In this document: positions 1-64,000 of the stretch, one piece after another
How positions within the stretch are numbered: the first letter of the stretch is position 1
Layout of the letters: the number at the start of each line of letters is the position of its first letter
NCBI GenBank assembly: GCA_903870145.1
Contig: CAIQBO010000030.1
Coordinates: forward strand, 6,823 to 70,822
DNA length: 64,000 nucleotides
Origin: an uncultured Burkholderiales bacterium
GTDB lineage: Bacteria; Pseudomonadota; Gammaproteobacteria; Burkholderiales; Burkholderiaceae_C
Reading direction: 5' to 3'
The notes under the pieces: generated by a model
Databases searched by the model: none
What the model saw: only the letters and a program-made list of their open reading frames with translations
Told to the model about the DNA's origin: nothing
Position numbers and translations under genes: made by a program

Positions 1-2
1 CT

Positions 3-1811
3 TTGCTGACACCGGGCCCCTACAACGAAACATATTTCGAACAAGCCTATTTGGCACGGTCTTTGGGTCTGAGTTTGGTGCAAGGCAGCGATCTCATGGT
101 GCGCGATCAAAAGCTTTATTTAAAAACACTGGAAGGCTTGCAAGCAGTGCACGGCTTGCTCAAGCGGGTAGACGATGATTGGCTCGACCCCTTAGAGCTG
201 CGGGTCGAGTCGACTTTGGGTGTGCCCGGATTGCTGCAAGCCGTTCGCAGTGGCCATGTGCTGGTGGCCAATACACCAGGCTCTGGTTTTTTAGAGTCCA
301 ATGCCTTGCTCGGATTTTTGCCCAGTTTGGCGCAAACCCTGCTTCAAGAAGAATTGCAACTGCCCGCCATTCCCAGTTGGTGGTGCGGTGAATCCAGCGC
401 GCTCCAAGAGGTCTTGCCCAAGTTGGACCAGTGCATGATCAAACCCACGTATCCGCCCATGTCAGGGCGCAGCAGTTTTGAGCCCGTGATGGGCCATAAA
501 CTCGACTGGCGTGGCCTGCAAGAATGGGCCCAGCGCATTGCGCAAGACCCCCAAGCCCACACTGTGCAAAGCTATTTGCCTTTGTCGCACACGCCGACTT
601 TCTTGGATACGCAAGCGCTGTCCTCCAGCCCCGTGATCCTGCGCGTGTTTGTGCTGGCCAATGAGCTGGGAGGCTGGCAAGTCTTGCCTGGCGGCCTGGC
701 CCGCCTTGGTTCACGCGAGGGCATTGCCTCGATGCAACAAGGCGGCAGCAGTGCAGATGTTTGGGTCTTAGGCCATGCACAAAGTCAGGGAACTTCAGCG
801 CCTTTCGTCCCTAGCCCTTCGCGCCAACGACTGGTCACCAGCCGCGCTGCTGAGAATTTATTTTGGATGGGTCGCTACGCTGAGCGAACAGAAAATACGC
901 TGCGCCTGTCACGTCTAACCCTGGACAGTTTGAGCAGTCCAGCCCAGCACTGCGCACCGTTGGTTGAATGGTTGAACAACTTGTGCGTAAGCCATGGGTT
1001 GGTCGCCCCGAGGGTGATTGCTGCGCAGCAGTCACGCCGCGTGTTCGAACGCTCTTTGGTGGCCGGTTTATGGGACACCCAAAACACCACCGGTGTGGGC
1101 TACAACTTGCACGCCATCAAACTGGCCGCAGCTGCAGTGCGCGAACGTTTGTCACCCGAACACTGGGCCTTGATTGAACAAACCGAAACTGCTTTTTTCC
1201 AAACTCAAGCGCAAGATGCACCATTGGCCACCAGTGTTTGGGCGCAACAAATTTTGTCCCGCACCAGCCAATTGATGGCCGCCTTGACCGGCGCCCAAAC
1301 TGACCGCATGACCCGCGACGATGGTTGGCGCTTGCTCAGCATTGGGCGTCACATTGAACGCCTTGATTTTCTAGCACACGCTTTGAGCACTGCCCTAGAG
1401 TCCGGATGCATTGGCACGCAAGATGGCTTTGATGCGGTGCTTGTCCTGTTTGACAGCAGCATCAGTTTTCATGCGCAATACCAGCAAAGCAGAACCTTGG
1501 GCGCCATGCTTGAACTCCTGCTGACGCACACCGACAACCCTCGCGCCTTGGGCTGGGTTGCACAAACTCTGCGCGGTCGTTTGAGCCGATTGAGTCATTT
1601 GGCCCAAGGCCGGACCGAACAACTGGCCCAACAAGTACCGCTTTTAAGCGGCATTGAAATTCAAAGTTTGAGCTTGGATGGCCAGCATGCCAGCCCCACC
1701 TTGCTGCCCCTGCTGCAAACTTGCCGCACTTGCGCGCGCGACGTGTCGGACCAGTTGAACACCTTGTTCTTCTCGCACAGCGGTCAAGCCCAACAAAGCT
1801 TTGGCGCCTGA
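3..1811 (+). CDS. Circularly permuted type 2 ATP-grasp protein fused to C-terminal alpha-E domain (5' truncated by window edge)
   Basis: Motifs PGPYNETYFEQAYLAR, RVDDDWLDPLEL, GVPGLL..AN.PGSG, SMQQGGSSADVWV; alpha-E ER motifs WMGRYAERTEN and IGRHIERLD; followed by transglutaminase. Confidence 0.88.
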   Translation: MLTPGPYNETYFEQAYLARSLGLSLVQGSDLMVRDQKLYLKTLEGLQAVHGLLKRVDDDWLDPLELRVESTLGVPGLLQAVRSGHVLVANTPGSGFLESNALLGFLPSLAQTLLQEELQLPAIPSWWCGESSALQEVLPKLDQCMIKPTYPPMSGRSSFEPVMGHKLDWRGLQEWAQRIAQDPQAHTVQSYLPLSHTPTFLDTQALSSSPVILRVFVLANELGGWQVLPGGLARLGSREGIASMQQGGSSADVWVLGHAQSQGTSAPFVPSPSRQRLVTSRAAENLFWMGRYAERTENTLRLSRLTLDSLSSPAQHCAPLVEWLNNLCVSHGLVAPRVIAAQQSRRVFERSLVAGLWDTQNTTGVGYNLHAIKLAAAAVRERLSPEHWALIEQTETAFFQTQAQDAPLATSVWAQQILSRTSQLMAALTGAQTDRMTRDDGWRLLSIGRHIERLDFLAHALSTALESGCIGTQDGFDAVLVLFDSSISFHAQYQQSRTLGAMLELLLTHTDNPRALGWVAQTLRGRLSRLSHLAQGRTEQLAQQVPLLSGIEIQSLSLDGQHASPTLLPLLQTCRTCARDVSDQLNTLFFSHSGQAQQSFGA

Positions 1812-1822
1812 GTATTGCGATC

Positions 1823-2725
1823 ATGCAACTGCGCATCACCCACGACACACACTACCGCTACACACCAGCGGTTGAAACGGCGCAGCATGTGGCGCACTTG
1901 CACCCCGCCCACACGCCATGCCAATCTTGCATGTCGCACGATCTGAAAACTGAACCGGCCGCGCTTGAAGTTCACAACAGTCTGGACGCATTTGGCAACC
2001 ACCGCGCTTATTGGGCTTTGCCCAGCACGCACAGCACCTTGCGAGTGTTAACGCAAAGCTTGGTGTACACGCGCGAGTTGCCCATTGACGAATCGAATAC
2101 CGCTGGGGGCCCCATCACATGGGAAGCAGCACGAGACCTGTTTGTGTACCACACAGGTCAAGCCAGTGAGCCCGCCTCAGCCTTTGTTTTTGGCTCGCAC
2201 CACGCCCCTGTGGCCCCTGCATTTGCACAGTATGCCCAAAGCAGCTTCACCCCTGATCGGCCCTTGACAGAGGCTGTTCGCGAATTGATGCAGCGCATCC
2301 ACCAAGACTTTGTCTATGAATCTTTCAGCACCGATGTCAGCACGCCTGCCCTGACCGTGCTCCAACAAAAACGCGGCGTCTGCCAAGACTTTGCCCATGT
2401 CATGCTGGCGTGCTTGCGCAGTCTGGGTTTGGCTGCGCGCTATGTCAGCGGTTATCTTTTGACACAATCATTGCCCGGACAGGAACGCTTGGTGGGAAGC
2501 GACGCCTCGCACGCCTGGATCTCGGTGTTTGTTCCCGGCGAGCCATTTGAGTCTTGGCACGATTTCGATCCAACCAACAACCGAGACGGCCTGGCCAGCC
2601 CTGGGCAAGACTATGTGCGCCTGGCAGTTGGTCGTGATTTTGCCGATGTATCACCACTGCGAGGCGTCTTGCAAGGGGGCACGCACCACATTTTGGAAGT
2701 TGGCGTGACGGTCGAGCAGATCTGA
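1823..2725 (+). CDS. Transglutaminase-like family protein (bacterial transglutaminase N-terminal + core)
   Basis: Start MQLRITHDTHYRY at 1823; catalytic triad motifs GVCQDFAH (Cys), SHAW (His), DFDPTN (Asp); GRDFADVSP. Confidence 0.9.
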   Translation: MQLRITHDTHYRYTPAVETAQHVAHLHPAHTPCQSCMSHDLKTEPAALEVHNSLDAFGNHRAYWALPSTHSTLRVLTQSLVYTRELPIDESNTAGGPITWEAARDLFVYHTGQASEPASAFVFGSHHAPVAPAFAQYAQSSFTPDRPLTEAVRELMQRIHQDFVYESFSTDVSTPALTVLQQKRGVCQDFAHVMLACLRSLGLAARYVSGYLLTQSLPGQERLVGSDASHAWISVFVPGEPFESWHDFDPTNNRDGLASPGQDYVRLAVGRDFADVSPLRGVLQGGTHHILEVGVTVEQI

Positions 2726-2763
2726 TAACCTGCAATCCAATTTCATTTTTCCAGGTTTCAAAT

Positions 2764-3222
2764 ATGTCCATTTACCAACGCCTTCAGGCTCTGAATATCG
2801 AACTGCCTGCCGTTGCCGCCCCTGCCGCGGCCTACGTGCCTTTTGTGCGCAGCGGGAATTTGATTTTCCTCAGCGGCCATATTGCCAAGAAAGACGGCAA
2901 GGTCTGGACCGGGCAGTTAGGCAAAACCATGCAAACCTCTGAAGCCCAAACCGCGGCTCGTGCGGTGGCGATTGATTTGATGGGTACTTTGCACGCTGCC
3001 GTGGGCGACCTAAACAAAGTAGAGCGCATCGTCAAAGTCATGAGTTTGGTCAATTCCAGCCCCGACTTCACAGAGCATCACTTGGTCACCAACGGCTGTA
3101 GCGAGCTGTTGGGGCAAATTTTTGGCCCCGAGATTGGCGCCCACGCCCGCAGCGCCTTTGGCGTAGCGCAATTGCCCATGGGCACATGCGTTGAAATTGA
3201 ACTGATCGCCCAAGTCAGCTGA
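2764..3222 (+). CDS. RidA/YjgF/YER057c family protein
   Basis: AAAYVPFVRSGNLIFLSG, HARSAFG, VEIELI motifs. Confidence 0.88.
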   Translation: MSIYQRLQALNIELPAVAAPAAAYVPFVRSGNLIFLSGHIAKKDGKVWTGQLGKTMQTSEAQTAARAVAIDLMGTLHAAVGDLNKVERIVKVMSLVNSSPDFTEHHLVTNGCSELLGQIFGPEIGAHARSAFGVAQLPMGTCVEIELIAQVS

Positions 3223-3310
3223 AACACCCAGGCTTTCGGGGCTTTCGTTGCTTAAATGCCATGCATGAAAGGCAATGAAATACATCCTGCTGCTCAGAGT
3301 CAAAACCAGG

Positions 3311-3420
3311 TAATTTTGTAAATATAGGTATCAAAGTTTTAAATTTTTTCTTACAATTTTGTGAAAAATAAATTTATTTGGCTATTATGAGCTCTTAAGT
3401 TTTCATATTTAACCAAGGAG
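3311..3420 (+). promoter_or_regulatory. Very AT-rich promoter region with SD (AAGGAG) for the response regulator
   Basis: 23 G/C in 110 nt (about 21% GC) by hand count; AAGGAG at 3415-3420 before ATG 3428. Confidence 0.6.
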
Positions 3421-3427
3421 CTTTGAA

Positions 3428-4117
3428 ATGAACCCACTGCACGTCAGCATCATTGAACAAGACCCGCAACTGGCTGAGCGTGTTGTTGAACGCCTGCAAA
3501 GCGCGGGCATGACGGCCCACCACTGTAGCCAATGTGAAGACTTTGAGCACTACTGCGCTCGCCATCCGGTTGATGTCGTGGTGTTAGATGCCGCCGGGCT
3601 GGGCCAACCCGGGCTTGAAATTGCGGCCCGTTTTGCCAAACACCCCGAAGTGCGGGTGGTCATGGTGGACGCGCACAACGAGGCGCAAGACCGCATCAAC
3701 TCGATCAGCGCGGGCGCTGATGTCTGTTTGCGCAAGCCCTTTGATCCGCAAGAATTGGTGGCCATCGTGCAGCGTTTGGCTTCCCGTTTGCCGCGCACCA
3801 TCAAATCGGGCTGGACACTTGACCCTGCGCGCGCTTTGCTGACAGCCCCCAGCACCAACGCCATTGAATTGACCGCCATGGAAACCGTGCTGCTCACGCA
3901 GTTGGCCATGGCGCCAGACCAAGCCCTTCGAAGCGAAGCGCTGGAGCTGGCGATCTGGGGCCTCTCAGATTACTACAACAACAAACGCCTGCAAGTGTGC
4001 GTCTCGCGCCTGCGTAAAAAACTCATTTGTCGCCACGGCTCCGAGCAGCTCTTGGCCACCTGCTGGCGCTCAACCTACCAGTTTGTGCCGCGCATGCAAT
4101 TTGCACCAGTTTGCTGA
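3428..4117 (+). CDS. Orphan OmpR-family response regulator (REC + winged helix), atypical
   Basis: REC motifs IIEQD, VVLD, GAD..LRKPF; C-terminal LQVCVSRLRKKL recognition helix; no kinase nearby. Confidence 0.8.
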   Translation: MNPLHVSIIEQDPQLAERVVERLQSAGMTAHHCSQCEDFEHYCARHPVDVVVLDAAGLGQPGLEIAARFAKHPEVRVVMVDAHNEAQDRINSISAGADVCLRKPFDPQELVAIVQRLASRLPRTIKSGWTLDPARALLTAPSTNAIELTAMETVLLTQLAMAPDQALRSEALELAIWGLSDYYNNKRLQVCVSRLRKKLICRHGSEQLLATCWRSTYQFVPRMQFAPVC

Positions 4118-4118
4118 A

Positions 4119-6488
4119 TCACACAACCCGCGTGATTTGGGTGGGCTTGAAACCCAAGTCAGCGGCCTTGCCTTTGCGGGCCCTGGCAGCGCGGGCGTTG
4201 TTCAAGCTGCGAATCTCTAAGCTTTCTTCGCGCTCTTTGCCGCCCCGGCCAATGCCTTGGATATTGACACTGCGCGTGTAGGCCGCAGCGCCTGCCAACG
4301 CGTCTTTGGCTTCCAGATCAATCAGCATCAAACCGCGCCCGCCTTTTTCCATCAACTTGAGTTCACTGATTTCAAAAGTCAAAATGCGCCCACCCGTTGA
4401 GGCGCAAGCCACATGAGTGGCAGCAGGCATGGCAGCGCCTTCGGGTGGCACCGTGGCGTTGGATCCGCTGACATGAGACGGTGCGCATACCAACTCCCCC
4501 TCCCCCAAACTGATAAAGGACTTGCCGCCCTTGTGCCTAGAGATCATGTGCTCCACGCTAGCCAAAAAGCCGTAGCCGCCGGAACTGGCCAGCAGCAAAG
4601 TAGCATTGGCGGGCCCTGCAAAAAAATGCGCAACTTGCGTGCCCGCTTCCAACTCGATCAGGGTGGTGATGGGTTGCCCGTCTCCCCGCGCGCCGGGCAG
4701 GGCCGCAACAGGCACGCTGTACACGCGCCCACTGCCTTTGGAGGCGGTGCCAAACGCCAGCAAGCTGTCCACCGTGCGGCATTCATAGGCGCCGTACAAG
4801 CCGTCTCCGGCTTTGAAGGCAAAGCTGCCGGCTTCATGGCCGTGGCCTTGGCGCGCGCGCACCCAGCCTTTTTGCGAGACCACCACCGTGACGGCTTCGT
4901 CCACCACTTTGACTTCTGCCACTGCCTTTTTCTCTTCTTGAATCAAGGTGCGGCGGGGGTCTGCGAAAGTTTTTGCATCTTGCTCAATTTCTTTGACCAT
5001 CAAACGGCGCAGCGCCGTGGGATTGCTCAAAATATCCTCCAGTTGGGCTTGCTCCAAGCGCAGCTCTTTCAACTCTTGCTCGATCTTGATGGCTTCCAAA
5101 CGAGCCAACTGACGCAGCCGAATGTCCAAAATATCTTCGGCCTGGCGCTCGCTCAAACGAAAGCGCTGCATCAAGGCGGGCTTGGGTTCGTCGCTTTGGC
5201 GAATGATGGCAATCACTTCGTCAATGTTGAGCAGCACCAGTTGGCGGCCTTCCAAAATATGTGTGCGATCGAGCACCTTGCCCAAGCGGTGCTGTGAGCG
5301 GCGCACGATGGTGGCCTGGCGAAAACTCACCCACTCCACAATCATTTGACGCAAAGACTTTTGAATTGGCTTGCCGTCAATGCCAACCGAGGTCATGTTG
5401 ATGGGAGAAGACGTCTCCAAACTGGTGTGCGCCAGCAGGGCTGTGATCAATTCTTGTTGCTCGATGCGACTGGTCTTGGGCTCGAACACCAAGCGCACCG
5501 CAGCGTCTTTGTTCGATTCGTCTCGCACCGCATCGAGCACCGACAAAACACTGGCTTTCAATTGAACTTGATCGGCGCTCAGCGCCTTCTTACCCGCCTT
5601 GACTTTGGGGTTGGTCAACTCTTCAATTTCTTCCAGGACTTTTTGCGAGCTCACACCGGGCGGCAATTGATGGACCACCAGTTGCCACTGACCGCGTGCG
5701 AGCTCTTCAATTTTCCAACGCGCTCTGACTTTGAGCGAACCTCGCCCCGTGCGGTAGGCATCGGCAATGTCGCTGGCCGGGCTGATGATTTGCCCGCCTC
5801 CTGGGTAGTCGGGGCCTGGAATGATGGCGCCAAGCTCCAAGTCGCTCAACTTGGGCGACTTGATCAGGGCCACACACGCATCGGCAATTTCGCGCAGATT
5901 GTGGCTTGGAATTTCAGTGGCCAGGCCCACCGCAATACCGCTGGCACCGTTCAACAGAACGAAAGGCAAGCGTGCTGGCAGTTGACGCGGCTCTTCGGTC
6001 GAGCCGTCGTAATTGGGCACAAAATCGACCGTGCCCTGGTCTATTTCTTCGAGCAAAAGGCTGGTGATTTTGGCCAAGCGTGCTTCGGTGTAACGCATGG
6101 CGGCAGCGCCGTCGCCATCGCGGCTGCCAAAGTTGCCTTGCCCATCGATCAAGGGGTAGCGTTGGCTGAAGTCTTGCGCCATGCGCACCAGCGCGTCATA
6201 GGCGGCTTGGTCACCGTGCGGGTGAAAGCGGCCCAGCACATCGCCTACCACGCGGGCGCTTTTGACGGGCTTAGCGCCAGCATTGCCAGCAAAGCCCAAG
6301 CCCATGCGTGACATCGAATACAAGATGCGCCTTTGCACCGGCTTTTGGCCGTCGCAGACATCGGGCAAAGCACGGCCCTTGACCACACTGAGCGCGTACT
6401 CGAGATAGGCGCGTTGGGCATAGGTGGCCAAGTTCAGCGAATCGTCTGACTCGCTGTTTTGCAGATCCAGCGTGGGTTGGTCGTTCAT
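4119..6488 (-). CDS. parC: DNA topoisomerase IV subunit A
   Basis: [45 protein letters not shown] catalytic Tyr; adjacent to parE. Confidence 0.97.
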
Positions 6489-6500
6489 CGTTTTTCTAAA

Positions 6501-8483
6501 TCAAATGTCTACTTCAATGTCGTCACCGTGCAGCTCCATGAGCTCACGCCGTGCAGCCGCTTCGCCTTTGCCCATCAATTGCGTGATCAAGCTCTCGGTT
6601 TGCGCAAAACTCAAAGTACCCAATTGCACCGGCAACAAACGCCGCGTGTCGGGGTTCAACGTGGTCTCCCACAATTGTTCAGCGTTCATCTCACCCAGGC
6701 CTTTGAAACGGCTGATGCTCCAAGCACCCTCGCGCACCCCGTCTTTGCGCAACTTGTCCAAAATACTTTGCAGCTCAGCGTCGTCCAAAGCGTACATCTT
6801 GGCGGCGGGTTTTTTGCCACGCGCTGGCGCATCGACGCGAAACAAAGGTGGGCGCGCTACATACACATTGCCCGATTCAATGAGTTTGGGGAAATGCCGA
6901 AAAAACAGCGTCAGCAACAGCACTTGGATGTGCGAGCCGTCCACATCTGCATCACTCAAAATGCAGACCTTGCCGTAACGCAAACCGGATAAATCAGGGG
7001 TGTCGTTGGGGCCGTGTGGATCAACGCCAATGGCCACTGAAATATCGTGAATTTCAGTGTTGGCAAACAAGCGGTCGCGGTCGACCTCCCAGGTGTTGAG
7101 CACCTTGCCGCGCAGGGGCAAAATGGCTTGACACTCTTTGTTGCGCCCCATCTTGGCGCTGCCGCCGGCCGAATCGCCCTCAACCAGAAACACTTCATTG
7201 TGGGCCAAGTCTTTGCTTTCGCAATCGGTCAATTTACCAGGCAAAACGGCCACGCCGGAGCTCTTTCGCTTTTCAACTTTTTGCCCTGCCTTTTGCCGAC
7301 TTTGCGCGGCCCGGATGGCCAGCTCGGCCAATTTTTTGCCGTACTCGACGTGCTCGTTGAGCCACAACTCCAAGCTCGGGCGCACAAAACTCGAAACCAG
7401 CCTGACAGCATCTCGCGAATTCAAACGCTCTTTGATTTGCCCTTGAAATTGAGGGTCTAGCACTTTGGCTGACAACACAAAACTGGCGCGCGCAAATACG
7501 TCTTCCGGCATCAGCTTGACGCCCTTGGGCAGTAAGCCGTGCAACTCAATGAAGCTTTTCACGGCGGTGAACAAGCCCTCGCGCAGACCGCTGTCGTGCG
7601 TGCCGCCGGCGCTGGTTGGAATCAGGTTGACATAGCTCTCGCGCACCGGTTGGCCGTCTTCGGTGAATGCAACAGCCCAACTTGCGCCCTCGCCTTCGGC
7701 AAAACTGTCGTTGTTGCCATCGGCAAAGCCTTCGCCTTCGAGCATGGGGATGACGGGCTCACCGTTCAAACTTTGCATCAGGTAGTCGCGCAAGCCCGCT
7801 TTGTATTGCCAAGTTTGGGTTTCGCGGGTTTTCTCATTGAGTAAAGTGACCGTCACGCCGGGCATCAAGACCGCTTTGCTGCGCAGCAAATGTGTCAACT
7901 CGTTCATGGGCAGCGCGCTGGACTCGAAGTACTTGGGGTCTGGCCAGACGCGCACGGTGGTGCCTTGTTTTCGGTCGCCCTCGGCGGCTTTGCGCAAGAC
8001 CAAGGCTTGCACCACATCGCCCCCTGAAAAAGCCAGTGTGGCCACTTGGCCGTCGCGGTAACTGCTGGCCTCTAAGCGTTTGGCCAAGGCATTGGTGACA
8101 CTCACGCCAACGCCGTGCAAACCGCCCGAAAAATTGTAAGCACCGCCCTTGCCTTTGTCGAACTTACCACCCGCATGCAAGCGCGTGAAGACCAGCTCGA
8201 TGACTGGCGCTTTTTCTTCCGGGTGCAAGCCAAAAGGAATGCCGCGCCCGTCGTCTTCAATGCTGACCGAGCCATCCGTATGCAAAACAACTTTGATTTT
8301 TTTGCCGTGCCCGGCCAAAGCCTCGTCGGCCGCGTTGTCGAGCACCTCTTGGATCACATGCAAGGGGGTGTCCGTGCGGGTGTACATGCCAGGACGCTGT
8401 TTGACGGGCTCCAGGCCTTTTAAGACGCGAATGGAGCCTTCGCCGTATTCGGGAGATGATTTCACTGAGGATTGAGTAGCCAT
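6501..8483 (-). CDS. parE: DNA topoisomerase IV subunit B
   Basis: GLEPVKQRPGMY, EVLDNAADE, GGLHGVGVSV, EGDSAGG, PLRGK, DADVDG; likely start MATQSS at 8483 rather than 8621. Confidence 0.96.
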   Translation of the reverse strand: MATQSSVKSSPEYGEGSIRVLKGLEPVKQRPGMYTRTDTPLHVIQEVLDNAADEALAGHGKKIKVVLHTDGSVSIEDDGRGIPFGLHPEEKAPVIELVFTRLHAGGKFDKGKGGAYNFSGGLHGVGVSVTNALAKRLEASSYRDGQVATLAFSGGDVVQALVLRKAAEGDRKQGTTVRVWPDPKYFESSALPMNELTHLLRSKAVLMPGVTVTLLNEKTRETQTWQYKAGLRDYLMQSLNGEPVIPMLEGEGFADGNNDSFAEGEGASWAVAFTEDGQPVRESYVNLIPTSAGGTHDSGLREGLFTAVKSFIELHGLLPKGVKLMPEDVFARASFVLSAKVLDPQFQGQIKERLNSRDAVRLVSSFVRPSLELWLNEHVEYGKKLAELAIRAAQSRQKAGQKVEKRKSSGVAVLPGKLTDCESKDLAHNEVFLVEGDSAGGSAKMGRNKECQAILPLRGKVLNTWEVDRDRLFANTEIHDISVAIGVDPHGPNDTPDLSGLRYGKVCILSDADVDGSHIQVLLLTLFFRHFPKLIESGNVYVARPPLFRVDAPARGKKPAAKMYALDDAELQSILDKLRKDGVREGAWSISRFKGLGEMNAEQLWETTLNPDTRRLLPVQLGTLSFAQTESLITQLMGKGEAAARRELMELHGDDIEVDI

Positions 8484-8578
8484 GGGCGCCGATTGTAGTG
8501 TCAAATTCGGCAAAATACTGGATAAATTCACAGGCACCCTTGCAATTGCAGACAGTGTTTCGTCCCCATAATCCAAGT

Positions 8579-9760
8579 ATGAAAGATACACCTTACGCTT
8601 GGGTGGTCGTTTGGGCCACATTCATCTGCTTGGCCGTCATCTTCGGTGTTTCGTATTCGTTTGCCGCTTTTTTCACCTCTTTTGCCCAAGAGTTTTCCGC
8701 CCAACGAGCCGATGTATCCTGGATTTTTGGCCTGTGCGGTTTGGTTTATTTCATCTTGGGCGTGGGCGGCGGGATTTTGTCGGACCGCTTTGGGCCCCGT
8801 TTGGTCTGCGTGGCCGGCATGTTGCTGATCGCTTGCGGCTTGTATTTCACCAGTTTGGCGCAGTCTTTGTCGACCATTTACATCACTTATGGTGTCGTGG
8901 TGGGCTTGGGCATAGCACTGGTCTACACCCCGTCGATCGCTTGCGTTCAACCTTGGTTCACCACCCGCAGAGGGCTGGCCTCGGGCATTGCCAGCTCGGG
9001 CGTGGGCGCTGGCACCTTGGTGGTTCCCTTGTTGGTGGCCTACGCCATGACGCACCTGGCCTGGCGCGAAGCCTTGCAGTGCTTGGCCATGGGGGTGCTG
9101 GTGCTGGGAGTCAGCGCTGCGCTGGCTTTGAGAAGGGCGCCCCGCGCAGGCTCGAGTATGGGCGCTGCGCCGCCCGGCCTTTCGCTTGGCGCCGCATTGA
9201 AAACGCCCGCTTTTGGCTGGCTTTACCTTGGCACGGTGCTGGGCGCGTCGATCATGTTCATCCCTTTTGCGCACATCTCTGCGGCCGCGCGTGACTTAGG
9301 TTTGGAAGAAGCCAGCGCGGTGGGCTTGGTCGGTTTGATAGGCATTGGCAGCTTGGTGGGCCGCTTTGCCATTGGCCTGTTGGCAGACCGTTTGGGGCGC
9401 GTGCGCACCCTGATGCTGATGCAACTGTCCATGGGTGCGTCGTATCTGATGTGGCTGGGCGCTCACGGCCCCATCGGCATGGCCATTTTTGCACTTTGGT
9501 TTGGTTGGAGTTACGGGGCCATCGTGTCTTTGCTGCCCGCCATTTGCATGGATTTGTTTGGCGCACGCGCTGTCTCGGGCATCATTGGCAGCTTGTACAG
9601 CGGCGCGGCTTTGGGCAATTTATGGGGTCCTGTGTTGGCTGGCGCTGCGTTTGACCGCATGCACAGTTACAACGGCGTCATCACGCTTTGCTTGATGATT
9701 TCATGTTTGGCCACGCTCAGTTGCTGGCGAATTTTGAAATACCCCCAGCAGGTTTATTAA
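8579..9760 (+). CDS. MFS transporter (OFA/MCT-like)
   Basis: About 12 hydrophobic segments; GILSDRFGPR and GLLADRLGR MFS motif A; start MKDTPY at 8579. Confidence 0.85.
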   Translation: MKDTPYAWVVVWATFICLAVIFGVSYSFAAFFTSFAQEFSAQRADVSWIFGLCGLVYFILGVGGGILSDRFGPRLVCVAGMLLIACGLYFTSLAQSLSTIYITYGVVVGLGIALVYTPSIACVQPWFTTRRGLASGIASSGVGAGTLVVPLLVAYAMTHLAWREALQCLAMGVLVLGVSAALALRRAPRAGSSMGAAPPGLSLGAALKTPAFGWLYLGTVLGASIMFIPFAHISAAARDLGLEEASAVGLVGLIGIGSLVGRFAIGLLADRLGRVRTLMLMQLSMGASYLMWLGAHGPIGMAIFALWFGWSYGAIVSLLPAICMDLFGARAVSGIIGSLYSGAALGNLWGPVLAGAAFDRMHSYNGVITLCLMISCLATLSCWRILKYPQQVY

Positions 9761-9794
9761 AGGCCCAAGCCAGCTTGCCTGGGCCTGTATCTGT

Positions 9795-10562
9795 TTATTT
9801 GGCTGGAGGCGTTTCCAATCCACCCAGATAAAAGCGGTTGTAGGTTGGCGAGATCACCAGTTCATTGACACAAGTGCGCGCCGGCATTTGCGCCACAAAC
9901 AAAATGGCTTGGCCCATGTCTTGGGCTTGCACCATGCGCTCACGCTGCTCGGTCGAGGGCGGCACAGGCCGCTTTTCCATGATGGGGGTGGCCACTTCAC
10001 CGGGCAAAACCGAGCTGGCGCGAATGCCGTTGCCGCACTCCTCCATGTTGATCGATTCGGTCAGCGCCAGCACCGCACGCTTGGTTGCGTTGTAGGCCGG
10101 CCCAGTGAGCTTGGAGGCGAACAAACCAGCCCATGAAGAGACGTTGATGATGAGCCCGCCTTTTTGCGCTCGCATTTGAGGCAAAACTGCATGCACGCAA
10201 TAGAACGATCCCGACAAATTGATGGCCACCACGTCGTCCCAAGCATCGGTGGTGAGCACATCAAAATTGCGCTGGGTTGCGTTGGTGCCCGCGCTGTTGA
10301 CCAAGATGTCAATGCGGCCGTGCTGCGCAATTATTTGTTGCGCAGCTGCAAGCACAGCGTGCTTATCGGCCACATCCAACAAAATAACTTGCGCGCTGCC
10401 CAGGGCTTGCAGTGTGGCCAAGGCGCCTGCGTTGGTAGCGGGCGTCCTGCCCGAGATCACGACATGCGCGCCGGCCTTGACAAACTCGATCGCCGCGGCC
10501 AAACCAATGCCGCTGGCGCCGCCCGTGACCCAAGCAACCTGACCTTTCAGTTGTGTGTTCAT
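9795..10562 (-). CDS. Short-chain dehydrogenase/reductase (SDR)
   Basis: TGGASGIG, LVNSAG, YNATK (YxxxK). Confidence 0.92.
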   Translation of the reverse strand: MNTQLKGQVAWVTGGASGIGLAAAIEFVKAGAHVVISGRTPATNAGALATLQALGSAQVILLDVADKHAVLAAAQQIIAQHGRIDILVNSAGTNATQRNFDVLTTDAWDDVVAINLSGSFYCVHAVLPQMRAQKGGLIINVSSWAGLFASKLTGPAYNATKRAVLALTESINMEECGNGIRASSVLPGEVATPIMEKRPVPPSTEQRERMVQAQDMGQAILFVAQMPARTCVNELVISPTYNRFYLGGLETPPAK

Positions 10563-10703
10563 GGTATGTGCATCTCCTGAGTTTTCGTGGTGCTGGAGTT
10601 GGTGAATATACGCGCTTAGCTTGAAAGTTTTTTTCAGTCCCTCAATGGGAAAGCACCGTCACACTGGATCGATATAATTTCAGATCTTAATTTTTTCCCA
10701 GAA

Positions 10704-11543
10704 ATGAGCCCTCCTCATATTTCACTCAAAGAAGTTGCACTGCTGTTAGATGTGCACTACATGACCGCCTACCGGTATATGCGGGAGGGGCACTTGCCTG
10801 CCGCCAAAGTTGGGCGAGAGTGGATGGTTCGCAAGGCCGACTTGGCAGCGTTTCAAAAAGGGCGCTTGGTCGCAAAAACGCCCAAGGGCGGTGGGCGCAA
10901 GCAAGCGCCTTGGGCACCGCGCATGACAGCCTTGCTGATCAAAGGCGAGGAGCGCAGTGTTTTAGCGCTGATGGAATCTGTTTTGAGGTCCGGCAACGAT
11001 TTGCAGTTTTTGTACTTCGACGTGGTAACGCCAGCCATGGTGGAGATCGGCCGTCTTTGGCAAACAGGTCAACTTGATGTTTTTGTTGAGCACCGCGCCA
11101 GCGGCATCGTTGATCGCACGGCAGCCCGCATTGGCGCTCGGTTTTCTACCTCAGGTGTTCGCAAGGGAACACTCTTGATTGGCGCACCCCAGGGCGAGAT
11201 GCATGTGCTGAGCAATGGGCTCTTGGCTGATTTGCTGCAACAAGCGGGCTGGAAAGTTGACAACCTGGGCGCCGACGTTCCCATTCAATCCATGGTCGCT
11301 GCAGCTGAGCAAATTCCCGATTTGGTGGGCATTTGTTTGTCCATCTCGATGACTCAAAACTTCCCCGCATTGAACCAAACCATTGCCGAAATTAAACAAT
11401 CTTCTGCCAGCCACCTTCCCATTTTTGTGGGTGGCGCAGCTGTGAAAGACAAAGCTTCGGCAGCCCAGTTGCACGCCTGCCATATCGTCAAGAATTTGCC
11501 CGAATTGTTGGCGTTACTTCATCAACAAGCTCGCCGGCGCTAG
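10704..11543 (+). CDS. Excisionase-type HTH + cobalamin-binding domain regulator (CarH/LitR-like sensor domain)
   Basis: N-terminal SLKEVALLLDVHYMTAYRYMREGHLPAAKVGREW; W-x9-EH (WQTGQLDVFVEH); GEMH B12 ligand; LGADVP, SIS, IFVGG. Confidence 0.82.
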   Translation: MSPPHISLKEVALLLDVHYMTAYRYMREGHLPAAKVGREWMVRKADLAAFQKGRLVAKTPKGGGRKQAPWAPRMTALLIKGEERSVLALMESVLRSGNDLQFLYFDVVTPAMVEIGRLWQTGQLDVFVEHRASGIVDRTAARIGARFSTSGVRKGTLLIGAPQGEMHVLSNGLLADLLQQAGWKVDNLGADVPIQSMVAAAEQIPDLVGICLSISMTQNFPALNQTIAEIKQSSASHLPIFVGGAAVKDKASAAQLHACHIVKNLPELLALLHQQARRR

Positions 11544-11588
11544 CTGGCCTTGCCGCGCTCAAGCGGGCAAGGCCTAGAATCAAAGGCC

Positions 11589-12845
11589 ATGCCAAGCTCT
11601 CAACCCACCAGCGCACTGAATTGGCGCGCACCCTTTCGCGTTCAAAGCTTCCGCTTTCAGTGGCCTGCAGACTTGGCCGCCTCATGGGCCTTTGAGATGG
11701 AGTCGATCGTGTTGGGGTGGTTCATCTTGGTCGAGTCGGGCTCGGTCATGATGTTGGTGACCTATGGATCCCTTCAATATTTGGGCTCCTTGGTCTCGCC
11801 CCTTTTTGGCGTGGTGTGTGACCGCATCGGCTACAGGCGCATGCTGTGGTGCACCCGAGCGGTCTACGCACTGATGGCCGTCACCGTCATGTGTTTGTCG
11901 TGGCTAGAGGCCTTAACGCCTGTGCGGGTACTTGTCTTGGCAGCCATCGTCGGAATGATCCGGCCCTCAGACCAGATGATGCGCAACGCGTTGATTGCCC
12001 AATCTTTGCCGTCTAATCAATTGATGGGGGCCTTGGGCATTTCCAGAATGACCACGGAGTCAGCCCGCATTGCGGGGGCTTTGATGGGCGCCGGGGTGGT
12101 GGCTTTGCTGGGCATAAGTGCGGCTTATGCGGTCATCACAGTTTTGTACCTGTGCAGCTCCGTGCTCTCGACAGGCGTGCAAAATGTGCCCGGTTCCCTT
12201 GCAAAAAAAACACCTGCCAGCCCTCTGCAAGATTTGAACTTGGCATTTTCTTATGTTTGGAAAAGTCCGGTTTTGATGGGCGCCATGGCATTGGCCTTCT
12301 TAGTCAACATGCTGGCTTTTCCCTTCTCGTTGGGCTTGCTGCCCTATGTGGCAAAAAACATTTACCAAACTGACCAAACAGGCTTGGGACTTTTGGGCGC
12401 CAGTTTTGCGCTCGGAGGACTTTTGGCATCGCTCACCTTGAGCACGCACCGATTTAAATTGCGTGCTGCGCGAAGCATGATCATGTCCGCGTGTATGTGG
12501 TTCGCCTTGAATCTATGGTTTGCATTCAACACCCATCATGGCTTGGGCATGGCCTTGCTGATGCTGACTGGTTTTGCGCAAAGTTGGTGCATGACACCTT
12601 TGGCCGCAGTGATGTTGCGCGTGACCGATCAAGGCTACCGCGGCCGCGTCATGGGCATGCGCATGCTGGCGATCTGGGGCTTGCCCATTGGCCTGCTGGC
12701 CTGTGGCCCTTTGGTCGAGCAACTGGGCTTTGCCTGGACCGCCAGCGTTTATTCTGCGCTGGGCATTGCCTTGACTTTGGCCATGGCGCTTTACTGGCGC
12801 AAATCGTTGTGGCATGCACATGCCAAAGCCAACGAAGCGCTTTAG
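11589..12845 (+). CDS. MFS transporter (MFS_3/H+ antiporter-like)
   Basis: Multiple TM segments; GVVCDRIGYRR motif; YRGRVMG; start MPSSQP at 11589. Confidence 0.82.
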   Translation: MPSSQPTSALNWRAPFRVQSFRFQWPADLAASWAFEMESIVLGWFILVESGSVMMLVTYGSLQYLGSLVSPLFGVVCDRIGYRRMLWCTRAVYALMAVTVMCLSWLEALTPVRVLVLAAIVGMIRPSDQMMRNALIAQSLPSNQLMGALGISRMTTESARIAGALMGAGVVALLGISAAYAVITVLYLCSSVLSTGVQNVPGSLAKKTPASPLQDLNLAFSYVWKSPVLMGAMALAFLVNMLAFPFSLGLLPYVAKNIYQTDQTGLGLLGASFALGGLLASLTLSTHRFKLRAARSMIMSACMWFALNLWFAFNTHHGLGMALLMLTGFAQSWCMTPLAAVMLRVTDQGYRGRVMGMRMLAIWGLPIGLLACGPLVEQLGFAWTASVYSALGIALTLAMALYWRKSLWHAHAKANEAL

Positions 12846-12889
12846 GTGACTGCTCTATCAATTCATTTTTTACTTTTGCACACACGCTC

Positions 12890-13399
12890 ATGCCACACAC
12901 CAACCTCACCCCTTCCCCTTGGGTCCAGCGTTGGTCGCTGCGGCTCAAGCCCGGCGCCAGCGTCTTGGACGTAGCCTGCGGCACAGGTCGGCACATGCAA
13001 TGGTTCGTCCAGCACGGCCACAGTTGCACAGGTATTGACCGGTCTGAGCAAGCTTTGGCCTTGGCGCAAGCTTCTGGCCGCGTGGTACTTGCAGACATCG
13101 AGGCAGGCCCTTGGCCACTGGCGGGGCAGCAATTTGACGCCATTGTGGTCACCAACTACCTCTGGCGGCCTTTGGTGCCGGACATCCTTGCAGCTTTGGC
13201 GCCGGGCGGGCTGCTGATTTATGAAACGTTTGCCGCCGGCCATGAAGCCGTGGGCCGACCCAGTCGGCCCGAGTTTTTACTGCAGCGCGGCGAATTGCTC
13301 CGACTCTTTGCAAGTCTTCGCACACTGGCCTATGAAGATGATTTTTTTGAGCAACCACCCAGATTTGTTCAGCGTATCGCAGCCTTACAAACCCCTTAA
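12890..13399 (+). CDS. Class I SAM-dependent methyltransferase
   Basis: VLDVACGTGRH motif I; FDAIVVTNYL; LAPGGLLIYETF; sits upstream of dapA. Confidence 0.85.
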   Translation: MPHTNLTPSPWVQRWSLRLKPGASVLDVACGTGRHMQWFVQHGHSCTGIDRSEQALALAQASGRVVLADIEAGPWPLAGQQFDAIVVTNYLWRPLVPDILAALAPGGLLIYETFAAGHEAVGRPSRPEFLLQRGELLRLFASLRTLAYEDDFFEQPPRFVQRIAALQTP

Positions 13400-13440
13400 G
13401 GCCAAGTTAGAATGTTCTTTTCTTGCTTTATTGATTCGCC

Positions 13441-14337
13441 ATGACGAAAACATTTCGCCCCATCACTGGCAGCATTGTGGCCATGGTCACTCCCATGCTG
13501 GAAAGCGGCAGCGTTGACTACGCCAGCCTGCGAAAACTGATCGACTGGCACATTGAACAAGGCACGGACTGCATTGGCGTGGTGGGCACCACTGGCGAGT
13601 CACCCACAGTCAACGTGCAAGAGCACCAAGAAATCATCCGAGTTTCAGTCGAACAAGCGGCCGCGCGCGTGCCCATCATGGCCGGTTGTGGCGCCAATTC
13701 CACGGCCGAAGCCATTGAGTTGGCCCAGTTCGCCAAAGCGGTGGGGGCCGACTGCCAACTCCAAGTGGTGCCCTATTACAACAAACCCACGCAAGAGGGC
13801 CTGTACCAACACTTCAAAGCCATTGCGCAAGCGGTGCCCGATTTACCCATTTACCTGTACAACGTGCCCGGTCGTTCTGCGGCCGATATGCAGCATGAAA
13901 CAGTTTTGCGCTTGGCCCAAGTCCCAGGCATCGTGGGTATCAAAGAAGCCACAGGCAACATCGAGCGCGCGCAGTGGCTGATCCGCGAGGTGCCCAAAGG
14001 TTTTGCCGTTTACTCGGGGGACGACCCCACTGCTGTGGCCTTGATGCTGTGCGGCGGTCAAGGCAATGTGAGCGTGACAGCCAATGTGGCGCCGCGTCTG
14101 ATGCACGAGTTGTGCGTGGCCGCCATGGCCGGCAACACTGGCAAAGCCATGGAAATCCAATACAAGTTGATGCCTGTGCACAAGCAATTGTTTGTCGAGG
14201 CCAACCCCATTCCCGTGAAATGGGCAATGGCCCGCATGGGCTTGTGCGGCGGCACTTTGCGCCTGCCCATGACCGAACTCTCCAAAAGCCAACAGCCTGT
14301 GGTTGAAGCTGCACTGCGTGCCAGCGGTTTGATCTGA
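13441..14337 (+). CDS. dapA: 4-hydroxy-tetrahydrodipicolinate synthase
   Basis: [37 protein letters not shown]. Confidence 0.97.
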
Positions 14338-14361
14338 CTTCCGTTTATTAGGACCTCCCAA

Positions 14362-15495
14362 GTGAATCGTTTTACCCATACTGCTCGCCCCTTTGTCCTG
14401 CTGGCTTTGACTGCTGCACTGAGTGCATGTTCCACCTTTGAAGAAAGCAAAATCGACTACAAAAGCGCCAGCCAAGCCCCCACCTTGGAAATTCCACCTG
14501 ACCTGACGCAGTTGCGCAAAGACTCTCGTTACCAAGTCAGCGGCGCAGGCAGCAGTTCTGTCAGCGCCAACGCCACTGGCGGCGCACAAGGGCGCAGCAG
14601 CACCGGGCCAGACGCCGGCACGGCCACCAACCAAGCAGGCGACGCACGCATTGAGCGCAACGGCACCCAACGATGGCTGGCCATCAACCGATCAGCCGAC
14701 TCCGTCTGGCAACCCTTGCAAGACTTTTGGAAAGACAATGGTTTTGTGCTGATCACAGACCAGCCTGAGCTGGGCATCATGGAGACCGATTGGGCTGAAA
14801 ATCGGGCTAAACTGCCCCAAGATTTCTTGCGCAAAGCATTGGGCAAGGTGATGGACTCCCTTTACTCCACCGGTGAGCGTGATCGTTTTCGCACACGGGT
14901 TGAGCGCACCGCCACGGGTGGTTTAGAGATCACCATCACCCACCGCGGTATGGCCGAGGTCTACACCAACACCCAAAAAGACAGCACCGTTTGGACCCCT
15001 CGTGCGGCAGACCCTGAATTGGAAATCGAATTTTTACGCCGCATGATGTTGCGTTTGGGTGGTAGCGCCGAAGCAGCCACGGCCTTGGCCGCCAAGGCCG
15101 CTGGTGCCAGCGCCCCTTCTGGCAAGGCCACAGGGGTTCGCGTGACAACACTCAATCAACTGCCAGCGATTGAAATCCAAGACGGGTTTGACCGCGCTTG
15201 GCGCCGCGTGGGCGTGGCCATTGACCGAACCGGCTTCACAGTGGAAGACCGTGACCGCGCGCAAGGCGTCTTCTTTGTGCGCTACGCCCCGCCGGGCACC
15301 GTAGGCAAAGAGCCAGGCTTTTTTGCCAAGTTGTTCACCAGCGAAAAAGTGATACCGACATTGGCCAAATACCGCATTGCCGTAACCAGCAAAGGCGATG
15401 TCTCCACCGTTTCAGTGCAAGCGCCTGACGGCATGCCTGAGACATCGGCGAATGCAGAAAAGATCATCAAACTGCTGGCCGACGAAATCAAATAA
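14362..15495 (+). CDS. bamC: Outer membrane protein assembly lipoprotein BamC (NlpB/DapX)
   Basis: Lipobox LSAC; LEIPPDLT, METDWAENRA, DRAWRRVG..DR.GFTVEDRDR; canonical position after dapA. Confidence 0.9.
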   Translation: MNRFTHTARPFVLLALTAALSACSTFEESKIDYKSASQAPTLEIPPDLTQLRKDSRYQVSGAGSSSVSANATGGAQGRSSTGPDAGTATNQAGDARIERNGTQRWLAINRSADSVWQPLQDFWKDNGFVLITDQPELGIMETDWAENRAKLPQDFLRKALGKVMDSLYSTGERDRFRTRVERTATGGLEITITHRGMAEVYTNTQKDSTVWTPRAADPELEIEFLRRMMLRLGGSAEAATALAAKAAGASAPSGKATGVRVTTLNQLPAIEIQDGFDRAWRRVGVAIDRTGFTVEDRDRAQGVFFVRYAPPGTVGKEPGFFAKLFTSEKVIPTLAKYRIAVTSKGDVSTVSVQAPDGMPETSANAEKIIKLLADEIK

Positions 15496-15499
15496 GGAT

Positions 15500-15547
15500 T
15501 TCAGCCCAAAAAAAAACCCCGCAGTGCGGGGTTTTTTTTGGGCTGAA
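15500..15547. terminator. Bidirectional intrinsic terminator between bamC and the lipoprotein gene
   Basis: TTCAGCCC-A9-CCCCGC-AGT-GCGGGG-T8-GGGCTGAA long inverted repeat between convergent genes. Confidence 0.92.
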
Positions 15548-15552
15548 AAGAA

Positions 15553-15759
15553 TTACTTCTTAGGAGCTTCTGCAGGAGCAGCAGGTGCAGCTGGAGCGGC
15601 AGCAGCTGGAGCAGCGGCAGCAGGAGCAGCATCAGCAGCAGGCGCTGCAGGAGCAGCAGCAGGTGCGGGTGCAGGTGCTGGAGCTGGTTCTTCTTTTTTA
15701 CCGCAAGCGGCCAAAGCAGCAGCAGCGATCACGGCGGCCAGAACGAGGGATTTATTCAT
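15553..15759 (-). CDS. Small Ala/Pro-rich lipoprotein (68 aa)
   Basis: Signal peptide MNKSLVLAAVIAAAALAA-C (lipobox LAAC), then GKKEE and a Pro/Ala tail; AAGGAAA SD upstream. Confidence 0.85.
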   Translation of the reverse strand: MNKSLVLAAVIAAAALAACGKKEEPAPAPAPAPAAAPAAPAADAAPAAAAPAAAAPAAPAAPAEAPKK

Positions 15760-15878
15760 GGTTATTTTCCTTAAAGTAAATGAAAAAACAATTTCCGGAA
15801 ATTGTCAGCAAGGCGGGTAAATGCCGGGTTGACAGAACAGCAAGCACTCGAGCTCTTGCTGTTCAGCCTCGAATTATA
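15760..15878 (-). promoter_or_regulatory. Promoter (-10 TATAAT) and structured 5' leader of the lipoprotein gene
   Basis: Minus-strand TATAAT at 15878-15873; 10-bp hairpin 15835-15864; perfect 18-bp palindrome 15788-15805 followed by a T-run on the minus strand. Confidence 0.6.
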
Positions 15879-15903
15879 GCTTTTTTGGGTGCATTGCGCT
15901 TTA

Positions 15904-17031
15904 CTAGGCCCACCAACCCTCAGATCCCCAGTCTTGCACCAAGGCAGCCGCCTCGGGGGAAAGCTGGCACGCCAAGTGGGCCGATAGCCTGCGGTCTTTG
16001 GCCAAAAGCCGCAATATTTTGGCGTCCCGCCCAGTGGCTTTGAAGCTCTCACCGTTGACAAAGATGTGCTTTGCGTCGTGCAGCATTTTGGTTCTCCTGT
16101 CCAAGACAATGGCACACGGCCAGGTGGGCGGGGAGGGTCTGGCATCGAACCACACCTGCGGTTTGGGTTCGGTCAAATACTCGCCCAGCAAACAATTCAA
16201 CAACTGCGGCTCCTTCATGGCACGCTTGACAGCGTCAAAGGCAAAGTTTTGCAAGGCCAATGGGATTTGCGCGTCCCTCAAAGCGGCCTCTTGCTGGGCA
16301 TCTTGGTACAACATTGCGCCTTGACTTTTCAGCTCATTTTGACCCGCCTCATCGGCCAAACCCAAGAGCAATTGGCGCGCCAATTCAGCCCGACTGGGCA
16401 CCTTAAAGCCCACCGAGTAAGTCATGCACTCCCCCACAGCCGTGCCATCGTGGGCATAGCCTGGGGGCAAGTACAGCATGTCACCGGGGTTTAAAAGGTA
16501 CTCGGCTTCTGGTTGAAAATTTTTCAAAATTTTCAGTGGCACATCCGCTTGAAGTTCAGGGGTTTTTTGCCGCCCAATGCGCCAGCGTCGTTGGCCATGG
16601 GCTTGGAGCAAAAACACATCGTAGCTGTCAAAGTGTGGCCCCACCCCCCCGCCGTCGGTGGCATAGCTGATCATCAAATCGTCTAGCCTGGCGTCCGGCA
16701 CAAATCTAAATTGCTGCAGCAAGGCATGCACAGCGTCGTTGTGCAAATCCACGCCTTGCAGCAAAACCGTCCAGTCTGGGGTTTTCAGTGAGGGCAGGCT
16801 GCGCCGGCTGAAGGGCCCTTTGCGCAAAGTCCACGCCGCGCCTTTGCGAACGATGCAGCGCGACTCCACCTCCTCGCTCTCAACCATGGCCAGCAAGGTC
16901 GACCTGTCTACCAAGGGCGCAAAGCCTGCAATGGCTTGGCGTATCAGCAAAGGTTTTTTTTGCCAGTGGCGCTTCATGAACTGCGCGGGGCTGAGCCCGG
17001 CCAACAAAGTCAAGGGTGTGTTTTTTTGCAT
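15904..17031 (-). CDS. roxA: JmjC/cupin 2OG-Fe(II) ribosomal oxygenase (YcfD/RoxA family)
   Basis: WQKKPLLIRQA, RLDDLMISYA..GGGVGPHFDSYDVFLLQ, PGDMLYLPPG.AHDG (HxD...H triad). Confidence 0.85.
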   Translation of the reverse strand: MQKNTPLTLLAGLSPAQFMKRHWQKKPLLIRQAIAGFAPLVDRSTLLAMVESEEVESRCIVRKGAAWTLRKGPFSRRSLPSLKTPDWTVLLQGVDLHNDAVHALLQQFRFVPDARLDDLMISYATDGGGVGPHFDSYDVFLLQAHGQRRWRIGRQKTPELQADVPLKILKNFQPEAEYLLNPGDMLYLPPGYAHDGTAVGECMTYSVGFKVPSRAELARQLLLGLADEAGQNELKSQGAMLYQDAQQEAALRDAQIPLALQNFAFDAVKRAMKEPQLLNCLLGEYLTEPKPQVWFDARPSPPTWPCAIVLDRRTKMLHDAKHIFVNGESFKATGRDAKILRLLAKDRRLSAHLACQLSPEAAALVQDWGSEGWWA

Positions 17032-17073
17032 AAGAGGTTCCTGAAAGCTTTGCCAAACTGCGACAATTCTCCT

Positions 17074-17616
17074 ATGGAAATTACTTCTGACTGTGTGGTC
17101 GCACTGACCTGGACGCTCAAAGACACTTTGGGTGAGGTTTTAGACGAGCTCGACGAGCCTGTTGAATTCTTGATGGGCGGCAATGATTTGCTGCCCAAAA
17201 TCGAACATGCCTTGATGGGCCACGGTGTGGGCGCCAAGCTGGATTTACACCTCGAACCCGAAGACGCATTTGGGGATTTTCAAGAAGAGCTTTTATTTTT
17301 GGAGCCCAAGGACTTGTTTCCAGCAGAAATTCAAGAGGGCATGACCATCGAAGGCTCGGCCCTGCCCGCGGCTTGCAACCCTGAGGCACCGCGCAACGCG
17401 CTCTACACCATCACGGAAATTTACCCTGAGCATGTGGTGCTTGACGGCAACCACCCCTTGGCGGGCATTGCTTTGCGCTTGAGTTTGCGCATCAATCAAA
17501 TTCGCAGCGCCACCGAGCAAGAGTTGCAAGCGGGCACTTGCGGCACGGGGTTTTTTAAAATTGAAGTGGGCGCTGATGAGAGCGACACCTTGCCCCCAGG
17601 CTCTCATCTGCACTGA
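17074..17616 (+). CDS. FKBP-type peptidyl-prolyl isomerase (SlyD-like, no His-rich tail)
   Basis: EPEDAFG, VVLDGNHPLAG, IRSATEQE; start MEITSD at 17074. Confidence 0.85.
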   Translation: MEITSDCVVALTWTLKDTLGEVLDELDEPVEFLMGGNDLLPKIEHALMGHGVGAKLDLHLEPEDAFGDFQEELLFLEPKDLFPAEIQEGMTIEGSALPAACNPEAPRNALYTITEIYPEHVVLDGNHPLAGIALRLSLRINQIRSATEQELQAGTCGTGFFKIEVGADESDTLPPGSHLH

Positions 17617-17627
17617 CGCAGCGGACT

Positions 17628-18077
17628 TTACTTCTTCCCCGTAGAGCCGTAGCCCCCAGCCCCGCGCAGGCTGGGCGCATCAAACTCCGTGACCACATTG
17701 AACTGCGCCTGCACCACAGGCACGATCACCATTTGAGCGATCCGCTCCATGGGCTCAATTGTGAAAGCCACTTCGCTGCGGTTCCAGCAACTGACCATCA
17801 GCGGGCCTTGGTAATCGCTGTCAATCAGGCCCACCAAATTGCCAAGCACAATGCCGTGCTTGTGCCCCAGTCCTGAGCGCGGCAGCAGCATGGCGGCGTA
17901 GCCCGGGTCTTTCAAATAGACTGACAAGCCCGTGGGAATCAGCTGGCATGCGTTGGGCTGCAACACAAGCGGCGCATCCAGGCACGCACGCAAGTCCAAG
18001 CCGGCGCTGCCAGGGGTGGCATAGGCTGGCAAGTGCCCATTCATGCGGGGATCTAAGATTTTCAGGTCAACGTTCAT
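17628..18077 (-). CDS. dut: dUTP diphosphatase
   Basis: [35 protein letters not shown]; start may be GTG 18092. Confidence 0.97.
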
Positions 18078-18107
18078 GTTGTCAAAATTCACTGGAGTGT
18101 TTGAAAT

Positions 18108-19337
18108 TCAGCTCACGCGGCCAGGGGCTTGCTGGCGCTTGGCGATCTCGGCAATCAAGGTTTGCGCCAATTTGGTTTTGCTGTCGCGCGGCAGCTCCCA
18201 GGCCCCTTGCGCGTCCACCAAGAGCAAGGTGTTGTCGTCTTGCCCAAAGGTGCTCGGGCCAATGTTGCCGACCAACAAGGGCACGCCTTTGCGAACGCGT
18301 TTGGCGGTGGCATGCGCCAGCAAATCATGGCTCTCAGCTGCAAACCCCACGCAAAACAAGTGGCCTTTTTGGGCCCGCTCAGATTGTGCCACCGTCCACA
18401 AAATATCGGGGTTTTCAACGAAGCTCAAAGCAGGCGTATCGCCACTGCCATCTTTTTTTATTTTTTGATCGGCCTGGGTAAGAGGCCGCCAATCGGCCAC
18501 TGCTGCTGCCGCTATAAAAACCTGCGCTTGGCCCACGTGGGCTTGCACCGCTGCGTGCATTTGGATGGCCGAGCGCACATCCATGCGCAGCACCCCTCGG
18601 GGGGTTGGCAAGTTGACCGGGCCGGCCACCAGCGTGACACGGGCACCGGCTTGCTGGGCCGCACGGGCCAAGGCAAAGCCCATCTTGCCGCTGGACAAAT
18701 TGGTGATGCCGCGCACGGGGTCGATGGCCTCATAGGTTGGCCCGGCCGTGATCATCACTTGCTGGCCAGATAGCACTTTGGGGGTGAAAAAAGCCAGCAG
18801 GTCTTCCAATATTTCTGAGGCTTCGAGCATGCGGCCGTCGCCTGTTTCGCCGCAGGCTTGCTCGCCCTGGCCCACATCCAAGACATGCGCGCCATCGGTC
18901 TGGAGTTGGGCCACATTGCGCTGGGTGGCGGGGTGAGACCACATTTCTCGGTTCATGGCGGGGGCCAGCAGCAAAGGCACGCTGGCCAGGGGCCTGGCCA
19001 AGCACATCAGACTCAAAAGTTCATCGGCCCGCCCGTGCAGCAGTTTGGCCATGAAGTCGGCGCTGGCTGGTGCAATCAAAATGGCATCAGCTTCTCGGCT
19101 TAAGTTGATGTGCGCCATGTTGTTGGCTTCGCGCCCGTCCCACTGTGAGGTGTAGACCGGCCTGCCCGACAGAGCCTGCATGGTCACAGGGGTGATGAAT
19201 TGCGCTGCAGCTTCGGTCATGACCACCTGCACTTGGGCCCCGGCTTTGACCAGCGCGCGACACAACTCGGCCGCTTTGTAACAAGCGATGCCGCCGGTGA
19301 GTCCCAAAACAATGTGTTTGCCCGCCAAATCGTTCAT
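18108..19337 (-). CDS. coaBC: Phosphopantothenoylcysteine decarboxylase/ligase
   Basis: LGLTGGIACYKA, APASADFMAK, APAMNREMW, TAGPTYEAIDPVR, SSGKMG, GFAAES. Confidence 0.96.
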   Translation of the reverse strand: MNDLAGKHIVLGLTGGIACYKAAELCRALVKAGAQVQVVMTEAAAQFITPVTMQALSGRPVYTSQWDGREANNMAHINLSREADAILIAPASADFMAKLLHGRADELLSLMCLARPLASVPLLLAPAMNREMWSHPATQRNVAQLQTDGAHVLDVGQGEQACGETGDGRMLEASEILEDLLAFFTPKVLSGQQVMITAGPTYEAIDPVRGITNLSSGKMGFALARAAQQAGARVTLVAGPVNLPTPRGVLRMDVRSAIQMHAAVQAHVGQAQVFIAAAAVADWRPLTQADQKIKKDGSGDTPALSFVENPDILWTVAQSERAQKGHLFCVGFAAESHDLLAHATAKRVRKGVPLLVGNIGPSTFGQDDNTLLLVDAQGAWELPRDSKTKLAQTLIAEIAKRQQAPGRVS

Positions 19338-19413
19338 GCAGGGCAATGTAGCAGACTCTAGACCCCGGGTCAGGGTCTGTTTGCCAACCCCTGCCCCGCG
19401 TTTTACCAAGTGA

Positions 19414-21135
<1,722 letters not shown>

Positions 21136-21162
21136 AAAGCTGCTGTCAATTTCAAAAACGCT

Positions 21163-23317
<2,155 letters not shown>

Positions 23318-23332
23318 CACTGCTGCGCTGCG

Positions 23333-23614
23333 ATGCCCATGGAAAACCGCTTTCTGCCCGCACTCTTGATCGCCATGCTGCTGATCTTGCAAGGGCAACT
23401 GTGGCTGGGCAAAGGCGGCGTTCCTACTGTGATCGAACTTGAAAATAAAATCCAAGAACAAAATATCGCCAACTCCAAAGCGCGCAGCATCAACGCGCAA
23501 CTGAGCTCCGAGGTCAGCGACCTCAAGGAAGGCTTGAATACCGTAGAAGCGCGAGCCCGACAAGAATTGGGCATGGTCAAAGCCAACGAAATTTTTGTCC
23601 AGATCGAAAAATGA
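23333..23614 (+). CDS. ftsB: Cell division protein FtsB (septum formation initiator)
   Basis: TM helix + LWLGKGG + coiled coil + EARARQELGMVKANE; follows eno. Confidence 0.9.
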   Translation: MPMENRFLPALLIAMLLILQGQLWLGKGGVPTVIELENKIQEQNIANSKARSINAQLSSEVSDLKEGLNTVEARARQELGMVKANEIFVQIEK

Positions 23615-24240
23615 TGAGCCCGGTGGAGGTGGCCGGTTTCGTTTTGTCGTTGGCCATGGTCTATTGCAATATCCGCCAAATCCATTGGGGCTGGCCCTTG
23701 GCGCTGGTCAGTTCAGGGCTTTATTTCCAAGTATTTTGGGACAGTCGCCTGTATGGCGAAGCGGCCTTGCAACTGATGTTCATGTTCATGGCAGTCTGGG
23801 GTTGGTGGCAGTGGCTCAGATCACCCAGTCCAAGCTTAGTTCAGCTTGGCGACATTGCGCTTGACAACGGCGCAGCTGCGCGTAGCTCGGTCAAAGTTAC
23901 ATTACAAATTTCCAGTTTGTCTCGAACTGAATTCTTAGCGACGCTTGTTGTCACCGCTTTGACTTGGCCATTGCTGGCGTATTTTTTACAGCATTACACA
24001 GACACCGACGTTGCCATTTGGGATGGCTTGGTCTGCGCGCTGAGTCTGGCCGGTCAATATTTGCTAGGCCGCAAAAAGTTAGAGAATTGGGCTGTTTGGT
24101 GGCTGGTCAACAGTTTGACGATTGGCCTGATGCTTTATAAATTGCTTTGGCTGACGGCCATTTTGTATTTGATTTTTGCCATCCTCAGTTGGCTCGGATG
24201 GCGTGCTTGGCATTCTGAAGTTAAAGTTCAATCACTGTGA
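23611..24240 (+). CDS. pnuC: PnuC-family nicotinamide riboside transporter
   Basis: GWPLALV, LYGEAALQ, WGWWQW, GQYLLGRKKLENWAVW..VN; ATGA overlap with ftsB. Confidence 0.88.
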   Translation: MMSPVEVAGFVLSLAMVYCNIRQIHWGWPLALVSSGLYFQVFWDSRLYGEAALQLMFMFMAVWGWWQWLRSPSPSLVQLGDIALDNGAAARSSVKVTLQISSLSRTEFLATLVVTALTWPLLAYFLQHYTDTDVAIWDGLVCALSLAGQYLLGRKKLENWAVWWLVNSLTIGLMLYKLLWLTAILYLIFAILSWLGWRAWHSEVKVQSL

Positions 24241-24929
24241 AGTCTTCTGTTTCAACTCCTTTTCGGATCGCTTTACTGGGCGCTGAGAGCACTGGCAAAA
24301 CACAATTGGCAGAGCACTTGTTGGCGGCCATGCAGTCCTGCGGCGTGAGCGTGACCCATGTGCCTGAAACTTTGCGCCAGTGGTGTGACGCGCACAAGCG
24401 CACACCTCAAGTTCATGAGCAATCTGCCATTGCCATGGCGCAGGCTGACAAAGTATTGAGTGTGCAGCACGGCTGGGTGATTGCAGACACCACCGCCTTG
24501 ATGACCGCTATTTACAGCGACTTCTTGTTTCAAGACCCAACGCTTTATGCCATGGCTTTGCAACACCAAGCTTTGTTTGACGTGACCTTGCTGATGGGCC
24601 TTGATTTACCTTGGGTGCCAGACGGATTGCAAAGAGATGGCGCCCATGTCAGAGCCCCGGTGGATGGCTTGCTGCGCCAAGCCTTGAGCCGTGCCAAGCT
24701 GCCCTTCCAAGTGGTCTATGGTCATGGCCCGGCACGCTTGAACGCAGCTCTTTGGGCCGTGCAAGACAAATTGATCCGCCTGAAAAGCGCTGTTTCACTT
24801 GAATCTCAAATCGAGCGCACGCAAAGCCAGTTCGGTTTGAACCAAGGCCGAAGCGCCTGGCGCTGTGACTTGTGCAGCGATGCAGGCTGCGAGCACCGCT
24901 TGTTCAGCGATTTACTCAAACAGACTTGA
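24237..24929 (+). CDS. NadR-type nicotinamide riboside kinase / AAA_28 ATPase
   Basis: RIALLGAESTGKT Walker A; IADTT; DLPWVPDGLQR; GTGA overlap with pnuC. Confidence 0.8.
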   Translation: MKSSVSTPFRIALLGAESTGKTQLAEHLLAAMQSCGVSVTHVPETLRQWCDAHKRTPQVHEQSAIAMAQADKVLSVQHGWVIADTTALMTAIYSDFLFQDPTLYAMALQHQALFDVTLLMGLDLPWVPDGLQRDGAHVRAPVDGLLRQALSRAKLPFQVVYGHGPARLNAALWAVQDKLIRLKSAVSLESQIERTQSQFGLNQGRSAWRCDLCSDAGCEHRLFSDLLKQT

Positions 24930-24952
24930 GCCACAGCAAAGCCGGCCGCGAA

Positions 24953-25951
24953 TCAATGCAATTCAGCGCCCGGGGTAGGCATGGCCTCAGGCGATGTGAA
25001 CAAAGCCGCAGCATCGACCGGATCGAACTCATATTGAGCGCCGCAAAATTCGCAGCCCACTTCAATTTGACCCCGTTCGGCCAAAATACTTTCAGCTTCT
25101 GGAGCGCCCAAACTTCGGATCATGCGGCCTACCCGCTCACGACTGCAACTGCAAGCAAAGCGCGGCCCTTGTGCGCCTTGCAAAGGCTCAAATCTGAGCA
25201 AAGGCTCTTGCCAAAACAAGCGGTGCAACACGGTGTCAATGTCCAAGCTGAGCAATTCTTCTGCTTGGAGGCTTTTGGACAAAATCGAAATGCGCTGGTA
25301 GTCTTCACTTTGCCCTAAAGCAGACTCGCGTTCTGCACTCCCATAGCTTCCTGCCAAGTTGCCAGACCCTTCAAGGGGCAATCGCTGAATCAGCAAACCT
25401 GCAGCAACCTCATGGTTGGCTGCCAAGACCAAGGTGGTGTCAAGCTGCTCCGATTGCAGCATGTAGTGCTCGAGCACTTCGCTTAGTTTTTCTAACTTTT
25501 CTTTGCGGTCACCAAACAAAGGTACCACCCCTTGGTAGGGTTGCTGCCCTGGCATGCGGTCCAAAGGGTCGAGCGTGATGGCGCATCGCCCCTCGTTGTT
25601 TTGATTGACCATTTGACTCAGACTGGCCGCCAGCGGCACATCACCTTGCAAGCTCGCGGTGGCGCGCAGACTGAAATCAGGTTGAACCTCTGCCACAGCC
25701 AATTTAACCGGGCCATCGCCAAACACCTGCAAAACCAAGGCGCCATTGAATTTGATGTTGCCTTGCATGAGTACTGCTGCAGCGGCCATCTGGCCTAGCA
25801 ACTGCGTCACCGGCTCAGGGTAAGCGCCTGTTTCAGTATTGGCCGTGCGGCGCTTCAGAATATCTTGCCAGGCATCCGTCAATCGCACCACCATGCCGCG
25901 CACAGGCAAGCCGTCGAATAGAAATTTATGCAGTTCAGACAAATTTTTCAT
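24953..25951 (-). CDS. hslO: Redox-regulated chaperone Hsp33
   Basis: CSCSRER and CEFCG zinc motif; QPYQGVVPL; YMLQSEQLDT. Confidence 0.95.
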   Translation of the reverse strand: MKNLSELHKFLFDGLPVRGMVVRLTDAWQDILKRRTANTETGAYPEPVTQLLGQMAAAAVLMQGNIKFNGALVLQVFGDGPVKLAVAEVQPDFSLRATASLQGDVPLAASLSQMVNQNNEGRCAITLDPLDRMPGQQPYQGVVPLFGDRKEKLEKLSEVLEHYMLQSEQLDTTLVLAANHEVAAGLLIQRLPLEGSGNLAGSYGSAERESALGQSEDYQRISILSKSLQAEELLSLDIDTVLHRLFWQEPLLRFEPLQGAQGPRFACSCSRERVGRMIRSLGAPEAESILAERGQIEVGCEFCGAQYEFDPVDAAALFTSPEAMPTPGAELH

Positions 25952-25975
25952 GCGTCAGTTGCGCATGCCAAAAAA

Positions 25976-26500
25976 TTAAGAGATTTTTTTCAACCCTGAT
26001 TGAAAGCGCCGTGCATTTTCAATGTAGTGCAAGGTGGGCTGGCGTATGTTTTGAATTTGCTCAGGGCTGAGCGCTCGGGCCACCCTGGCAGGCGCGCCAA
26101 TGATCATGGAGCCCTCAGGAAATTCTTTGCCCTCCGTGATCAACGCACCTGCGCCTACCAAACAATTTTTCCCAATCTTGGCCCCATTCAAAATAATGGC
26201 GCCAATGCCAATCAGGCAATTGTCACCGATGGTGCAGCCGTGCAGCATGACTTGGTGACCCACCGTCACGAAATTGCCCACTGTCAAAGGCTTACCGGGG
26301 TCCGTGTGAAGCACACTGCCGTCTTGAATATTGGAGCCTTCGCCAATATCAATGGGTTCGGCGTCACCGCGAATCACAGCGCCAAACCAAACGCTGGCGT
26401 TGGCAGCTAAATTCACCGCGCCTATGACTTGCGCGCTGTCGGCCACCCATGCCCCCGGTGCGAGTTGGGGCTGCTTGCCTTCGTATTCGTAAATCGCCAT
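25976..26500 (-). CDS. Gamma-class carbonic anhydrase family (YrdA/CaiE-like hexapeptide repeat)
   Basis: [29 protein letters not shown]; start MAIYEY at 26500 with GGAGAGG SD. Confidence 0.92.
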
Positions 26501-26558
26501 GCCAGACCTCTCCAATTTGAACGCCAATGCTGCATTGTAGGGACCCCTAAAATAGGCC

Positions 26559-27350
26559 ATGGTTGTCACCCCTATTTCCCTTCGCCAAGCCGCCCTATTG
26601 CCTTTATTGGAAAGCCATGCCGTGCGCAAAGCACAATTGGCTTTGGCGATCGATACGCGCTTGCCTGTCAGCGCGCAAGAGGCTATCCCAAACCCTGGAG
26701 GAATTCCCGGCCGCCCGGACCGGCCGATCTTGGTGGCGCACACCGAGATGAGGCATCTATCCTTGGCCACTTTGGAGGGCCGTGCAGCCTTGGTTCATTC
26801 GATCGCACACATTGAATTGAATGCCATCGATTTGGCGCTGGATGTGGTCTGGCGATTTGCCGGCATGCCCGATGCGTTTTATTTAGATTGGGTGCAAATT
26901 GCCAAAGAAGAAGCCAAACACTTTTTGCTGCTTCAAAAGCATCTGCAAAGTCTGGGTTTTGACTACGGTGATTTTCCTGCCCATCACGCTTTATGGCAAA
27001 TGGCTGAGCGCACGCAATCGGATTTACTCGCCCGCATTGGTTTGGTGCCGCGCACTTTGGAGGCACGCGGGCTGGACGCCTCTCCTGGCGTGAAAAACAA
27101 ACTTGTGAGCGCGGGCGACATGGTTGCCGGCCAAATTTTGGACATCATTTTGGAAGAAGAAATTGGCCACGTGGCTGCAGGCAATCGCTGGTACCGCTTC
27201 ATTTGCCAAGAGCGGGGCCTAGACCCGATCAGCACTTACAGCGAATTGATTCAAACTTACAAAGCCCCCAAGCTGCGCGCGCCTTACAACCTGGAAGCTC
27301 GGCGCAAAGCCGGATTTGAAGAAGAAGAATTGAACAGACTTGGCGAGTGA
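26559..27350 (+). CDS. Ferritin-like domain protein (DUF455)
   Basis: [47 protein letters not shown]. Confidence 0.88.
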
Positions 27351-27403
27351 GCACTGATCTGAGTTATCTGGTTTATCTGGTCGCCTTGATTTACCCTTGT
27401 TGT

Positions 27404-27417
27404 TTGACTTAGGTCAA
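27404..27417. promoter_or_regulatory. FNR-type binding site upstream of frdA
   Basis: Perfect palindrome TTGAC-TTAG-GTCAA (consensus TTGAT-N4-ATCAA), about 90 nt upstream of the frdA ATG. Confidence 0.72.
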
Positions 27418-27506
27418 TCACCCGAATCCAAAGCAGCAGTCCAATGAACGAAAGGACTGGTGCAGCATGGCCCAGTTCAAATGCAAATCGGCAAGGAACT
27501 CACGCC

Positions 27507-29264
27507 ATGAAGATTGTCAATGTGGATGTGGCCATTGTGGGTGCTGGTGGAGCAGGTTTGCGGGCAGCCATTGCCTTGGCACAAACCGACCCCACTCTGA
27601 AAATTGCACTCATCTCCAAGGTCTACCCGATGCGCAGTCACACCTGCGCAGCCGAGGGCGGAGCCGCGGGCGTAATCAAAGCAGACGACAGTTTTGCACT
27701 GCACTTTGACGACACCGTGGGCGGCGGGGACTGGTTGTCAGATCAAGATTGCGTTGCCTACTTTGTCAAAGAAGCGCCCAAAGAGTTGACCCAACTGGAA
27801 CACTGGGGTTGCCCTTGGAACCGCGAGCCCAATGGCTCTGTGGCCGTGCGCCCATTTGGCGGCATGAAAAAGCAGCGCACTTGGTTTGCAGCTGACAAAT
27901 CAGGCTTTCACATTTTGCACACCTTGTTTCAAACCACCTTGCAGTTTCCCAGCATCAGCCGATTTGATGAATATTTTGCAATCGATTTGCTGGTGGACGA
28001 GGGCCGCTGCCAAGGCTTGACTGCCATCGAAATGTGCAGCGGCATGATGACTCAGTTTCATGCCAAATCAGTGATCATGGCCGGCGGTGGTGCTGGCCGA
28101 ATTTTTCCATTCAGCACCAATGGCGCGATCAAAACCGGCGACGCCATGGCCATGGCCTACCGCGCCGGCGTGCCCCTGAAGGACATGGAGTTTGTGCAAT
28201 ACCACCCCACTGGTTTACCCAACACTGGCAGCCTCTTGACGGAAGCTTGCCGCGGCGAAGGCGGCGTGATGCTCAACAAAAATGGACGGCGCTATTTGCA
28301 AGATTACGGCATGGGGCCAGAGACTCCTTTGGGCAAACCAGAGCTCAAAACCATGGAGTTGGGCCCACGCGATCGGGTCAGCCAAGCCTACTGGCATGAG
28401 CTTCAAAAGGGCAACACGGTCAGCACGCCGTGGGGTGAATGCGTGATGCTGGACATGCGGCATTTGGGTGAAAAAGTCATCAACGAGCGACTGCCCTTGG
28501 TGCGCGAGTTGGCCATTGCCTATTTGGGCGTTGACATCGTGAAAGACCCTGTGCCAATTCGGCCTGTGGTGCATTACATGATGGGCGGCATATCCACCAA
28601 TATGCAAGCCGAAACTGTCTTGCCCGGCTTGTTTGCAGCTGGTGAATGCGCCTGTGTGAGTTTGAATGGGGCGAATCGACTGGGTTCGAACTCTTTGGTC
28701 GAATTGTTGGTGTTTGGCAAATCAGCCGCACTGTCAGCTTTTGCTTATTTGCAAGAACTTCCTGCGCCCAATGCGAAGGCTTTGACAGCGCTTGCTGAGC
28801 AATCACAAGGGCGAATTCGCGCACTTTTTTCACGCACCGATGGGGCCGAGTCGGTGGCAGGTTTGCGCAAAGAAATGATGGACAGCATGGAGAAAAATGT
28901 TGGCATCTATCGCAACGAAGAAGGCTTGAAAGAAGCAGCGCAAGTCATTGAAAATCTCAGAACACGCTACCAGAAGGTGATCCTCACAGACAAAAGCAAT
29001 GTCTTTAACACCGACTTGTTTCAAGTCTTGGAGTTGGGCTCCATGCTCGAGTGCGCCAGCGCCATCACGGTAGGCGCATTGGCGCGAAAAGAATCACGCG
29101 GCGCACACCAGCGTTTAGATTTTGTGGCGCGTGACGATGAGAATTTCTTGTGCCACAGCATGGTTCACTTCAACGGTGATCAAAACCCCACGGTAGACTA
29201 TTTGGATGTCGTGATCACCCAATCACCTCCTGGCGTGCGTGATTATTCAGGAGCCCACTCATGA
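27507..29264 (+). CDS. frdA: Fumarate reductase flavoprotein subunit (E. coli-type)
   Basis: GAGGAG, SKVYPMRSHTCAAEGG (covalent FAD His), AADKSGFHILHTLFQT, QYHPTG, ELGPRD, HYMMGG, GANRLGSNSL, RKESRGAH. Confidence 0.92.
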   Translation: MKIVNVDVAIVGAGGAGLRAAIALAQTDPTLKIALISKVYPMRSHTCAAEGGAAGVIKADDSFALHFDDTVGGGDWLSDQDCVAYFVKEAPKELTQLEHWGCPWNREPNGSVAVRPFGGMKKQRTWFAADKSGFHILHTLFQTTLQFPSISRFDEYFAIDLLVDEGRCQGLTAIEMCSGMMTQFHAKSVIMAGGGAGRIFPFSTNGAIKTGDAMAMAYRAGVPLKDMEFVQYHPTGLPNTGSLLTEACRGEGGVMLNKNGRRYLQDYGMGPETPLGKPELKTMELGPRDRVSQAYWHELQKGNTVSTPWGECVMLDMRHLGEKVINERLPLVRELAIAYLGVDIVKDPVPIRPVVHYMMGGISTNMQAETVLPGLFAAGECACVSLNGANRLGSNSLVELLVFGKSAALSAFAYLQELPAPNAKALTALAEQSQGRIRALFSRTDGAESVAGLRKEMMDSMEKNVGIYRNEEGLKEAAQVIENLRTRYQKVILTDKSNVFNTDLFQVLELGSMLECASAITVGALARKESRGAHQRLDFVARDDENFLCHSMVHFNGDQNPTVDYLDVVITQSPPGVRDYSGAHS

Positions 29265-30007
29265 AGGAACGATTGGTTCAAATTGAAATATTGCGCTACA
29301 ACCCCGAGCAAGACACTGAGCCTTATTTTCAGCTCTACGAAGTTTTGTGCAAGGAAGAGTGGGTGGTGCTGGACGCCCTGAACGCCATCAAAGAAACGGC
29401 CGATCCAACTTTGTCATATCGCTGGTCATGCCACATGGCTGTGTGCGGCAGTTGCGGCATGATGATCAACGGCGAGCCCAAATTGTCTTGCCATGCTTTT
29501 TTGCGCAGTTACGAAGGGGTGATTCGCGTAGAGCCCTTGGTCAATTTCCCCATCGAGAGAGACTTAGTGACCGTGGCGGACGACTTTTTGAAAAAGCTCA
29601 AACGCGTCAAGCCCTATTTGATACCGAAAGAGTCTGAGAAAATTGAAAAAGGCCCTTTCCCGCAAACGCCTGCTCAATTGATGAAGTACCGTCAGTTTTC
29701 AATGTGCATCAACTGCATGCTTTGCTATGCAGCCTGCCCGCAGTACGCACTGCAACCCAAGTTTCTAGGGCCCGCCGCGATCACTTTGGCACACCGCTAC
29801 AACCAAGACTCCCGCGATGGTGGGCGCGCGCAAAGGCAAGAGGAAATTGCCAGCGACGAAGGGGTCTGGGAGTGCTCGTTCGTGGGCGCCTGCTCAGAGG
29901 TCTGCCCCAAAGCCGTAGACCCCGCCGCCGCCTTGCAACAAGTCAAAGTTGCCAGCACTTTGGACTGGTTCAAAGAGCATCTATTGCCACAAGGAGAAAA
30001 GACATGA
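29261..30007 (+). CDS. frdB: Fumarate reductase iron-sulfur subunit
   Basis: YRWSCHMAVCGSCG...C (2Fe-2S), CINCMLCYAACP (4Fe-4S), CSFVGACSEVCPKAVDPAAALQQVK (3Fe-4S); ATGA overlap. Confidence 0.92.
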   Translation: MKERLVQIEILRYNPEQDTEPYFQLYEVLCKEEWVVLDALNAIKETADPTLSYRWSCHMAVCGSCGMMINGEPKLSCHAFLRSYEGVIRVEPLVNFPIERDLVTVADDFLKKLKRVKPYLIPKESEKIEKGPFPQTPAQLMKYRQFSMCINCMLCYAACPQYALQPKFLGPAAITLAHRYNQDSRDGGRAQRQEEIASDEGVWECSFVGACSEVCPKAVDPAAALQQVKVASTLDWFKEHLLPQGEKT

Positions 30008-30396
30008 GCCGCCGTCCTTTCGTTCGTCCTGTTTCTAAAACAGGCTGGTACTTCCAGCACCCTCGCTACCTGCGCTACATGTCACGTGAAATCAGTTGTT
30101 TTTTCATCGGTGCGTTTGCATTGCTGATGGTACTGACGCTGGAGCGTTTGGGGCACGGCCCTGCCGCTTACGAAGCATTTTTAGGCGCTCTTGAAGGGCC
30201 TTGGATGGCATTTTTTCTGTTTCTTATTTTCATCTTCGCCGTGCACAATGCCAGCAGTTGGTTCAACGTGACACCCAAAGCCCTGCCCGTGCAAATGGGT
30301 GAGGAATTTTTGGCAGGCAAATACATTGTGTTGGCGCACTATTTGGTCTGGGCCCTGACCACCCTTGGGGTGTTAATTTTTGCGGGGGTGATATAG
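30004..30396 (+). CDS. frdC: Fumarate reductase membrane anchor subunit C
   Basis: RRPFVRPV..W, YLRYMSRE, H.ASSWFNVTPKA; three TM helices; starts MSRR at 30004. Confidence 0.88.
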   Translation: MSRRPFVRPVSKTGWYFQHPRYLRYMSREISCFFIGAFALLMVLTLERLGHGPAAYEAFLGALEGPWMAFFLFLIFIFAVHNASSWFNVTPKALPVQMGEEFLAGKYIVLAHYLVWALTTLGVLIFAGVI

Positions 30397-30398
30397 CC

Positions 30399-30737
30399 AT
30401 GGCCAAATCAAACAAACCCATCTTTTGGAGCCTGTTTGCTGCAGGGGGCACATTGGCTGCGTTCTTGGCACCCGTGTTGGTTGGATTATTTTTACTCACA
30501 GCACTGGGCCAGACGCCTTCTGTGCTGGGCTATGCCCGGCTGCATGGCTTGACTCAAAATTGGATGGGCAAAATTTTCTTAATGACTGTTGTCACACTGT
30601 TTTTGTGGCATGCAGCGCATCGTTTGCGCATCACTTTACATGATTTAGGCATTCGCCAAGACCCTTGGATCGCCTTGTGCGTTTACCTCTTTGCAGCTAT
30701 CAACACGGGGTTCACGGCACTTTTGTTGCTGCACTGA
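30399..30737 (+). CDS. frdD: Fumarate reductase membrane anchor subunit D
   Basis: KSNKPIFWSLFAAGG, LWHAAHRLRITLHDL; three TM helices. Confidence 0.88.
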   Translation: MAKSNKPIFWSLFAAGGTLAAFLAPVLVGLFLLTALGQTPSVLGYARLHGLTQNWMGKIFLMTVVTLFLWHAAHRLRITLHDLGIRQDPWIALCVYLFAAINTGFTALLLLH

Positions 30738-30776
30738 ACTGTCACTCCACGATTTGATTCGATTGATTTAAATACT

Positions 30777-31580
30777 ATGCAAACTTGGTTAATGATGTTG
30801 CTGTATTCGGCACTGTTCCTCTTGGTTGGAACCGCTTTGTTTTTCTTCACCCTGACGCGGGGCGCATTGTTGTTGCGCTATGCAACAGGCAACACACAGC
30901 ACGACGCCGCCCATGTTTACCCCATTTACGCCAACATGAAGTTGATCAAGTTGATTGATTTTCAACCTCTGATTGGCGCTATTTTGCTGTTCCAATACGA
31001 CCGTTTGGTCAACACCATTGTGGCCGAGCTGGAGCAAATGGATTTGAAAGAGAAGCGCGTTTTGATCACCTCTTGTGCATTTGGCAATGTGATCCCGCTC
31101 GTGGCGCAAGCGGCCAGCGCACAAGGGGTCAAGACTTTGTTGATTGCCGACATCATTCAAAATGAATTGATCAATGCACAGGGGAAACTCAAGGATTTTT
31201 CGGGTGAAATAATTTACTCCGAAGAAAACGCCATCGCCATGAAACAAGCGGACGCATCGGTGAGCGCCAATGTGATTTTCTTTTTGCTCCATGAGCTGCC
31301 CCATCACCTGAAAACACAAGCCCTGCAAGAAGCTGTGCGGGTGCTCGAGCCAGGAGGGAAATTGTTTTTGGCCGAATTTCACCGACCTGACCCCTGGGCC
31401 TTGCGCGCTTTGAGTTGGACTTACTTCAAAGTGTTCGAACCCTATGGCTTGGCGCTGTGGAGCACGCACGACCCCCTGCACCAACTCTGCGCCATGAGGG
31501 GCATTTCATGCCAGCGAAAAACAGTTTTTTTCGGCAATTTTCAAGTGATTGTGGCGACCAAACAAGCGCTTGTCACTTGA
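30777..31580 (+). CDS. rquA: RquA-like rhodoquinone biosynthesis methyltransferase-fold protein
   Basis: Class I MTase fold with degenerate motif I (ITSCAFG, no GxGxG); FFLLHELP, EFHRP, FEPYGLALW, RKTVFFGNFQVIVA; VYP.IYAN..I..ID..LLFQYDRL resembles RquA N-terminus as recalled; 39 nt after frdD. Confidence 0.72.
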   Translation: MQTWLMMLLYSALFLLVGTALFFFTLTRGALLLRYATGNTQHDAAHVYPIYANMKLIKLIDFQPLIGAILLFQYDRLVNTIVAELEQMDLKEKRVLITSCAFGNVIPLVAQAASAQGVKTLLIADIIQNELINAQGKLKDFSGEIIYSEENAIAMKQADASVSANVIFFLLHELPHHLKTQALQEAVRVLEPGGKLFLAEFHRPDPWALRALSWTYFKVFEPYGLALWSTHDPLHQLCAMRGISCQRKTVFFGNFQVIVATKQALVT

Positions 31581-31702
31581 AGGTTCATTTTCGCCGAGGC
31601 TTTGCAGCCGTTGGGTCTATTTCCACTTTGGCATCGATCAGTTACTTGATTAGAATGGTTCAACGTTGAGACACAATCAACCCTCCATTCAAGGCTGTCA
31701 CC

Positions 31703-32968
31703 ATGCAACTGAGCGCTGCACACAAAGGTTTTCCTGGCCACTTGCCCACGATGGACCTGTCTCAAGTGGGTGCCCAATCTTGGGAAATTTTGCAAGGTGA
31801 TTTGCCGCTGCCACTGGCAGTGATCAAAGAATCTGCCTTGCAGCACAACTTGACATGGATGCAGGACTTTTGCCAATCACGCAGTTTAGACATTGCGCCG
31901 AACGGCAAAACCACCATGTCACCCGAGTTGTATGCACGACAACTGGCTGCAGGGGCTTGGGGGATCAGCTTTGCAACTGTTTTTCAGGCTGGTTTGGGTG
32001 CACGCCATGGCGTCAATCGCATCATCATTGCCAATCAAGTCTCCCAAGCAGCTGATCTTGACACTCTGAGCGCGATGCTGGAACACAACAAGGAACTGCA
32101 GATTTATTTTTTAATTGATTCGATTGCGCAATTGGAGGCTATAGAACAGTGGCGCAGAGACCGCAGCAGCAGCACAGTGTTCACCACTCTCTTGGAATTA
32201 GGCATTGATGGCAAACGAACAGGCTGCAGGACGCATGGGCAAGCCATTGCGTTGGCGGAAAAAATTCACCAAAGTCCTGCAGCACGTTTGTGCGGTATTG
32301 AATGTTACGAAGGCGCTTTGGCAACCTGCAACCACGCGCACGACTCAAACACTGTTGCCGCCTTGATGCACCGAGTGCAACAAGTTGCAATAGATTGCGA
32401 AGCCGCTGATTTTTTTGACAACGACGAGGTCTTGCTCACGGCAGGCGGCTCGGCAATTTTTGATTTGATTGCAAAAAATCTAAAACCCTATCTTCAACGC
32501 CCTGCACGCGGTATATTGCGCTCAGGTTGCTACCTCACCCACGATCACGTGTTTTATAAAAAAATGCTGCAATGCGTTGGGGAGCGCTTGCAGTTGCGCG
32601 AGACATTAAAACCCGCTCTGGAAGTCCTCAGCAGTGTTCAGTCTTGTCCTGAGCCCGGCTTGGCTTTGCTGAGTATGGGCAAACGGGATGTATCTTATGA
32701 CTTGAACATGCCGGTGCCTTTGTGGCGAGCCAAACTGGGTGACAGCAAAGTCTGTGAAGTGCCTTCGCATTGGGAAATTTTCGACCTGAACGATCAGCAC
32801 GCGTACCTCTGTTTCGATGCCCTCTCGCCCTCAAGCGAACACCCCCATGTGGGTCTTTTGGTGGGCAGCGGCATCTCTCACCCTTGTACCACTTTTGACA
32901 AATGGCGCTGGATGCCTGTAGTCAATGACAACTACCGCGTAGTGGATGCCATTTCAATTCACTTTTGA
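31703..32968 (+). CDS. PLP-dependent D-serine/D-amino-sugar-acid dehydratase (DSD1-like, amino acid deaminase)
   Basis: APNGKTTMSP (PLP Lys), GIECYEG, LRSGCYLTHD, GKRDVSYD, NDQH, GISHPCTTFDKW. Confidence 0.8.
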   Translation: MQLSAAHKGFPGHLPTMDLSQVGAQSWEILQGDLPLPLAVIKESALQHNLTWMQDFCQSRSLDIAPNGKTTMSPELYARQLAAGAWGISFATVFQAGLGARHGVNRIIIANQVSQAADLDTLSAMLEHNKELQIYFLIDSIAQLEAIEQWRRDRSSSTVFTTLLELGIDGKRTGCRTHGQAIALAEKIHQSPAARLCGIECYEGALATCNHAHDSNTVAALMHRVQQVAIDCEAADFFDNDEVLLTAGGSAIFDLIAKNLKPYLQRPARGILRSGCYLTHDHVFYKKMLQCVGERLQLRETLKPALEVLSSVQSCPEPGLALLSMGKRDVSYDLNMPVPLWRAKLGDSKVCEVPSHWEIFDLNDQHAYLCFDALSPSSEHPHVGLLVGSGISHPCTTFDKWRWMPVVNDNYRVVDAISIHF

Positions 32969-33007
32969 TAGCAGCAGCACGAAATCATCCGCTTCTTGAA
33001 AGTACAC

Positions 33008-34432
33008 ATGAAAAAAACCCTGTTGCGCAACGCCGTTTTCATTGATGGCACTGGCGCAGGCGCACGGCGATGCGACATTCTTCTCCAGGGTGATCGCGTT
33101 GCGGGCATAGGCGACGCACTTGCGTTGCCGTCCGACGAAACCATCGACTGCCAGGGCTTGACCCTGAGCCCCGGTTTTATCGATGTGCACACCCACGACG
33201 ATGCCCAAGTGCTGCGCGACCCCAGCATGTTGGCCAAAATATCACAAGGGGTCACCACCGTGATCACGGGCAATTGCGGCTTGTCTCTGGTGCCACTGAT
33301 CACCCAAAACCCAACCCCTCCTTTGGATCTTTTGCACACCACGGAGTTCAAATACCCCAGCATGGCCTTGTATGCACAAGCAGTCCGAGCCAGTGGTTCG
33401 GCCGTCAATGTGGGCGCATTGGTTGGGCACACGGCTTTGCGTGCGGCAGTGATGCCAGACTTGAGTCAAGCGGCCACCGATGCGCAAATCAAGCTCATGT
33501 CCTCGCATTTGGATGCCGCCATGCAAGAGGGGGCTTTGGGCATGTCATCAGGCTTGTTTTACAAACCGGCTGAAGGGGCCAATCTGCATGAAATGACATC
33601 TCTCGCGCGTGTTGTGGGTCACCACGGCGGTGTGTATGTCACGCATTTGCGAACAGAAATGGACGACATCATTGCCGCCATGCACGAGGCTGCACAAACA
33701 GCCAAGGTCGCACGCACGCCTTGGATTTTGTCTCATCACAAATGTGCCGGCCCAAAAAATTGGGGGCGCAGCATAGAAACGCTGGCTTTGCTTGAACGCC
33801 TAGGCCAATCGCAAGAAGTCGGCTTAGATGCCTATCCCTACACGGCTGGCTCTACACTTTTGCGCGAAGATTTGGTCGACGGCGTGATCCAGATTCTGAT
33901 CACGCGCAGTCAAACACACCCCGAAATGGCGGGTCGTTATTTGGAGGACATTGCGCAAACCTGGGGCGTGAGCCAACTGCAAGCTTGTCAGCGTTTGATG
34001 CCGGGGGGGGCCTGTTATTTTCAAATGCACGAGGAGGATGTCCGACGTATTTTGGCGCATCCTTTGACCATGATTGGCTCGGACGGTCTGCCTCATGACG
34101 AGAAACCCCACCCACGTTTATGGGGTGCCTTTGCGCGCGTTTTGGCACACTACTGCCGAGATGAAAAATTAATCAGTCTGCCCCAAGCCATCCACAAAAT
34201 GACGGGGCTATCAGCGCAGCGTTTTGGCCTGAAAGACCGAGGCGTCTTGCGGGAAGGCGCCTTTGCCGACCTGGTTTTGTTTGACCCTTTGGAAATTCAA
34301 GACAAAGCCAGCTACGAGCAACCCCATCAAATGTGCCAAGGCATTCACCGCGTGATGGTCAATGGGCAATGGGCATTTGCCAATGGCCAATCTCAAGGCA
34401 AGGGACAAGGCCGCTTCTTACCAAGGTCCTAA
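33008..34432 (+). CDS. N-acyl-D-amino-acid deacylase (D-aminoacylase)
   Basis: PGFIDVHTHDD, GNCG, THLR, SHHK, DAYPY, GSDG, HPRLWGAFARVL. Confidence 0.9.
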   Translation: MKKTLLRNAVFIDGTGAGARRCDILLQGDRVAGIGDALALPSDETIDCQGLTLSPGFIDVHTHDDAQVLRDPSMLAKISQGVTTVITGNCGLSLVPLITQNPTPPLDLLHTTEFKYPSMALYAQAVRASGSAVNVGALVGHTALRAAVMPDLSQAATDAQIKLMSSHLDAAMQEGALGMSSGLFYKPAEGANLHEMTSLARVVGHHGGVYVTHLRTEMDDIIAAMHEAAQTAKVARTPWILSHHKCAGPKNWGRSIETLALLERLGQSQEVGLDAYPYTAGSTLLREDLVDGVIQILITRSQTHPEMAGRYLEDIAQTWGVSQLQACQRLMPGGACYFQMHEEDVRRILAHPLTMIGSDGLPHDEKPHPRLWGAFARVLAHYCRDEKLISLPQAIHKMTGLSAQRFGLKDRGVLREGAFADLVLFDPLEIQDKASYEQPHQMCQGIHRVMVNGQWAFANGQSQGKGQGRFLPRS

Positions 34433-34453
34433 GGTTTGGCGCTCTCCAGAGCA

Positions 34454-35362
34454 TCAACCTCGCGGATGGTGTTTCGCGTGTAAATTTTTCAAACGCTCGC
34501 GCGCCACATGCGTGTAGATGGTGGTGGTTGAAATATCGGCATGGCCCAGCAAGACTTGCACCGATCGCAAGTCAGCGCCGTGGTTGAGCAAGTGTGTGGC
34601 AAAAGCGTGGCGCAAAGTGTGCGGCGACAAAGGCGCCGTGATCCCAGCCACAACTGCATAGCGCTTGATCAACTGCCAAAACATGACGCGCGACATGGCG
34701 CTGCCAGCCTTGGGGCCGCTGACCGTCACAAACAAATCATCCGTCTGTTTACCGCCCAACAGCGCAGGCCGCGCAGTTTGCAAATAAAGCTGTAAGCTGT
34801 CGCGTGCCATGTCTCCAAACGGCACCAGTCTTTCTTTGCTGCCTTTGCCCATGATGCGCAGCACGCCATCGTTCAGCGAGACATGCAAAGTTTTCAGCCC
34901 CACCAACTCCGTCACGCGCAATCCGCTGGCGTAGAGCAGCTCCAGCATGGCCTTGTCGCGCAGGCCCAAAGCCGTATCCACATCTGGTGCACTGAGCAAA
35001 GCATCCACTTGGTCTTGCGACAAAGTCTTAGGCACACGCAATGCCTGCTTGGCCGCAAGCATGCGCAATGTGGGATCGATCAGCACCACCCGCTCTCGCA
35101 AAGCCCAGCGGAAATAGCGCTTGAAAACGGTCAACCTGCGGTTGGCTGAAGTTGCGCGCGTTTGAGTGTGGCGAGATGCAAAATAAGCTTGCAATTGAGC
35201 CTCTGTGGTCTCTTCCAGCGATGTGCCGGCTCTGGCCAACAGCCACTCACACAGGGCCGTTAAATCGCGCCGGTAAGCCAGCAAGGTGTTGGCAGAAAGG
35301 CCGTCTTCGAGCCAAACCGCATCGATGAACTGGTCGATCGCAGTTTGGCCGGGCATGTGCAT
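34454..35362 (-). CDS. xerD: Site-specific tyrosine recombinase XerD
   Basis: WLEDGLSANTLLAYRRDL, LRDKAMLELLYASGLRVTEL, GKGSKERLVP, SPHTLRHAFATHLLNHGADLR.VQ.LLGH, TTIYTHV. Confidence 0.95.
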   Translation of the reverse strand: MHMPGQTAIDQFIDAVWLEDGLSANTLLAYRRDLTALCEWLLARAGTSLEETTEAQLQAYFASRHTQTRATSANRRLTVFKRYFRWALRERVVLIDPTLRMLAAKQALRVPKTLSQDQVDALLSAPDVDTALGLRDKAMLELLYASGLRVTELVGLKTLHVSLNDGVLRIMGKGSKERLVPFGDMARDSLQLYLQTARPALLGGKQTDDLFVTVSGPKAGSAMSRVMFWQLIKRYAVVAGITAPLSPHTLRHAFATHLLNHGADLRSVQVLLGHADISTTTIYTHVARERLKNLHAKHHPRG

Positions 35363-36327
35363 CAATCTAGCTTGAGGTTCTGGGTTTCTACTACTTTTTT
35401 ATAGACCTCAAATTCGGCTTTGATTTGCGCTGCAAATTGCTCTGGCGTATTGGCCACAATCAACGAGCCGGTGTCTTCAATGCGTTTGCGCACTGCTGGA
35501 TCTTCCAAGGCTTTTTTCACCCCTGAACTGATTTTCTCAACCACCTCTTTAGGCAAAGCCTTAGGGCCCAAAATGCCGTAATAAGCCATTCGGTTGACCG
35601 GCTCCAAGCCAACTTCTTTGAAGGTTGGCACATTGGGCAATTGCGGCAAGCGCTGGGGCGCTGCCACCACAATGGCAATCAATTTTCCAGTTTGGATGAA
35701 TGGCAAGGCTGAGGGCATATTGTCAAAAATAATGGGGACCTGCCCTGCCACCGTGTCATTCAATGCCGGCCCGGCACCACGGTATGGAATATGCGTGATG
35801 AACACGCCAGCCAAACCTTTCCACAACTCCGTTTGCAAGTGCCCAATGCCACCCGTGCCTGAAGATGAGTAAGAATATTTGCCTGGATTTTTTTTCAATT
35901 CAGCCACAAAATCTTTGTAATTTCGAGCCGGAAAGCTCGGGTGCACCGCAATCACATTGGGCGTGGCCGCAATGTTGATGATGGGCGTGAAGTCGGTCAC
36001 TGGGTTGTAGGGAATTTTGGTGTTGATGGCCGGGTTGGCTGCAGTGGTAGAAACTGTGGCCATGCCCAGCGAATAACCATCGGGCGCTGAACGAACCGTT
36101 TCGTTGGCCCCTACCACGCCACCGCCGCCAGCTTTGTTTTCCACAATCACCGACTGGCCCAAGGCCTTGCCTAAAGGCTCAGCAATGACACGCGCAACAA
36201 TGTCCGTGGTGCCGCCTGGTGCAAAGGGCACTTGAAGGCGAATCACCTTATTGGGGTAAGTTTGTGCAAACGCAGAACCCATGACCAGACAGGTCAGGCC
36301 CAGTGCAATCCATTGACGACGGAACAT
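35362..36327 (-). CDS. Tripartite tricarboxylate transporter substrate-binding protein (Bug family)
   Basis: [41 protein letters not shown]; start MFRRQW at 36327; TGATG coupling to xerD. Confidence 0.92.
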
Positions 36328-36389
36328 GAAAACTCCAATTGATGTGAACTGCCTGATCATAAGCAAACTTTGCATCAGCAAACTGTGAT

Positions 36390-37511
36390 TCACCCTTTTG
36401 GTGCGTAGCGTGCCAATGACCATTGAATCTGCTCTTGCACCACGCTGTCGGGGTGCTGCTCCCACTTTTGCAATCCTGAACGCAAAGCCAGTGCCAAAGC
36501 CTTGGTTGGGCCGGCCGACAAAGCGTTGCCAGCAGCCAAAGCCACATTGCGCAGCCACCTGGCGTGGCCAATTCTGCGAATCGCACTGCCTTGTGTGTGA
36601 TGCAAAAAAGCAACCTCGTCCCAATCGAGCAATGTCACCAGTTGCGCAGACACAAAGGGAGCACGGGCATCAAAGTCAGGCAGCGTGCTGCGCTTGGCAA
36701 ATTTATTCCAAGGACATACCCACTGGCAATCGTCACAGCCATAAATGCGGTTTCCTATCAAAGGCCTCAGCTCAAGTGGAATCGGCCCGGCATGCTCAAT
36801 CGTCAGGTACGAAATGCAGCGCCTGGCATCCAATTTTTCTGGTCCCACGATGGCCCCGGTTGGGCACGCATCTATGCAGGCGGTGCAAGTGCCGCAATGC
36901 GCAGATACCAGTGGGGTTGCGGGCAAGGCCAGGTCCACAAAAAGCTCACCCAGGAAGAAGAAAGATCCCGCGTCACGCTCCAACACCAAGGTATTTTTGC
37001 CTCGCCAACCCAAGCCACTGCGCACGGCCAATTGGGCTTCCATCACAGGCGCAGAATCGGTGAAAACACGGTGCCCAAAGGGCCCCATGCGCTGGGCCAT
37101 GAAATCTTGTAATTTTTGCAATTTGCTGCGCAAGACCTTGTGGTAATCCCGGCCGCGGGCATAAACTGAAATCACGGCTTCACCTGTGTGGCGAAGTTTT
37201 GCCAATTCTTGCTGCGCATCCATGTGCGGCAAGTTTGCTGGCAGATAATCCAACCTTGCCGTTATCACACTGACAGTGCCTGGCACCAATTGGGCGGGCC
37301 TGGCGCGTTTCATGCCGTGGCTTGCCATATAGTTCATGCTGCCGTGAAAGCCGGCCTCTAGCCAAGCCTTCAACCCGGGCTCGGCATCCGATAAATTCAC
37401 ACCGGTTACGCCAATTTGAGAAAATCCCAGTTGCGCAGCCTGAACTTGCACCTGCGCCCACAAGGCGCTCGCGTCCAAAGGTTTTGAAAGAGGTAGATGA
37501 ACAGTGCTCAC
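36390..37511 (-). CDS. queG: Epoxyqueuosine reductase (cobalamin, 2x4Fe-4S)
   Basis: [58 protein letters not shown]; start inferred at GTG 37511. Confidence 0.93.
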
Positions 37512-38063
37512 ACGCCGATTGTAGGAACTGCCGCGCAAAGCGTCCGGGCGGCTTGTCTGTGGGCCAATCTCGAGGACACCCAGCGCTTTGCAGCGGCCCT
37601 GGCGCTGCAAAGCCCCTTGCGCAATGCTTTCGTTGCACTGCAAGGTGATTTGGGCGCAGGCAAAACCAGCTTTGTGCGCTTGTTGCTTCAATCTCTGGGG
37701 GTTCAAGGCCACATCAAAAGCCCTACCTACGCGGTGGTAGAACCTCACGAAGTGCTGCCCACATCAGAGGGGCAAAAAGCCTTGTCGATCTGGCATTTTG
37801 ATTTCTACCGATTCAACGATCCTCTCGAATGGGAAGACGCTGGTTTTCGAGACTTGTTTGCCAGCGAGGGCTTGAAGCTCGCAGAGTGGCCAGAAAAAGC
37901 CCACGGCATGCTGCCCATTGCAGATCTTCACCTGTCTCTGACTGTTTTACCAGACCAGTCGCGCCAAGTTCAATGCCAAGCCATGAGCGAGCGCGGAAAG
38001 CTCATTTTGCTTGGGCTGCAAGCCATTTACCCCAGCCTCCATCAGATCGACCATGCGCCTTAA
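37497..38063 (+). CDS. tsaE: tRNA threonylcarbamoyladenosine biosynthesis ATPase
   Basis: GDLGAGKT, KSPTYAVVE, HFDFYRF, AEWPE. Confidence 0.95.
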   Translation: MNSAHTPIVGTAAQSVRAACLWANLEDTQRFAAALALQSPLRNAFVALQGDLGAGKTSFVRLLLQSLGVQGHIKSPTYAVVEPHEVLPTSEGQKALSIWHFDFYRFNDPLEWEDAGFRDLFASEGLKLAEWPEKAHGMLPIADLHLSLTVLPDQSRQVQCQAMSERGKLILLGLQAIYPSLHQIDHAP

Positions 38064-39330
38064 CCGACGACATTGGCTTGAACTGGCTGGGCTTTCGCTG
38101 AGTTTGACTTGGACCAACATCGGCCGCGCTGCCAGTCTTTTGGCAGTTCGTGTCTGGCCTGCCAAAGACTACACCCGGGTGACTTTGGAGTCGGACGTTG
38201 CGCTCAAAACCAAGTACACCTTCGTGGCTTCACCACCCCGATTGGCCATCGACATAGAAGGCTTGGAATTGAACCCGGCGATCAAAGAATGGATCGGAAA
38301 AATTCGCCCAGATGATCCCAACATCACGGGCGTGCGGGTGGCGCAAAATAGCAAAGACGTGGTGCGCATGGTGTTTGATTTGAAGCAAACCGTAGAGCCT
38401 CAAGTCTTTGCTCTGACGCCGGTGGCCAGTTACCAGCACCGCTTGGTATTGGACCTGTACCCCAGTAAACCAGCAGACCCCTTAGAGAGTTGGATTGCCG
38501 AGCGTTTTCAAAACACCGACCCCTTGGGCGACTGGCTCAAACAGCAACCTGGCACGAACAGCGCCCGACCTCGTCCCAATGAGAACAAGGCCGGAAAAGC
38601 GCCCACAGACCGCTTGATTGTGGTGGCTTTAGATCCCGGCCATGGCGGCGAAGATCCCGGCGCGATTGGCCCCAACGGCACGCGAGAAAAAGACGTGGTG
38701 CTTCAAATTTCACTCAAACTGCGCGAGCGCCTGAACGCCATGACGGTCAATGGCAACCCCATGCGCGCCTACTTGACGCGCGATGCCGATTTTTTTGTAC
38801 CCTTGCATGTGCGGGTTCAAAAAGCCCGCAAAGTACAAGCAGATTTATTTGTGAGCGTGCATGCCGATGCTTTCTTCACACCCCAAGCCCAAGGCGCCAG
38901 TGTTTTTGCTTTGAGTCAAGGGGCCGCATCCAGCAGTGCTGCCCGCTGGATGGCCAACCAAGAAAACAAAGCCGACTTGATCGGCGGCGTTAATTTAGGC
39001 ATCAAAGACAGCCATGTCCAACAGGCCTTGCTCGACATGAGCACCACCGCGCAAATCAAAGACAGTCTGCATTTGGGCGGCGCCTTGTTGCAAGCTATCG
39101 GCGGCGTTGGGAAACTTCACAAACCCAAGGTGGAGCAAGCTGGATTTGCGGTGCTCAAAGCTCCTGACATGCCCAGTGTTTTGGTTGAAACAGCCTTCAT
39201 CAGCAACCCACAAGAAGAAGCTAAATTATCTGACCCAAACTATCAAAACAACATGGCCGATGCGTTGGCGCTGGGCATCCAAAAATACTTTCAGCGCAAC
39301 CCACCGTTGGCTCAAAAAAGTTCGACCTGA
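38053..39330 (+). CDS. amiC: N-acetylmuramoyl-L-alanine amidase (AMIN + Amidase_3, Tat-type signal)
   Basis: NRRHWL twin-arginine; VRVWPAKDYTRVT; LDPGHGGEDPGA, SVHADA, VLVETAFISN. Confidence 0.92.
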   Translation: MRLNRRHWLELAGLSLSLTWTNIGRAASLLAVRVWPAKDYTRVTLESDVALKTKYTFVASPPRLAIDIEGLELNPAIKEWIGKIRPDDPNITGVRVAQNSKDVVRMVFDLKQTVEPQVFALTPVASYQHRLVLDLYPSKPADPLESWIAERFQNTDPLGDWLKQQPGTNSARPRPNENKAGKAPTDRLIVVALDPGHGGEDPGAIGPNGTREKDVVLQISLKLRERLNAMTVNGNPMRAYLTRDADFFVPLHVRVQKARKVQADLFVSVHADAFFTPQAQGASVFALSQGAASSSAARWMANQENKADLIGGVNLGIKDSHVQQALLDMSTTAQIKDSLHLGGALLQAIGGVGKLHKPKVEQAGFAVLKAPDMPSVLVETAFISNPQEEAKLSDPNYQNNMADALALGIQKYFQRNPPLAQKSST

Positions 39331-39355
39331 GCCGGCTGCGATCAGTTGTAGCAAG

Positions 39356-39991
39356 TTATTTTTTCTGCGCTCGCCAAGCACCCCACATCGCCAACAGCCC
39401 AGGAATAAAAATCATGGCCCAAATGATTTTGCTCAAGTTGGCTTGAACCCAAGCAGTGTTGCCAAACAGGTAACCCGTCAAGGTCAGGCTAATCACCCAC
39501 AGCAAACCACCTGCCACATTGAAATAAACAAAGCGTGAAGGGGTCATCTCTGCTACACCGGCTACAAACGGCACGAATGTTCTTATGAACGGCATGAAGC
39601 GCGCCAGCACAATCGTGATGCCGCCGTACTGCTCATAAAACGCGTGGGCTCGCTCAAAGGCATTGCGATTGAAAAAATGGGAGTTCTCCCATTGAAAAAC
39701 TTTGGGGCCAAAGTGCCGTCCGATTCGGTAATTCAACTGGTCACCACTAATGGCTGCCAGCGCCAACAGGCCCATCACCAAAGGCAGGTTCATCAACCCG
39801 GCGCCGCACAAAGTGCCTGTAACAAACAACAGGGAGTCACCAGGCAAAAATGGCATCACAACCAAGCCGGTTTCAACGAACACAATCAAAAACAGCAAAG
39901 CATAGACCCAAACGCCATATTGGGTCACGAAAGTTTCTAAGTGGCGGTCAACGTGAATCACGAAGTCCAGCAGTTGCATCAAAATGTCCAT
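39356..39991 (-). CDS. DedA family membrane protein
   Basis: VFVETGLVVMPFLPGDSLLF, ARFMPFIRTFVPFVAG. Confidence 0.93.
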   Translation of the reverse strand: MDILMQLLDFVIHVDRHLETFVTQYGVWVYALLFLIVFVETGLVVMPFLPGDSLLFVTGTLCGAGLMNLPLVMGLLALAAISGDQLNYRIGRHFGPKVFQWENSHFFNRNAFERAHAFYEQYGGITIVLARFMPFIRTFVPFVAGVAEMTPSRFVYFNVAGGLLWVISLTLTGYLFGNTAWVQANLSKIIWAMIFIPGLLAMWGAWRAQKK

Positions 39992-40092
39992 GCAGGGATT
40001 ATCCCTGTCCTTGCGGCTGCCGGTTTGCCTGCTCGGGCCTTGAACGCCTACAATTTGAGGTTATTGCAAACCCACCAGCGTATCGCCTTGCC

Positions 40093-41964
40093 TTGACCTC
40101 TCCAAGCCCAGCCCCAACCCCCCGAAAAACCATTCGCGAACTGCCCGATGCGTTGATCAGCCAAATCGCGGCCGGTGAAGTCGTTGAGCGCCCTGCCTCG
40201 GTGGTGCGCGAATTGGTTGACAACGCTCTGGACGCCGGTGCCCGCCACATCACGCTGCGTTTATTGGGCGGCGGGGTGCGTTTGATAGCCGTTGAAGATG
40301 ACGGCGGCGGCATTGACCCCGAAGAACTGCCTGTGGCCTTGAAACGCCATGCCACCAGCAAAATCAGCAGCCTGGAAGATTTGGAATCGGTGGCCACCAT
40401 GGGCTTTCGGGGCGAGGCTTTGGCCGCCATCAATTCGGTCTCTGAATTGAGCCTGCTGTCTCGTACTGAAGGCCAGTCCAGCGCTTTTTTATTGGACGGT
40501 CAAACGGGCGAATTGAGCCCTGCTGCGCGTGCCATTGGCACCACGGTGGAAGTCAAAGAATTATTTTTCTCAACGCCTGCACGGCGCAAATTTCTCAAGT
40601 CCGACAGCACCGAGTTGGCCCATTGCATAGAAGCCGTCAGGCGCCATGCACTGGCCCGCCCAGAGGTTAACTTTGCCATTTGGCACGAAGGAAAATTGAT
40701 CGAGCAGTGGCGCAGCCACCCCGGTGAAGCCGGTTGGCGCCAGCGTTTGGCTGACGTTTTGGGGGAAGATTTTGTCTCTTCCTCGGTGGCCATTGATTAC
40801 CGATCGGGGCCCATTCATATCAGCGGCCGCGCAGGCACCCCCGATGTGGCCAGAGCTCGAGCAGATCAGCAATTTACTTATGTCAACGGCCGATTTGTAC
40901 GCGACAAAGTGATCACGCATGGCGCGCGCAGTGCTTATGAAGACGTACTGCACGGACAGCGCCAACCGGTTTATGTCTTGTATGTGCAGATCGACCCGAC
41001 CCGTGTGGATGTCAACGTGCACCCCACCAAAATTGAAGTGCGCTTTCGAGACAGCCGCGAAGTCCACCAAACCATGCGCCATGCCATCGAGAGTGCGCTG
41101 GCGGTGCCGCGTGCTCACATGCATGAGGTCAACCCTGCGTTGGCAGATTTTTCAGTGCCCCCAGCGCTCCCACTTGCAGCGCCCAACGCCACCTGGGCTC
41201 AGCGCGGCATGCACTTTGACCCAGCCCGTGCGCAAGAGGACCCGGCACGTGCCATGGCCGAACTCAAAGCCTTGTGGGGCTCACCCCTGCGCGCCGAAGA
41301 AACCTCCGCAAACTACATATCAGCAACGACAAGCCTCGCCCCAACACCCCCAGTCAAACAAGAACTCACACCCGAACAAACATGGCCTTTGGGCCGCGCG
41401 CTGGCGCAATTGCAAGGCGTTTATATCCTTGCAGAAAACAGCCAGGGCCTGGTGCTGGTGGACATGCACGCCGCGCATGAGCGCATTGTGTATGAGCGTT
41501 TGAAGCACCAACTCGATAGCACTCAAATTCTCAGTCAACCCCTGCTCATTCCCACTTCTTTTGCCGCTACTGCACAAGAAATTGCCACCTGCGAAAGTTG
41601 CTCAGACGTGCTGCAACAACTGGGCTTGGAAATCTCTGCGCTGTCCGCCAAAACACTGGCCGTACGCGCTGTTCCTGCCTCTTTAGCCCAAGGCGATGCA
41701 GTTGAATTGGCGCGCAGCGTGTTGGCCGAACTGGCCCAGCACGACGCTGCCACCGTGGTGCAACGCGCTCAAAATGAAATTTTGGCCACCATGGCCTGCC
41801 ACGGCGCAGTGCGCGCCAACCGCAAACTGACACTGGAAGAAATGAACGCTCTGCTCAGGCAAATGGAAGAGACCGAACGCTCCGACCAATGCAACCACGG
41901 GCGTCCTACTTGGCGCCAAATTTCGATGCGTGAACTCGACGCCCTGTTTCTGCGAGGACGTTGA
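40093..41964 (+). CDS. mutL: DNA mismatch repair protein MutL
   Basis: QIAAGEVVERPASVV.ELVDNALDAG, RHATSKI, GFRGEAL, DMHAAHERI, ACH, CNHGRPT; start approximate (TTG 40093). Confidence 0.95.
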   Translation: MTSPSPAPTPRKTIRELPDALISQIAAGEVVERPASVVRELVDNALDAGARHITLRLLGGGVRLIAVEDDGGGIDPEELPVALKRHATSKISSLEDLESVATMGFRGEALAAINSVSELSLLSRTEGQSSAFLLDGQTGELSPAARAIGTTVEVKELFFSTPARRKFLKSDSTELAHCIEAVRRHALARPEVNFAIWHEGKLIEQWRSHPGEAGWRQRLADVLGEDFVSSSVAIDYRSGPIHISGRAGTPDVARARADQQFTYVNGRFVRDKVITHGARSAYEDVLHGQRQPVYVLYVQIDPTRVDVNVHPTKIEVRFRDSREVHQTMRHAIESALAVPRAHMHEVNPALADFSVPPALPLAAPNATWAQRGMHFDPARAQEDPARAMAELKALWGSPLRAEETSANYISATTSLAPTPPVKQELTPEQTWPLGRALAQLQGVYILAENSQGLVLVDMHAAHERIVYERLKHQLDSTQILSQPLLIPTSFAATAQEIATCESCSDVLQQLGLEISALSAKTLAVRAVPASLAQGDAVELARSVLAELAQHDAATVVQRAQNEILATMACHGAVRANRKLTLEEMNALLRQMEETERSDQCNHGRPTWRQISMRELDALFLRGR

Positions 41965-43200
41965 ATGGCAGGCGAAGAAACACAACAGCAGCGCCCTCGG
42001 CGCGCTGCCACCCTCATCGTTTTGTTGCTGGCCTTGCTCTTGGGTTTGCAGCCCGTCACCACCGATTTGTACCTCCCTGCCCTGCCCGCATTGAGCGCTG
42101 GTTTTGGCGCCGACATGGTGCAAACTCAGCTGACATTGACAGCTTTGCTACTGTCCTTTGGCGTCTCGCAACTGGTGTGGGGGCCGGTTTCAGACCGCTG
42201 GGGGCGCCGGCCCGTGTTACTTTGGGGCATGTTTGTGTATGGCTTGGCCTCTTTGGCCTGCAGCCTGGCCCCCAGCATGTTCACCTTGATCCTTGCACGC
42301 GCAATTCAAGGTCTTGCCATGGGTGCTGGCGTGATGGCCGCACGTGCCATCGTGCGCGATTTGTACGAACCCACAGAAGGCGCCAAAGTCATGTCCCAAG
42401 CACTCACCGGATTGGGCATGATTGCTTGCACCTGTGCACCTGTAGGCGGCTTGCTGACCGACTGGCTAGGATGGCGCTGGGCCTTGAGTTCGTTGATGTT
42501 GTATGGCGCTGTCACATGGGCTTTGATTTATTATTTCTTCGATGAAACTTTGGCGCAACCTAACCCTAAAGCCCTGCAAACCAAAACCTTGTTGGCGGCC
42601 AGTCAAAAAATTTTAAAGCACCACACTTTTCAGGCCTACAGTGCCTTGTCAAGCGCTTCATTTGCGGGCTTGTTCACATTCTTGGCGACATCCTCTTTTG
42701 TGTTCATCCAAGAAATGGGGTTGAGTAAAACGCATTACGGCTTGTTGATGCTGTCCATGTCGTTGTCTTACATTGTGGGCACTTTCATTTGCAGAAGGTT
42801 GCTGCGCCACTTTCGGGTTCAGCAATGCGTCATGATGGCCAGCATCGTGAGTGTATCGGCCGGCGTTTTACTTACAGTCTTGACCTACTCAGGTGCTGCG
42901 CAATCAGGGTATGCCCCGTGGGCCATCATGGTGCCCATCAATTTGTTTTTATTGGCGCACGGCGTGCATCAGCCCTGCGGGCAAAGTGGCTCGATCGCGC
43001 CCTTTCCAGAAATGGCCGGTACCGCTTCGGCTTTGAACGGATTTTTGATGATGGTGGTTGCCTTTGGCGTAGGTTCTTGGCTTGGCACCCACATGACTTC
43101 ACCTGTTTTTTCTTTAGCCCACGGCGTGCTCTTGTGGTCGGCTTGCATTGCCCTGATTGCTTGGACGCGGGTGCGCCAAATTCCAATTTCAACCCACTGA
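41965..43200 (+). CDS. Bcr/CflA family multidrug efflux MFS transporter
   Basis: TDLYLPALP, GPVSDRWGRRP, ARAIVRDLY, DETL, AGTASAL; ATG abuts mutL stop. Confidence 0.88.
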   Translation: MAGEETQQQRPRRAATLIVLLLALLLGLQPVTTDLYLPALPALSAGFGADMVQTQLTLTALLLSFGVSQLVWGPVSDRWGRRPVLLWGMFVYGLASLACSLAPSMFTLILARAIQGLAMGAGVMAARAIVRDLYEPTEGAKVMSQALTGLGMIACTCAPVGGLLTDWLGWRWALSSLMLYGAVTWALIYYFFDETLAQPNPKALQTKTLLAASQKILKHHTFQAYSALSSASFAGLFTFLATSSFVFIQEMGLSKTHYGLLMLSMSLSYIVGTFICRRLLRHFRVQQCVMMASIVSVSAGVLLTVLTYSGAAQSGYAPWAIMVPINLFLLAHGVHQPCGQSGSIAPFPEMAGTASALNGFLMMVVAFGVGSWLGTHMTSPVFSLAHGVLLWSACIALIAWTRVRQIPISTH

Positions 43201-43209
43201 TCGCCAGCC

Positions 43210-44193
43210 ATGGTGTGCGCGACTTCACCCCCACTTGCAACGCCACTGGCGCTGGCTTTGGCCGGCCCCACGGCCAGCGGTAAAACCAGCATCGCCTTGG
43301 CCATGGCAGCCCAAGGGCTTGGCCATGAAGGTGTTGAAATCATCAGCGTTGATTCTGCTTTGGTTTACCGCGGCATGGACATCGGCAGCGCCAAACCCAG
43401 CCCCGCTGAGCGCGCTGCCGTGGCGCATCACCTGATCGACATACGCGATCCCTTGAACGCCTACAGCGCCGCAGAATTTGCGCGCGATGCACAGGCCTTG
43501 GTGCAAGACATTCGCGCCCGTGGGAAATTTCCCCTCTTGGTCGGTGGCAGCATGCTGTATTTCAAAGCCCTGATGGAAGGTTTGAGCGACATGCCGGCAG
43601 CCGACCCCGCTGTGCGCCTTGCCATACAAGAAGAAGCGGCGCAAAAAGGCTGGCCTGCACTGCACGCTGATTTGAGGCGAGTTGACCCAGTCACCGCGGC
43701 GCGCTTGGCACCCGCTGACAGCCAACGCATTGCGCGCGCGCTCGAAGTTTTTCGCCTGACAGGCAAGCCACTGAGTGCATTGCACTCGCCCACAAAAAAT
43801 TCTTTGGAGTCTCAACTGAATTGGCAAAATGTGCCGCTGCTGAGCTTAGAGCCGCAAGAGAGGGCTTGGCTGCATGCGAGAATTGAAACTCGTTTTAGCG
43901 CCATGCTCGATCATGGTTTTTTGGATGAAGTCAAAACCCTTCGTGCCAGAGGCGACTTGCACCCTGATTTGCCCAGCATGCGTTGTGTGGGCTACCGACA
44001 GGCTTGGCAAGCTTTGGACGGCTTGATACCCCTGCATGAGTTGCGCGAGCGAGGCATCTTCGCCACAAGGCAGTTGGCCAAACGGCAACTGACTTGGCTG
44101 CGCAGTCTGCCCCACAGACAAGTCCTGCAAGCCGATGCGCCTGATGCCCTGCCCCAAGCATTGCAGTGGGCACAGGCTCTGCTGAAGTTCTGA
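43210..44193 (+). CDS. miaA: tRNA dimethylallyltransferase
   Basis: [53 protein letters not shown]. Confidence 0.96.
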
Positions 44194-44202
44194 CAACAAA
44201 AT

Positions 44203-45150
44203 TCAAACAGACAGACCCCAAGCCGTGCGCAGAGCATGCACACACAAAGCCACTGCGGTATTGGCCTCTTGAATCACACGCCCCATGGTGATGAAGCCGT
44301 GAATTTGCCGCTCAAAACAAATGTACTGCGCAGGCACCCCCGCCTGGCTCAGTGCATCGGCATACATCAAACCTTCGTCACGCAGTGGATCAAAGCCCGC
44401 CGTCAAAACCAAGGCTGCCGGCAAGTTGGCATGGCTGCTGGCCAGTTGCGGTGATGCACGCCAATCCTGCGCGTCCTCTGAGCTGCGCAAATAATTGCCT
44501 GCATACCAGGCCATCGACTCTTTTGTGAGCATGTAGCCTTGCCCATTGTCTTGGTAAGACTGCGTCGTGGGCTGCATCATGGTGCTGGGGTAAATCAACA
44601 ATTGAAACGCGGGTGTGAGGCCCACATCGCGCAAGCCCAAACAAGCGGCTGCCGCCAAATTACCGCCAGCGCTGTCACCACCGATGGCAATTTTCTGAGG
44701 GTCTAGGCCCAAGGCCACAGCCTGCGTCAAGAGCCACTGGTACGCGGCTACTGCGTCCTCGTAGGCCGCTGGAAATTTATGCTCAGGCCCCATGCGGTAA
44801 TCCAGCGCCACCACTACGCCCTGTGCTTCGCGGCACAAAGACCTGCACAGCACATCGTGGGTGTCCAAATCGCCAACGGTCCAACCGCCACCATGCAAAT
44901 ACAGCAAGGCCGGTGCTGCACCGCTGGATAGCCCCTGCAAAGTGGGGTGATACACCCGCACTGCAATGCGCACGCCCGCGTGGCTGAAACTCATGTCTTG
45001 CACCCTGGCCACCTCGGCTGGCGCTGGCTGTGAGAAGCCGCGCCGCTCGCGGTAGGAGGCTCGCGCTTGCTCAGGCGTTTGGGTGTACACAGGCGGCATG
45101 CCGCGATCGGCCATCAACTGCATCAAAGCTTGAGCTTGGGGATCGAGCAT
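44203..45150 (-). CDS. Alpha/beta hydrolase (HSL-family esterase)
   Basis: HGGGW oxyanion hole, GDSAGG nucleophile, FDPLRDEG, IHGF. Confidence 0.92.
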   Translation of the reverse strand: MLDPQAQALMQLMADRGMPPVYTQTPEQARASYRERRGFSQPAPAEVARVQDMSFSHAGVRIAVRVYHPTLQGLSSGAAPALLYLHGGGWTVGDLDTHDVLCRSLCREAQGVVVALDYRMGPEHKFPAAYEDAVAAYQWLLTQAVALGLDPQKIAIGGDSAGGNLAAAACLGLRDVGLTPAFQLLIYPSTMMQPTTQSYQDNGQGYMLTKESMAWYAGNYLRSSEDAQDWRASPQLASSHANLPAALVLTAGFDPLRDEGLMYADALSQAGVPAQYICFERQIHGFITMGRVIQEANTAVALCVHALRTAWGLSV

Positions 45151-45275
45151 GGCTGGTACTCCTGTGTTTCAAATGAAATAATTATCAATGATTCATATCA
45201 AATTTGTGCGGCGCACAAAGGTGCATAGACAGATTTCCTGGCTTTCAACTGCTGAGGCTCAAGTCCTGCGCCCAG

Positions 45276-45677
45276 TCAAACCGTCACCCTGCCCCTTAAA
45301 ACCTTGGTTTCTCCGCGCTTGACTTTGCTGTCCACGCGCCTTTTTTGGGAACCTAGGGTGGGATGGGTAGGCTTTCTCAACTTAGGGGCAACAGCTACCG
45401 ATTGCACCACATCATGCAGCCTCAAAAAAGCCTCCATGCGGTTCATTTCCTGACTTCGATGCTCTTGCGACTTGATCACCAAAACGCCTTGCGCCGTGAT
45501 GCGGCGGTCTCTCAAGGCCAGTATGCGCGCCTTCACGCCCTCGGGCAGACTCGAGGCCGCAATATCAAAGCGCAATTGAATGGCGCTTGAAACCTTGTTC
45601 ACATTTTGCCCACCCGGGCCTTGCGAGCGCACGGCGGTGACCTCCACCTCAGACTCTTGAATATGCAAAACCGGCAT
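45276..45677 (-). CDS. arfB: Alternative ribosome rescue peptidyl-tRNA hydrolase ArfB (YaeJ)
   Basis: RSQGPGGQNVNKV (GGQ), QEHRSQEMNR, basic C-terminal tail RKPT..SQKRR..K..RG..K.LR. Confidence 0.93.
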   Translation of the reverse strand: MPVLHIQESEVEVTAVRSQGPGGQNVNKVSSAIQLRFDIAASSLPEGVKARILALRDRRITAQGVLVIKSQEHRSQEMNRMEAFLRLHDVVQSVAVAPKLRKPTHPTLGSQKRRVDSKVKRGETKVLRGRVTV

Positions 45678-45762
45678 GGCAAACCCCTTTGGGGACGTGT
45701 TGATTTGAGCGATCATTGTGCCTCGCTTAAACTGTGCACTTAACTAACCCAAAGGTGACGCC

Positions 45763-45906
45763 ATGGCAAAAGGTCAACAAAAGTCAAACAAAGAGTCCAA
45801 AAAACCAAAAAAGGACACTTCAGCACCCAAACTCACACCGATCGACCCTGATCGTCCAGTGCAAAAAACCACTGCCGTGATTCCACGCGGGAAAAAGCCA
45901 GTCTGA
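45763..45906 (+). CDS. Small basic protein (47 aa, MAKGQQKSNKESKKPKK...), not in the ORF track
   Basis: Hand-translated ORF with AAAGGTGA SD 4 nt before ATG; fills the gap between arfB and the next gene; 11 Lys + 2 Arg. Confidence 0.65.
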   Translation: MAKGQQKSNKESKKPKKDTSAPKLTPIDPDRPVQKTTAVIPRGKKPV

Positions 45907-45925
45907 TGAAGCTCAGGGCTTGCTG

Positions 45926-46954
45926 ATGAGCGCCAATGCAACATCTCTTTGGCCTCATGCCGGTCACGCCCTGCTGCAAACGGATGCGCGCGGTCATCTG
46001 ATTGTCACGGATGATTTTTTGCGTGCACTTTTAGAGCGGCCCGAGTTGGCGCCGATCGGCAGTTCTTGCGCAGCAGAAATTGAGCTTCACGAGCGTTTGC
46101 TACAAGACCCACATCAAAGCATTGCGCCAGAAAACTTAGCAGCCATTGAAGACCGCGATGCTGCTGAAAACATGGCTGTTTGGTTGCGGTTTCGAGACCG
46201 CATTCTGGCGCGTCCTACGCTGGAGGCCAGCTACTGGGCTTTGTTTGAGGGCTCGGGTGTGGACGTGCCCCCCGTCTTGGTGCAGCAACTCACGCAGGTG
46301 CTGGCGCAGCACATCTTGGGTCCTGACTGCTCCGCCTTGGAAGCACGCGCGGCAGAGCTGCTGTTTCGCACACAAAAAATTTCCGTTCTAGACGATGGCT
46401 CCGTCATGGCCGCCGACGACGAAACCGTCGAGCGTCACGCCCTTGCCAGCGGCTTTGGCAGCGTGGGTGAGTTGCTCAAGCAAGGCGGCATCCCCCTTCG
46501 CAGCGTTGACTTGGATGTGATCCAAGAAGACAACCAAGACACGTACTGGGCGCGAAGCGGCAACTTCGACATGGTCGCTTGTTTGAATTTGAACCAAGCT
46601 GTCCTAGAAGCTTTTTGCCGCGTGTTGGAGCGATGGGTGGCACACTTCACCGGGGCCACCGTCAAGATCACAACCGCACGTGACATTGAAGATGCGCACT
46701 GGGTCTGGCACGTGGGTCTTGACGCGCAGGCCAGTGGGATTTTGAACGACTTGTACACCGGCGCCTCGATCGACGAAGACCGCCAACGCCGCATGTTGTG
46801 TTTGTTTGTGCTCCATTTTGAAAACAACAGCGACATGCAGAGCGAAGTGGCCGGCAAGTGCGTCTACATGGCCATGTGCATGGACACCGAGCATCGTTTG
46901 AAAATCAAACCACAAAATTTGCTGCTCAATTTACCTCTGGCCAGAAGGTCTTAA
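45926..46954 (+). CDS. Conserved hypothetical protein, DUF6352-like
   Basis: VTDDFLRA.L.RPELAP, AAELLFR.QK, YWARS..FDM, WHVGLDA, KIKPQNLL.NLP match the DUF6352 family as recalled. Confidence 0.6.
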   Translation: MSANATSLWPHAGHALLQTDARGHLIVTDDFLRALLERPELAPIGSSCAAEIELHERLLQDPHQSIAPENLAAIEDRDAAENMAVWLRFRDRILARPTLEASYWALFEGSGVDVPPVLVQQLTQVLAQHILGPDCSALEARAAELLFRTQKISVLDDGSVMAADDETVERHALASGFGSVGELLKQGGIPLRSVDLDVIQEDNQDTYWARSGNFDMVACLNLNQAVLEAFCRVLERWVAHFTGATVKITTARDIEDAHWVWHVGLDAQASGILNDLYTGASIDEDRQRRMLCLFVLHFENNSDMQSEVAGKCVYMAMCMDTEHRLKIKPQNLLLNLPLARRS

Positions 46955-46958
46955 CTTC

Positions 46959-47834
46959 ATGAGCCTTCAACAAATTCTCTTGAGCTTGGTGTTGGCCACC
47001 ATGGTTTTTTCCGTGGCGCTGGAGCTGCGTCTGGAAGATTTTCGGCGTGTGGCCCAAACGCCCAAGGCCGTGATATGCGGCTTGATTCCGCAGTTCATTT
47101 TGCTGCCGGTGGGCACTTGGTTGGCCACGCTGTGGCTGGATTTACCACCCAACATCGAAGCGGCCATGATTTTGGTGGCCGCCTGCCCCGGCGGCAGCTT
47201 GAGCAATGTGGTGACCCACCTGGGCCGAGGCAACACTGCGCTTTCGGTCAGCATTTCCGCGGTTGCCAGCGTGATCGCGCTGTTTGCCACGCCCTTTAAC
47301 TTCAGCTGGATGATTGCCGCCAACCCCAGCACAGCAGCATGGTTGCAGCAACTCTCGATTGACGCTTCCGGCATTTGGCTGAGTTTGCTCATCTTGCTGG
47401 GATTGCCTCTGAGTTTAGGCTTGTGGGCCTCGCATCGGATGCCTTTGATAACGCAGCGCATTCGCAAACCCTTGGGCAACTTTGCCATCGCTGCTTTGCT
47501 TGCATTCATTGTGGCTGGGCTCATCAAAGAGCGGCAGTTGTTGACCTTGGGCCTCTTGCCCACTTTGCTGCTGGTGGTCTTGCACAACGCCAGTGGTTTG
47601 TTTTTAGGATGGCTGACCAGTTGGGTCATGCGCGTGAGCGAGTATGACCGCCGCGCCGTCGTGATCGAGGGAGGAATGCAAAATTCCGGCTTGGCTTTGG
47701 GCATCATTGCCGTGCAATTCAACAGCGATCTGGGCATGGTGACCTTGGCCAGTTTGTGGGGCATTTGGCACATCATCAGCGGCATGGGTTTGGCGTATTA
47801 CTGGAGAAGAAAAGATGCTCGACTGGTTGATTAA
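46959..47834 (+). CDS. Bile acid:sodium symporter (BASS) family transporter
   Basis: QFILLP, ACPGGSLSNV, GNTALSVS, IEGGMQNSGLAL. Confidence 0.9.
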   Translation: MSLQQILLSLVLATMVFSVALELRLEDFRRVAQTPKAVICGLIPQFILLPVGTWLATLWLDLPPNIEAAMILVAACPGGSLSNVVTHLGRGNTALSVSISAVASVIALFATPFNFSWMIAANPSTAAWLQQLSIDASGIWLSLLILLGLPLSLGLWASHRMPLITQRIRKPLGNFAIAALLAFIVAGLIKERQLLTLGLLPTLLLVVLHNASGLFLGWLTSWVMRVSEYDRRAVVIEGGMQNSGLALGIIAVQFNSDLGMVTLASLWGIWHIISGMGLAYYWRRKDARLVD

Positions 47835-49581
47835 AAATGGCCATGTGGTCGATGGCACAGGCGCCGCGCCTTTCGCAGCCGATGTGGGCGTGCGAGATGG
47901 CATCATTGTCAGCGTGGAACCAACAGGCCCCCAGCACAAGCCTGCGGCGCGCCAAACTTTAGATGCCTCCGGCTTGTGGATCACCCCAGGCTTTATTGAC
48001 ATTCACACCCACTACGACGGCCAAATCACATGGGACGAATGCTTCACCCCCAGCATTTACCACGGCGTCACCACGGTGGTGATGGGCAATTGCGGCGTTG
48101 GTTTTGCACCCAAACGCCCCGGCCATGAAGATGACTTGATCAAACTGATGGAAGGTGTGGAAGACATTCCAGGCGCCGCCTTGCATGAAGGCATTCGCTG
48201 GAATTGGGAAAGCTTCACTGACTACATGAATGCGCTTGCAGTCACACCGCGAAGCCTGGATTATTTGGTGCAAGTGCCGCATGATCCTTTGCGCATGTAC
48301 GTCATGGGCGAGCGGGCACTGGCACACGAAACTGCCACGCCAAATGACATCCTTCAAATGCAAACCCTGTTGCGACAAGCCTTGCAAGCCGGCGCCGCAG
48401 GCTTTAGCACAGGGCGCAGCGACAACCACCGCACCTCTGAGGGCAAGGACACACCGGCGGCCAATGCCAGTTTGGCCGAGTTAAGTGGTATTTCTCAAGC
48501 CTTCAAGGGCTTGGGTCATGGTGTGATTCAGATGGTCAGCGACTACAACTTGCTGCAAGGCCCCGAACAATTTGATGCTGAATTTGATTTGGTCGAAGCC
48601 ATTGCCAACGCCAGTGGCAAACCGATTTCAATCACATGGTTGCAACGCGATCCAGGCGGCGAGCAATATTTAAAAATACAAGCGCGCGTTGAAGACGCCG
48701 TCTTGCGTGGTCTGCCTTTGTACATGCAAACTGCAGCCCGAGGCATCGGCGTCTTGAATGGCCTGGATGCCAGTTTTCACCCTTTCATGGGCTTCCCATC
48801 GTACAAAGAAGTGGCCCATTTGCCTTTGGTGGAAAGAGCCCAAGCCTTGCGTGATCCGATTCGCAAGGCGCGCATTTTGTCTGAAAAATCCGAACGCCTT
48901 GCCGGAGATGGCAGTGCTATCCCGCCCTTGGTTGATATCTTGTTGGCCAAAATTGACATGCTCAGCGGGCGCATGTTCGCCTTGGAAGACAACCTCAATT
49001 ACGAACCCCACGTGATGCAAAGTTTTTTGGTGCAAGCCAAGCAACGCGGCATCACGCCCTTGGAAGCTCTGTACGATCACTTGAGTGCCGGCAGTGGTGA
49101 AGGCCTGATTTATTTCCCGATCTTCAACTACAACCAAGGCAATCTTGCGGACGTGCAGCGCATGCTGGAGCACCCCCGCGCACTGAGCGGTTTAAGCGAC
49201 GCAGGCGCCCATGTCGGCACGGTGTGCGATGCCAGTTTCACCACCTTCATGCTGTCGCACTGGGTGCGCGATGCAAAATCCAAGCCGATGGCCTTAGAAA
49301 CCGCCGTAGAAATGTTAACTGCTCGCAATGCGCGTTACCTGGGCTTGTCAGATCGCGGCGTCATAGCGCCTGGCATGCGCGCTGACCTGAACGCCATTGA
49401 CCCGCAAGCATTGAGCGTGGGCCTGCCCCAATTGGTCCATGACTTGCCTGCTGGCGGCAAACGTTTTGTACAACGGGCACAGGGCTATGTGGCCACCTGG
49501 GTGGCTGGGCAGCAAGTGCAAACCCATGGTGTGATTTCTAATGCACGTCCTGGCCAATTGGTCCGAATGGGGCAGCACTGA
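47815..49581 (+). CDS. Amidohydrolase, N-acyl-D-amino-acid deacylase family
   Basis: [49 protein letters not shown]; overlaps BASS gene by 20 nt. Confidence 0.85.
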
Positions 49582-49616
49582 CTTTCAGTCTTTGACACTG
49601 CCTGCAGTGGGCTCGC

Positions 49617-50195
49617 CTACTGCAATTGCCCCTTGAGTGCGTCCGGCACTGGCAAGGGCATCACATCAATGCCCTCTTCCATAAGCTCTTTGGTTTCATC
49701 CAAAGTTGCTTGTCCGCGAATGCTACGTTCCTGTGCTTCACCATAGTGCATCTTGCGCGCTTCTTCGGCAAATTGATTGCCCACGTCTTCGGTGTTGGCC
49801 ATGACATGGCGCACCATCTTCATCCAAGCGGCCTGCATCATTTGCAAAGATTGCGGGTTGGCATGAGCCACCTGAACTTGGGCAGAATTGGAGGCACTTG
49901 CGCCGCCAGTGTCGTTGGCACCCACGGCACTGCTGGGCGCAGTGGAGTCAGAAATTGAGGCCAAGGCATTGGCAGTCTCCGAAGTGCCTTCAGACTCCTG
50001 TTGCGCAGGCTCTGCACGCTTGTCCACAGCCCCTAAATTCAAACGCGGTGCAGAGGGCAGTTTGTGCACTTGGGTATCTGCACACAAGGGGCATGTAACC
50101 AAACCACGCGTCATCTGCGACTGATAATCCTCTTCAGAGCCAAACCAGCCTTCAAAGGTATGGGCACTGGCGCATTGCAGATTCAAAACTTTCAT
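49617..50195 (-). CDS. DUF1178 family protein
   Basis: C...H.FEGWF.S, CPLC, KLPSAPRL, NTEDVG.QFAEEARKMHYGE, EEGIDVMPLP; start MKVLNL at 50195. Confidence 0.85.
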   Translation of the reverse strand: MKVLNLQCASAHTFEGWFGSEEDYQSQMTRGLVTCPLCADTQVHKLPSAPRLNLGAVDKRAEPAQQESEGTSETANALASISDSTAPSSAVGANDTGGASASNSAQVQVAHANPQSLQMMQAAWMKMVRHVMANTEDVGNQFAEEARKMHYGEAQERSIRGQATLDETKELMEEGIDVMPLPVPDALKGQLQ

Positions 50196-50223
50196 GAAGA
50201 GGTTCGCGCTTGGAAGGCTGAAA

Positions 50224-51711
50224 TCAGTTGGCCAGCATTTGGGCAATGGCCCGTGCACACAAAGTCATCAAAGCGCCAGGCACGATACCCAAAACCAGCA
50301 CCAGCAAGCCATTCAAAGACAAGACCACGCGTACATCGGCCGTGGCGCTGACCGTGCTGGCGGTGACAGGTTCATCAAAGTACATGACCTTGACCACACG
50401 CAAATAATAAAACGCACCCACCAAGGACATGGCCACCGCAAACACAGCCAATGCGATGTCTGCCGTGTGGCCCGAAGCCACCAAAGCCTGCAAGACCGAC
50501 AGCTTGGCGTAAAAACCGACCAAGGGAGGAATGCCTGCCAAAGAGAACATGCAAATGGCCATGACGCCAGCATACAAAGGGCTGCGCTGGTTCAATCCTG
50601 CCAAATCAGTGATCTCTTCGCTTTCAAAACCTTGACGTGCCAGCAACAAAATGATGCCGAAACTGCCCAAGGTGGTCAGCACATAGCCCACCATGTAAAA
50701 CATGGCCGAGCTGTAGGCGTTGGCACCCAAAGTAGCGTTGCCACTGACCACGCCCGACATCAAACCGATCAAGACAAAACCCATTTGAGCAATGGTCGAG
50801 TACGCCAACATGCGCTTGAGGTTGGTTTGCGCAATGGCGGCGAAATTACCTACCAGCAAAGAGGCTATGGCCAACAAAGCCAGCATTTGCTGCCAATCAA
50901 CCGCCAAGGGCAACAAGCCTTCGACCAACAAACGAATGGTGATGGCAAAGGCGGCCAATTTGGGCGCACCAGCAATCATCAAAGTAGCCGCTGTGGGCGC
51001 GCCTTGGTACACATCTGGCACCCACATGTGAAACGGCACAGCGCCCAACTTGAAGGCCAAACCTGAAACCACAAAAACCAAACCAAAAACCAAAACTTGG
51101 TGCTTGACCTGACCGCTGGCAATCACTTTGAACACGGTGGCCAAGTCCAAAGAGCCCGTGGCGCCATACAGCATGGACATGCCGTAGAGCAAAAAGCCCG
51201 AAGCCATGGCGCCCAGCACGAAATACTTCATGGCCGCCTCAGTGGCAGCTGCGTTATCGCGCCGCAACGCAACCAAGGCGTAGCTGGACAAGGTCAGCAG
51301 CTCTAAGCCCAGATACAGAACCAAGAAATTCTGCCCCGAGATCATGACACTCATGCCCAGCAAGGCGAACATTGACAAGCTGAACAACTCGCCGCCCCGC
51401 AGCATGTCACGGTCAGCAGCATAAGGCCGCGAGTAGACCAAGGTGATCATGACCGCAACAGTGGCAAAACACTTGAGCCAATGGCCCATGGGGTCGCTCA
51501 CAACCAAACGGCCAAAGCCGTACAAGGTGTGACCGGCATCGGCGTAAAACGCATTGAGCAGAGCCACACCGCCCAAGGAGGTCAAGGTCAATACGTAGGT
51601 CAGGTCGCGCCGAGGGCTGGTGACCAGCAGGTCAGCCAGCGTAATCACGCAGGCCATGACCAGCAGCACGATTTCCGGGTACACCGTCATCCAGCTGGTT
51701 GTGTCGATCAT
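50224..51711 (-). CDS. nuoN: NADH-quinone oxidoreductase subunit N
   Basis: [48 protein letters not shown]. Confidence 0.96.
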
Positions 51712-51745
51712 GTGTGTTCTTTCAATTCTGAGTAATCAGCAAGGT

Positions 51746-53221
51746 TCAAGGCAATTTGCTCACAGCCACGTGCTGCAACAAATTGGCCACCGAGGTTTCC
51801 ATCACATCGGTAAAAGGTTTGGGATACAGGCCCATGTACAAAACAGCAATGGCCAACAGTGCCAACATGGTGAATTCGCGCGCATTGATGTCACTCAATT
51901 CTTTGACATGGTCGTTGGCAACCGGGCCCAAATAAACGCGCTTGAACATCCACAGCGTGTAAGCGGCGCCAAAAATCAAAGCCGAGGCTGACAACAAGCC
52001 AACCCAGAAATTGAACTTGACCGCGCCCAATATCACCATCCACTCACCCACAAAACCAGCTGTGCCAGGCAAGCCGCAATTGGCCATGGCAAAGAACAAG
52101 GCAAATGCGGTGAACTTGGGCATGGTATTGACCACGCCGCCGTAACTGGCAATCTCACGCGAGTGCATACGGTCGTACAAAACACCGATGGCCAAGAACA
52201 TGGCTGCCGAGACAAAACCGTGCGCGATCATTTGCACCAAGCCGCCCGAGACACCCAGTGGGCTGAAGATGAAAAAGCCCAGCGTCACAAAGCCCATGTG
52301 CGCAACAGACGAATACGCCACGAGTTTTTTCATGTCTTGTTGCACCATCGCCACCAGGCCCACATAGACCACGGCAATCAAAGACAAGGTGATGATGAAA
52401 CCGCCCCACTCATGCGCCGCATCGGGTGCGATAGGCAAAGAGAAACGCAAGAAACCATAGGCACCCAGTTTGAGCATGATGGCGGCCAGCACGGCCGAGC
52501 CGCCTGTGGGCGCTTCCACGTGCACATCGGGCAGCCAAGTGTGAACTGGCCACATTGGAACTTTGACGGCGAAGGCAGCAAAAAAAGCAAAGAACAGCAA
52601 TGTTTGTGCTGTGCTGGTCAAAGGCAATTTGTGCCAGCTTGCAATGTCAAAACTGCCGCCCGATTGGGTGTACAAATAAATCAAAGCCACCAGCGTGAGC
52701 AAGGAGCCCAGCAAGGTGTACAAGAAAAACTTGAAGGCCGCGTAGATTTTGTTCGGGCCGCCCCAAATGCCAATGATCAAATACATCGGGATCAAAGTGG
52801 CTTCGAAAAACACATAAAACAGCAAGCCGTCTTGTGCGCAGAAAACACCCATCATCAAACCCGACAAAATCAGGAACGAGGCCATGTATTGACTGACTTT
52901 GCGCGTGATCACTTCCCAACCGGCAATGACCACCACCAAATTGATAAAGGCCGTCAGCAGCACGAACCACAATGAAATACCGTCAACCCCTAAGTGGTAG
53001 CTGACGTTAAAGCGCTCAATCCAAGGCGCTTTTTCAACAAACTGCATGGCGGCCGTGTCCAGTTTGAAGCCTTGGTACAAAGGCAAGGTGACCAGGAAAC
53101 TGACAGCCGACCCGATCAAGGCCAACCAGCGCACTGCGCGGCTTTGCTCGTCACGCCCCAAGGCCAACAACACGACGCCAAAGGCAATCGGCGTCCAGAT
53201 GGCAAGGCTCAACAATCCCAT
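51746..53221 (-). CDS. nuoM: NADH-quinone oxidoreductase subunit M
   Basis: LGVDGISL, FEATLIPMY, KVPMWPVHTWLPDVHVEAP, KLGAYG, KKLVAYSS. Confidence 0.96.
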   Translation of the reverse strand: MGLLSLAIWTPIAFGVVLLALGRDEQSRAVRWLALIGSAVSFLVTLPLYQGFKLDTAAMQFVEKAPWIERFNVSYHLGVDGISLWFVLLTAFINLVVVIAGWEVITRKVSQYMASFLILSGLMMGVFCAQDGLLFYVFFEATLIPMYLIIGIWGGPNKIYAAFKFFLYTLLGSLLTLVALIYLYTQSGGSFDIASWHKLPLTSTAQTLLFFAFFAAFAVKVPMWPVHTWLPDVHVEAPTGGSAVLAAIMLKLGAYGFLRFSLPIAPDAAHEWGGFIITLSLIAVVYVGLVAMVQQDMKKLVAYSSVAHMGFVTLGFFIFSPLGVSGGLVQMIAHGFVSAAMFLAIGVLYDRMHSREIASYGGVVNTMPKFTAFALFFAMANCGLPGTAGFVGEWMVILGAVKFNFWVGLLSASALIFGAAYTLWMFKRVYLGPVANDHVKELSDINAREFTMLALLAIAVLYMGLYPKPFTDVMETSVANLLQHVAVSKLP

Positions 53222-53233
53222 TTTGATGTTTCC

Positions 53234-55255
53234 TTATTTATTGAGCCAGACGAAGTACGTCATGAGCACAAAAATGCCCAAGATCATGACCAAGGCGTAG
53301 TGATACAGATAACCCGTTTGGAGTTTGCGCGACCAAGCCGAGACTTTTCCCACCAGCTTCCAAGAACCGTCGACAAAGAAGCCATCGATCACCGTGCGAT
53401 CGCCAACTTTCCACAAGCCATTGCCCAGTGCGCGTGCACCGCGGGCCAAAATATTTTCATTGATCCAGTCCATGAAATATTTATTTTCCAAAATCAAGAC
53501 CAAAGGCCGCAAAGCCCGCCCAATGGCAGCCGGCACGGCCGGGTTGATCAAATACATGTACCAAGCCGTGACCACCCCGGCCAAGGCCAGCCAGAAGGGC
53601 GCTGTGCTCAATGCGTGCAAGGCCATGGCCACAGGACCGTGAAAGGCCGACTTCAGCTCTTGCATCACCGGGTGCTTGACTGCATCCACAATGATCGCGT
53701 CTTTGAACAGATCGCCGAAAAGCATTGGGTTGATGGTCATGAAGCCAATCACCACCGAAGGAATGGCCAGCAAAATCAAGGGCACAGTCACGACCCATGG
53801 CGACTCATGCGGCTTGTGTGCGTCGTGCCCATGGCCATCGTGGTGGGCGTCATGGTGCGCATCGGGATTTTGGTCGTAACGCTCTTTGCCATGGAACACC
53901 AAGAAATACATGCGGAACGAGTAAAAAGCCGTCACGAACACACCCGCCAACACTGCAAAGTGAGCAAACCCAGCGCCCGCCAAATGGCTCTCATGCACCG
54001 CCTCGATGATGCTGTCCTTGGAGTAAAAGCCTGAAAACAAAGGCGTTCCGATCAAGGCCAAAGATCCGAGCAAGGAAGTGATCCAAGTGATGGGCATGTA
54101 TTTGCGCACGCCGCCCATCCAGCGAATGTCTTGGTTGTGATGCAAGCCCATGATGACCGAGCCAGCCGCTAAAAACAGCAAGGCTTTAAAGAACGCGTGC
54201 GTCATCAAGTGGAACACCGCGACTGAATAAGCAGATGCGCCCAAGGCCACGGTCATGTAACCCAACTGCGACAAAGTGGAGTAAGCCACCACGCGCTTGA
54301 TGTCGTTTTGAATGATGCCCAAAAAGCCCATGAACAAGGCTGTGATGGCGCCAATCACCATGACGAAGTTCAATGCAGTCTCTGACAACTCAAACAGGGG
54401 CGACATGCGCGCCACCATGAAGATGCCTGCGGTGACCATGGTGGCCGCGTGGATCAAGGCCGAGATCGGGGTGGGGCCTTCCATGGAGTCGGGCAACCAC
54501 ACATGCAAGGGGAACTGCGCCGACTTGCCCATGGCACCGATGAACAAGCAAATGCAAATCACGGTGACCAGCATCCATGAGGTGCCCGGTAAACTCAAGG
54601 CGGTCAACTCAGCGCCTTTGGCAAAAACTTCGGCGTAATCCAAAGTGCCTGCATAAGCGGCGATCAAGCCAATGCCCAAAATAAAACCGAAGTCCCCCAC
54701 ACGGTTGACCAGGAAAGCTTTCATGTTGGCGAAAATAGCGCTGGGTTTGTTGAACCAAAAACCGATCAGCAAATAAGACACCAAGCCAACGGCTTCCCAG
54801 CCGAAGAACAGTTGCAGCATGTTGTTGCTCATGACCAGCATCAACATGGAGAAGGTGAACAAAGAAATGTAGGCAAAGAATCGGTTGTAACCCTCATCTT
54901 CTTCCATGTAACCAATGGTGTAGATGTGCACCATCAAGGAAACGAAGGTCACCACACACATCATCATGGCGGTCAGGCCGTCGATCAAAAAGCCCACTTC
55001 CATTTTCAGGCCACCCACCACCATCCAGGTGTAGAGCGACTCGTTAAAGCGCGCGCCATCCATGACCACACTTTTGAGTGTCATGGCCGACAAAATAAAG
55101 GCCAGCAGCACACCCAAAATGGTCAGGCTGTGCGTCAAGCGTCGGCCGATCCAATTGCCGCCGAATTGGGTTCCAAAAACACCGGCCAAGATGGCGCCCA
55201 CCAAGGGGGCCATTGGCACGGCAAGCAGGGTACTGGCGTTGAGGGTTTGGCTCAT
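53234..55255 (-). CDS. nuoL: NADH-quinone oxidoreductase subunit L
   Basis: GWEAVGLVSYLLIGF, GKSAQFPLHVWLPDSMEGPTP, AYSTLSQLG, HAFFKALLFL. Confidence 0.96.
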   Translation of the reverse strand: MSQTLNASTLLAVPMAPLVGAILAGVFGTQFGGNWIGRRLTHSLTILGVLLAFILSAMTLKSVVMDGARFNESLYTWMVVGGLKMEVGFLIDGLTAMMMCVVTFVSLMVHIYTIGYMEEDEGYNRFFAYISLFTFSMLMLVMSNNMLQLFFGWEAVGLVSYLLIGFWFNKPSAIFANMKAFLVNRVGDFGFILGIGLIAAYAGTLDYAEVFAKGAELTALSLPGTSWMLVTVICICLFIGAMGKSAQFPLHVWLPDSMEGPTPISALIHAATMVTAGIFMVARMSPLFELSETALNFVMVIGAITALFMGFLGIIQNDIKRVVAYSTLSQLGYMTVALGASAYSVAVFHLMTHAFFKALLFLAAGSVIMGLHHNQDIRWMGGVRKYMPITWITSLLGSLALIGTPLFSGFYSKDSIIEAVHESHLAGAGFAHFAVLAGVFVTAFYSFRMYFLVFHGKERYDQNPDAHHDAHHDGHGHDAHKPHESPWVVTVPLILLAIPSVVIGFMTINPMLFGDLFKDAIIVDAVKHPVMQELKSAFHGPVAMALHALSTAPFWLALAGVVTAWYMYLINPAVPAAIGRALRPLVLILENKYFMDWINENILARGARALGNGLWKVGDRTVIDGFFVDGSWKLVGKVSAWSRKLQTGYLYHYALVMILGIFVLMTYFVWLNK

Positions 55256-55266
55256 TGTTTAACCTC

Positions 55267-55575
55267 TTAACCCTTGAGCGAATTGAGTTCGTCCACATTG
55301 ATGCTGTTTTTGTTGCGGAACAACAGCACCAAAATGGCCAGGCCAATGGCCGATTCGGCGGCCGCCACGGTCAAGATGAAGAACACGAACACTTGTCCAT
55401 GCATGTCACCCAGATAGTGAGAGAACGCCACAAAATTCATATTGACCGCCAGCAACATCAACTCAATCGCCATCAGCAAAACGATTAAGTTTTTGCGGTT
55501 CAAGAAAATACCAATCACGGCCAGCGCAAACAGCATTGCGCCCAGAGCCAAATAGTGTCCGAGTGTCAAAGCCAT
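55267..55575 (-). CDS. nuoK: NADH-quinone oxidoreductase subunit K
   Basis: [25 protein letters not shown]. Confidence 0.95.
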
Positions 55576-56243
55576 CACTTGGCCTCCTTTGCAACTGCAT
55601 CGCCTGCCACATCCGGCGGCTGCGGCGCCTGGCCCGGTTGTGTGACGTCCATTTTGAGCACCACCATGCGGTCACTGGCGCGCACGCGAACTTGCTCAGA
55701 AGGGTTGATGGCTTTGCTGTCTTTGCGTTCGCGCAAGGTCAATGCAATCGCCGCGATCATGGCTACCAACAAAATAGCTGCAGCCACCTGGATCGGCATC
55801 AAGTACTCGGTGTACAGCAAAATGCCCAGCGCTTTGCTGTTGGAGACTTGCACTGGCGCCTGCCCCACGGCAAGTGCCGCCTGAACCGGTTGCGACATGC
55901 GAAAGCCACTCATCAAAACAGCGGCCATTTCAAGCGCCACCAAAGCGCCCAAGGTGGCGGCCAGTGGGAAATGTTTCCAAAAGCCTTCTCGCATGGTGTC
56001 CAAATTGATGTCCAGCATCATGACCACAAACAAGAACAGGACCATCACGGCGCCCAGGTACACCAGCACCAAAGTGATGGCCAAAAACTCTGCTTGCAAC
56101 AGCAACCACAAAGCCGAAGCTTGTGAGAAAGCCAGCATGAGGTACAGCACCGCATGCACTGGGTTGCGCGCCGTGACCACCCGCAAGGCAGCAAACAGCA
56201 GCACCAGCGAGAAGAGGTAGAAGAAACCAGTTTTGACGTCCAT
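55575..56243 (-). CDS. nuoJ: NADH-quinone oxidoreductase subunit J
   Basis: [36 protein letters not shown]. Confidence 0.94.
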
Positions 56244-56279
56244 GGGTTGCGCTCTCAATGTTCTGTCGAGGCCGCCGAC

Positions 56280-56789
56280 TCAGCGGTACTTGGCATCGGC
56301 CGCTCTGGCCGCTGCGATGTCTTTTTCAAAGCGGTCACCCACCGCCAACAACATCTCTTTGGTGAAATGCAAGTCGCCTCGCTTCTCACCGTGGTATTCC
56401 AAAATAGAGGTTTCCACGATGGAGTCGACAGGGCAACTTTCTTCACAAAATCCGCAGAAGATGCATTTGGTCAGATCAATGTCGTAGCGTGTGGTGCGGC
56501 GTGAGCCGTCATCTCGCACTTCAGATTCGATGGTGATGGCCATGGCCGGGCACACGGCTTCACACAACTTGCACGCAATGCAACGCTCTTCGCCATTTTC
56601 ATAACGACGCAGTGCATGCAGCCCCCTGAACCGAGGCGAAAGAGGTGTTTTCTCTTCCGGAAATTGCACCGTCACTTTGCGACGAAATGCGTAACGGCCC
56701 GTTAAGACCATGCCTTTGATCAACTCCACGAGCATGAAGCTCTTGAAGAAATCCTTCAGCGAAAAATTGGATACAGCCACAGCAGACAT
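56280..56789 (-). CDS. nuoI: NADH-quinone oxidoreductase subunit I
   Basis: [31 protein letters not shown]. Confidence 0.97.
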
Positions 56790-56801
56790 GTCTTGACCCG
56801 G

Positions 56802-57884
56802 TTACTTCCAAATGTTCCAAGGCGAGTGCAACCACACGCCGACGATCAACAGCCACACCAACGTGACTGGAATAAAAATCTTCCAACCCAAACGCATGAT
56901 TTGGTCATAACGGAAACGCGGGAAAGTTGCGCGAATCCAAATGAACATTGAAACCACCACAAAAGTTTTCACCCCCAACCAAATCCACCCTGGAATCCAG
57001 TTGAACAAAACACTGTCGATGGGTGACATCCAGCCACCCAAAAACATGATGACGGCCAAAATAGAGACCAACCACATGCTGGCGTATTCGGCCAAGAAGA
57101 AAATAGCAAAGCCCATGCCCGAGTACTCGACCATGTGACCTGCGACGATCTCCGACTCCCCTTCCACCACGTCAAACGGGTGGCGGTTGGTCTCGGCCAC
57201 ACCCGAGATCAGGTAGACCATGAAAATGGGGAACAAGGGCAACCAATTCCACGACAGGAAATTAAAGCCCATGCCTGCGGCCATGCCCTTGCCTTGGGCC
57301 AGCACAATGTCCGTCAAGTTCATGCTGCCCGAGACCATCAAGACCACCACGAAGCAAAAGCCCATGGCAATCTCGTAGCTGACCATTTGCGCTGACGCGC
57401 GCAAGGCACCCAGAAAAGCGTATTTGGAGTTGGAGGCCCAGCCCGCGATGATCACGCCGTAAACCTCGATCGAAGTGATGGCCATGACCAGCAGCAAACC
57501 TGCATTCAAATTCGTCAGGGCCACTTCAGGACCGAACGGAATGGCCACCCATGCGGCCAATGCCGGCATGATCGCCATGATCGGGCCAAGGCGAAACAAG
57601 CCTGGACTAACCGCTGTCGGGCTGATGATTTCTTTGGTCAGCAACTTGAGCGCATCAGCGATGGGTTGCAACAAGCCCATAGGGCCGACCCGGTTGGGGC
57701 CATAGCGTACTTGGATGAAGCCCAAGAGTTTGCGCTCCCACAAAGTCAGGTAAGCAACGGCGCCCATCAAAGGCGCGAGCACGCAAACAATTTTGATCAA
57801 AATCCAAAGCACCGGCCAGGCCATCTCTGACCACCAAGCGGCAGGCCATGCACCCAAGCCTGCGTTGTAGAGTGCGTCAATCAT
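56802..57884 (-). CDS. nuoH: NADH-quinone oxidoreductase subunit H
   Basis: [48 protein letters not shown]. Confidence 0.97.
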
Positions 57885-60022
57885 GCGGCCACCTCCACCT
57901 TTTGCGCATTTGAACTTGCCTTGAGATGGGCGCGTGCATCAGCGGTCAGTTGCAATGCGGGGGCTCTTCGCACCAAGCCATCCAATTGGTAGATCGAGGC
58001 CACGCAAGGCGCTTCATCCGCAGCGCGCATTTGCACTGGCGCTTGGCTTGCATTGCTCAAAACCAGCGGCTCTTGCACGGCTTGTTTTAATACATCTTGA
58101 GATGTTTCAAAGGCCAAGTTGGGCAGGCCCAATAAATTGGCCAGAACGCGCAACACCTTCCAGGCCGGACGGGTTTGACCCAAGGGCTTGACCACCGCGT
58201 GGAAGCTTTGCACGCGGCCTTCTGCATTGACAAAACTGCCCGATGTTTCAGTGAACGGGGCAATGGGCAACAGCACATCAGAAAAAGCCATGTTGGCTTT
58301 GAACGGGCTCAAAGTGACCACCATGTCCATTGCACTCAGCGCAGCAGCGGCCTTTGCCCCAGCGGCCGAATCAAACTCAGGCTCGGTGTTGAGCAGCAAC
58401 GCCGCCTTGACGCCCCCGGCCAGCATTTGACCGGCGTTCAAGCCACCGCTTTGCGGCTGCGCTTTGACCCACTGCGCGCCTACGGTGTTGGCCGCTTCGG
58501 TCAAATAACCCCAGCTGGCGCCAGTTTGCTCTGCGATCCACTGCGCCAAGCTGAGCAAACTCGCGGCATTGCCGTGGTGCGCTGCTGCGTTGCCCAACAA
58601 AATAGCCTTGCGCTCGCCGCCCAGCAAAGATGCTGCAATGGCTTTGGCTTGCGCAGTGACTTGCCCTTGCGCAGGTGCGGTCAATCCCTTCTCTGCGGCA
58701 ATTGCGGTTGCCACATTGGCCAAGCTTTGCGCCCACATGCCCGCTTGCACCACGTCCCTGTGGGCCACAGGCATGGCCCAAGCGTCTGGGCTATGGAATA
58801 AACTTCCAGAGGTGATGAGGCTCAGCTGCGCGCCCAGACGAACCGCTTGGCGAATGCGCTGCGCAAACAAAGGATGGTCTTTGCGTAAATTGCTTCCCAC
58901 CACCAGCACGCGCTGCAAGCTGGACAAACTGGCAATCGACGAGCCCAGGTAACGCACGCCCTGCCCGCTTGCAAATTCGGCATGGCGCAGGCGGTGGTCA
59001 ATATTGTCTGAGCCCATGGCGCGCATCAAGGTGCTGGCCAAATGCAATTCTTCCAAAGTGCTGTGCGGGCTGACCAAGGCGCCAATGCTGCGCGCACCGT
59101 GATCGGCTTTGATTTGGTTCAAGCCATTGGCAATGTATTCAAGTGCTGTTTGCCAGTCGACCTCTTGCCACTTGCCGCCTTGCTTGAGCATGGGCATCTG
59201 CAAACGCTCAGGGCCGTTCAAGGCTTCATAAGAGAAACGATCGCGATCGGCGATCCAGCACTCGTTGACTTCTTCGTTCTCTAGTGGCACCACGCGCATG
59301 ACGTGGTTGCTCTTGACTTGAATCACCAAGTTCGCGCCCGAGGAATCGTGCGGCGCAATGGATTTGCGGCGTGACAACTCCCAAGTGCGCGCGCTGTAGC
59401 GAAATGGTTTGCTGGTCAAGGCGCCCACAGGGCAAATATCGATCATGTTGCCCGAGAGTTCTGAGTCGACTGACTGACCGACAAAGGTTTCAATCTCGGC
59501 GTGCTCACCGCGGTGCGACATGCCCAGCTCCATGATGCCGGCAACTTCTTGGCCAAAGCGAACGCAGCGCGTGCAGTGGATGCAACGGCTCATCTCTTGC
59601 ATGCTCACCAACGGGCCCACATCTTTGTGAAAGACCACACGTTTTTCTTCTTCGTAGCGAGAAGTCGAGCCGCCATAACCAACCGCCAAGTCTTGCAATT
59701 GGCATTCGCCGCCTTGGTCACAAATAGGGCAATCCAAGGGGTGATTGATGAGCAAAAACTCCATCACCGATTGCTGGGCTTTGATGGCCTTGTCAGACTT
59801 GGTGCGAACAATCATGCCTTGCGTCACGGGCGTGGCGCAGGCCGGCATGGGCTTGGGCGCTTTTTCAACATCGACCAAGCACATGCGGCAATTGGCCGCA
59901 ATGCTCAATTTCTTGTGATAGCAAAAGTGCGGGATGTAGGTGCCCGCTTTTTCAGCCGCATGCATGACCATGCTGCCTTCAACAACTTCCACCTTCTGAC
60001 CGTCAAGTTCAATTTCAACCAT
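57881..60022 (-). CDS. nuoG: NADH-quinone oxidoreductase subunit G
   Basis: [47 protein letters not shown]; start MVEIEL at 60022. Confidence 0.96.
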
Positions 60023-60036
60023 AGGTTTCTGCCGGT

Positions 60037-61401
60037 TCAAACGTAAGCGGAGACCATGCAGGTCTTGTGCTCAACGTGGTATTCAAATTCAGAACGGAAA
60101 TACTTCAACATGCCGCGCACGGGCATGGCCGCCGCATCACCCAACGCGCAAATGGTTCGGCCTTGAATGTTGTCTGCCACCGAGTTCAGCAAGTCCAAGT
60201 CACTGGCGCGGCCGTGGCCGTTTTCAATTCGATCGACCATGCGCCACAACCAACCCGTGCCTTCACGGCAAGGCGTGCATTGCCCGCAAGACTCATGCGA
60301 ATAAAAGTAAGACAAACGCTGCAAGGACTTGACCATGCAGCGTGTCTCGTCCATCACGATCACAGCGCCAGAGCCCAGCATCGAGCCAGCTTTGGCGATC
60401 GAGTCGTAGTCCATGGTGCAGTCCATCATGATGTTGGCAGGTAACACGGGCGCAGATGAGCCGCCAGGAATCACGGCCTTCAACTGCCGCCCACCGCGCA
60501 TGCCGCCCGCCAACTCCAAGAGCTTGGCAAAGGGTGTGCCCATGGGAATTTCGTAGTTGCCAGGGCGCTCTACATCACCGCTGATCGAATAAATTTTGGT
60601 GCCGCCGTTATTGGGTTTGCCGCACGCCAAATAAGCTGCACCGCCATTTCGGATGATCCAAGGAACAGCCGCGAATGTTTCGGTGTTGTTGATGGTGGTG
60701 GGCTTGCCATACAGGCCAAAGCTGGCGGGAAATGGCGGCTTGAATCGAGGCTGGCCTTTTTTGCCCTCCAAAGATTCCAACAAGGCGGTTTCTTCACCGC
60801 AGATGTACGCGCCAAAACCGTGCGCAGCATGCAACTGAAAATCAAAGTTGCTGCCCATGATTTTCTGGCCCAAAAAGCCAGCGGCGCGGGCCTCTTCCAG
60901 GGCCTCTTCAAAGCGATCGTAGGTTTGGAAAATTTCGCCGTGAATGTAGTTGTAGCCCACATTGATGCCCATGGCATAAGCCGCGATGGCCATGCCCTCA
61001 ATCACGATGTGCGGGTTGAACTGCAAAATATCACGGTCTTTGCAAGTGCCTGGCTCGCCTTCGTCAGAGTTGCAGACCAAATATTTTTGGCCAGGGAACT
61101 GGCGCGGCATGAAACTCCATTTCAAGCCGGTGGGAAACCCTGCACCGCCGCGGCCGCGCAAAGCTGATTCTTTGACTGTGGCAATGACTTGGTCTTGGCT
61201 CAAACCTTCGCCGCCATCTTTGCCCAAAATCTTGCGCAAAGCTTGGTAACCACCGCGCGCTTCGTAATCTTTCAAGGACCAATTGCGCCCATCCAAACCC
61301 ACCAGAATTTGCGGGCTGAGGTGGCGATCATGGAAACACGTTTCTTGACCCGTTGCGCCAAACTGCGACAACAGTTGCTGAACATTCATGTTGGCGCTCA
61401 T
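60037..61401 (-). CDS. nuoF: NADH-quinone oxidoreductase subunit F
   Basis: [46 protein letters not shown]. Confidence 0.97.
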
Positions 61402-61889
61402 GCTGGGCCTCCATCTTTCTTGAGGCCGTCAATCAGCTGATCGAGTTTGTCATTGCTCATGAAACTGCACATGCTGCGGTCGTTGACCAGCAACACCGGC
61501 GCATCTGCACAAGCACCTTGACATTCACTGGGCTGCAATGTGAAGAGCCCATCGGCTGTGGTCTGCCCCACTTCGATGCCCAAGCGCTTTTGCAAATGCT
61601 GCAAAGCTTTCTGGCCACCGCCCAATTGGCATGGCAAATTGGTGCACACGTTCAACTTGTATTTGCCAACAGGCTTTTGGTTGTACATGTTGTAAAAAGT
61701 GGTGACTTCGTGCACGGCCATGGGCGCCATGCCCAAATACTGGGCCACCTCTTTTTCGCTCTCTGGGCTGACCCATCCGAGCTCTTGCTGAACAATCGCA
61801 AGACAGGCCATCACGGCCGACTGCTTTTGATCTGCTGGGAATTTTGCCACTTCGCGAGCGAAGCGTTCTTTGCTTGCATCAGAGATCAT
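61398..61889 (-). CDS. nuoE: NADH-quinone oxidoreductase subunit E
   Basis: [26 protein letters not shown]. Confidence 0.96.
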
Positions 61890-63139
61890 CTGTCAATCTC
61901 TCCAAACACAATGTCCATGGTGCCGATGATGGCCACTGCGTCGGCCAACATGTGGCCACGGGCCATTTCATCAAGGGTTGCCAAGTGGGCAAAGCCCGGG
62001 GCGCGGATTTTCAAACGGTAGGGCTTGTTGGCACCGTCGCTGACGATGTAGATGCCAAACTCGCCTTTGGGGTGTTCCACGGCTGCGTAGGCTTGGCCTT
62101 CGGGCACGTGGAATCCTTCGGTGAAAAGTTTAAAGTGGTGAATCAAGCCTTCCATGTTGGACTTCATGGATTCGCGTGAAGGTGGTGCCACTTTTTGGTT
62201 GTCGGTGATCACCAAGCCAGGGTTGACTCGCAACCACTTCACACATTGCTGGATGATGCGGTTGGACTCGCGCATCTCTTGCATGCGCACCAAATAGCGG
62301 TCGTAACTGTCGCCCGTTTTGCCCACAGGCACATCAAATTCAACTTTGTCGTAAACATCGTAGGGCTGCTTTTTACGCAAATCCCAAGCCACACCGGAGC
62401 CGCGCAGCATGGGGCCGGTCATGCCCAAGTTCAGCGCCCGCTCGGGCGATACCACACCAATGCCCACGGTGCGTTGCTTCCAAATTCGGTTGTCAGTCAG
62501 CAAGGTTTCGTACTCTTGCATGCACTTAGGGAAACGCTGCGTGAAGTCCTCAATAAAGTCGAGCAGCGAGCCCTGACGGTTGCTGTTTCTTTGCGCAATG
62601 GCCTTGGCGTTTCTGATCTTGTTAAGTTGGTACTGCGGCATGCTGTCGGGCAGGTCGCGGTAGACGCCGCCGGGCCGGAAATAAGCTGCGTGCATGCGCG
62701 CGCCAGAGACTGCTTCGTACATGTCAAACAGGTCTTCGCGCTCGCGGAAGGTGTAGATCAAAATGGTCGAGCTGCCGCAATCATTGCCGTGCGAGCCCAG
62801 CCACATCAAGTGATTGAGCAATCGGGTGATTTCGGCAAACATCACGCGGATGTACTGCGCACGCAAGGGCACTTCGATGCCCAATAATTTTTCAATCGCC
62901 AAACAATAAGCGTGCTCATTGCACATCATGGAGACGTAGTCCAAGCGGTCCATGTAGGGCAACGATTGGATGTAGGTTTTGCTCTCGGCCAGTTTTTCGG
63001 TGGCGCGGTGCAATAAGCCGATGTGCGGGTCAGCGCGTTGCACGACCTCGCCATCGAGCTCAAGCACCAAGCGCAGCACGCCGTGCGCGGCCGGGTGTTG
63101 CGGGCCAAAGTTCAGGGTGTAGTTTTTAATGTCTGCCAT
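61886..63139 (-). CDS. nuoD: NADH-quinone oxidoreductase subunit D
   Basis: [46 protein letters not shown]. Confidence 0.97.
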
Positions 63140-63165
63140 GTTGATTCACACGAAGGCTGAGCGCT

Positions 63166-63774
63166 TCAGTGCAGGCCTCCGTAATTGTCTTCACGCACAA
63201 TTCTGGGCGTGATCTCGCGCGGCTCGATCGAGACGGGCTCGTAAATTACGCGCGCAAGCTCTGCGTCATAGCGCATTTCAACGTGGCCCGAGAGAGGGAA
63301 GTCTTTGCGAAATGGGTGGCCGATGAAACCGTAGTCTGTCAGGATGCGGCGCAAATCAGCATGGCCTTCAAAGACAATGCCAAACAAATCAAAGGCTTCA
63401 CGCTCGTACCAATTGGCCGAATTCCAAAGCACGGTGACTGAATCTACCTTGGGCAGATCGTCCTCAGGGCACATCACGACCACGCGCACGCGCTGGTTCA
63501 GGCTAACCGACAACAAGTGTGCCACCACAGCAAATCGAGCGCCCTCTGTGCCGATATCTCGGTAAGTGGCGTAGTCGACGCCGCAAATGTCAATGAGTTG
63601 CTCAAATTTGCAAGTCGCAGCGTCTCGCAAAGTTTGCATCACGCTCAGGTAGTTGGCAGCAGGCACGGTGACCGTGACTTCGCCCAGCGCCACAGTGATG
63701 TCGGACACTTGAGCGCCCAACACATCGGCCAAATTAATTTTGAGTTGTTCGGGGTGAATGGCGAAAGAAGTCAT
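63166..63774 (-). CDS. nuoC: NADH-quinone oxidoreductase subunit C
   Basis: [38 protein letters not shown]. Confidence 0.96.
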
Positions 63775-63783
63775 GTGCGTCTT

Positions 63784-64000
63784 TCAAACCCGCGCAATAG
63801 TTTGCGTGCGGCGAATTTTCTGCTGCAACTGCATGATGCCGTAGATCAAGGCTTCGGCAGTAGGTGGGCAGCCTGGCACATAGACGTCCACAGGCACCAC
63901 GCGGTCACAGCCGCGCACCACGGAGTAACTGTAATGGTAGTAACCACCGCCATTGGCGCAAGAGCCCATCGAGATGACCCAACGCGGCTCCGACATTTGG
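63784..64000 (-). CDS. nuoB: NADH-quinone oxidoreductase subunit B (5' truncated by window edge)
   Basis: [31 protein letters not shown]. Confidence 0.95.

Follow-up and report, generated by a model that had tools for sequence, protein, structure and literature searches.

The stretch analysed here (the window) comprises 64,000 nt from an uncultured Burkholderiales bacterium (Burkholderiaceae_C; assembly GCA_903870145.1, contig CAIQBO010000030.1, positions 6,823–70,822 of the forward strand). Between positions 27404 and 31580 it carries, in this order, an FNR-type box, frdA, frdB, frdC, frdD, a 39-nt spacer and an rquA-like gene (Table 1). An earlier note on this DNA had listed a palindrome, the frd genes, a gap and an RquA-like gene in this region, and all of these are present in the sequence.

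Table 1. Features of the frd–rquA-like region, with coordinates counted along the window
Feature	Coordinates	Strand	Length	Match or remark
FNR/CRP-family (FNR-, FixK- or Dnr-type) predicted palindrome, TTGAC-N4-GTCAA	27404..27417	.		single match in the window
Candidate -10 hexamer TCCAAT	27440..27445	+		read from the sequence; weak
frdA, quinol:fumarate reductase flavoprotein	27507..29264	+	585 aa	NF006686 938.4 bits (cut-off 854)
frdB, iron-sulfur subunit, three clusters	29261..30007	+	248 aa	NF009051 372.7 bits (cut-off 333); Pfam Fer2_3, Fer4
frdC, membrane anchor, haem-less E. coli type	30004..30396	+	130 aa	Pfam Fumarate_red_C 98 bits (cut-off 24)
frdD, second membrane anchor	30399..30737	+	112 aa	Pfam Fumarate_red_D 103 bits; NF003977 84 bits (cut-off 60)
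frdD–rquA spacer	30738..30776	+	39 nt	no terminator-like site, no strong Shine-Dalgarno sequence
rquA-like gene, membrane-anchored clade	30777..31580	+	267 aa	NF038261 121.9 bits (cut-off 175)

All four frd products match Pfam and NCBIfam fumarate reductase models, with FrdA slightly below the cut-off of the older TIGR01176 (916.1 bits, cut-off 932.7) and FrdC below that of the NCBIfam FrdC model (64 bits, cut-off 143). A longer frdA reading frame from 27444 is not supported, since homologues begin at MEIVNVD/MKIVNVD, which places the start at 27507. The four genes are intact. The earlier note had described them as overlapping or abutting, and closer inspection agrees: frdA/frdB and frdB/frdC overlap by 4 nt each, and 2 nt separate frdC from frdD. 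Aligned with 1KF6 chain A, FrdA retains RSHTCAAEGG (the FAD histidine followed by the QFR-type glutamate), HPTG, RGEGG, HYMMGG and NRLGSNS, as well as the catalytic His/Arg residues. The FrdB translation contains the cysteine groups CxxxxCxxC...C, CxxCxxCxxxCP and CxxxxxCxxxCP (2Fe-2S, 4Fe-4S and 3Fe-4S motifs), while FrdC aligns with 1KF6 chain C, keeping the quinol-site Arg-Glu pair, and FrdD with chain D. Judged by these homologies, FrdABCD is a haem-less E. coli-type quinol:fumarate reductase. Complexes of the E. coli type can also oxidise succinate, and no second sdh operon is visible within the window, which together would suit a complex working mainly as a ubiquinone-linked succinate dehydrogenase, to which rhodoquinone (RQ) is irrelevant. 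We regard this as extremely unlikely, since FrdA is much closer to E. coli FrdA (1KF6; 762 bits, residues 4–582) than to E. coli SdhA (435 bits) and has the fumarate reductase glutamate (presumably E49 of E. coli FrdA) where SdhA has a glutamine (presumably Q50), the two anchors are haem-less, and this frd operon lineage is tied to rquA.

For the fifth gene, which the earlier note had called RquA-like, HMM and phylogenetic comparisons with RquA and UbiE had been proposed. RquA clearly outscores every other family (121.9 bits vs. 46.5 for UbiE), and in neighbour-joining trees the protein groups with a sister clade of canonical RquA that is split off in 60/60 bootstraps. The family assignment therefore stands, but the protein is not a textbook RquA, as it belongs to a membrane-anchored clade lying under the curated NCBIfam cut-off. 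Members of this clade are proteins of ~265 aa with an N-terminal membrane helix (predicted at residues 3–37 of the window protein); the hydrophobic N-terminus occurs in all of them and is absent from canonical RquA, and they score 106–163 bits on the RquA model, compared with 273–321 bits for the canonical proteins. Exact accession matches (WP_075586157.1, OQW86490.1, WP_078365509.1, OGB39117.1, OIP14992.1, and OGA13097.1) identify this clade as the one that Stairs et al. 2018 named 'Proteobacteria clade'.

Residue-level comparison shows both likeness and divergence. Motif I reads VLITSCAFG in the window protein and VLQVACVYG in canonical RquA; it is a degenerate SAM motif without GxGxG and follows the RquA pattern [SA]-C-[AV]-[FY]-G. 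D125, H172, and E173 are common to canonical RquA, D125 being the equivalent of the ribose-contacting D118 of Rhodospirillum rubrum RquA and conserved at ≥ 90% in both clades. The counterpart of R. rubrum D143, which contacts the SAM adenine, is Asn151, a position occupied by Asn in ≥ 90% of close relatives and by Asp in the tested Rhodoferax fermentans enzyme; the literature test of D118 and D143 concerned the double mutant only. R. rubrum RquA (Rru_A3227; Lonjers 2012; Neupane et al. 2022, PMC9814641) shares the class I SAM fold and the degenerate motif I, and its Coq5-like model and membrane association (PMC9814641) resemble what is predicted for the window protein, whose structural model is likewise Coq5-like. 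In contrast to the window protein with its helix, however, canonical RquA lacks a true membrane helix and can do without its first 40 residues (PMC9814641), and canonical relatives are just ~25–31% identical to the window protein.

Functional information exists for members of the anchored clade. WP_078365509.1 of R. fermentans, which is 66% identical to the window protein over its full length without gaps and has the N-terminal helix and motif I VLITSCAFG in common with it, yielded 153 a.u. of RQ-8 when expressed in E. coli, compared with 21 a.u. for WP_011464464.1, 5 a.u. for WP_022771999.1 and ~1 a.u. for the empty vector (Chobert et al. 2024, ISME J, Table S2, PMC11707229). The first value amounts to about three quarters of what the canonical R. 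fermentans enzyme gave (Chobert et al. 2024, PMC11707229). The rquA-like gene of the window thus likely encodes a SAM-dependent enzyme that converts ubiquinone-8 (UQ-8) to RQ-8, by analogy with this homologue. It could instead be a paralogue of RquA whose role is different or auxiliary, for instance methylating or otherwise modifying a quinone, or making RQ only weakly and in dependence on a canonical RquA encoded elsewhere; the unit alone would then not supply the quinone. Its score under the NCBIfam cut-off, the Asn at the D143-equivalent position and the low RQ-8 output of two of the three tested clade members would fit such a role, as would the retention of canonical and anchored genes together in Rhodoferax genomes (R. 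fermentans additionally encodes a canonical RquA) and at locus L060, which suggests that the roles of the two differ in some way. A paralogue of this kind is nonetheless unlikely, given that the GxGxG methyltransferase loop is lost as in canonical RquA (SCAFG vs. ACVYG), that the 66%-identical member made about three quarters as much RQ-8 as its canonical counterpart, and that the gene fills the slot of canonical rquA in related frd operons. More speculatively, the anchored clade might, rather than being a redundant RquA copy, be a separately specialised, FNR-controlled RQ synthase, for example one that dispenses with the oxygen required by canonical RquA in vitro or that hands RQ straight to membrane complexes; in this freshwater lineage it may have displaced the canonical enzyme from the frd operon and be the sole RQ source, although we would give this idea rather little credence.

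The RQ-8-producing R. fermentans homologue also fails the RquA cut-off (119.4 bits), which means that this threshold excludes an active clade. The NCBI cut-off omits the whole clade, whose proteins are labelled only 'class I SAM-dependent methyltransferase' (1565 proteins at E ≤ 0.001), and as at least one excluded member makes RQ-8, surveys using this cut-off undercount rhodoquinone producers.

Upstream of frdA, the palindrome TTGACTTAGGTCAA is the sole TTGAC-N4-GTCAA in the 64 kb, as perfect as the earlier note had described it; shuffled sequences contain a mean of 0.07 copies, with one or more in 7/100 shuffles. It is located within the 156-nt gap between a DUF455 gene (end at 27350) and frdA, its first base 103 nt 5' of the frdA start codon. 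The TTGA-N6-TCAA core is perfect, and 8/10 positions agree with the TTGAT-N4-ATCAA consensus. The candidate hexamer TCCAAT, which a sigma-70 scan did not call, would set the centre of the box near -41.5 of a putative transcription start at ~27452. The E. coli frdABCD operon matches that of the window in its four subunits and their order, in its haem-less anchors and in the FNR-type site that precedes it, and its control by FNR is established (cited in PMC5953543); it differs in using menaquinol, in having no rquA, and in the inner half-site positions, which are C/G in the window's box.

In 79 loci, the 250 nt preceding the anchored-clade rquA-like gene were searched for perfect TTGAY-N4-RTCAA sites. 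Such a site occurs in 37 of them, at a distance of 85–147 nt, and a further 13 have a site with one mismatch, whereas the background frequencies are 16/3933 windows (0.4%) for perfect and 114/3933 for one-mismatch boxes. The boxes of orthologous loci are mostly canonical TTGAT-N4-ATCAA at a conserved distance, with TTGAC...GTCAA as a less frequent variant in the same position (L038, L065, and L074). Boxes also lie 5' of the first gene in related frd-rquA operons (L001, L081, L085, L086, and L096). The half-sites differ from the TTGAT...ATCAA of E. coli FNR, and a Dnr-, NnrR- or FixK-type regulator is therefore possible. The CRP/FNR-family regulator acting here could accordingly sense a signal other than oxygen (e.g., NO, as in the Dnr/NnrR type), or the palindrome could be non-functional, for which one might also cite that the annotated part of the window yielded no regulator gene and that one-mismatch sites are frequent in the window (24 vs. 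7.6 expected), mostly inside genes. Both options appear improbable in view of the canonical boxes that occupy this position at orthologous loci and of the classic low-oxygen functions encoded 3' of the palindrome. In the searchable parts of the literature, the sole paper naming both rquA and FNR treats FNR for ubiTUV only. An FNR-type box is strongly associated with the anchored rquA-like family, which offers a regulatory connection from low oxygen to RQ synthesis that can be tested.

The spacer between frdD and the rquA-like gene had been described as free of a terminator, and scanning it agrees: no terminator- or promoter-like site was detected within these 39 nt, no clear ribosome-binding site was seen, and no stable fold is predicted (-4.4 kcal/mol, z -0.16). 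A lake metatranscriptome contig (X25) covers positions 30651–30801 and crosses the frdD–rquA junction, and further contigs of the same run fall on frdA, frdB, frdC, and the rquA-like gene. This single RNA-derived contig, which is 151 nt long, was assembled at low depth and comes from a run in which DNA may be present, supports a frdABCD transcript that runs on into the rquA-like gene.

Gene neighbourhoods were compared across the 28 related frd loci whose downstream DNA was long enough. In 25 of them frdD is followed on the same strand by an RquA-family gene (23 canonical, 2 anchored), and one more has an anchored gene directly upstream of frdA, so that frd is adjoined by an RquA-family gene in 26/28 informative loci, the arrangements being of at least three kinds. 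Since the gene after frdD is usually a canonical one, the window's gene occupies the usual RquA slot. Seen from the other side, 77/80 loci with an anchored rquA-like gene have no frd beside it. Three relatives (L012, L015, and L038) share the order eno, pnuC, AAA_28 domain gene (24237–24929 in the window), hsp33, hexapeptide gene, DUF455 gene, rquA-like gene and xerD with the window, without frdABCD; there the rquA-like gene comes immediately after the DUF455 gene. It thus looks as if frdABCD was inserted in front of a resident rquA-like gene that was already associated with a box. The earlier note had seen a single, self-contained frd–rquA module; its linkage as a unit is supported, while the relatives lacking frdABCD at this site make it look unlike a module that moved as one block. 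The rarity of frd beside anchored genes, these syntenic relatives and the spacer without a clear ribosome-binding site could also mean that insertion brought frdABCD and the resident gene together by chance, with the two regulated and used independently and the palindrome serving only one of them. This is very unlikely, because RquA-family genes recur next to frd in several arrangements, the junction has neither terminator nor promoter-like site, and an RNA contig crosses it.

Taken together, we put at roughly three in four the probability that 27404–31580 forms a single transcription unit serving rhodoquinone-dependent fumarate respiration. An FNR/CRP-family regulator, most likely sensing low oxygen, would bind the palindrome and activate a promoter ~40 nt downstream, and the resulting transcript would encode the haem-less FrdABCD and pass through the spacer into the RquA-family gene. 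The RquA-family protein, presumably held at the membrane by its N-terminal helix, would replace a methoxy group of UQ-8 by an amino group in a SAM-dependent reaction, giving RQ-8 as its 66%-identical relative does. With its potential of about -63 mV, rhodoquinol can reduce fumarate via FrdABCD, which ubiquinol is unable to do. With frdABCD lying between the DUF455 gene and the resident rquA-like gene, the reductase and the synthesis of its quinone would share one low-oxygen switch. The core idea of the earlier note, a single low-oxygen-controlled unit of a reductase and an RQ-making enzyme, is hence supported by comparative evidence, namely the RquA-family gene after frdD, the enrichment of boxes, the junction-crossing RNA contig and the RQ-8-producing homologue.

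The linkage of rquA and frd was published in 2018 (Stairs et al., eLife, PMC5953543), the use of RQ in place of menaquinone has likewise been published (PMC5953543, PMC8269255), and the unit in the window is a real, further example of an already described anaerobic respiration module. The clusters of Stairs et al. (PMC5953543; loci L081–L114) likewise have E. coli-type frdABCD directly beside an RquA-family gene, and RQ-dependent fumarate reduction in bacteria with ubiquinone and without menaquinone was proposed for them, the same role as proposed here. In those clusters, however, the neighbour is a canonical RquA (310–321 bits), whereas in the window an anchored-clade gene follows frdD; in Novispirillum and Rhodospirillaceae BRH_c57, RquA adjoins frdA rather than frdD. 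Many close relatives carry cytochrome genes upstream, unlike the window. The close relative of WP_078365509.1 in Rhodoferax sp. U11-2br (L018, same 90% cluster) has no frd beside it.

The identical sequence was recovered from at least 20 metagenome runs (freshwater, river, and lake; nine studies), which suggests that a common lake bacterium can turn to RQ-dependent fumarate respiration as oxygen drops.

The four consecutive genes read in the earlier note as frdABCD with an intact FAD histidine and catalytic His/Arg match fumarate reductase subunit models (see the table), and the predicted FrdA gives a full-length alignment to E. coli FrdA (1KF6) of 762 bits, as against 435 bits with E. coli SdhA. 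The FAD histidine, the catalytic histidine and arginine, and the fumarate reductase-type glutamate are all kept in the E. coli FrdA alignment, so that family models and alignment together bear that reading out; the quinol-site Arg-Glu pair is retained in FrdC, and the E. coli anchor aligns with FrdD. A longer frdA reading frame starting at 27444 was discarded; homologues use the start equivalent to 27507. The frdA leader (27418-27510) folds at -31.7 kcal/mol (z -4.24; 0 of 200 shuffles fold as well), and in its 3' hairpin CAUGGC (27466-27471) is paired with a GCCAUG that includes the frdA start codon, which could have an effect on translation. Scanning 26000-33000 against Rfam gave no match.

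Coordinates of the frd-rquA-like unit and of the features discussed with it
Feature	Position	Strand	Remark
DUF455 gene	26559-27350		followed by a 156-nt gap, holding the palindrome, before frdA
FNR-type palindrome TTGACTTAGGTCAA	27404-27417		only TTGAC-N4-GTCAA in 64 kb; shuffle mean 0.07
frdA	27507-29264	+	matches fumarate reductase subunit models
frdB	29261-30007	+	matches fumarate reductase subunit models
frdC	30004-30396	+	matches fumarate reductase subunit models
frdD	30399-30737	+	matches fumarate reductase subunit models
rquA-like gene	30777-31580	+	267 aa
nuo operon (NADH:quinone oxidoreductase, complex I)	50224-63774	-	NuoN, M, L, G and D confirmed by Pfam

Between frdD and the fifth gene lie 39 nt with neither a terminator-like site nor a stable fold, and RquA is the best-scoring family for the product of this gene (121.9 bits vs. 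46.5 bits for UbiE), as had been claimed, although this score is under the 175 bits set as threshold for the curated RquA model. When 1.84 billion representative proteins were searched, a small family emerged whose ~265-aa members align from residue 3-19 on, whereas more distant proteins align only from about residue 50. The former, hereafter the anchored group, score 106-163 bits on the RquA model, and one member of the second group reaches 273 bits. The N-terminus is strongly hydrophobic in the anchored group and not in the second, and in the AlphaFold model of the window protein residues 3-37 form a single long helix preceding a Coq5-like fold. A helix-less start at Met54 was ruled out because the first 50 residues are conserved in sequence and length throughout the anchored clade, which stands apart from the rest of a neighbour-joining tree in 60/60 bootstraps. 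Both groups have the degenerate motif I (VLITSCAFG in the window, VLQVACVYG in canonical RquA) that distinguishes RquA from methyltransferases, and share D125, K137, an LHExP motif, R188, EP and W228. R. rubrum D143 corresponds to Asn151 in the window protein, and 90% or more of its close relatives also have Asn there. A sequence search of solved structures returned weak generic methyltransferase matches only, while the fold search ranked yeast Coq5 first with a modest TM-score (~0.6; mean pLDDT of the model 73), which backs the fold only.

A 'Proteobacteria clade' of weak RquA-model matches, separate from sequences labelled 'RQUA original', was described by Stairs et al. 2018 (PMC5953543), and exact-sequence look-ups identified proteins of our loci with its accessions WP_075586157.1, OQW86490.1, OGB39117.1, OIP14992.1 and OGA13097.1. 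Rhodoferax fermentans WP_078365509.1, which falls in the 90% cluster of one surveyed locus (L018), yielded 153 a.u. of RQ-8 when expressed in E. coli, compared to 206 a.u. for the canonical enzyme of R. fermentans and ~1 a.u. for the empty vector (Chobert et al. 2024, PMC11707229); two further anchored-clade members gave 21 and 5 a.u. (PMC11707229; clade assignment via PMC5953543). Since this active protein attains just 119.4 bits on the RquA model, the cut-off misses an active clade. R. ferrireducens T118 WP_011464464.1, sought for whether an Asn-type member is active, was not among the members of the clusters looked up. Given its clade membership and its gap-free 66% identity to the active WP_078365509.1, the window protein likely makes RQ.

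The genomic setting was surveyed from both sides. With a FrdD probe 35 metagenome loci were fetched, 28 of them with enough DNA past frdD, and a same-strand RquA-family gene follows frdD in 25 of these 28, 9 to ~470 nt downstream, so that the window gene occupies the slot normally held by rquA in this frd lineage. This position is the strongest argument that the fifth gene serves the reductase. The gene in the slot is a canonical RquA in 23 of the 25 loci (seven scanned, at 310-321 bits; the remainder assigned by 25-31% identity from about residue 50 and by motifs) and an anchored-clade gene in two (L092, L105); at L096 an anchored gene lies immediately upstream of frdA. At L088 (~680-770) only a short canonical rquA remnant (HPRAVHIFE) follows frdD, and then a recJ-like gene on the opposite strand, so that rquA has apparently been lost from this frd operon.

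From the other side, 80 genome loci with an anchored gene were surveyed, and same-strand frdABCD was found upstream in just one, L001, a MAG of Rhodoferax that is the nearest relative (71% identity). A convergent frd operon is present in L060 and L064, and the neighbours in the remaining 77 are unrelated, mainly housekeeping genes. Both RquA forms coexist beside frd at L060 (8001-13213), where a single genome has the anchored rquA-like gene (8001-8792) next to a canonical rquA (9054-9836) and the convergent frdDCBA. As the wider gene order of the window (eno, pnuC, an AAA_28-domain gene at 24237-24929, hsp33, a hexapeptide protein, DUF455, the rquA-like gene, xerD) recurs without frdABCD in L012, L015 and L038, the frd block looks to have been inserted before a resident rquA-like gene, judging from synteny alone; the base composition of the block carries no foreign signature and does not suggest recent transfer. 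Two genes between the rquA-like gene and xerD (31703-34432), one for a D-serine dehydratase-like protein and one for a D-aminoacylase-like amidohydrolase, are also missing from L012, L015 and L038 and so count as a second insertion here.

The proposed perfect TTGAC-N4-GTCAA site was confirmed, its first base lying 103 nt ahead of the frdA start; TCCAAT (27440-27445), a weak -10 candidate, would put the box centre near -41.5. Among 79 loci, 37 have a perfect box in the 250 nt preceding the start of the rquA-like gene (mostly 85-147 nt away) and 13 more a one-mismatch box, against 16 and 114, respectively, of 3933 background windows. Most of these boxes are the classical TTGAT-N4-ATCAA, and the form of the window, TTGAC...GTCAA, is also found in L038, L065 and L074. 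The interval from DUF455 to the rquA-like gene also holds a perfect TTGAY-N4-RTCAA box in the frd-less syntenic loci L015 and L038. Syntenic relatives have the box right next to the DUF455 stop codon; the window has an additional ~54 nt there, with a short direct repeat at 27361-27381 (TTATCTGG followed by TTTATCTGG). The first gene of frd-rquA operons is preceded by a box in L001 and in the metagenome loci L081, L085, L086 and L096. Almost none of 20 related loci has a box immediately upstream of frdA; the operons of most close relatives begin with cytochrome genes ahead of frdA, and it is there that the boxes are located. In the searchable literature, the sole paper mentioning rquA and FNR treats FNR, in the parts of its text consulted, only for ubiTUV.

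As to these upstream genes, close relatives encode, ahead of frdA and in the same direction, an MtrC/MtrF-like multihaem cytochrome c of 666-701 aa (L001 2610-4610; L081 939-3044) in which c7 and c3 domains are joined to a membrane domain. L081 also has a small cytochrome c gene upstream (374-742), and both cytochrome genes are missing from the window. A conserved palindrome, ATCAC-N4-GTGAT, is likewise absent from the window; it occurs ~10-30 nt before frdA, just ahead of the ribosome-binding site, in L081, L084-L086, L093, L094, L097 and L101, relatives with operons that begin further upstream. One-mismatch matches to TTGAYNNNNRTCAA number 24 in the whole window vs. 7.6 expected from shuffles, most of them inside genes and one intergenic (45188-45201), an excess that may stem from codon usage and not from a regulon.

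Lake metatranscriptome run X25 contains contigs on frdA, frdB, frdC and the rquA-like gene, including one of 151 nt spanning the junction (30651-30801), and runs X26 and X27 additional ones on frdA, frdB and frdC, all of them short, shallow, assembled contigs for which DNA carry-over is possible. No intrinsic terminator was found past the rquA-like gene, and a promoter-like site (31628-31656) lies ahead of the gene that follows it.

Location of rquA near complex II genes was reported by Stairs et al. 2018, who suggested a shared operon and noted that 12 of those bacteria have another frd/sdh operon at a different location (PMC5953543); in their tables, Novispirillum and a Rhodospirillaceae genome have FrdD, FrdC, FrdB and FrdA at -4 to -1 beside rquA. 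In a symbiont, RQ was proposed to replace absent menaquinone beside frdABCD (Paredes et al. 2021, PMC8269255), and RQ producers seldom have menaquinone, both being present in only 5 of 84 rquA-bearing genomes (Chobert et al. 2024, PMC11707229). Given this published linkage and the proposed role of RQ as a menaquinone stand-in, the frd-rquA module is already known. The rhodoquinone-based fumarate respiration module claimed in the earlier note is thus of a known kind and needed corrections, and it is supported by the rquA slot, the box enrichment and the activity of WP_078365509.1; we give the full mechanism of a low-oxygen FNR-box - frdABCD - rquA-like unit a probability of about three in four. 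What the window adds is an anchored clade that occupies the rquA slot, an frd block apparently inserted before a resident rquA-like gene that in relatives goes with an FNR-type box, and the family-wide extent of this box association. About 19 kb separate the frd-rquA unit from the nuo operon, whose product, complex I, is expected to donate electrons to rhodoquinone.

Follow-up and report, generated by a model that had tools for sequence, protein, structure and literature searches.

The gene that directly follows frdD in the window (the whole 64,000-nucleotide stretch of DNA analysed here) raises the question of whether a methyltransferase-like protein that begins with a strongly hydrophobic helix can be a rhodoquinone biosynthesis enzyme, RquA, and of what such a helix would be for. 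Rhodoquinone (RQ) lets organisms that have only ubiquinone (UQ) respire fumarate without oxygen. The original prediction was a distinct membrane-tethered RquA subfamily, possibly docking near the fumarate reductase (Frd) anchors or having altered chemistry. The ORF is likely to encode a functional, membrane-anchored RquA of a sister clade (hereafter the TM clade), the quinone supplier of a horizontally acquired frdABCD-rquA cassette for fumarate respiration. The features of the locus are collected in Table 1.

Table 1 Features of the frdABCD-rquA region, in window coordinates
Feature	Position	Strand	Remarks
Putative acquired cassette, approximately 4.4 kb (FNR box, frdABCD, rquA)	27350..31700	+	Absent from three same-genus genomes with syntenic flanks
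FNR/CRP-family palindrome TTGACTTAGGTCAA	27404..27417		104 nt before the likely frdA start codon (ATG 27507)
frdA, fumarate reductase flavoprotein	27444..29264	+	Likely true start ATG at 27507
frdB, iron-sulfur subunit	29261..30007	+	4-nt overlap with frdA; NF009051, 373 bits (cut-off 333)
frdC, membrane anchor subunit	30004..30396	+	130 aa; 4-nt overlap with frdB
frdD, membrane anchor subunit	30399..30737	+	PF02313, 102.8 bits; NF003977, 84 bits (cut-off 60)
rquA paralog, TM-anchored clade	30777..31580	+	267 aa; best match NF038261
Hydrophobic core of the N-terminal helix, L5-L26	30789..30854	+	Uncharged stretch; AlphaFold2 helix
Juxtamembrane motif ALFFFTLTRGAL, residues 20-31	30834..30869	+	Low column entropy
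RquA-type motif I RVLITSCAFGN, residues 94-104	31056..31088	+	Aligns to canonical VLQVACVYGN
D125, acidic residue ending beta-2	31149..31151	+	Equivalent to R. rubrum D118, SAM ribose contact
N151, second SAM-site Asp position, near adenine	31227..31229	+	Equivalent to R. rubrum D143

The strings on which the prediction was based are all found in the ORF translation: the hydrophobic residues 4-33 (WLMMLLYSALFLLVGTALFFFTLTRGALLL), ITSCAFG at residues 97-103, LIADII with D125 at residues 122-127 and EENA with N151 at residues 149-152. A true start downstream of the helix, which would have refuted the prediction, was ruled out, since the position of an M-x-x-W start is common to every ortholog, the ortholog differences within codons 1-45 are biased towards third positions (25-32, vs 10-17 at second positions), and F23 and T27 are invariant. 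The next in-frame methionine is M54, and a start there would remove conserved sequence. No Shine-Dalgarno-like sequence was evident in the 39-nt spacer between frdD and the rquA ATG (30738-30776); in orthologs, AAGGAA is found 6-9 nt 5' of the start codon. Translation of the window rquA may be weak, or dependent on the upstream cistron.

The best match of the predicted protein was the NCBIfam RquA equivalog model NF038261, with 121.9 bits (E 3e-35), below the model cut-off of 175 bits. Members of the TM clade score 106-122 bits with this model and canonical RquAs about 300-318 bits. The AlphaFold2 model (pLDDT 82.4) has the beta/alpha core of the class I SAM-methyltransferase (Rossmann) fold, and its top Foldseek matches were Coq5, CmoA and RebM, the best PDB entry being SAM-bound yeast Coq5. 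Generic Pfam matches (Ubie_methyltran with 35.7 bits, also Methyltransf_25 and Methyltransf_11) and the database names of relatives, 'class I SAM-dependent methyltransferase' or 'UbiE', would suit a C-methyltransferase of the common UbiE/MenG type, or some other methyltransferase with no more than a likeness to RquA. This is hardly credible, however, as the RquA-type SCAFGN stands in place of the glycine-rich motif I, the RquA model gives 122 bits vs 46 bits for UbiE, the genome has a genuine UbiE gene at another site and two members of the clade produce RQ8 in E. coli (see below).

Motif I of the window protein has the RquA form xxCx[FY]GN instead of GxGxG, and C100, G103 and N104 are invariant across the TM clade and canonical RquA in a joint alignment. 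The FFLLHE.P block, E185, R188, PGG, H202, P204, E221, P222, W228 and Q256 are also invariant in both clades. The Asp of D125 is kept by 135 of the 136 clade members, and its column does not vary when the protein is aligned with canonical RquA. These common invariants indicate that the catalytic core is RquA-like and that motif I is only mildly different. The canonical motif I given in the original prediction, VACVYG, agrees with that of canonical Rhodoferax RquA, in which VLQVACVYGN is followed by LSVIDV after motif I and by QQDAS at the next acidic position. The second Asp expected of an RquA is present in canonical RquAs and replaced by Asn in the window protein; position 151 is Asn in 121 and Asp in 15 of the 136 clade members. 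The equivalence of these positions to R. rubrum D118 and D143 was derived from motif position and from the spacing of the two Asp residues in canonical Rhodoferax RquA (25 residues, as between D118 and D143), not from an alignment with the R. rubrum protein. The claim of an altered SAM motif holds in so far as the motif differs from the canonical one and Asn occupies position 151; the alteration is a mild one. The D118A/D143A double mutant of R. rubrum RquA is inactive, only the double mutant having been tested, and the first 40 residues are dispensable (Neupane 2022). The same work describes R. rubrum RquA as a detergent-requiring, probably monotopic membrane protein and shows that RquA uses SAM as the amino donor and needs Mn2+ (Neupane 2022).

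The hydrophobic segment at the N-terminus has a Kyte-Doolittle mean of 2.28 over 19 residues, and AlphaFold2 predicts a single helix of residues 3-37, followed by a low-confidence linker (residues 38-46) before the methyltransferase core. The possibility that most RquA homologs already carry such a helix proved true of the TM clade and false of canonical RquA: the helix segment and an FFFxxTRG motif are present in 136 of 136 clade members, whereas a TM-like segment is absent from all 56 canonical RquA-like representatives, so the helix is not a chance feature. F23 and T27 are invariant in the 136 relatives, down to 26 % identity. The mean column entropy of residues 20-31 (0.54) is the same as that of SAM motif I, and the outer part of the helix (residues 5-19) and the linker (residues 32-45) are variable, with entropies of 1.78 and 1.89, respectively. 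Across the 136 relatives the uncharged N-terminal stretch has a median length of 26 amino acids, and the net charge of the helix flanks is 0 on the N-terminal and +2.1 on the C-terminal side. This asymmetry fits a predicted N-out/C-in topology with a cytoplasmic catalytic domain. A Sec signal peptide was considered as an alternative and rejected, because the n-region lacks positive charge, the uncharged stretch extends over 26 residues, positively charged residues come after the helix and a domain that depends on SAM has to lie in the cytoplasm.

A word-indexed search returned 1565 relatives. The best 120 of these have 65-73 % identity at 99 % query coverage and a length of about 265 amino acids; they belong to Rhodoferax or Comamonadaceae, and those that bear a name are annotated as "class I SAM-dependent methyltransferase" or "UbiE". 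An exhaustive HMMER search over 50 %-identity representatives divided the relatives into two sets. Those in the first have 26-57 % identity, align from residues 3-19 and start with a hydrophobic N-terminus followed by FFFxxTRG. Those in the second have approximately 30 % identity, align only from residue 50 and start with IPxYL..YWWAY, without the hydrophobic segment. A maximum-likelihood tree rooted on the UbiE of the window genome resolves two sister groups, the TM/FFF clade with 36 rows (SH-aLRT 94) and canonical RquA with 57 rows (SH-aLRT 89), and the window protein is sister to the protein of another frd-linked locus, L010 (support 99). Residues F23, T27, Y48, Y51, D61, G103, H172 and E173 are invariant in the 136 clade members. 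The predicted membrane-tethered subfamily is thus borne out as a sister clade of canonical RquA as a whole, with helix and FFFxxTRG universal among its members.

The subfamily is not unique to the window genome, and members of it have already been sampled and assayed. A clade relative is encoded in 257 species genomes, mostly of Rhodoferax, as found with an alignment of seven closer sequences as query, and the TM clade comprises well over a thousand protein clusters. Clade members appear in Stairs 2018 as the 'Proteobacteria clade', outside the labelled RQUA set; both of the clade proteins assayed by Chobert 2024 are in that list, with RquA-HMM E-values of approximately 1e-35 to 1e-36, and the RquA HMM of Chobert 2024 includes the TM clade. 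The NCBI name of the canonical RquA of Rhodoferax ferrireducens T118 (WP_011465688.1) is 'rhodoquinone biosynthesis methyltransferase RquA', and every one of the clade members, P0285, P0297, P0308 and others, is named 'class I SAM-dependent methyltransferase'. The 175-bit cut-off of NF038261 is the cause of this annotation gap. No mention of a transmembrane segment in RquA, or of the N-terminal helix and conserved juxtamembrane motif, was found in the literature searched, and the anchor and motif of the clade, its FNR association and the paralog swap described below appear to be undescribed.

The neighbourhoods of divergent clade members (P0121, P0123, P0125, P0130 and P0145) were short or uninformative. 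The deep member P0145, 32 % identical to the window protein, is encoded at positions 2760-3557 of locus L118 (GCA_054009735.1, JBPNAQ010000059.1) and adjoins UPF0182, CNNM/CBS and Gmad2 genes. The surroundings are thus of non-proteobacterial appearance, suggesting the possibility that the deep clade occurs in organisms without ubiquinone.

Two clade members have been expressed in E. coli. WP_011464464.1 from R. ferrireducens T118 falls into the same 90 % cluster as the clade protein of locus L030, and WP_078365509.1 from R. fermentans into the same one as those of L063 and L058; alignment with the window protein, ungapped and over the full length, gives 67 and 66 % identity, respectively. The T118 protein gave an RQ8 value of 21.2 ± 0.5 (n = 4) and the R. 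fermentans protein 154 ± 95 (n = 9, range 77-295) (Chobert 2024, PMC11707229, Table S2). Strong canonical RquAs gave 150-390, the canonical R. fermentans enzyme 206, and the empty vector 0 in nine listed values, the stated mean of 1.2 implying approximately 12 for one unlisted sample (PMC11707229, Table S2). A change of chemistry, as had been suggested, finds no support in these data: both assayed clade members make RQ8, including the T118 protein with its Asn at position 151. The signal of the T118 protein, the only assayed member with this Asn, is approximately 10 % of that of strong RquAs, and the strong R. fermentans protein has Asp at this position; with two data points, the association of D151 with the stronger and N151 with the weaker protein is anecdotal. 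A second T118 protein tested by Chobert 2024, WP_166485868.1, gave an RQ8 value of 3.5 (PMC11707229, Table S2). The canonical RquA recovered from T118 is WP_011465688.1.

The window rquA stands behind a complete set of frd genes. FrdA matches NF006686 with 938 bits (cut-off 854), with an alignment that starts at residue 22, and contains the Pfam domains FAD_binding_2 and Succ_DH_flav_C; FrdC is 66-75 % identical to FrdC of related operons. No terminator-like site was found within the 39-nt frdD-rquA spacer, and frdABCD and rquA are probably co-transcribed. Among the best 80 loci, frdABCD lies directly 5' of the clade gene only in three (L010, L034 and L064); in the remaining 77 the clade gene is stand-alone, with variable neighbours. 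A further frd-rquA linkage, with a different gene order, is found in a genome of the same order (L007/L110, G031:C22:19481-23421), where one contig carries frdD and, approximately 3 kb upstream of it, an RquA-like gene whose product has 27 % identity to the window protein.

The RquA model was searched against 12 genomes of clade loci. All nine genomes with the unlinked form contain both a canonical RquA (303-318 bits) and a clade paralog (111-121 bits). The three genomes with the frd-linked form contain only the clade paralog and no canonical RquA, and the same is true of the window genome (2.89 Mb, 99.99 % complete), in which no other RquA-like gene was found above background. In G050 and G051, an orthologous frdABCD is followed directly after frdD by a canonical RquA (L113, G050:C2:997500-1006500, and L114, G051:C4:760000-769000), and the clade copy is located elsewhere. 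The canonical RquA after frdD is 28 % identical to the window protein. FrdA from these two operons is 84 % identical to that of the window, compared with 84-87 % for FrdA from the TM-linked operons. This exchange of paralogs in place after frdD is strong contextual evidence that the two forms are functionally equivalent.

The gene arrangement also bears on the purpose of the helix. The window rquA comes directly after frdC and frdD, as does the clade gene in three other genomes, and a helix docking the enzyme specifically against the FrdC/FrdD anchors would be consistent with this. Such docking, raised in the original prediction, is nevertheless very unlikely, given that 77 of 80 orthologs are not beside frd, that FrdD is absent from four of the 12 clade-bearing genomes (G042, G043, G045 and G046), in which helix and motif are equally conserved, and that orthologous frd operons work with a canonical RquA, which has no anchor, at the corresponding position. 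The presence of the clade protein in FrdD-less genomes indicates that the helix anchor is not Frd-specific.

FrdD and the clade protein were absent from all 24 same-genus genomes searched. In one of these, G016, the sequences corresponding to window positions 27341 and 34436 are adjacent, and in two others, G001 and G006, a DSD-like gene (about 31699-32977) is kept and 27342-31698 is missing. Synteny with these three genomes thus indicates that the cassette is a discrete insertion of approximately 4.4 kb. No flanking repeats were seen at its borders. The GC content is 0.49-0.51 in the cassette region vs 0.52-0.56 in the flanks, which gives weak support to a foreign origin; the case for acquisition is based on synteny. 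A D-aminoacylase-like amidohydrolase gene at 32996-34432, absent from G001, G006 and G016, is a separate insertion or deletion; the DSD-like gene next to it, at 31703-32968, is found in G001 and G006. The window genome encodes UbiG (276 bits, over the cut-off) and, elsewhere in the genome, UbiE, and the menaquinone prenyltransferase MenA was not found in it. With UQ genes present and MenA absent, the E. coli-type Frd would have no menaquinol donor and would need RQ.

Within the 64-kb window, TTGAY-N4-RTCAA is matched once, by the palindrome with which the cassette begins. Shuffled sequence also contains a match fairly often (37 of 100 shuffles). With a threshold of at least 9 of 10 positions of this consensus (background 0.037 per 250 nt), FNR-type boxes were found 85-138 nt upstream in 58 of 77 stand-alone clade genes (loci L011-L089), and in the R. 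fermentans/antarcticus subgroup the clade gene has an 8/10 FNR-type site at about -95. In nine canonical rquA genes from genomes of the same kind, two of them inside frd operons, no box of this type was present within 500 nt. This suggests that the TM-clade paralog may belong to an anaerobic FNR regulon. Among the other frd-linked operons, no box of at least 9/10 was found at L010, L034, L113 and L114, and L064 has one 680 nt upstream. The FNR box is not a general feature of frd-linked operons.

The distribution of paralogs and boxes has to be weighed against another explanation, namely that the clade protein is a sub-functionalised paralog whose main activity is not bulk UQ-to-RQ conversion, the RQ8 formed in E. 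coli being a side or partial activity. It might use another quinone substrate or tail length, act under another condition or have a regulatory or low-flux role. Both paralogs are kept in all nine unlinked Rhodoferax-type genomes, the T118 clade protein reaches approximately 21 units vs 150-390 for strong RquAs, and the clade has invariants of its own that are missing in canonical RquA (F23, T27, Y48 and H46). The FNR-type boxes at 58 of 77 clade genes vs none of nine canonical ones, and the contexts of deep members, uninformative and in one case possibly non-proteobacterial, can be read in the same way. The R. fermentans clade protein, however, with 77-295 units, is comparable to the canonical R. 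fermentans enzyme (206), the clade protein can take the operon slot of canonical RquA, in which case the genome encodes no other RquA, and the invariants of the catalytic core are common to canonical RquA. Sub-functionalisation is accordingly regarded as improbable.

The preferred explanation remains a functional membrane-anchored RquA. The window enzyme would transfer an amino group from SAM to ubiquinone to give rhodoquinone. Its N-terminal helix would hold it at the inner membrane, with the catalytic domain on the cytoplasmic side, where SAM is available, and the FFFxxTRG motif at the cytoplasmic end of the helix. The rquA gene would be the last cistron of an frdABCD-rquA operon behind an FNR-type box, and RquA would supply the low-potential quinone for an E. 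coli-type fumarate reductase. The cassette would then be a self-sufficient unit of anaerobic fumarate respiration gained by horizontal transfer. Several observations count against this explanation. The NF038261 score is below 175 bits, Asn replaces the D143-equivalent Asp, and the only assayed member with this Asn gave approximately 10 % of the strong RquA signal. The window protein diverges by 33-34 % from the assayed members, its gene has no evident Shine-Dalgarno sequence, and the FNR box is absent or weak at other frd-linked operons. That most Rhodoferax genomes keep both paralogs hints that the two are not fully redundant. Judged from sequence and genome context together, the window protein is very probably a working RquA.

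A different reading of the clade as a whole is conceivable, if rather unlikely: the TM clade may be a dedicated, FNR-controlled anaerobic RquA isozyme, in which FFFxxTRG forms part of the path of the ubiquinone head group from the bilayer to the active site. If true, the mechanism would be distinct from the monotopic hydrophobic patch of canonical RquA, and the presence of both paralogs in most Rhodoferax, either of which can serve an frd operon, would be explained.

A functional window RquA would have consequences for annotation and biochemistry. Genome surveys infer the ability to make RQ from the presence of rquA, and the NCBI RquA model misses the whole TM clade, so genomes whose only RquA is of the TM clade, the window genome among them, are counted as lacking the ability to make RQ. 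Since RquA is difficult to keep in solution, a form with a natural membrane anchor could be of use in its biochemistry and structure determination. The 4.4-kb cassette would illustrate how one transfer can equip a freshwater aerobe for fumarate respiration without oxygen.

Among known systems, the nearest are the two assayed clade proteins. R. fermentans WP_078365509.1 and T118 WP_011464464.1 have, like the window protein, the N-terminal helix, FFFxxTRG, VLITSCAFGN and D125, and the T118 protein also shares N151, whereas the R. fermentans protein differs from the window protein in having Asp at this position. Unlike the window gene, their genes occur singly amid housekeeping genes, in genomes that also have a canonical RquA. 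Canonical RquA (R. rubrum Rru_A3227/Q2RPC3, NF038261, Groups A and B of Stairs 2018) shares with the window protein the SAM-methyltransferase fold, xxCx[FY]GN, the beta-2 Asp, the FFLLHE.P block and the other core invariants, as well as an RquA-specific extension, homologous in the two, that precedes the Rossmann core. Its gene is often linked to complex II/frd genes, and the protein is presumed to be membrane-associated. It is, however, only 24-29 % identical to the window protein, has Asp at the D143-equivalent position where the window protein has Asn, and has a polar, poorly predicted N-terminus with the IPxYL..YWWAY motif and no TM-like segment. More distant are Coq5 and UbiE, which resemble RquA in being quinone-modifying SAM enzymes that work at the membrane; yeast Coq5 (PDB 4obw) matches the model of the window RquA with a Foldseek E-value of 8e-11, a TM-score of approximately 0.6-0.7 and 13-14 % identity. 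In contrast to the window protein, Coq5 and UbiE have a GxGxG motif I and transfer a methyl rather than an amino group.
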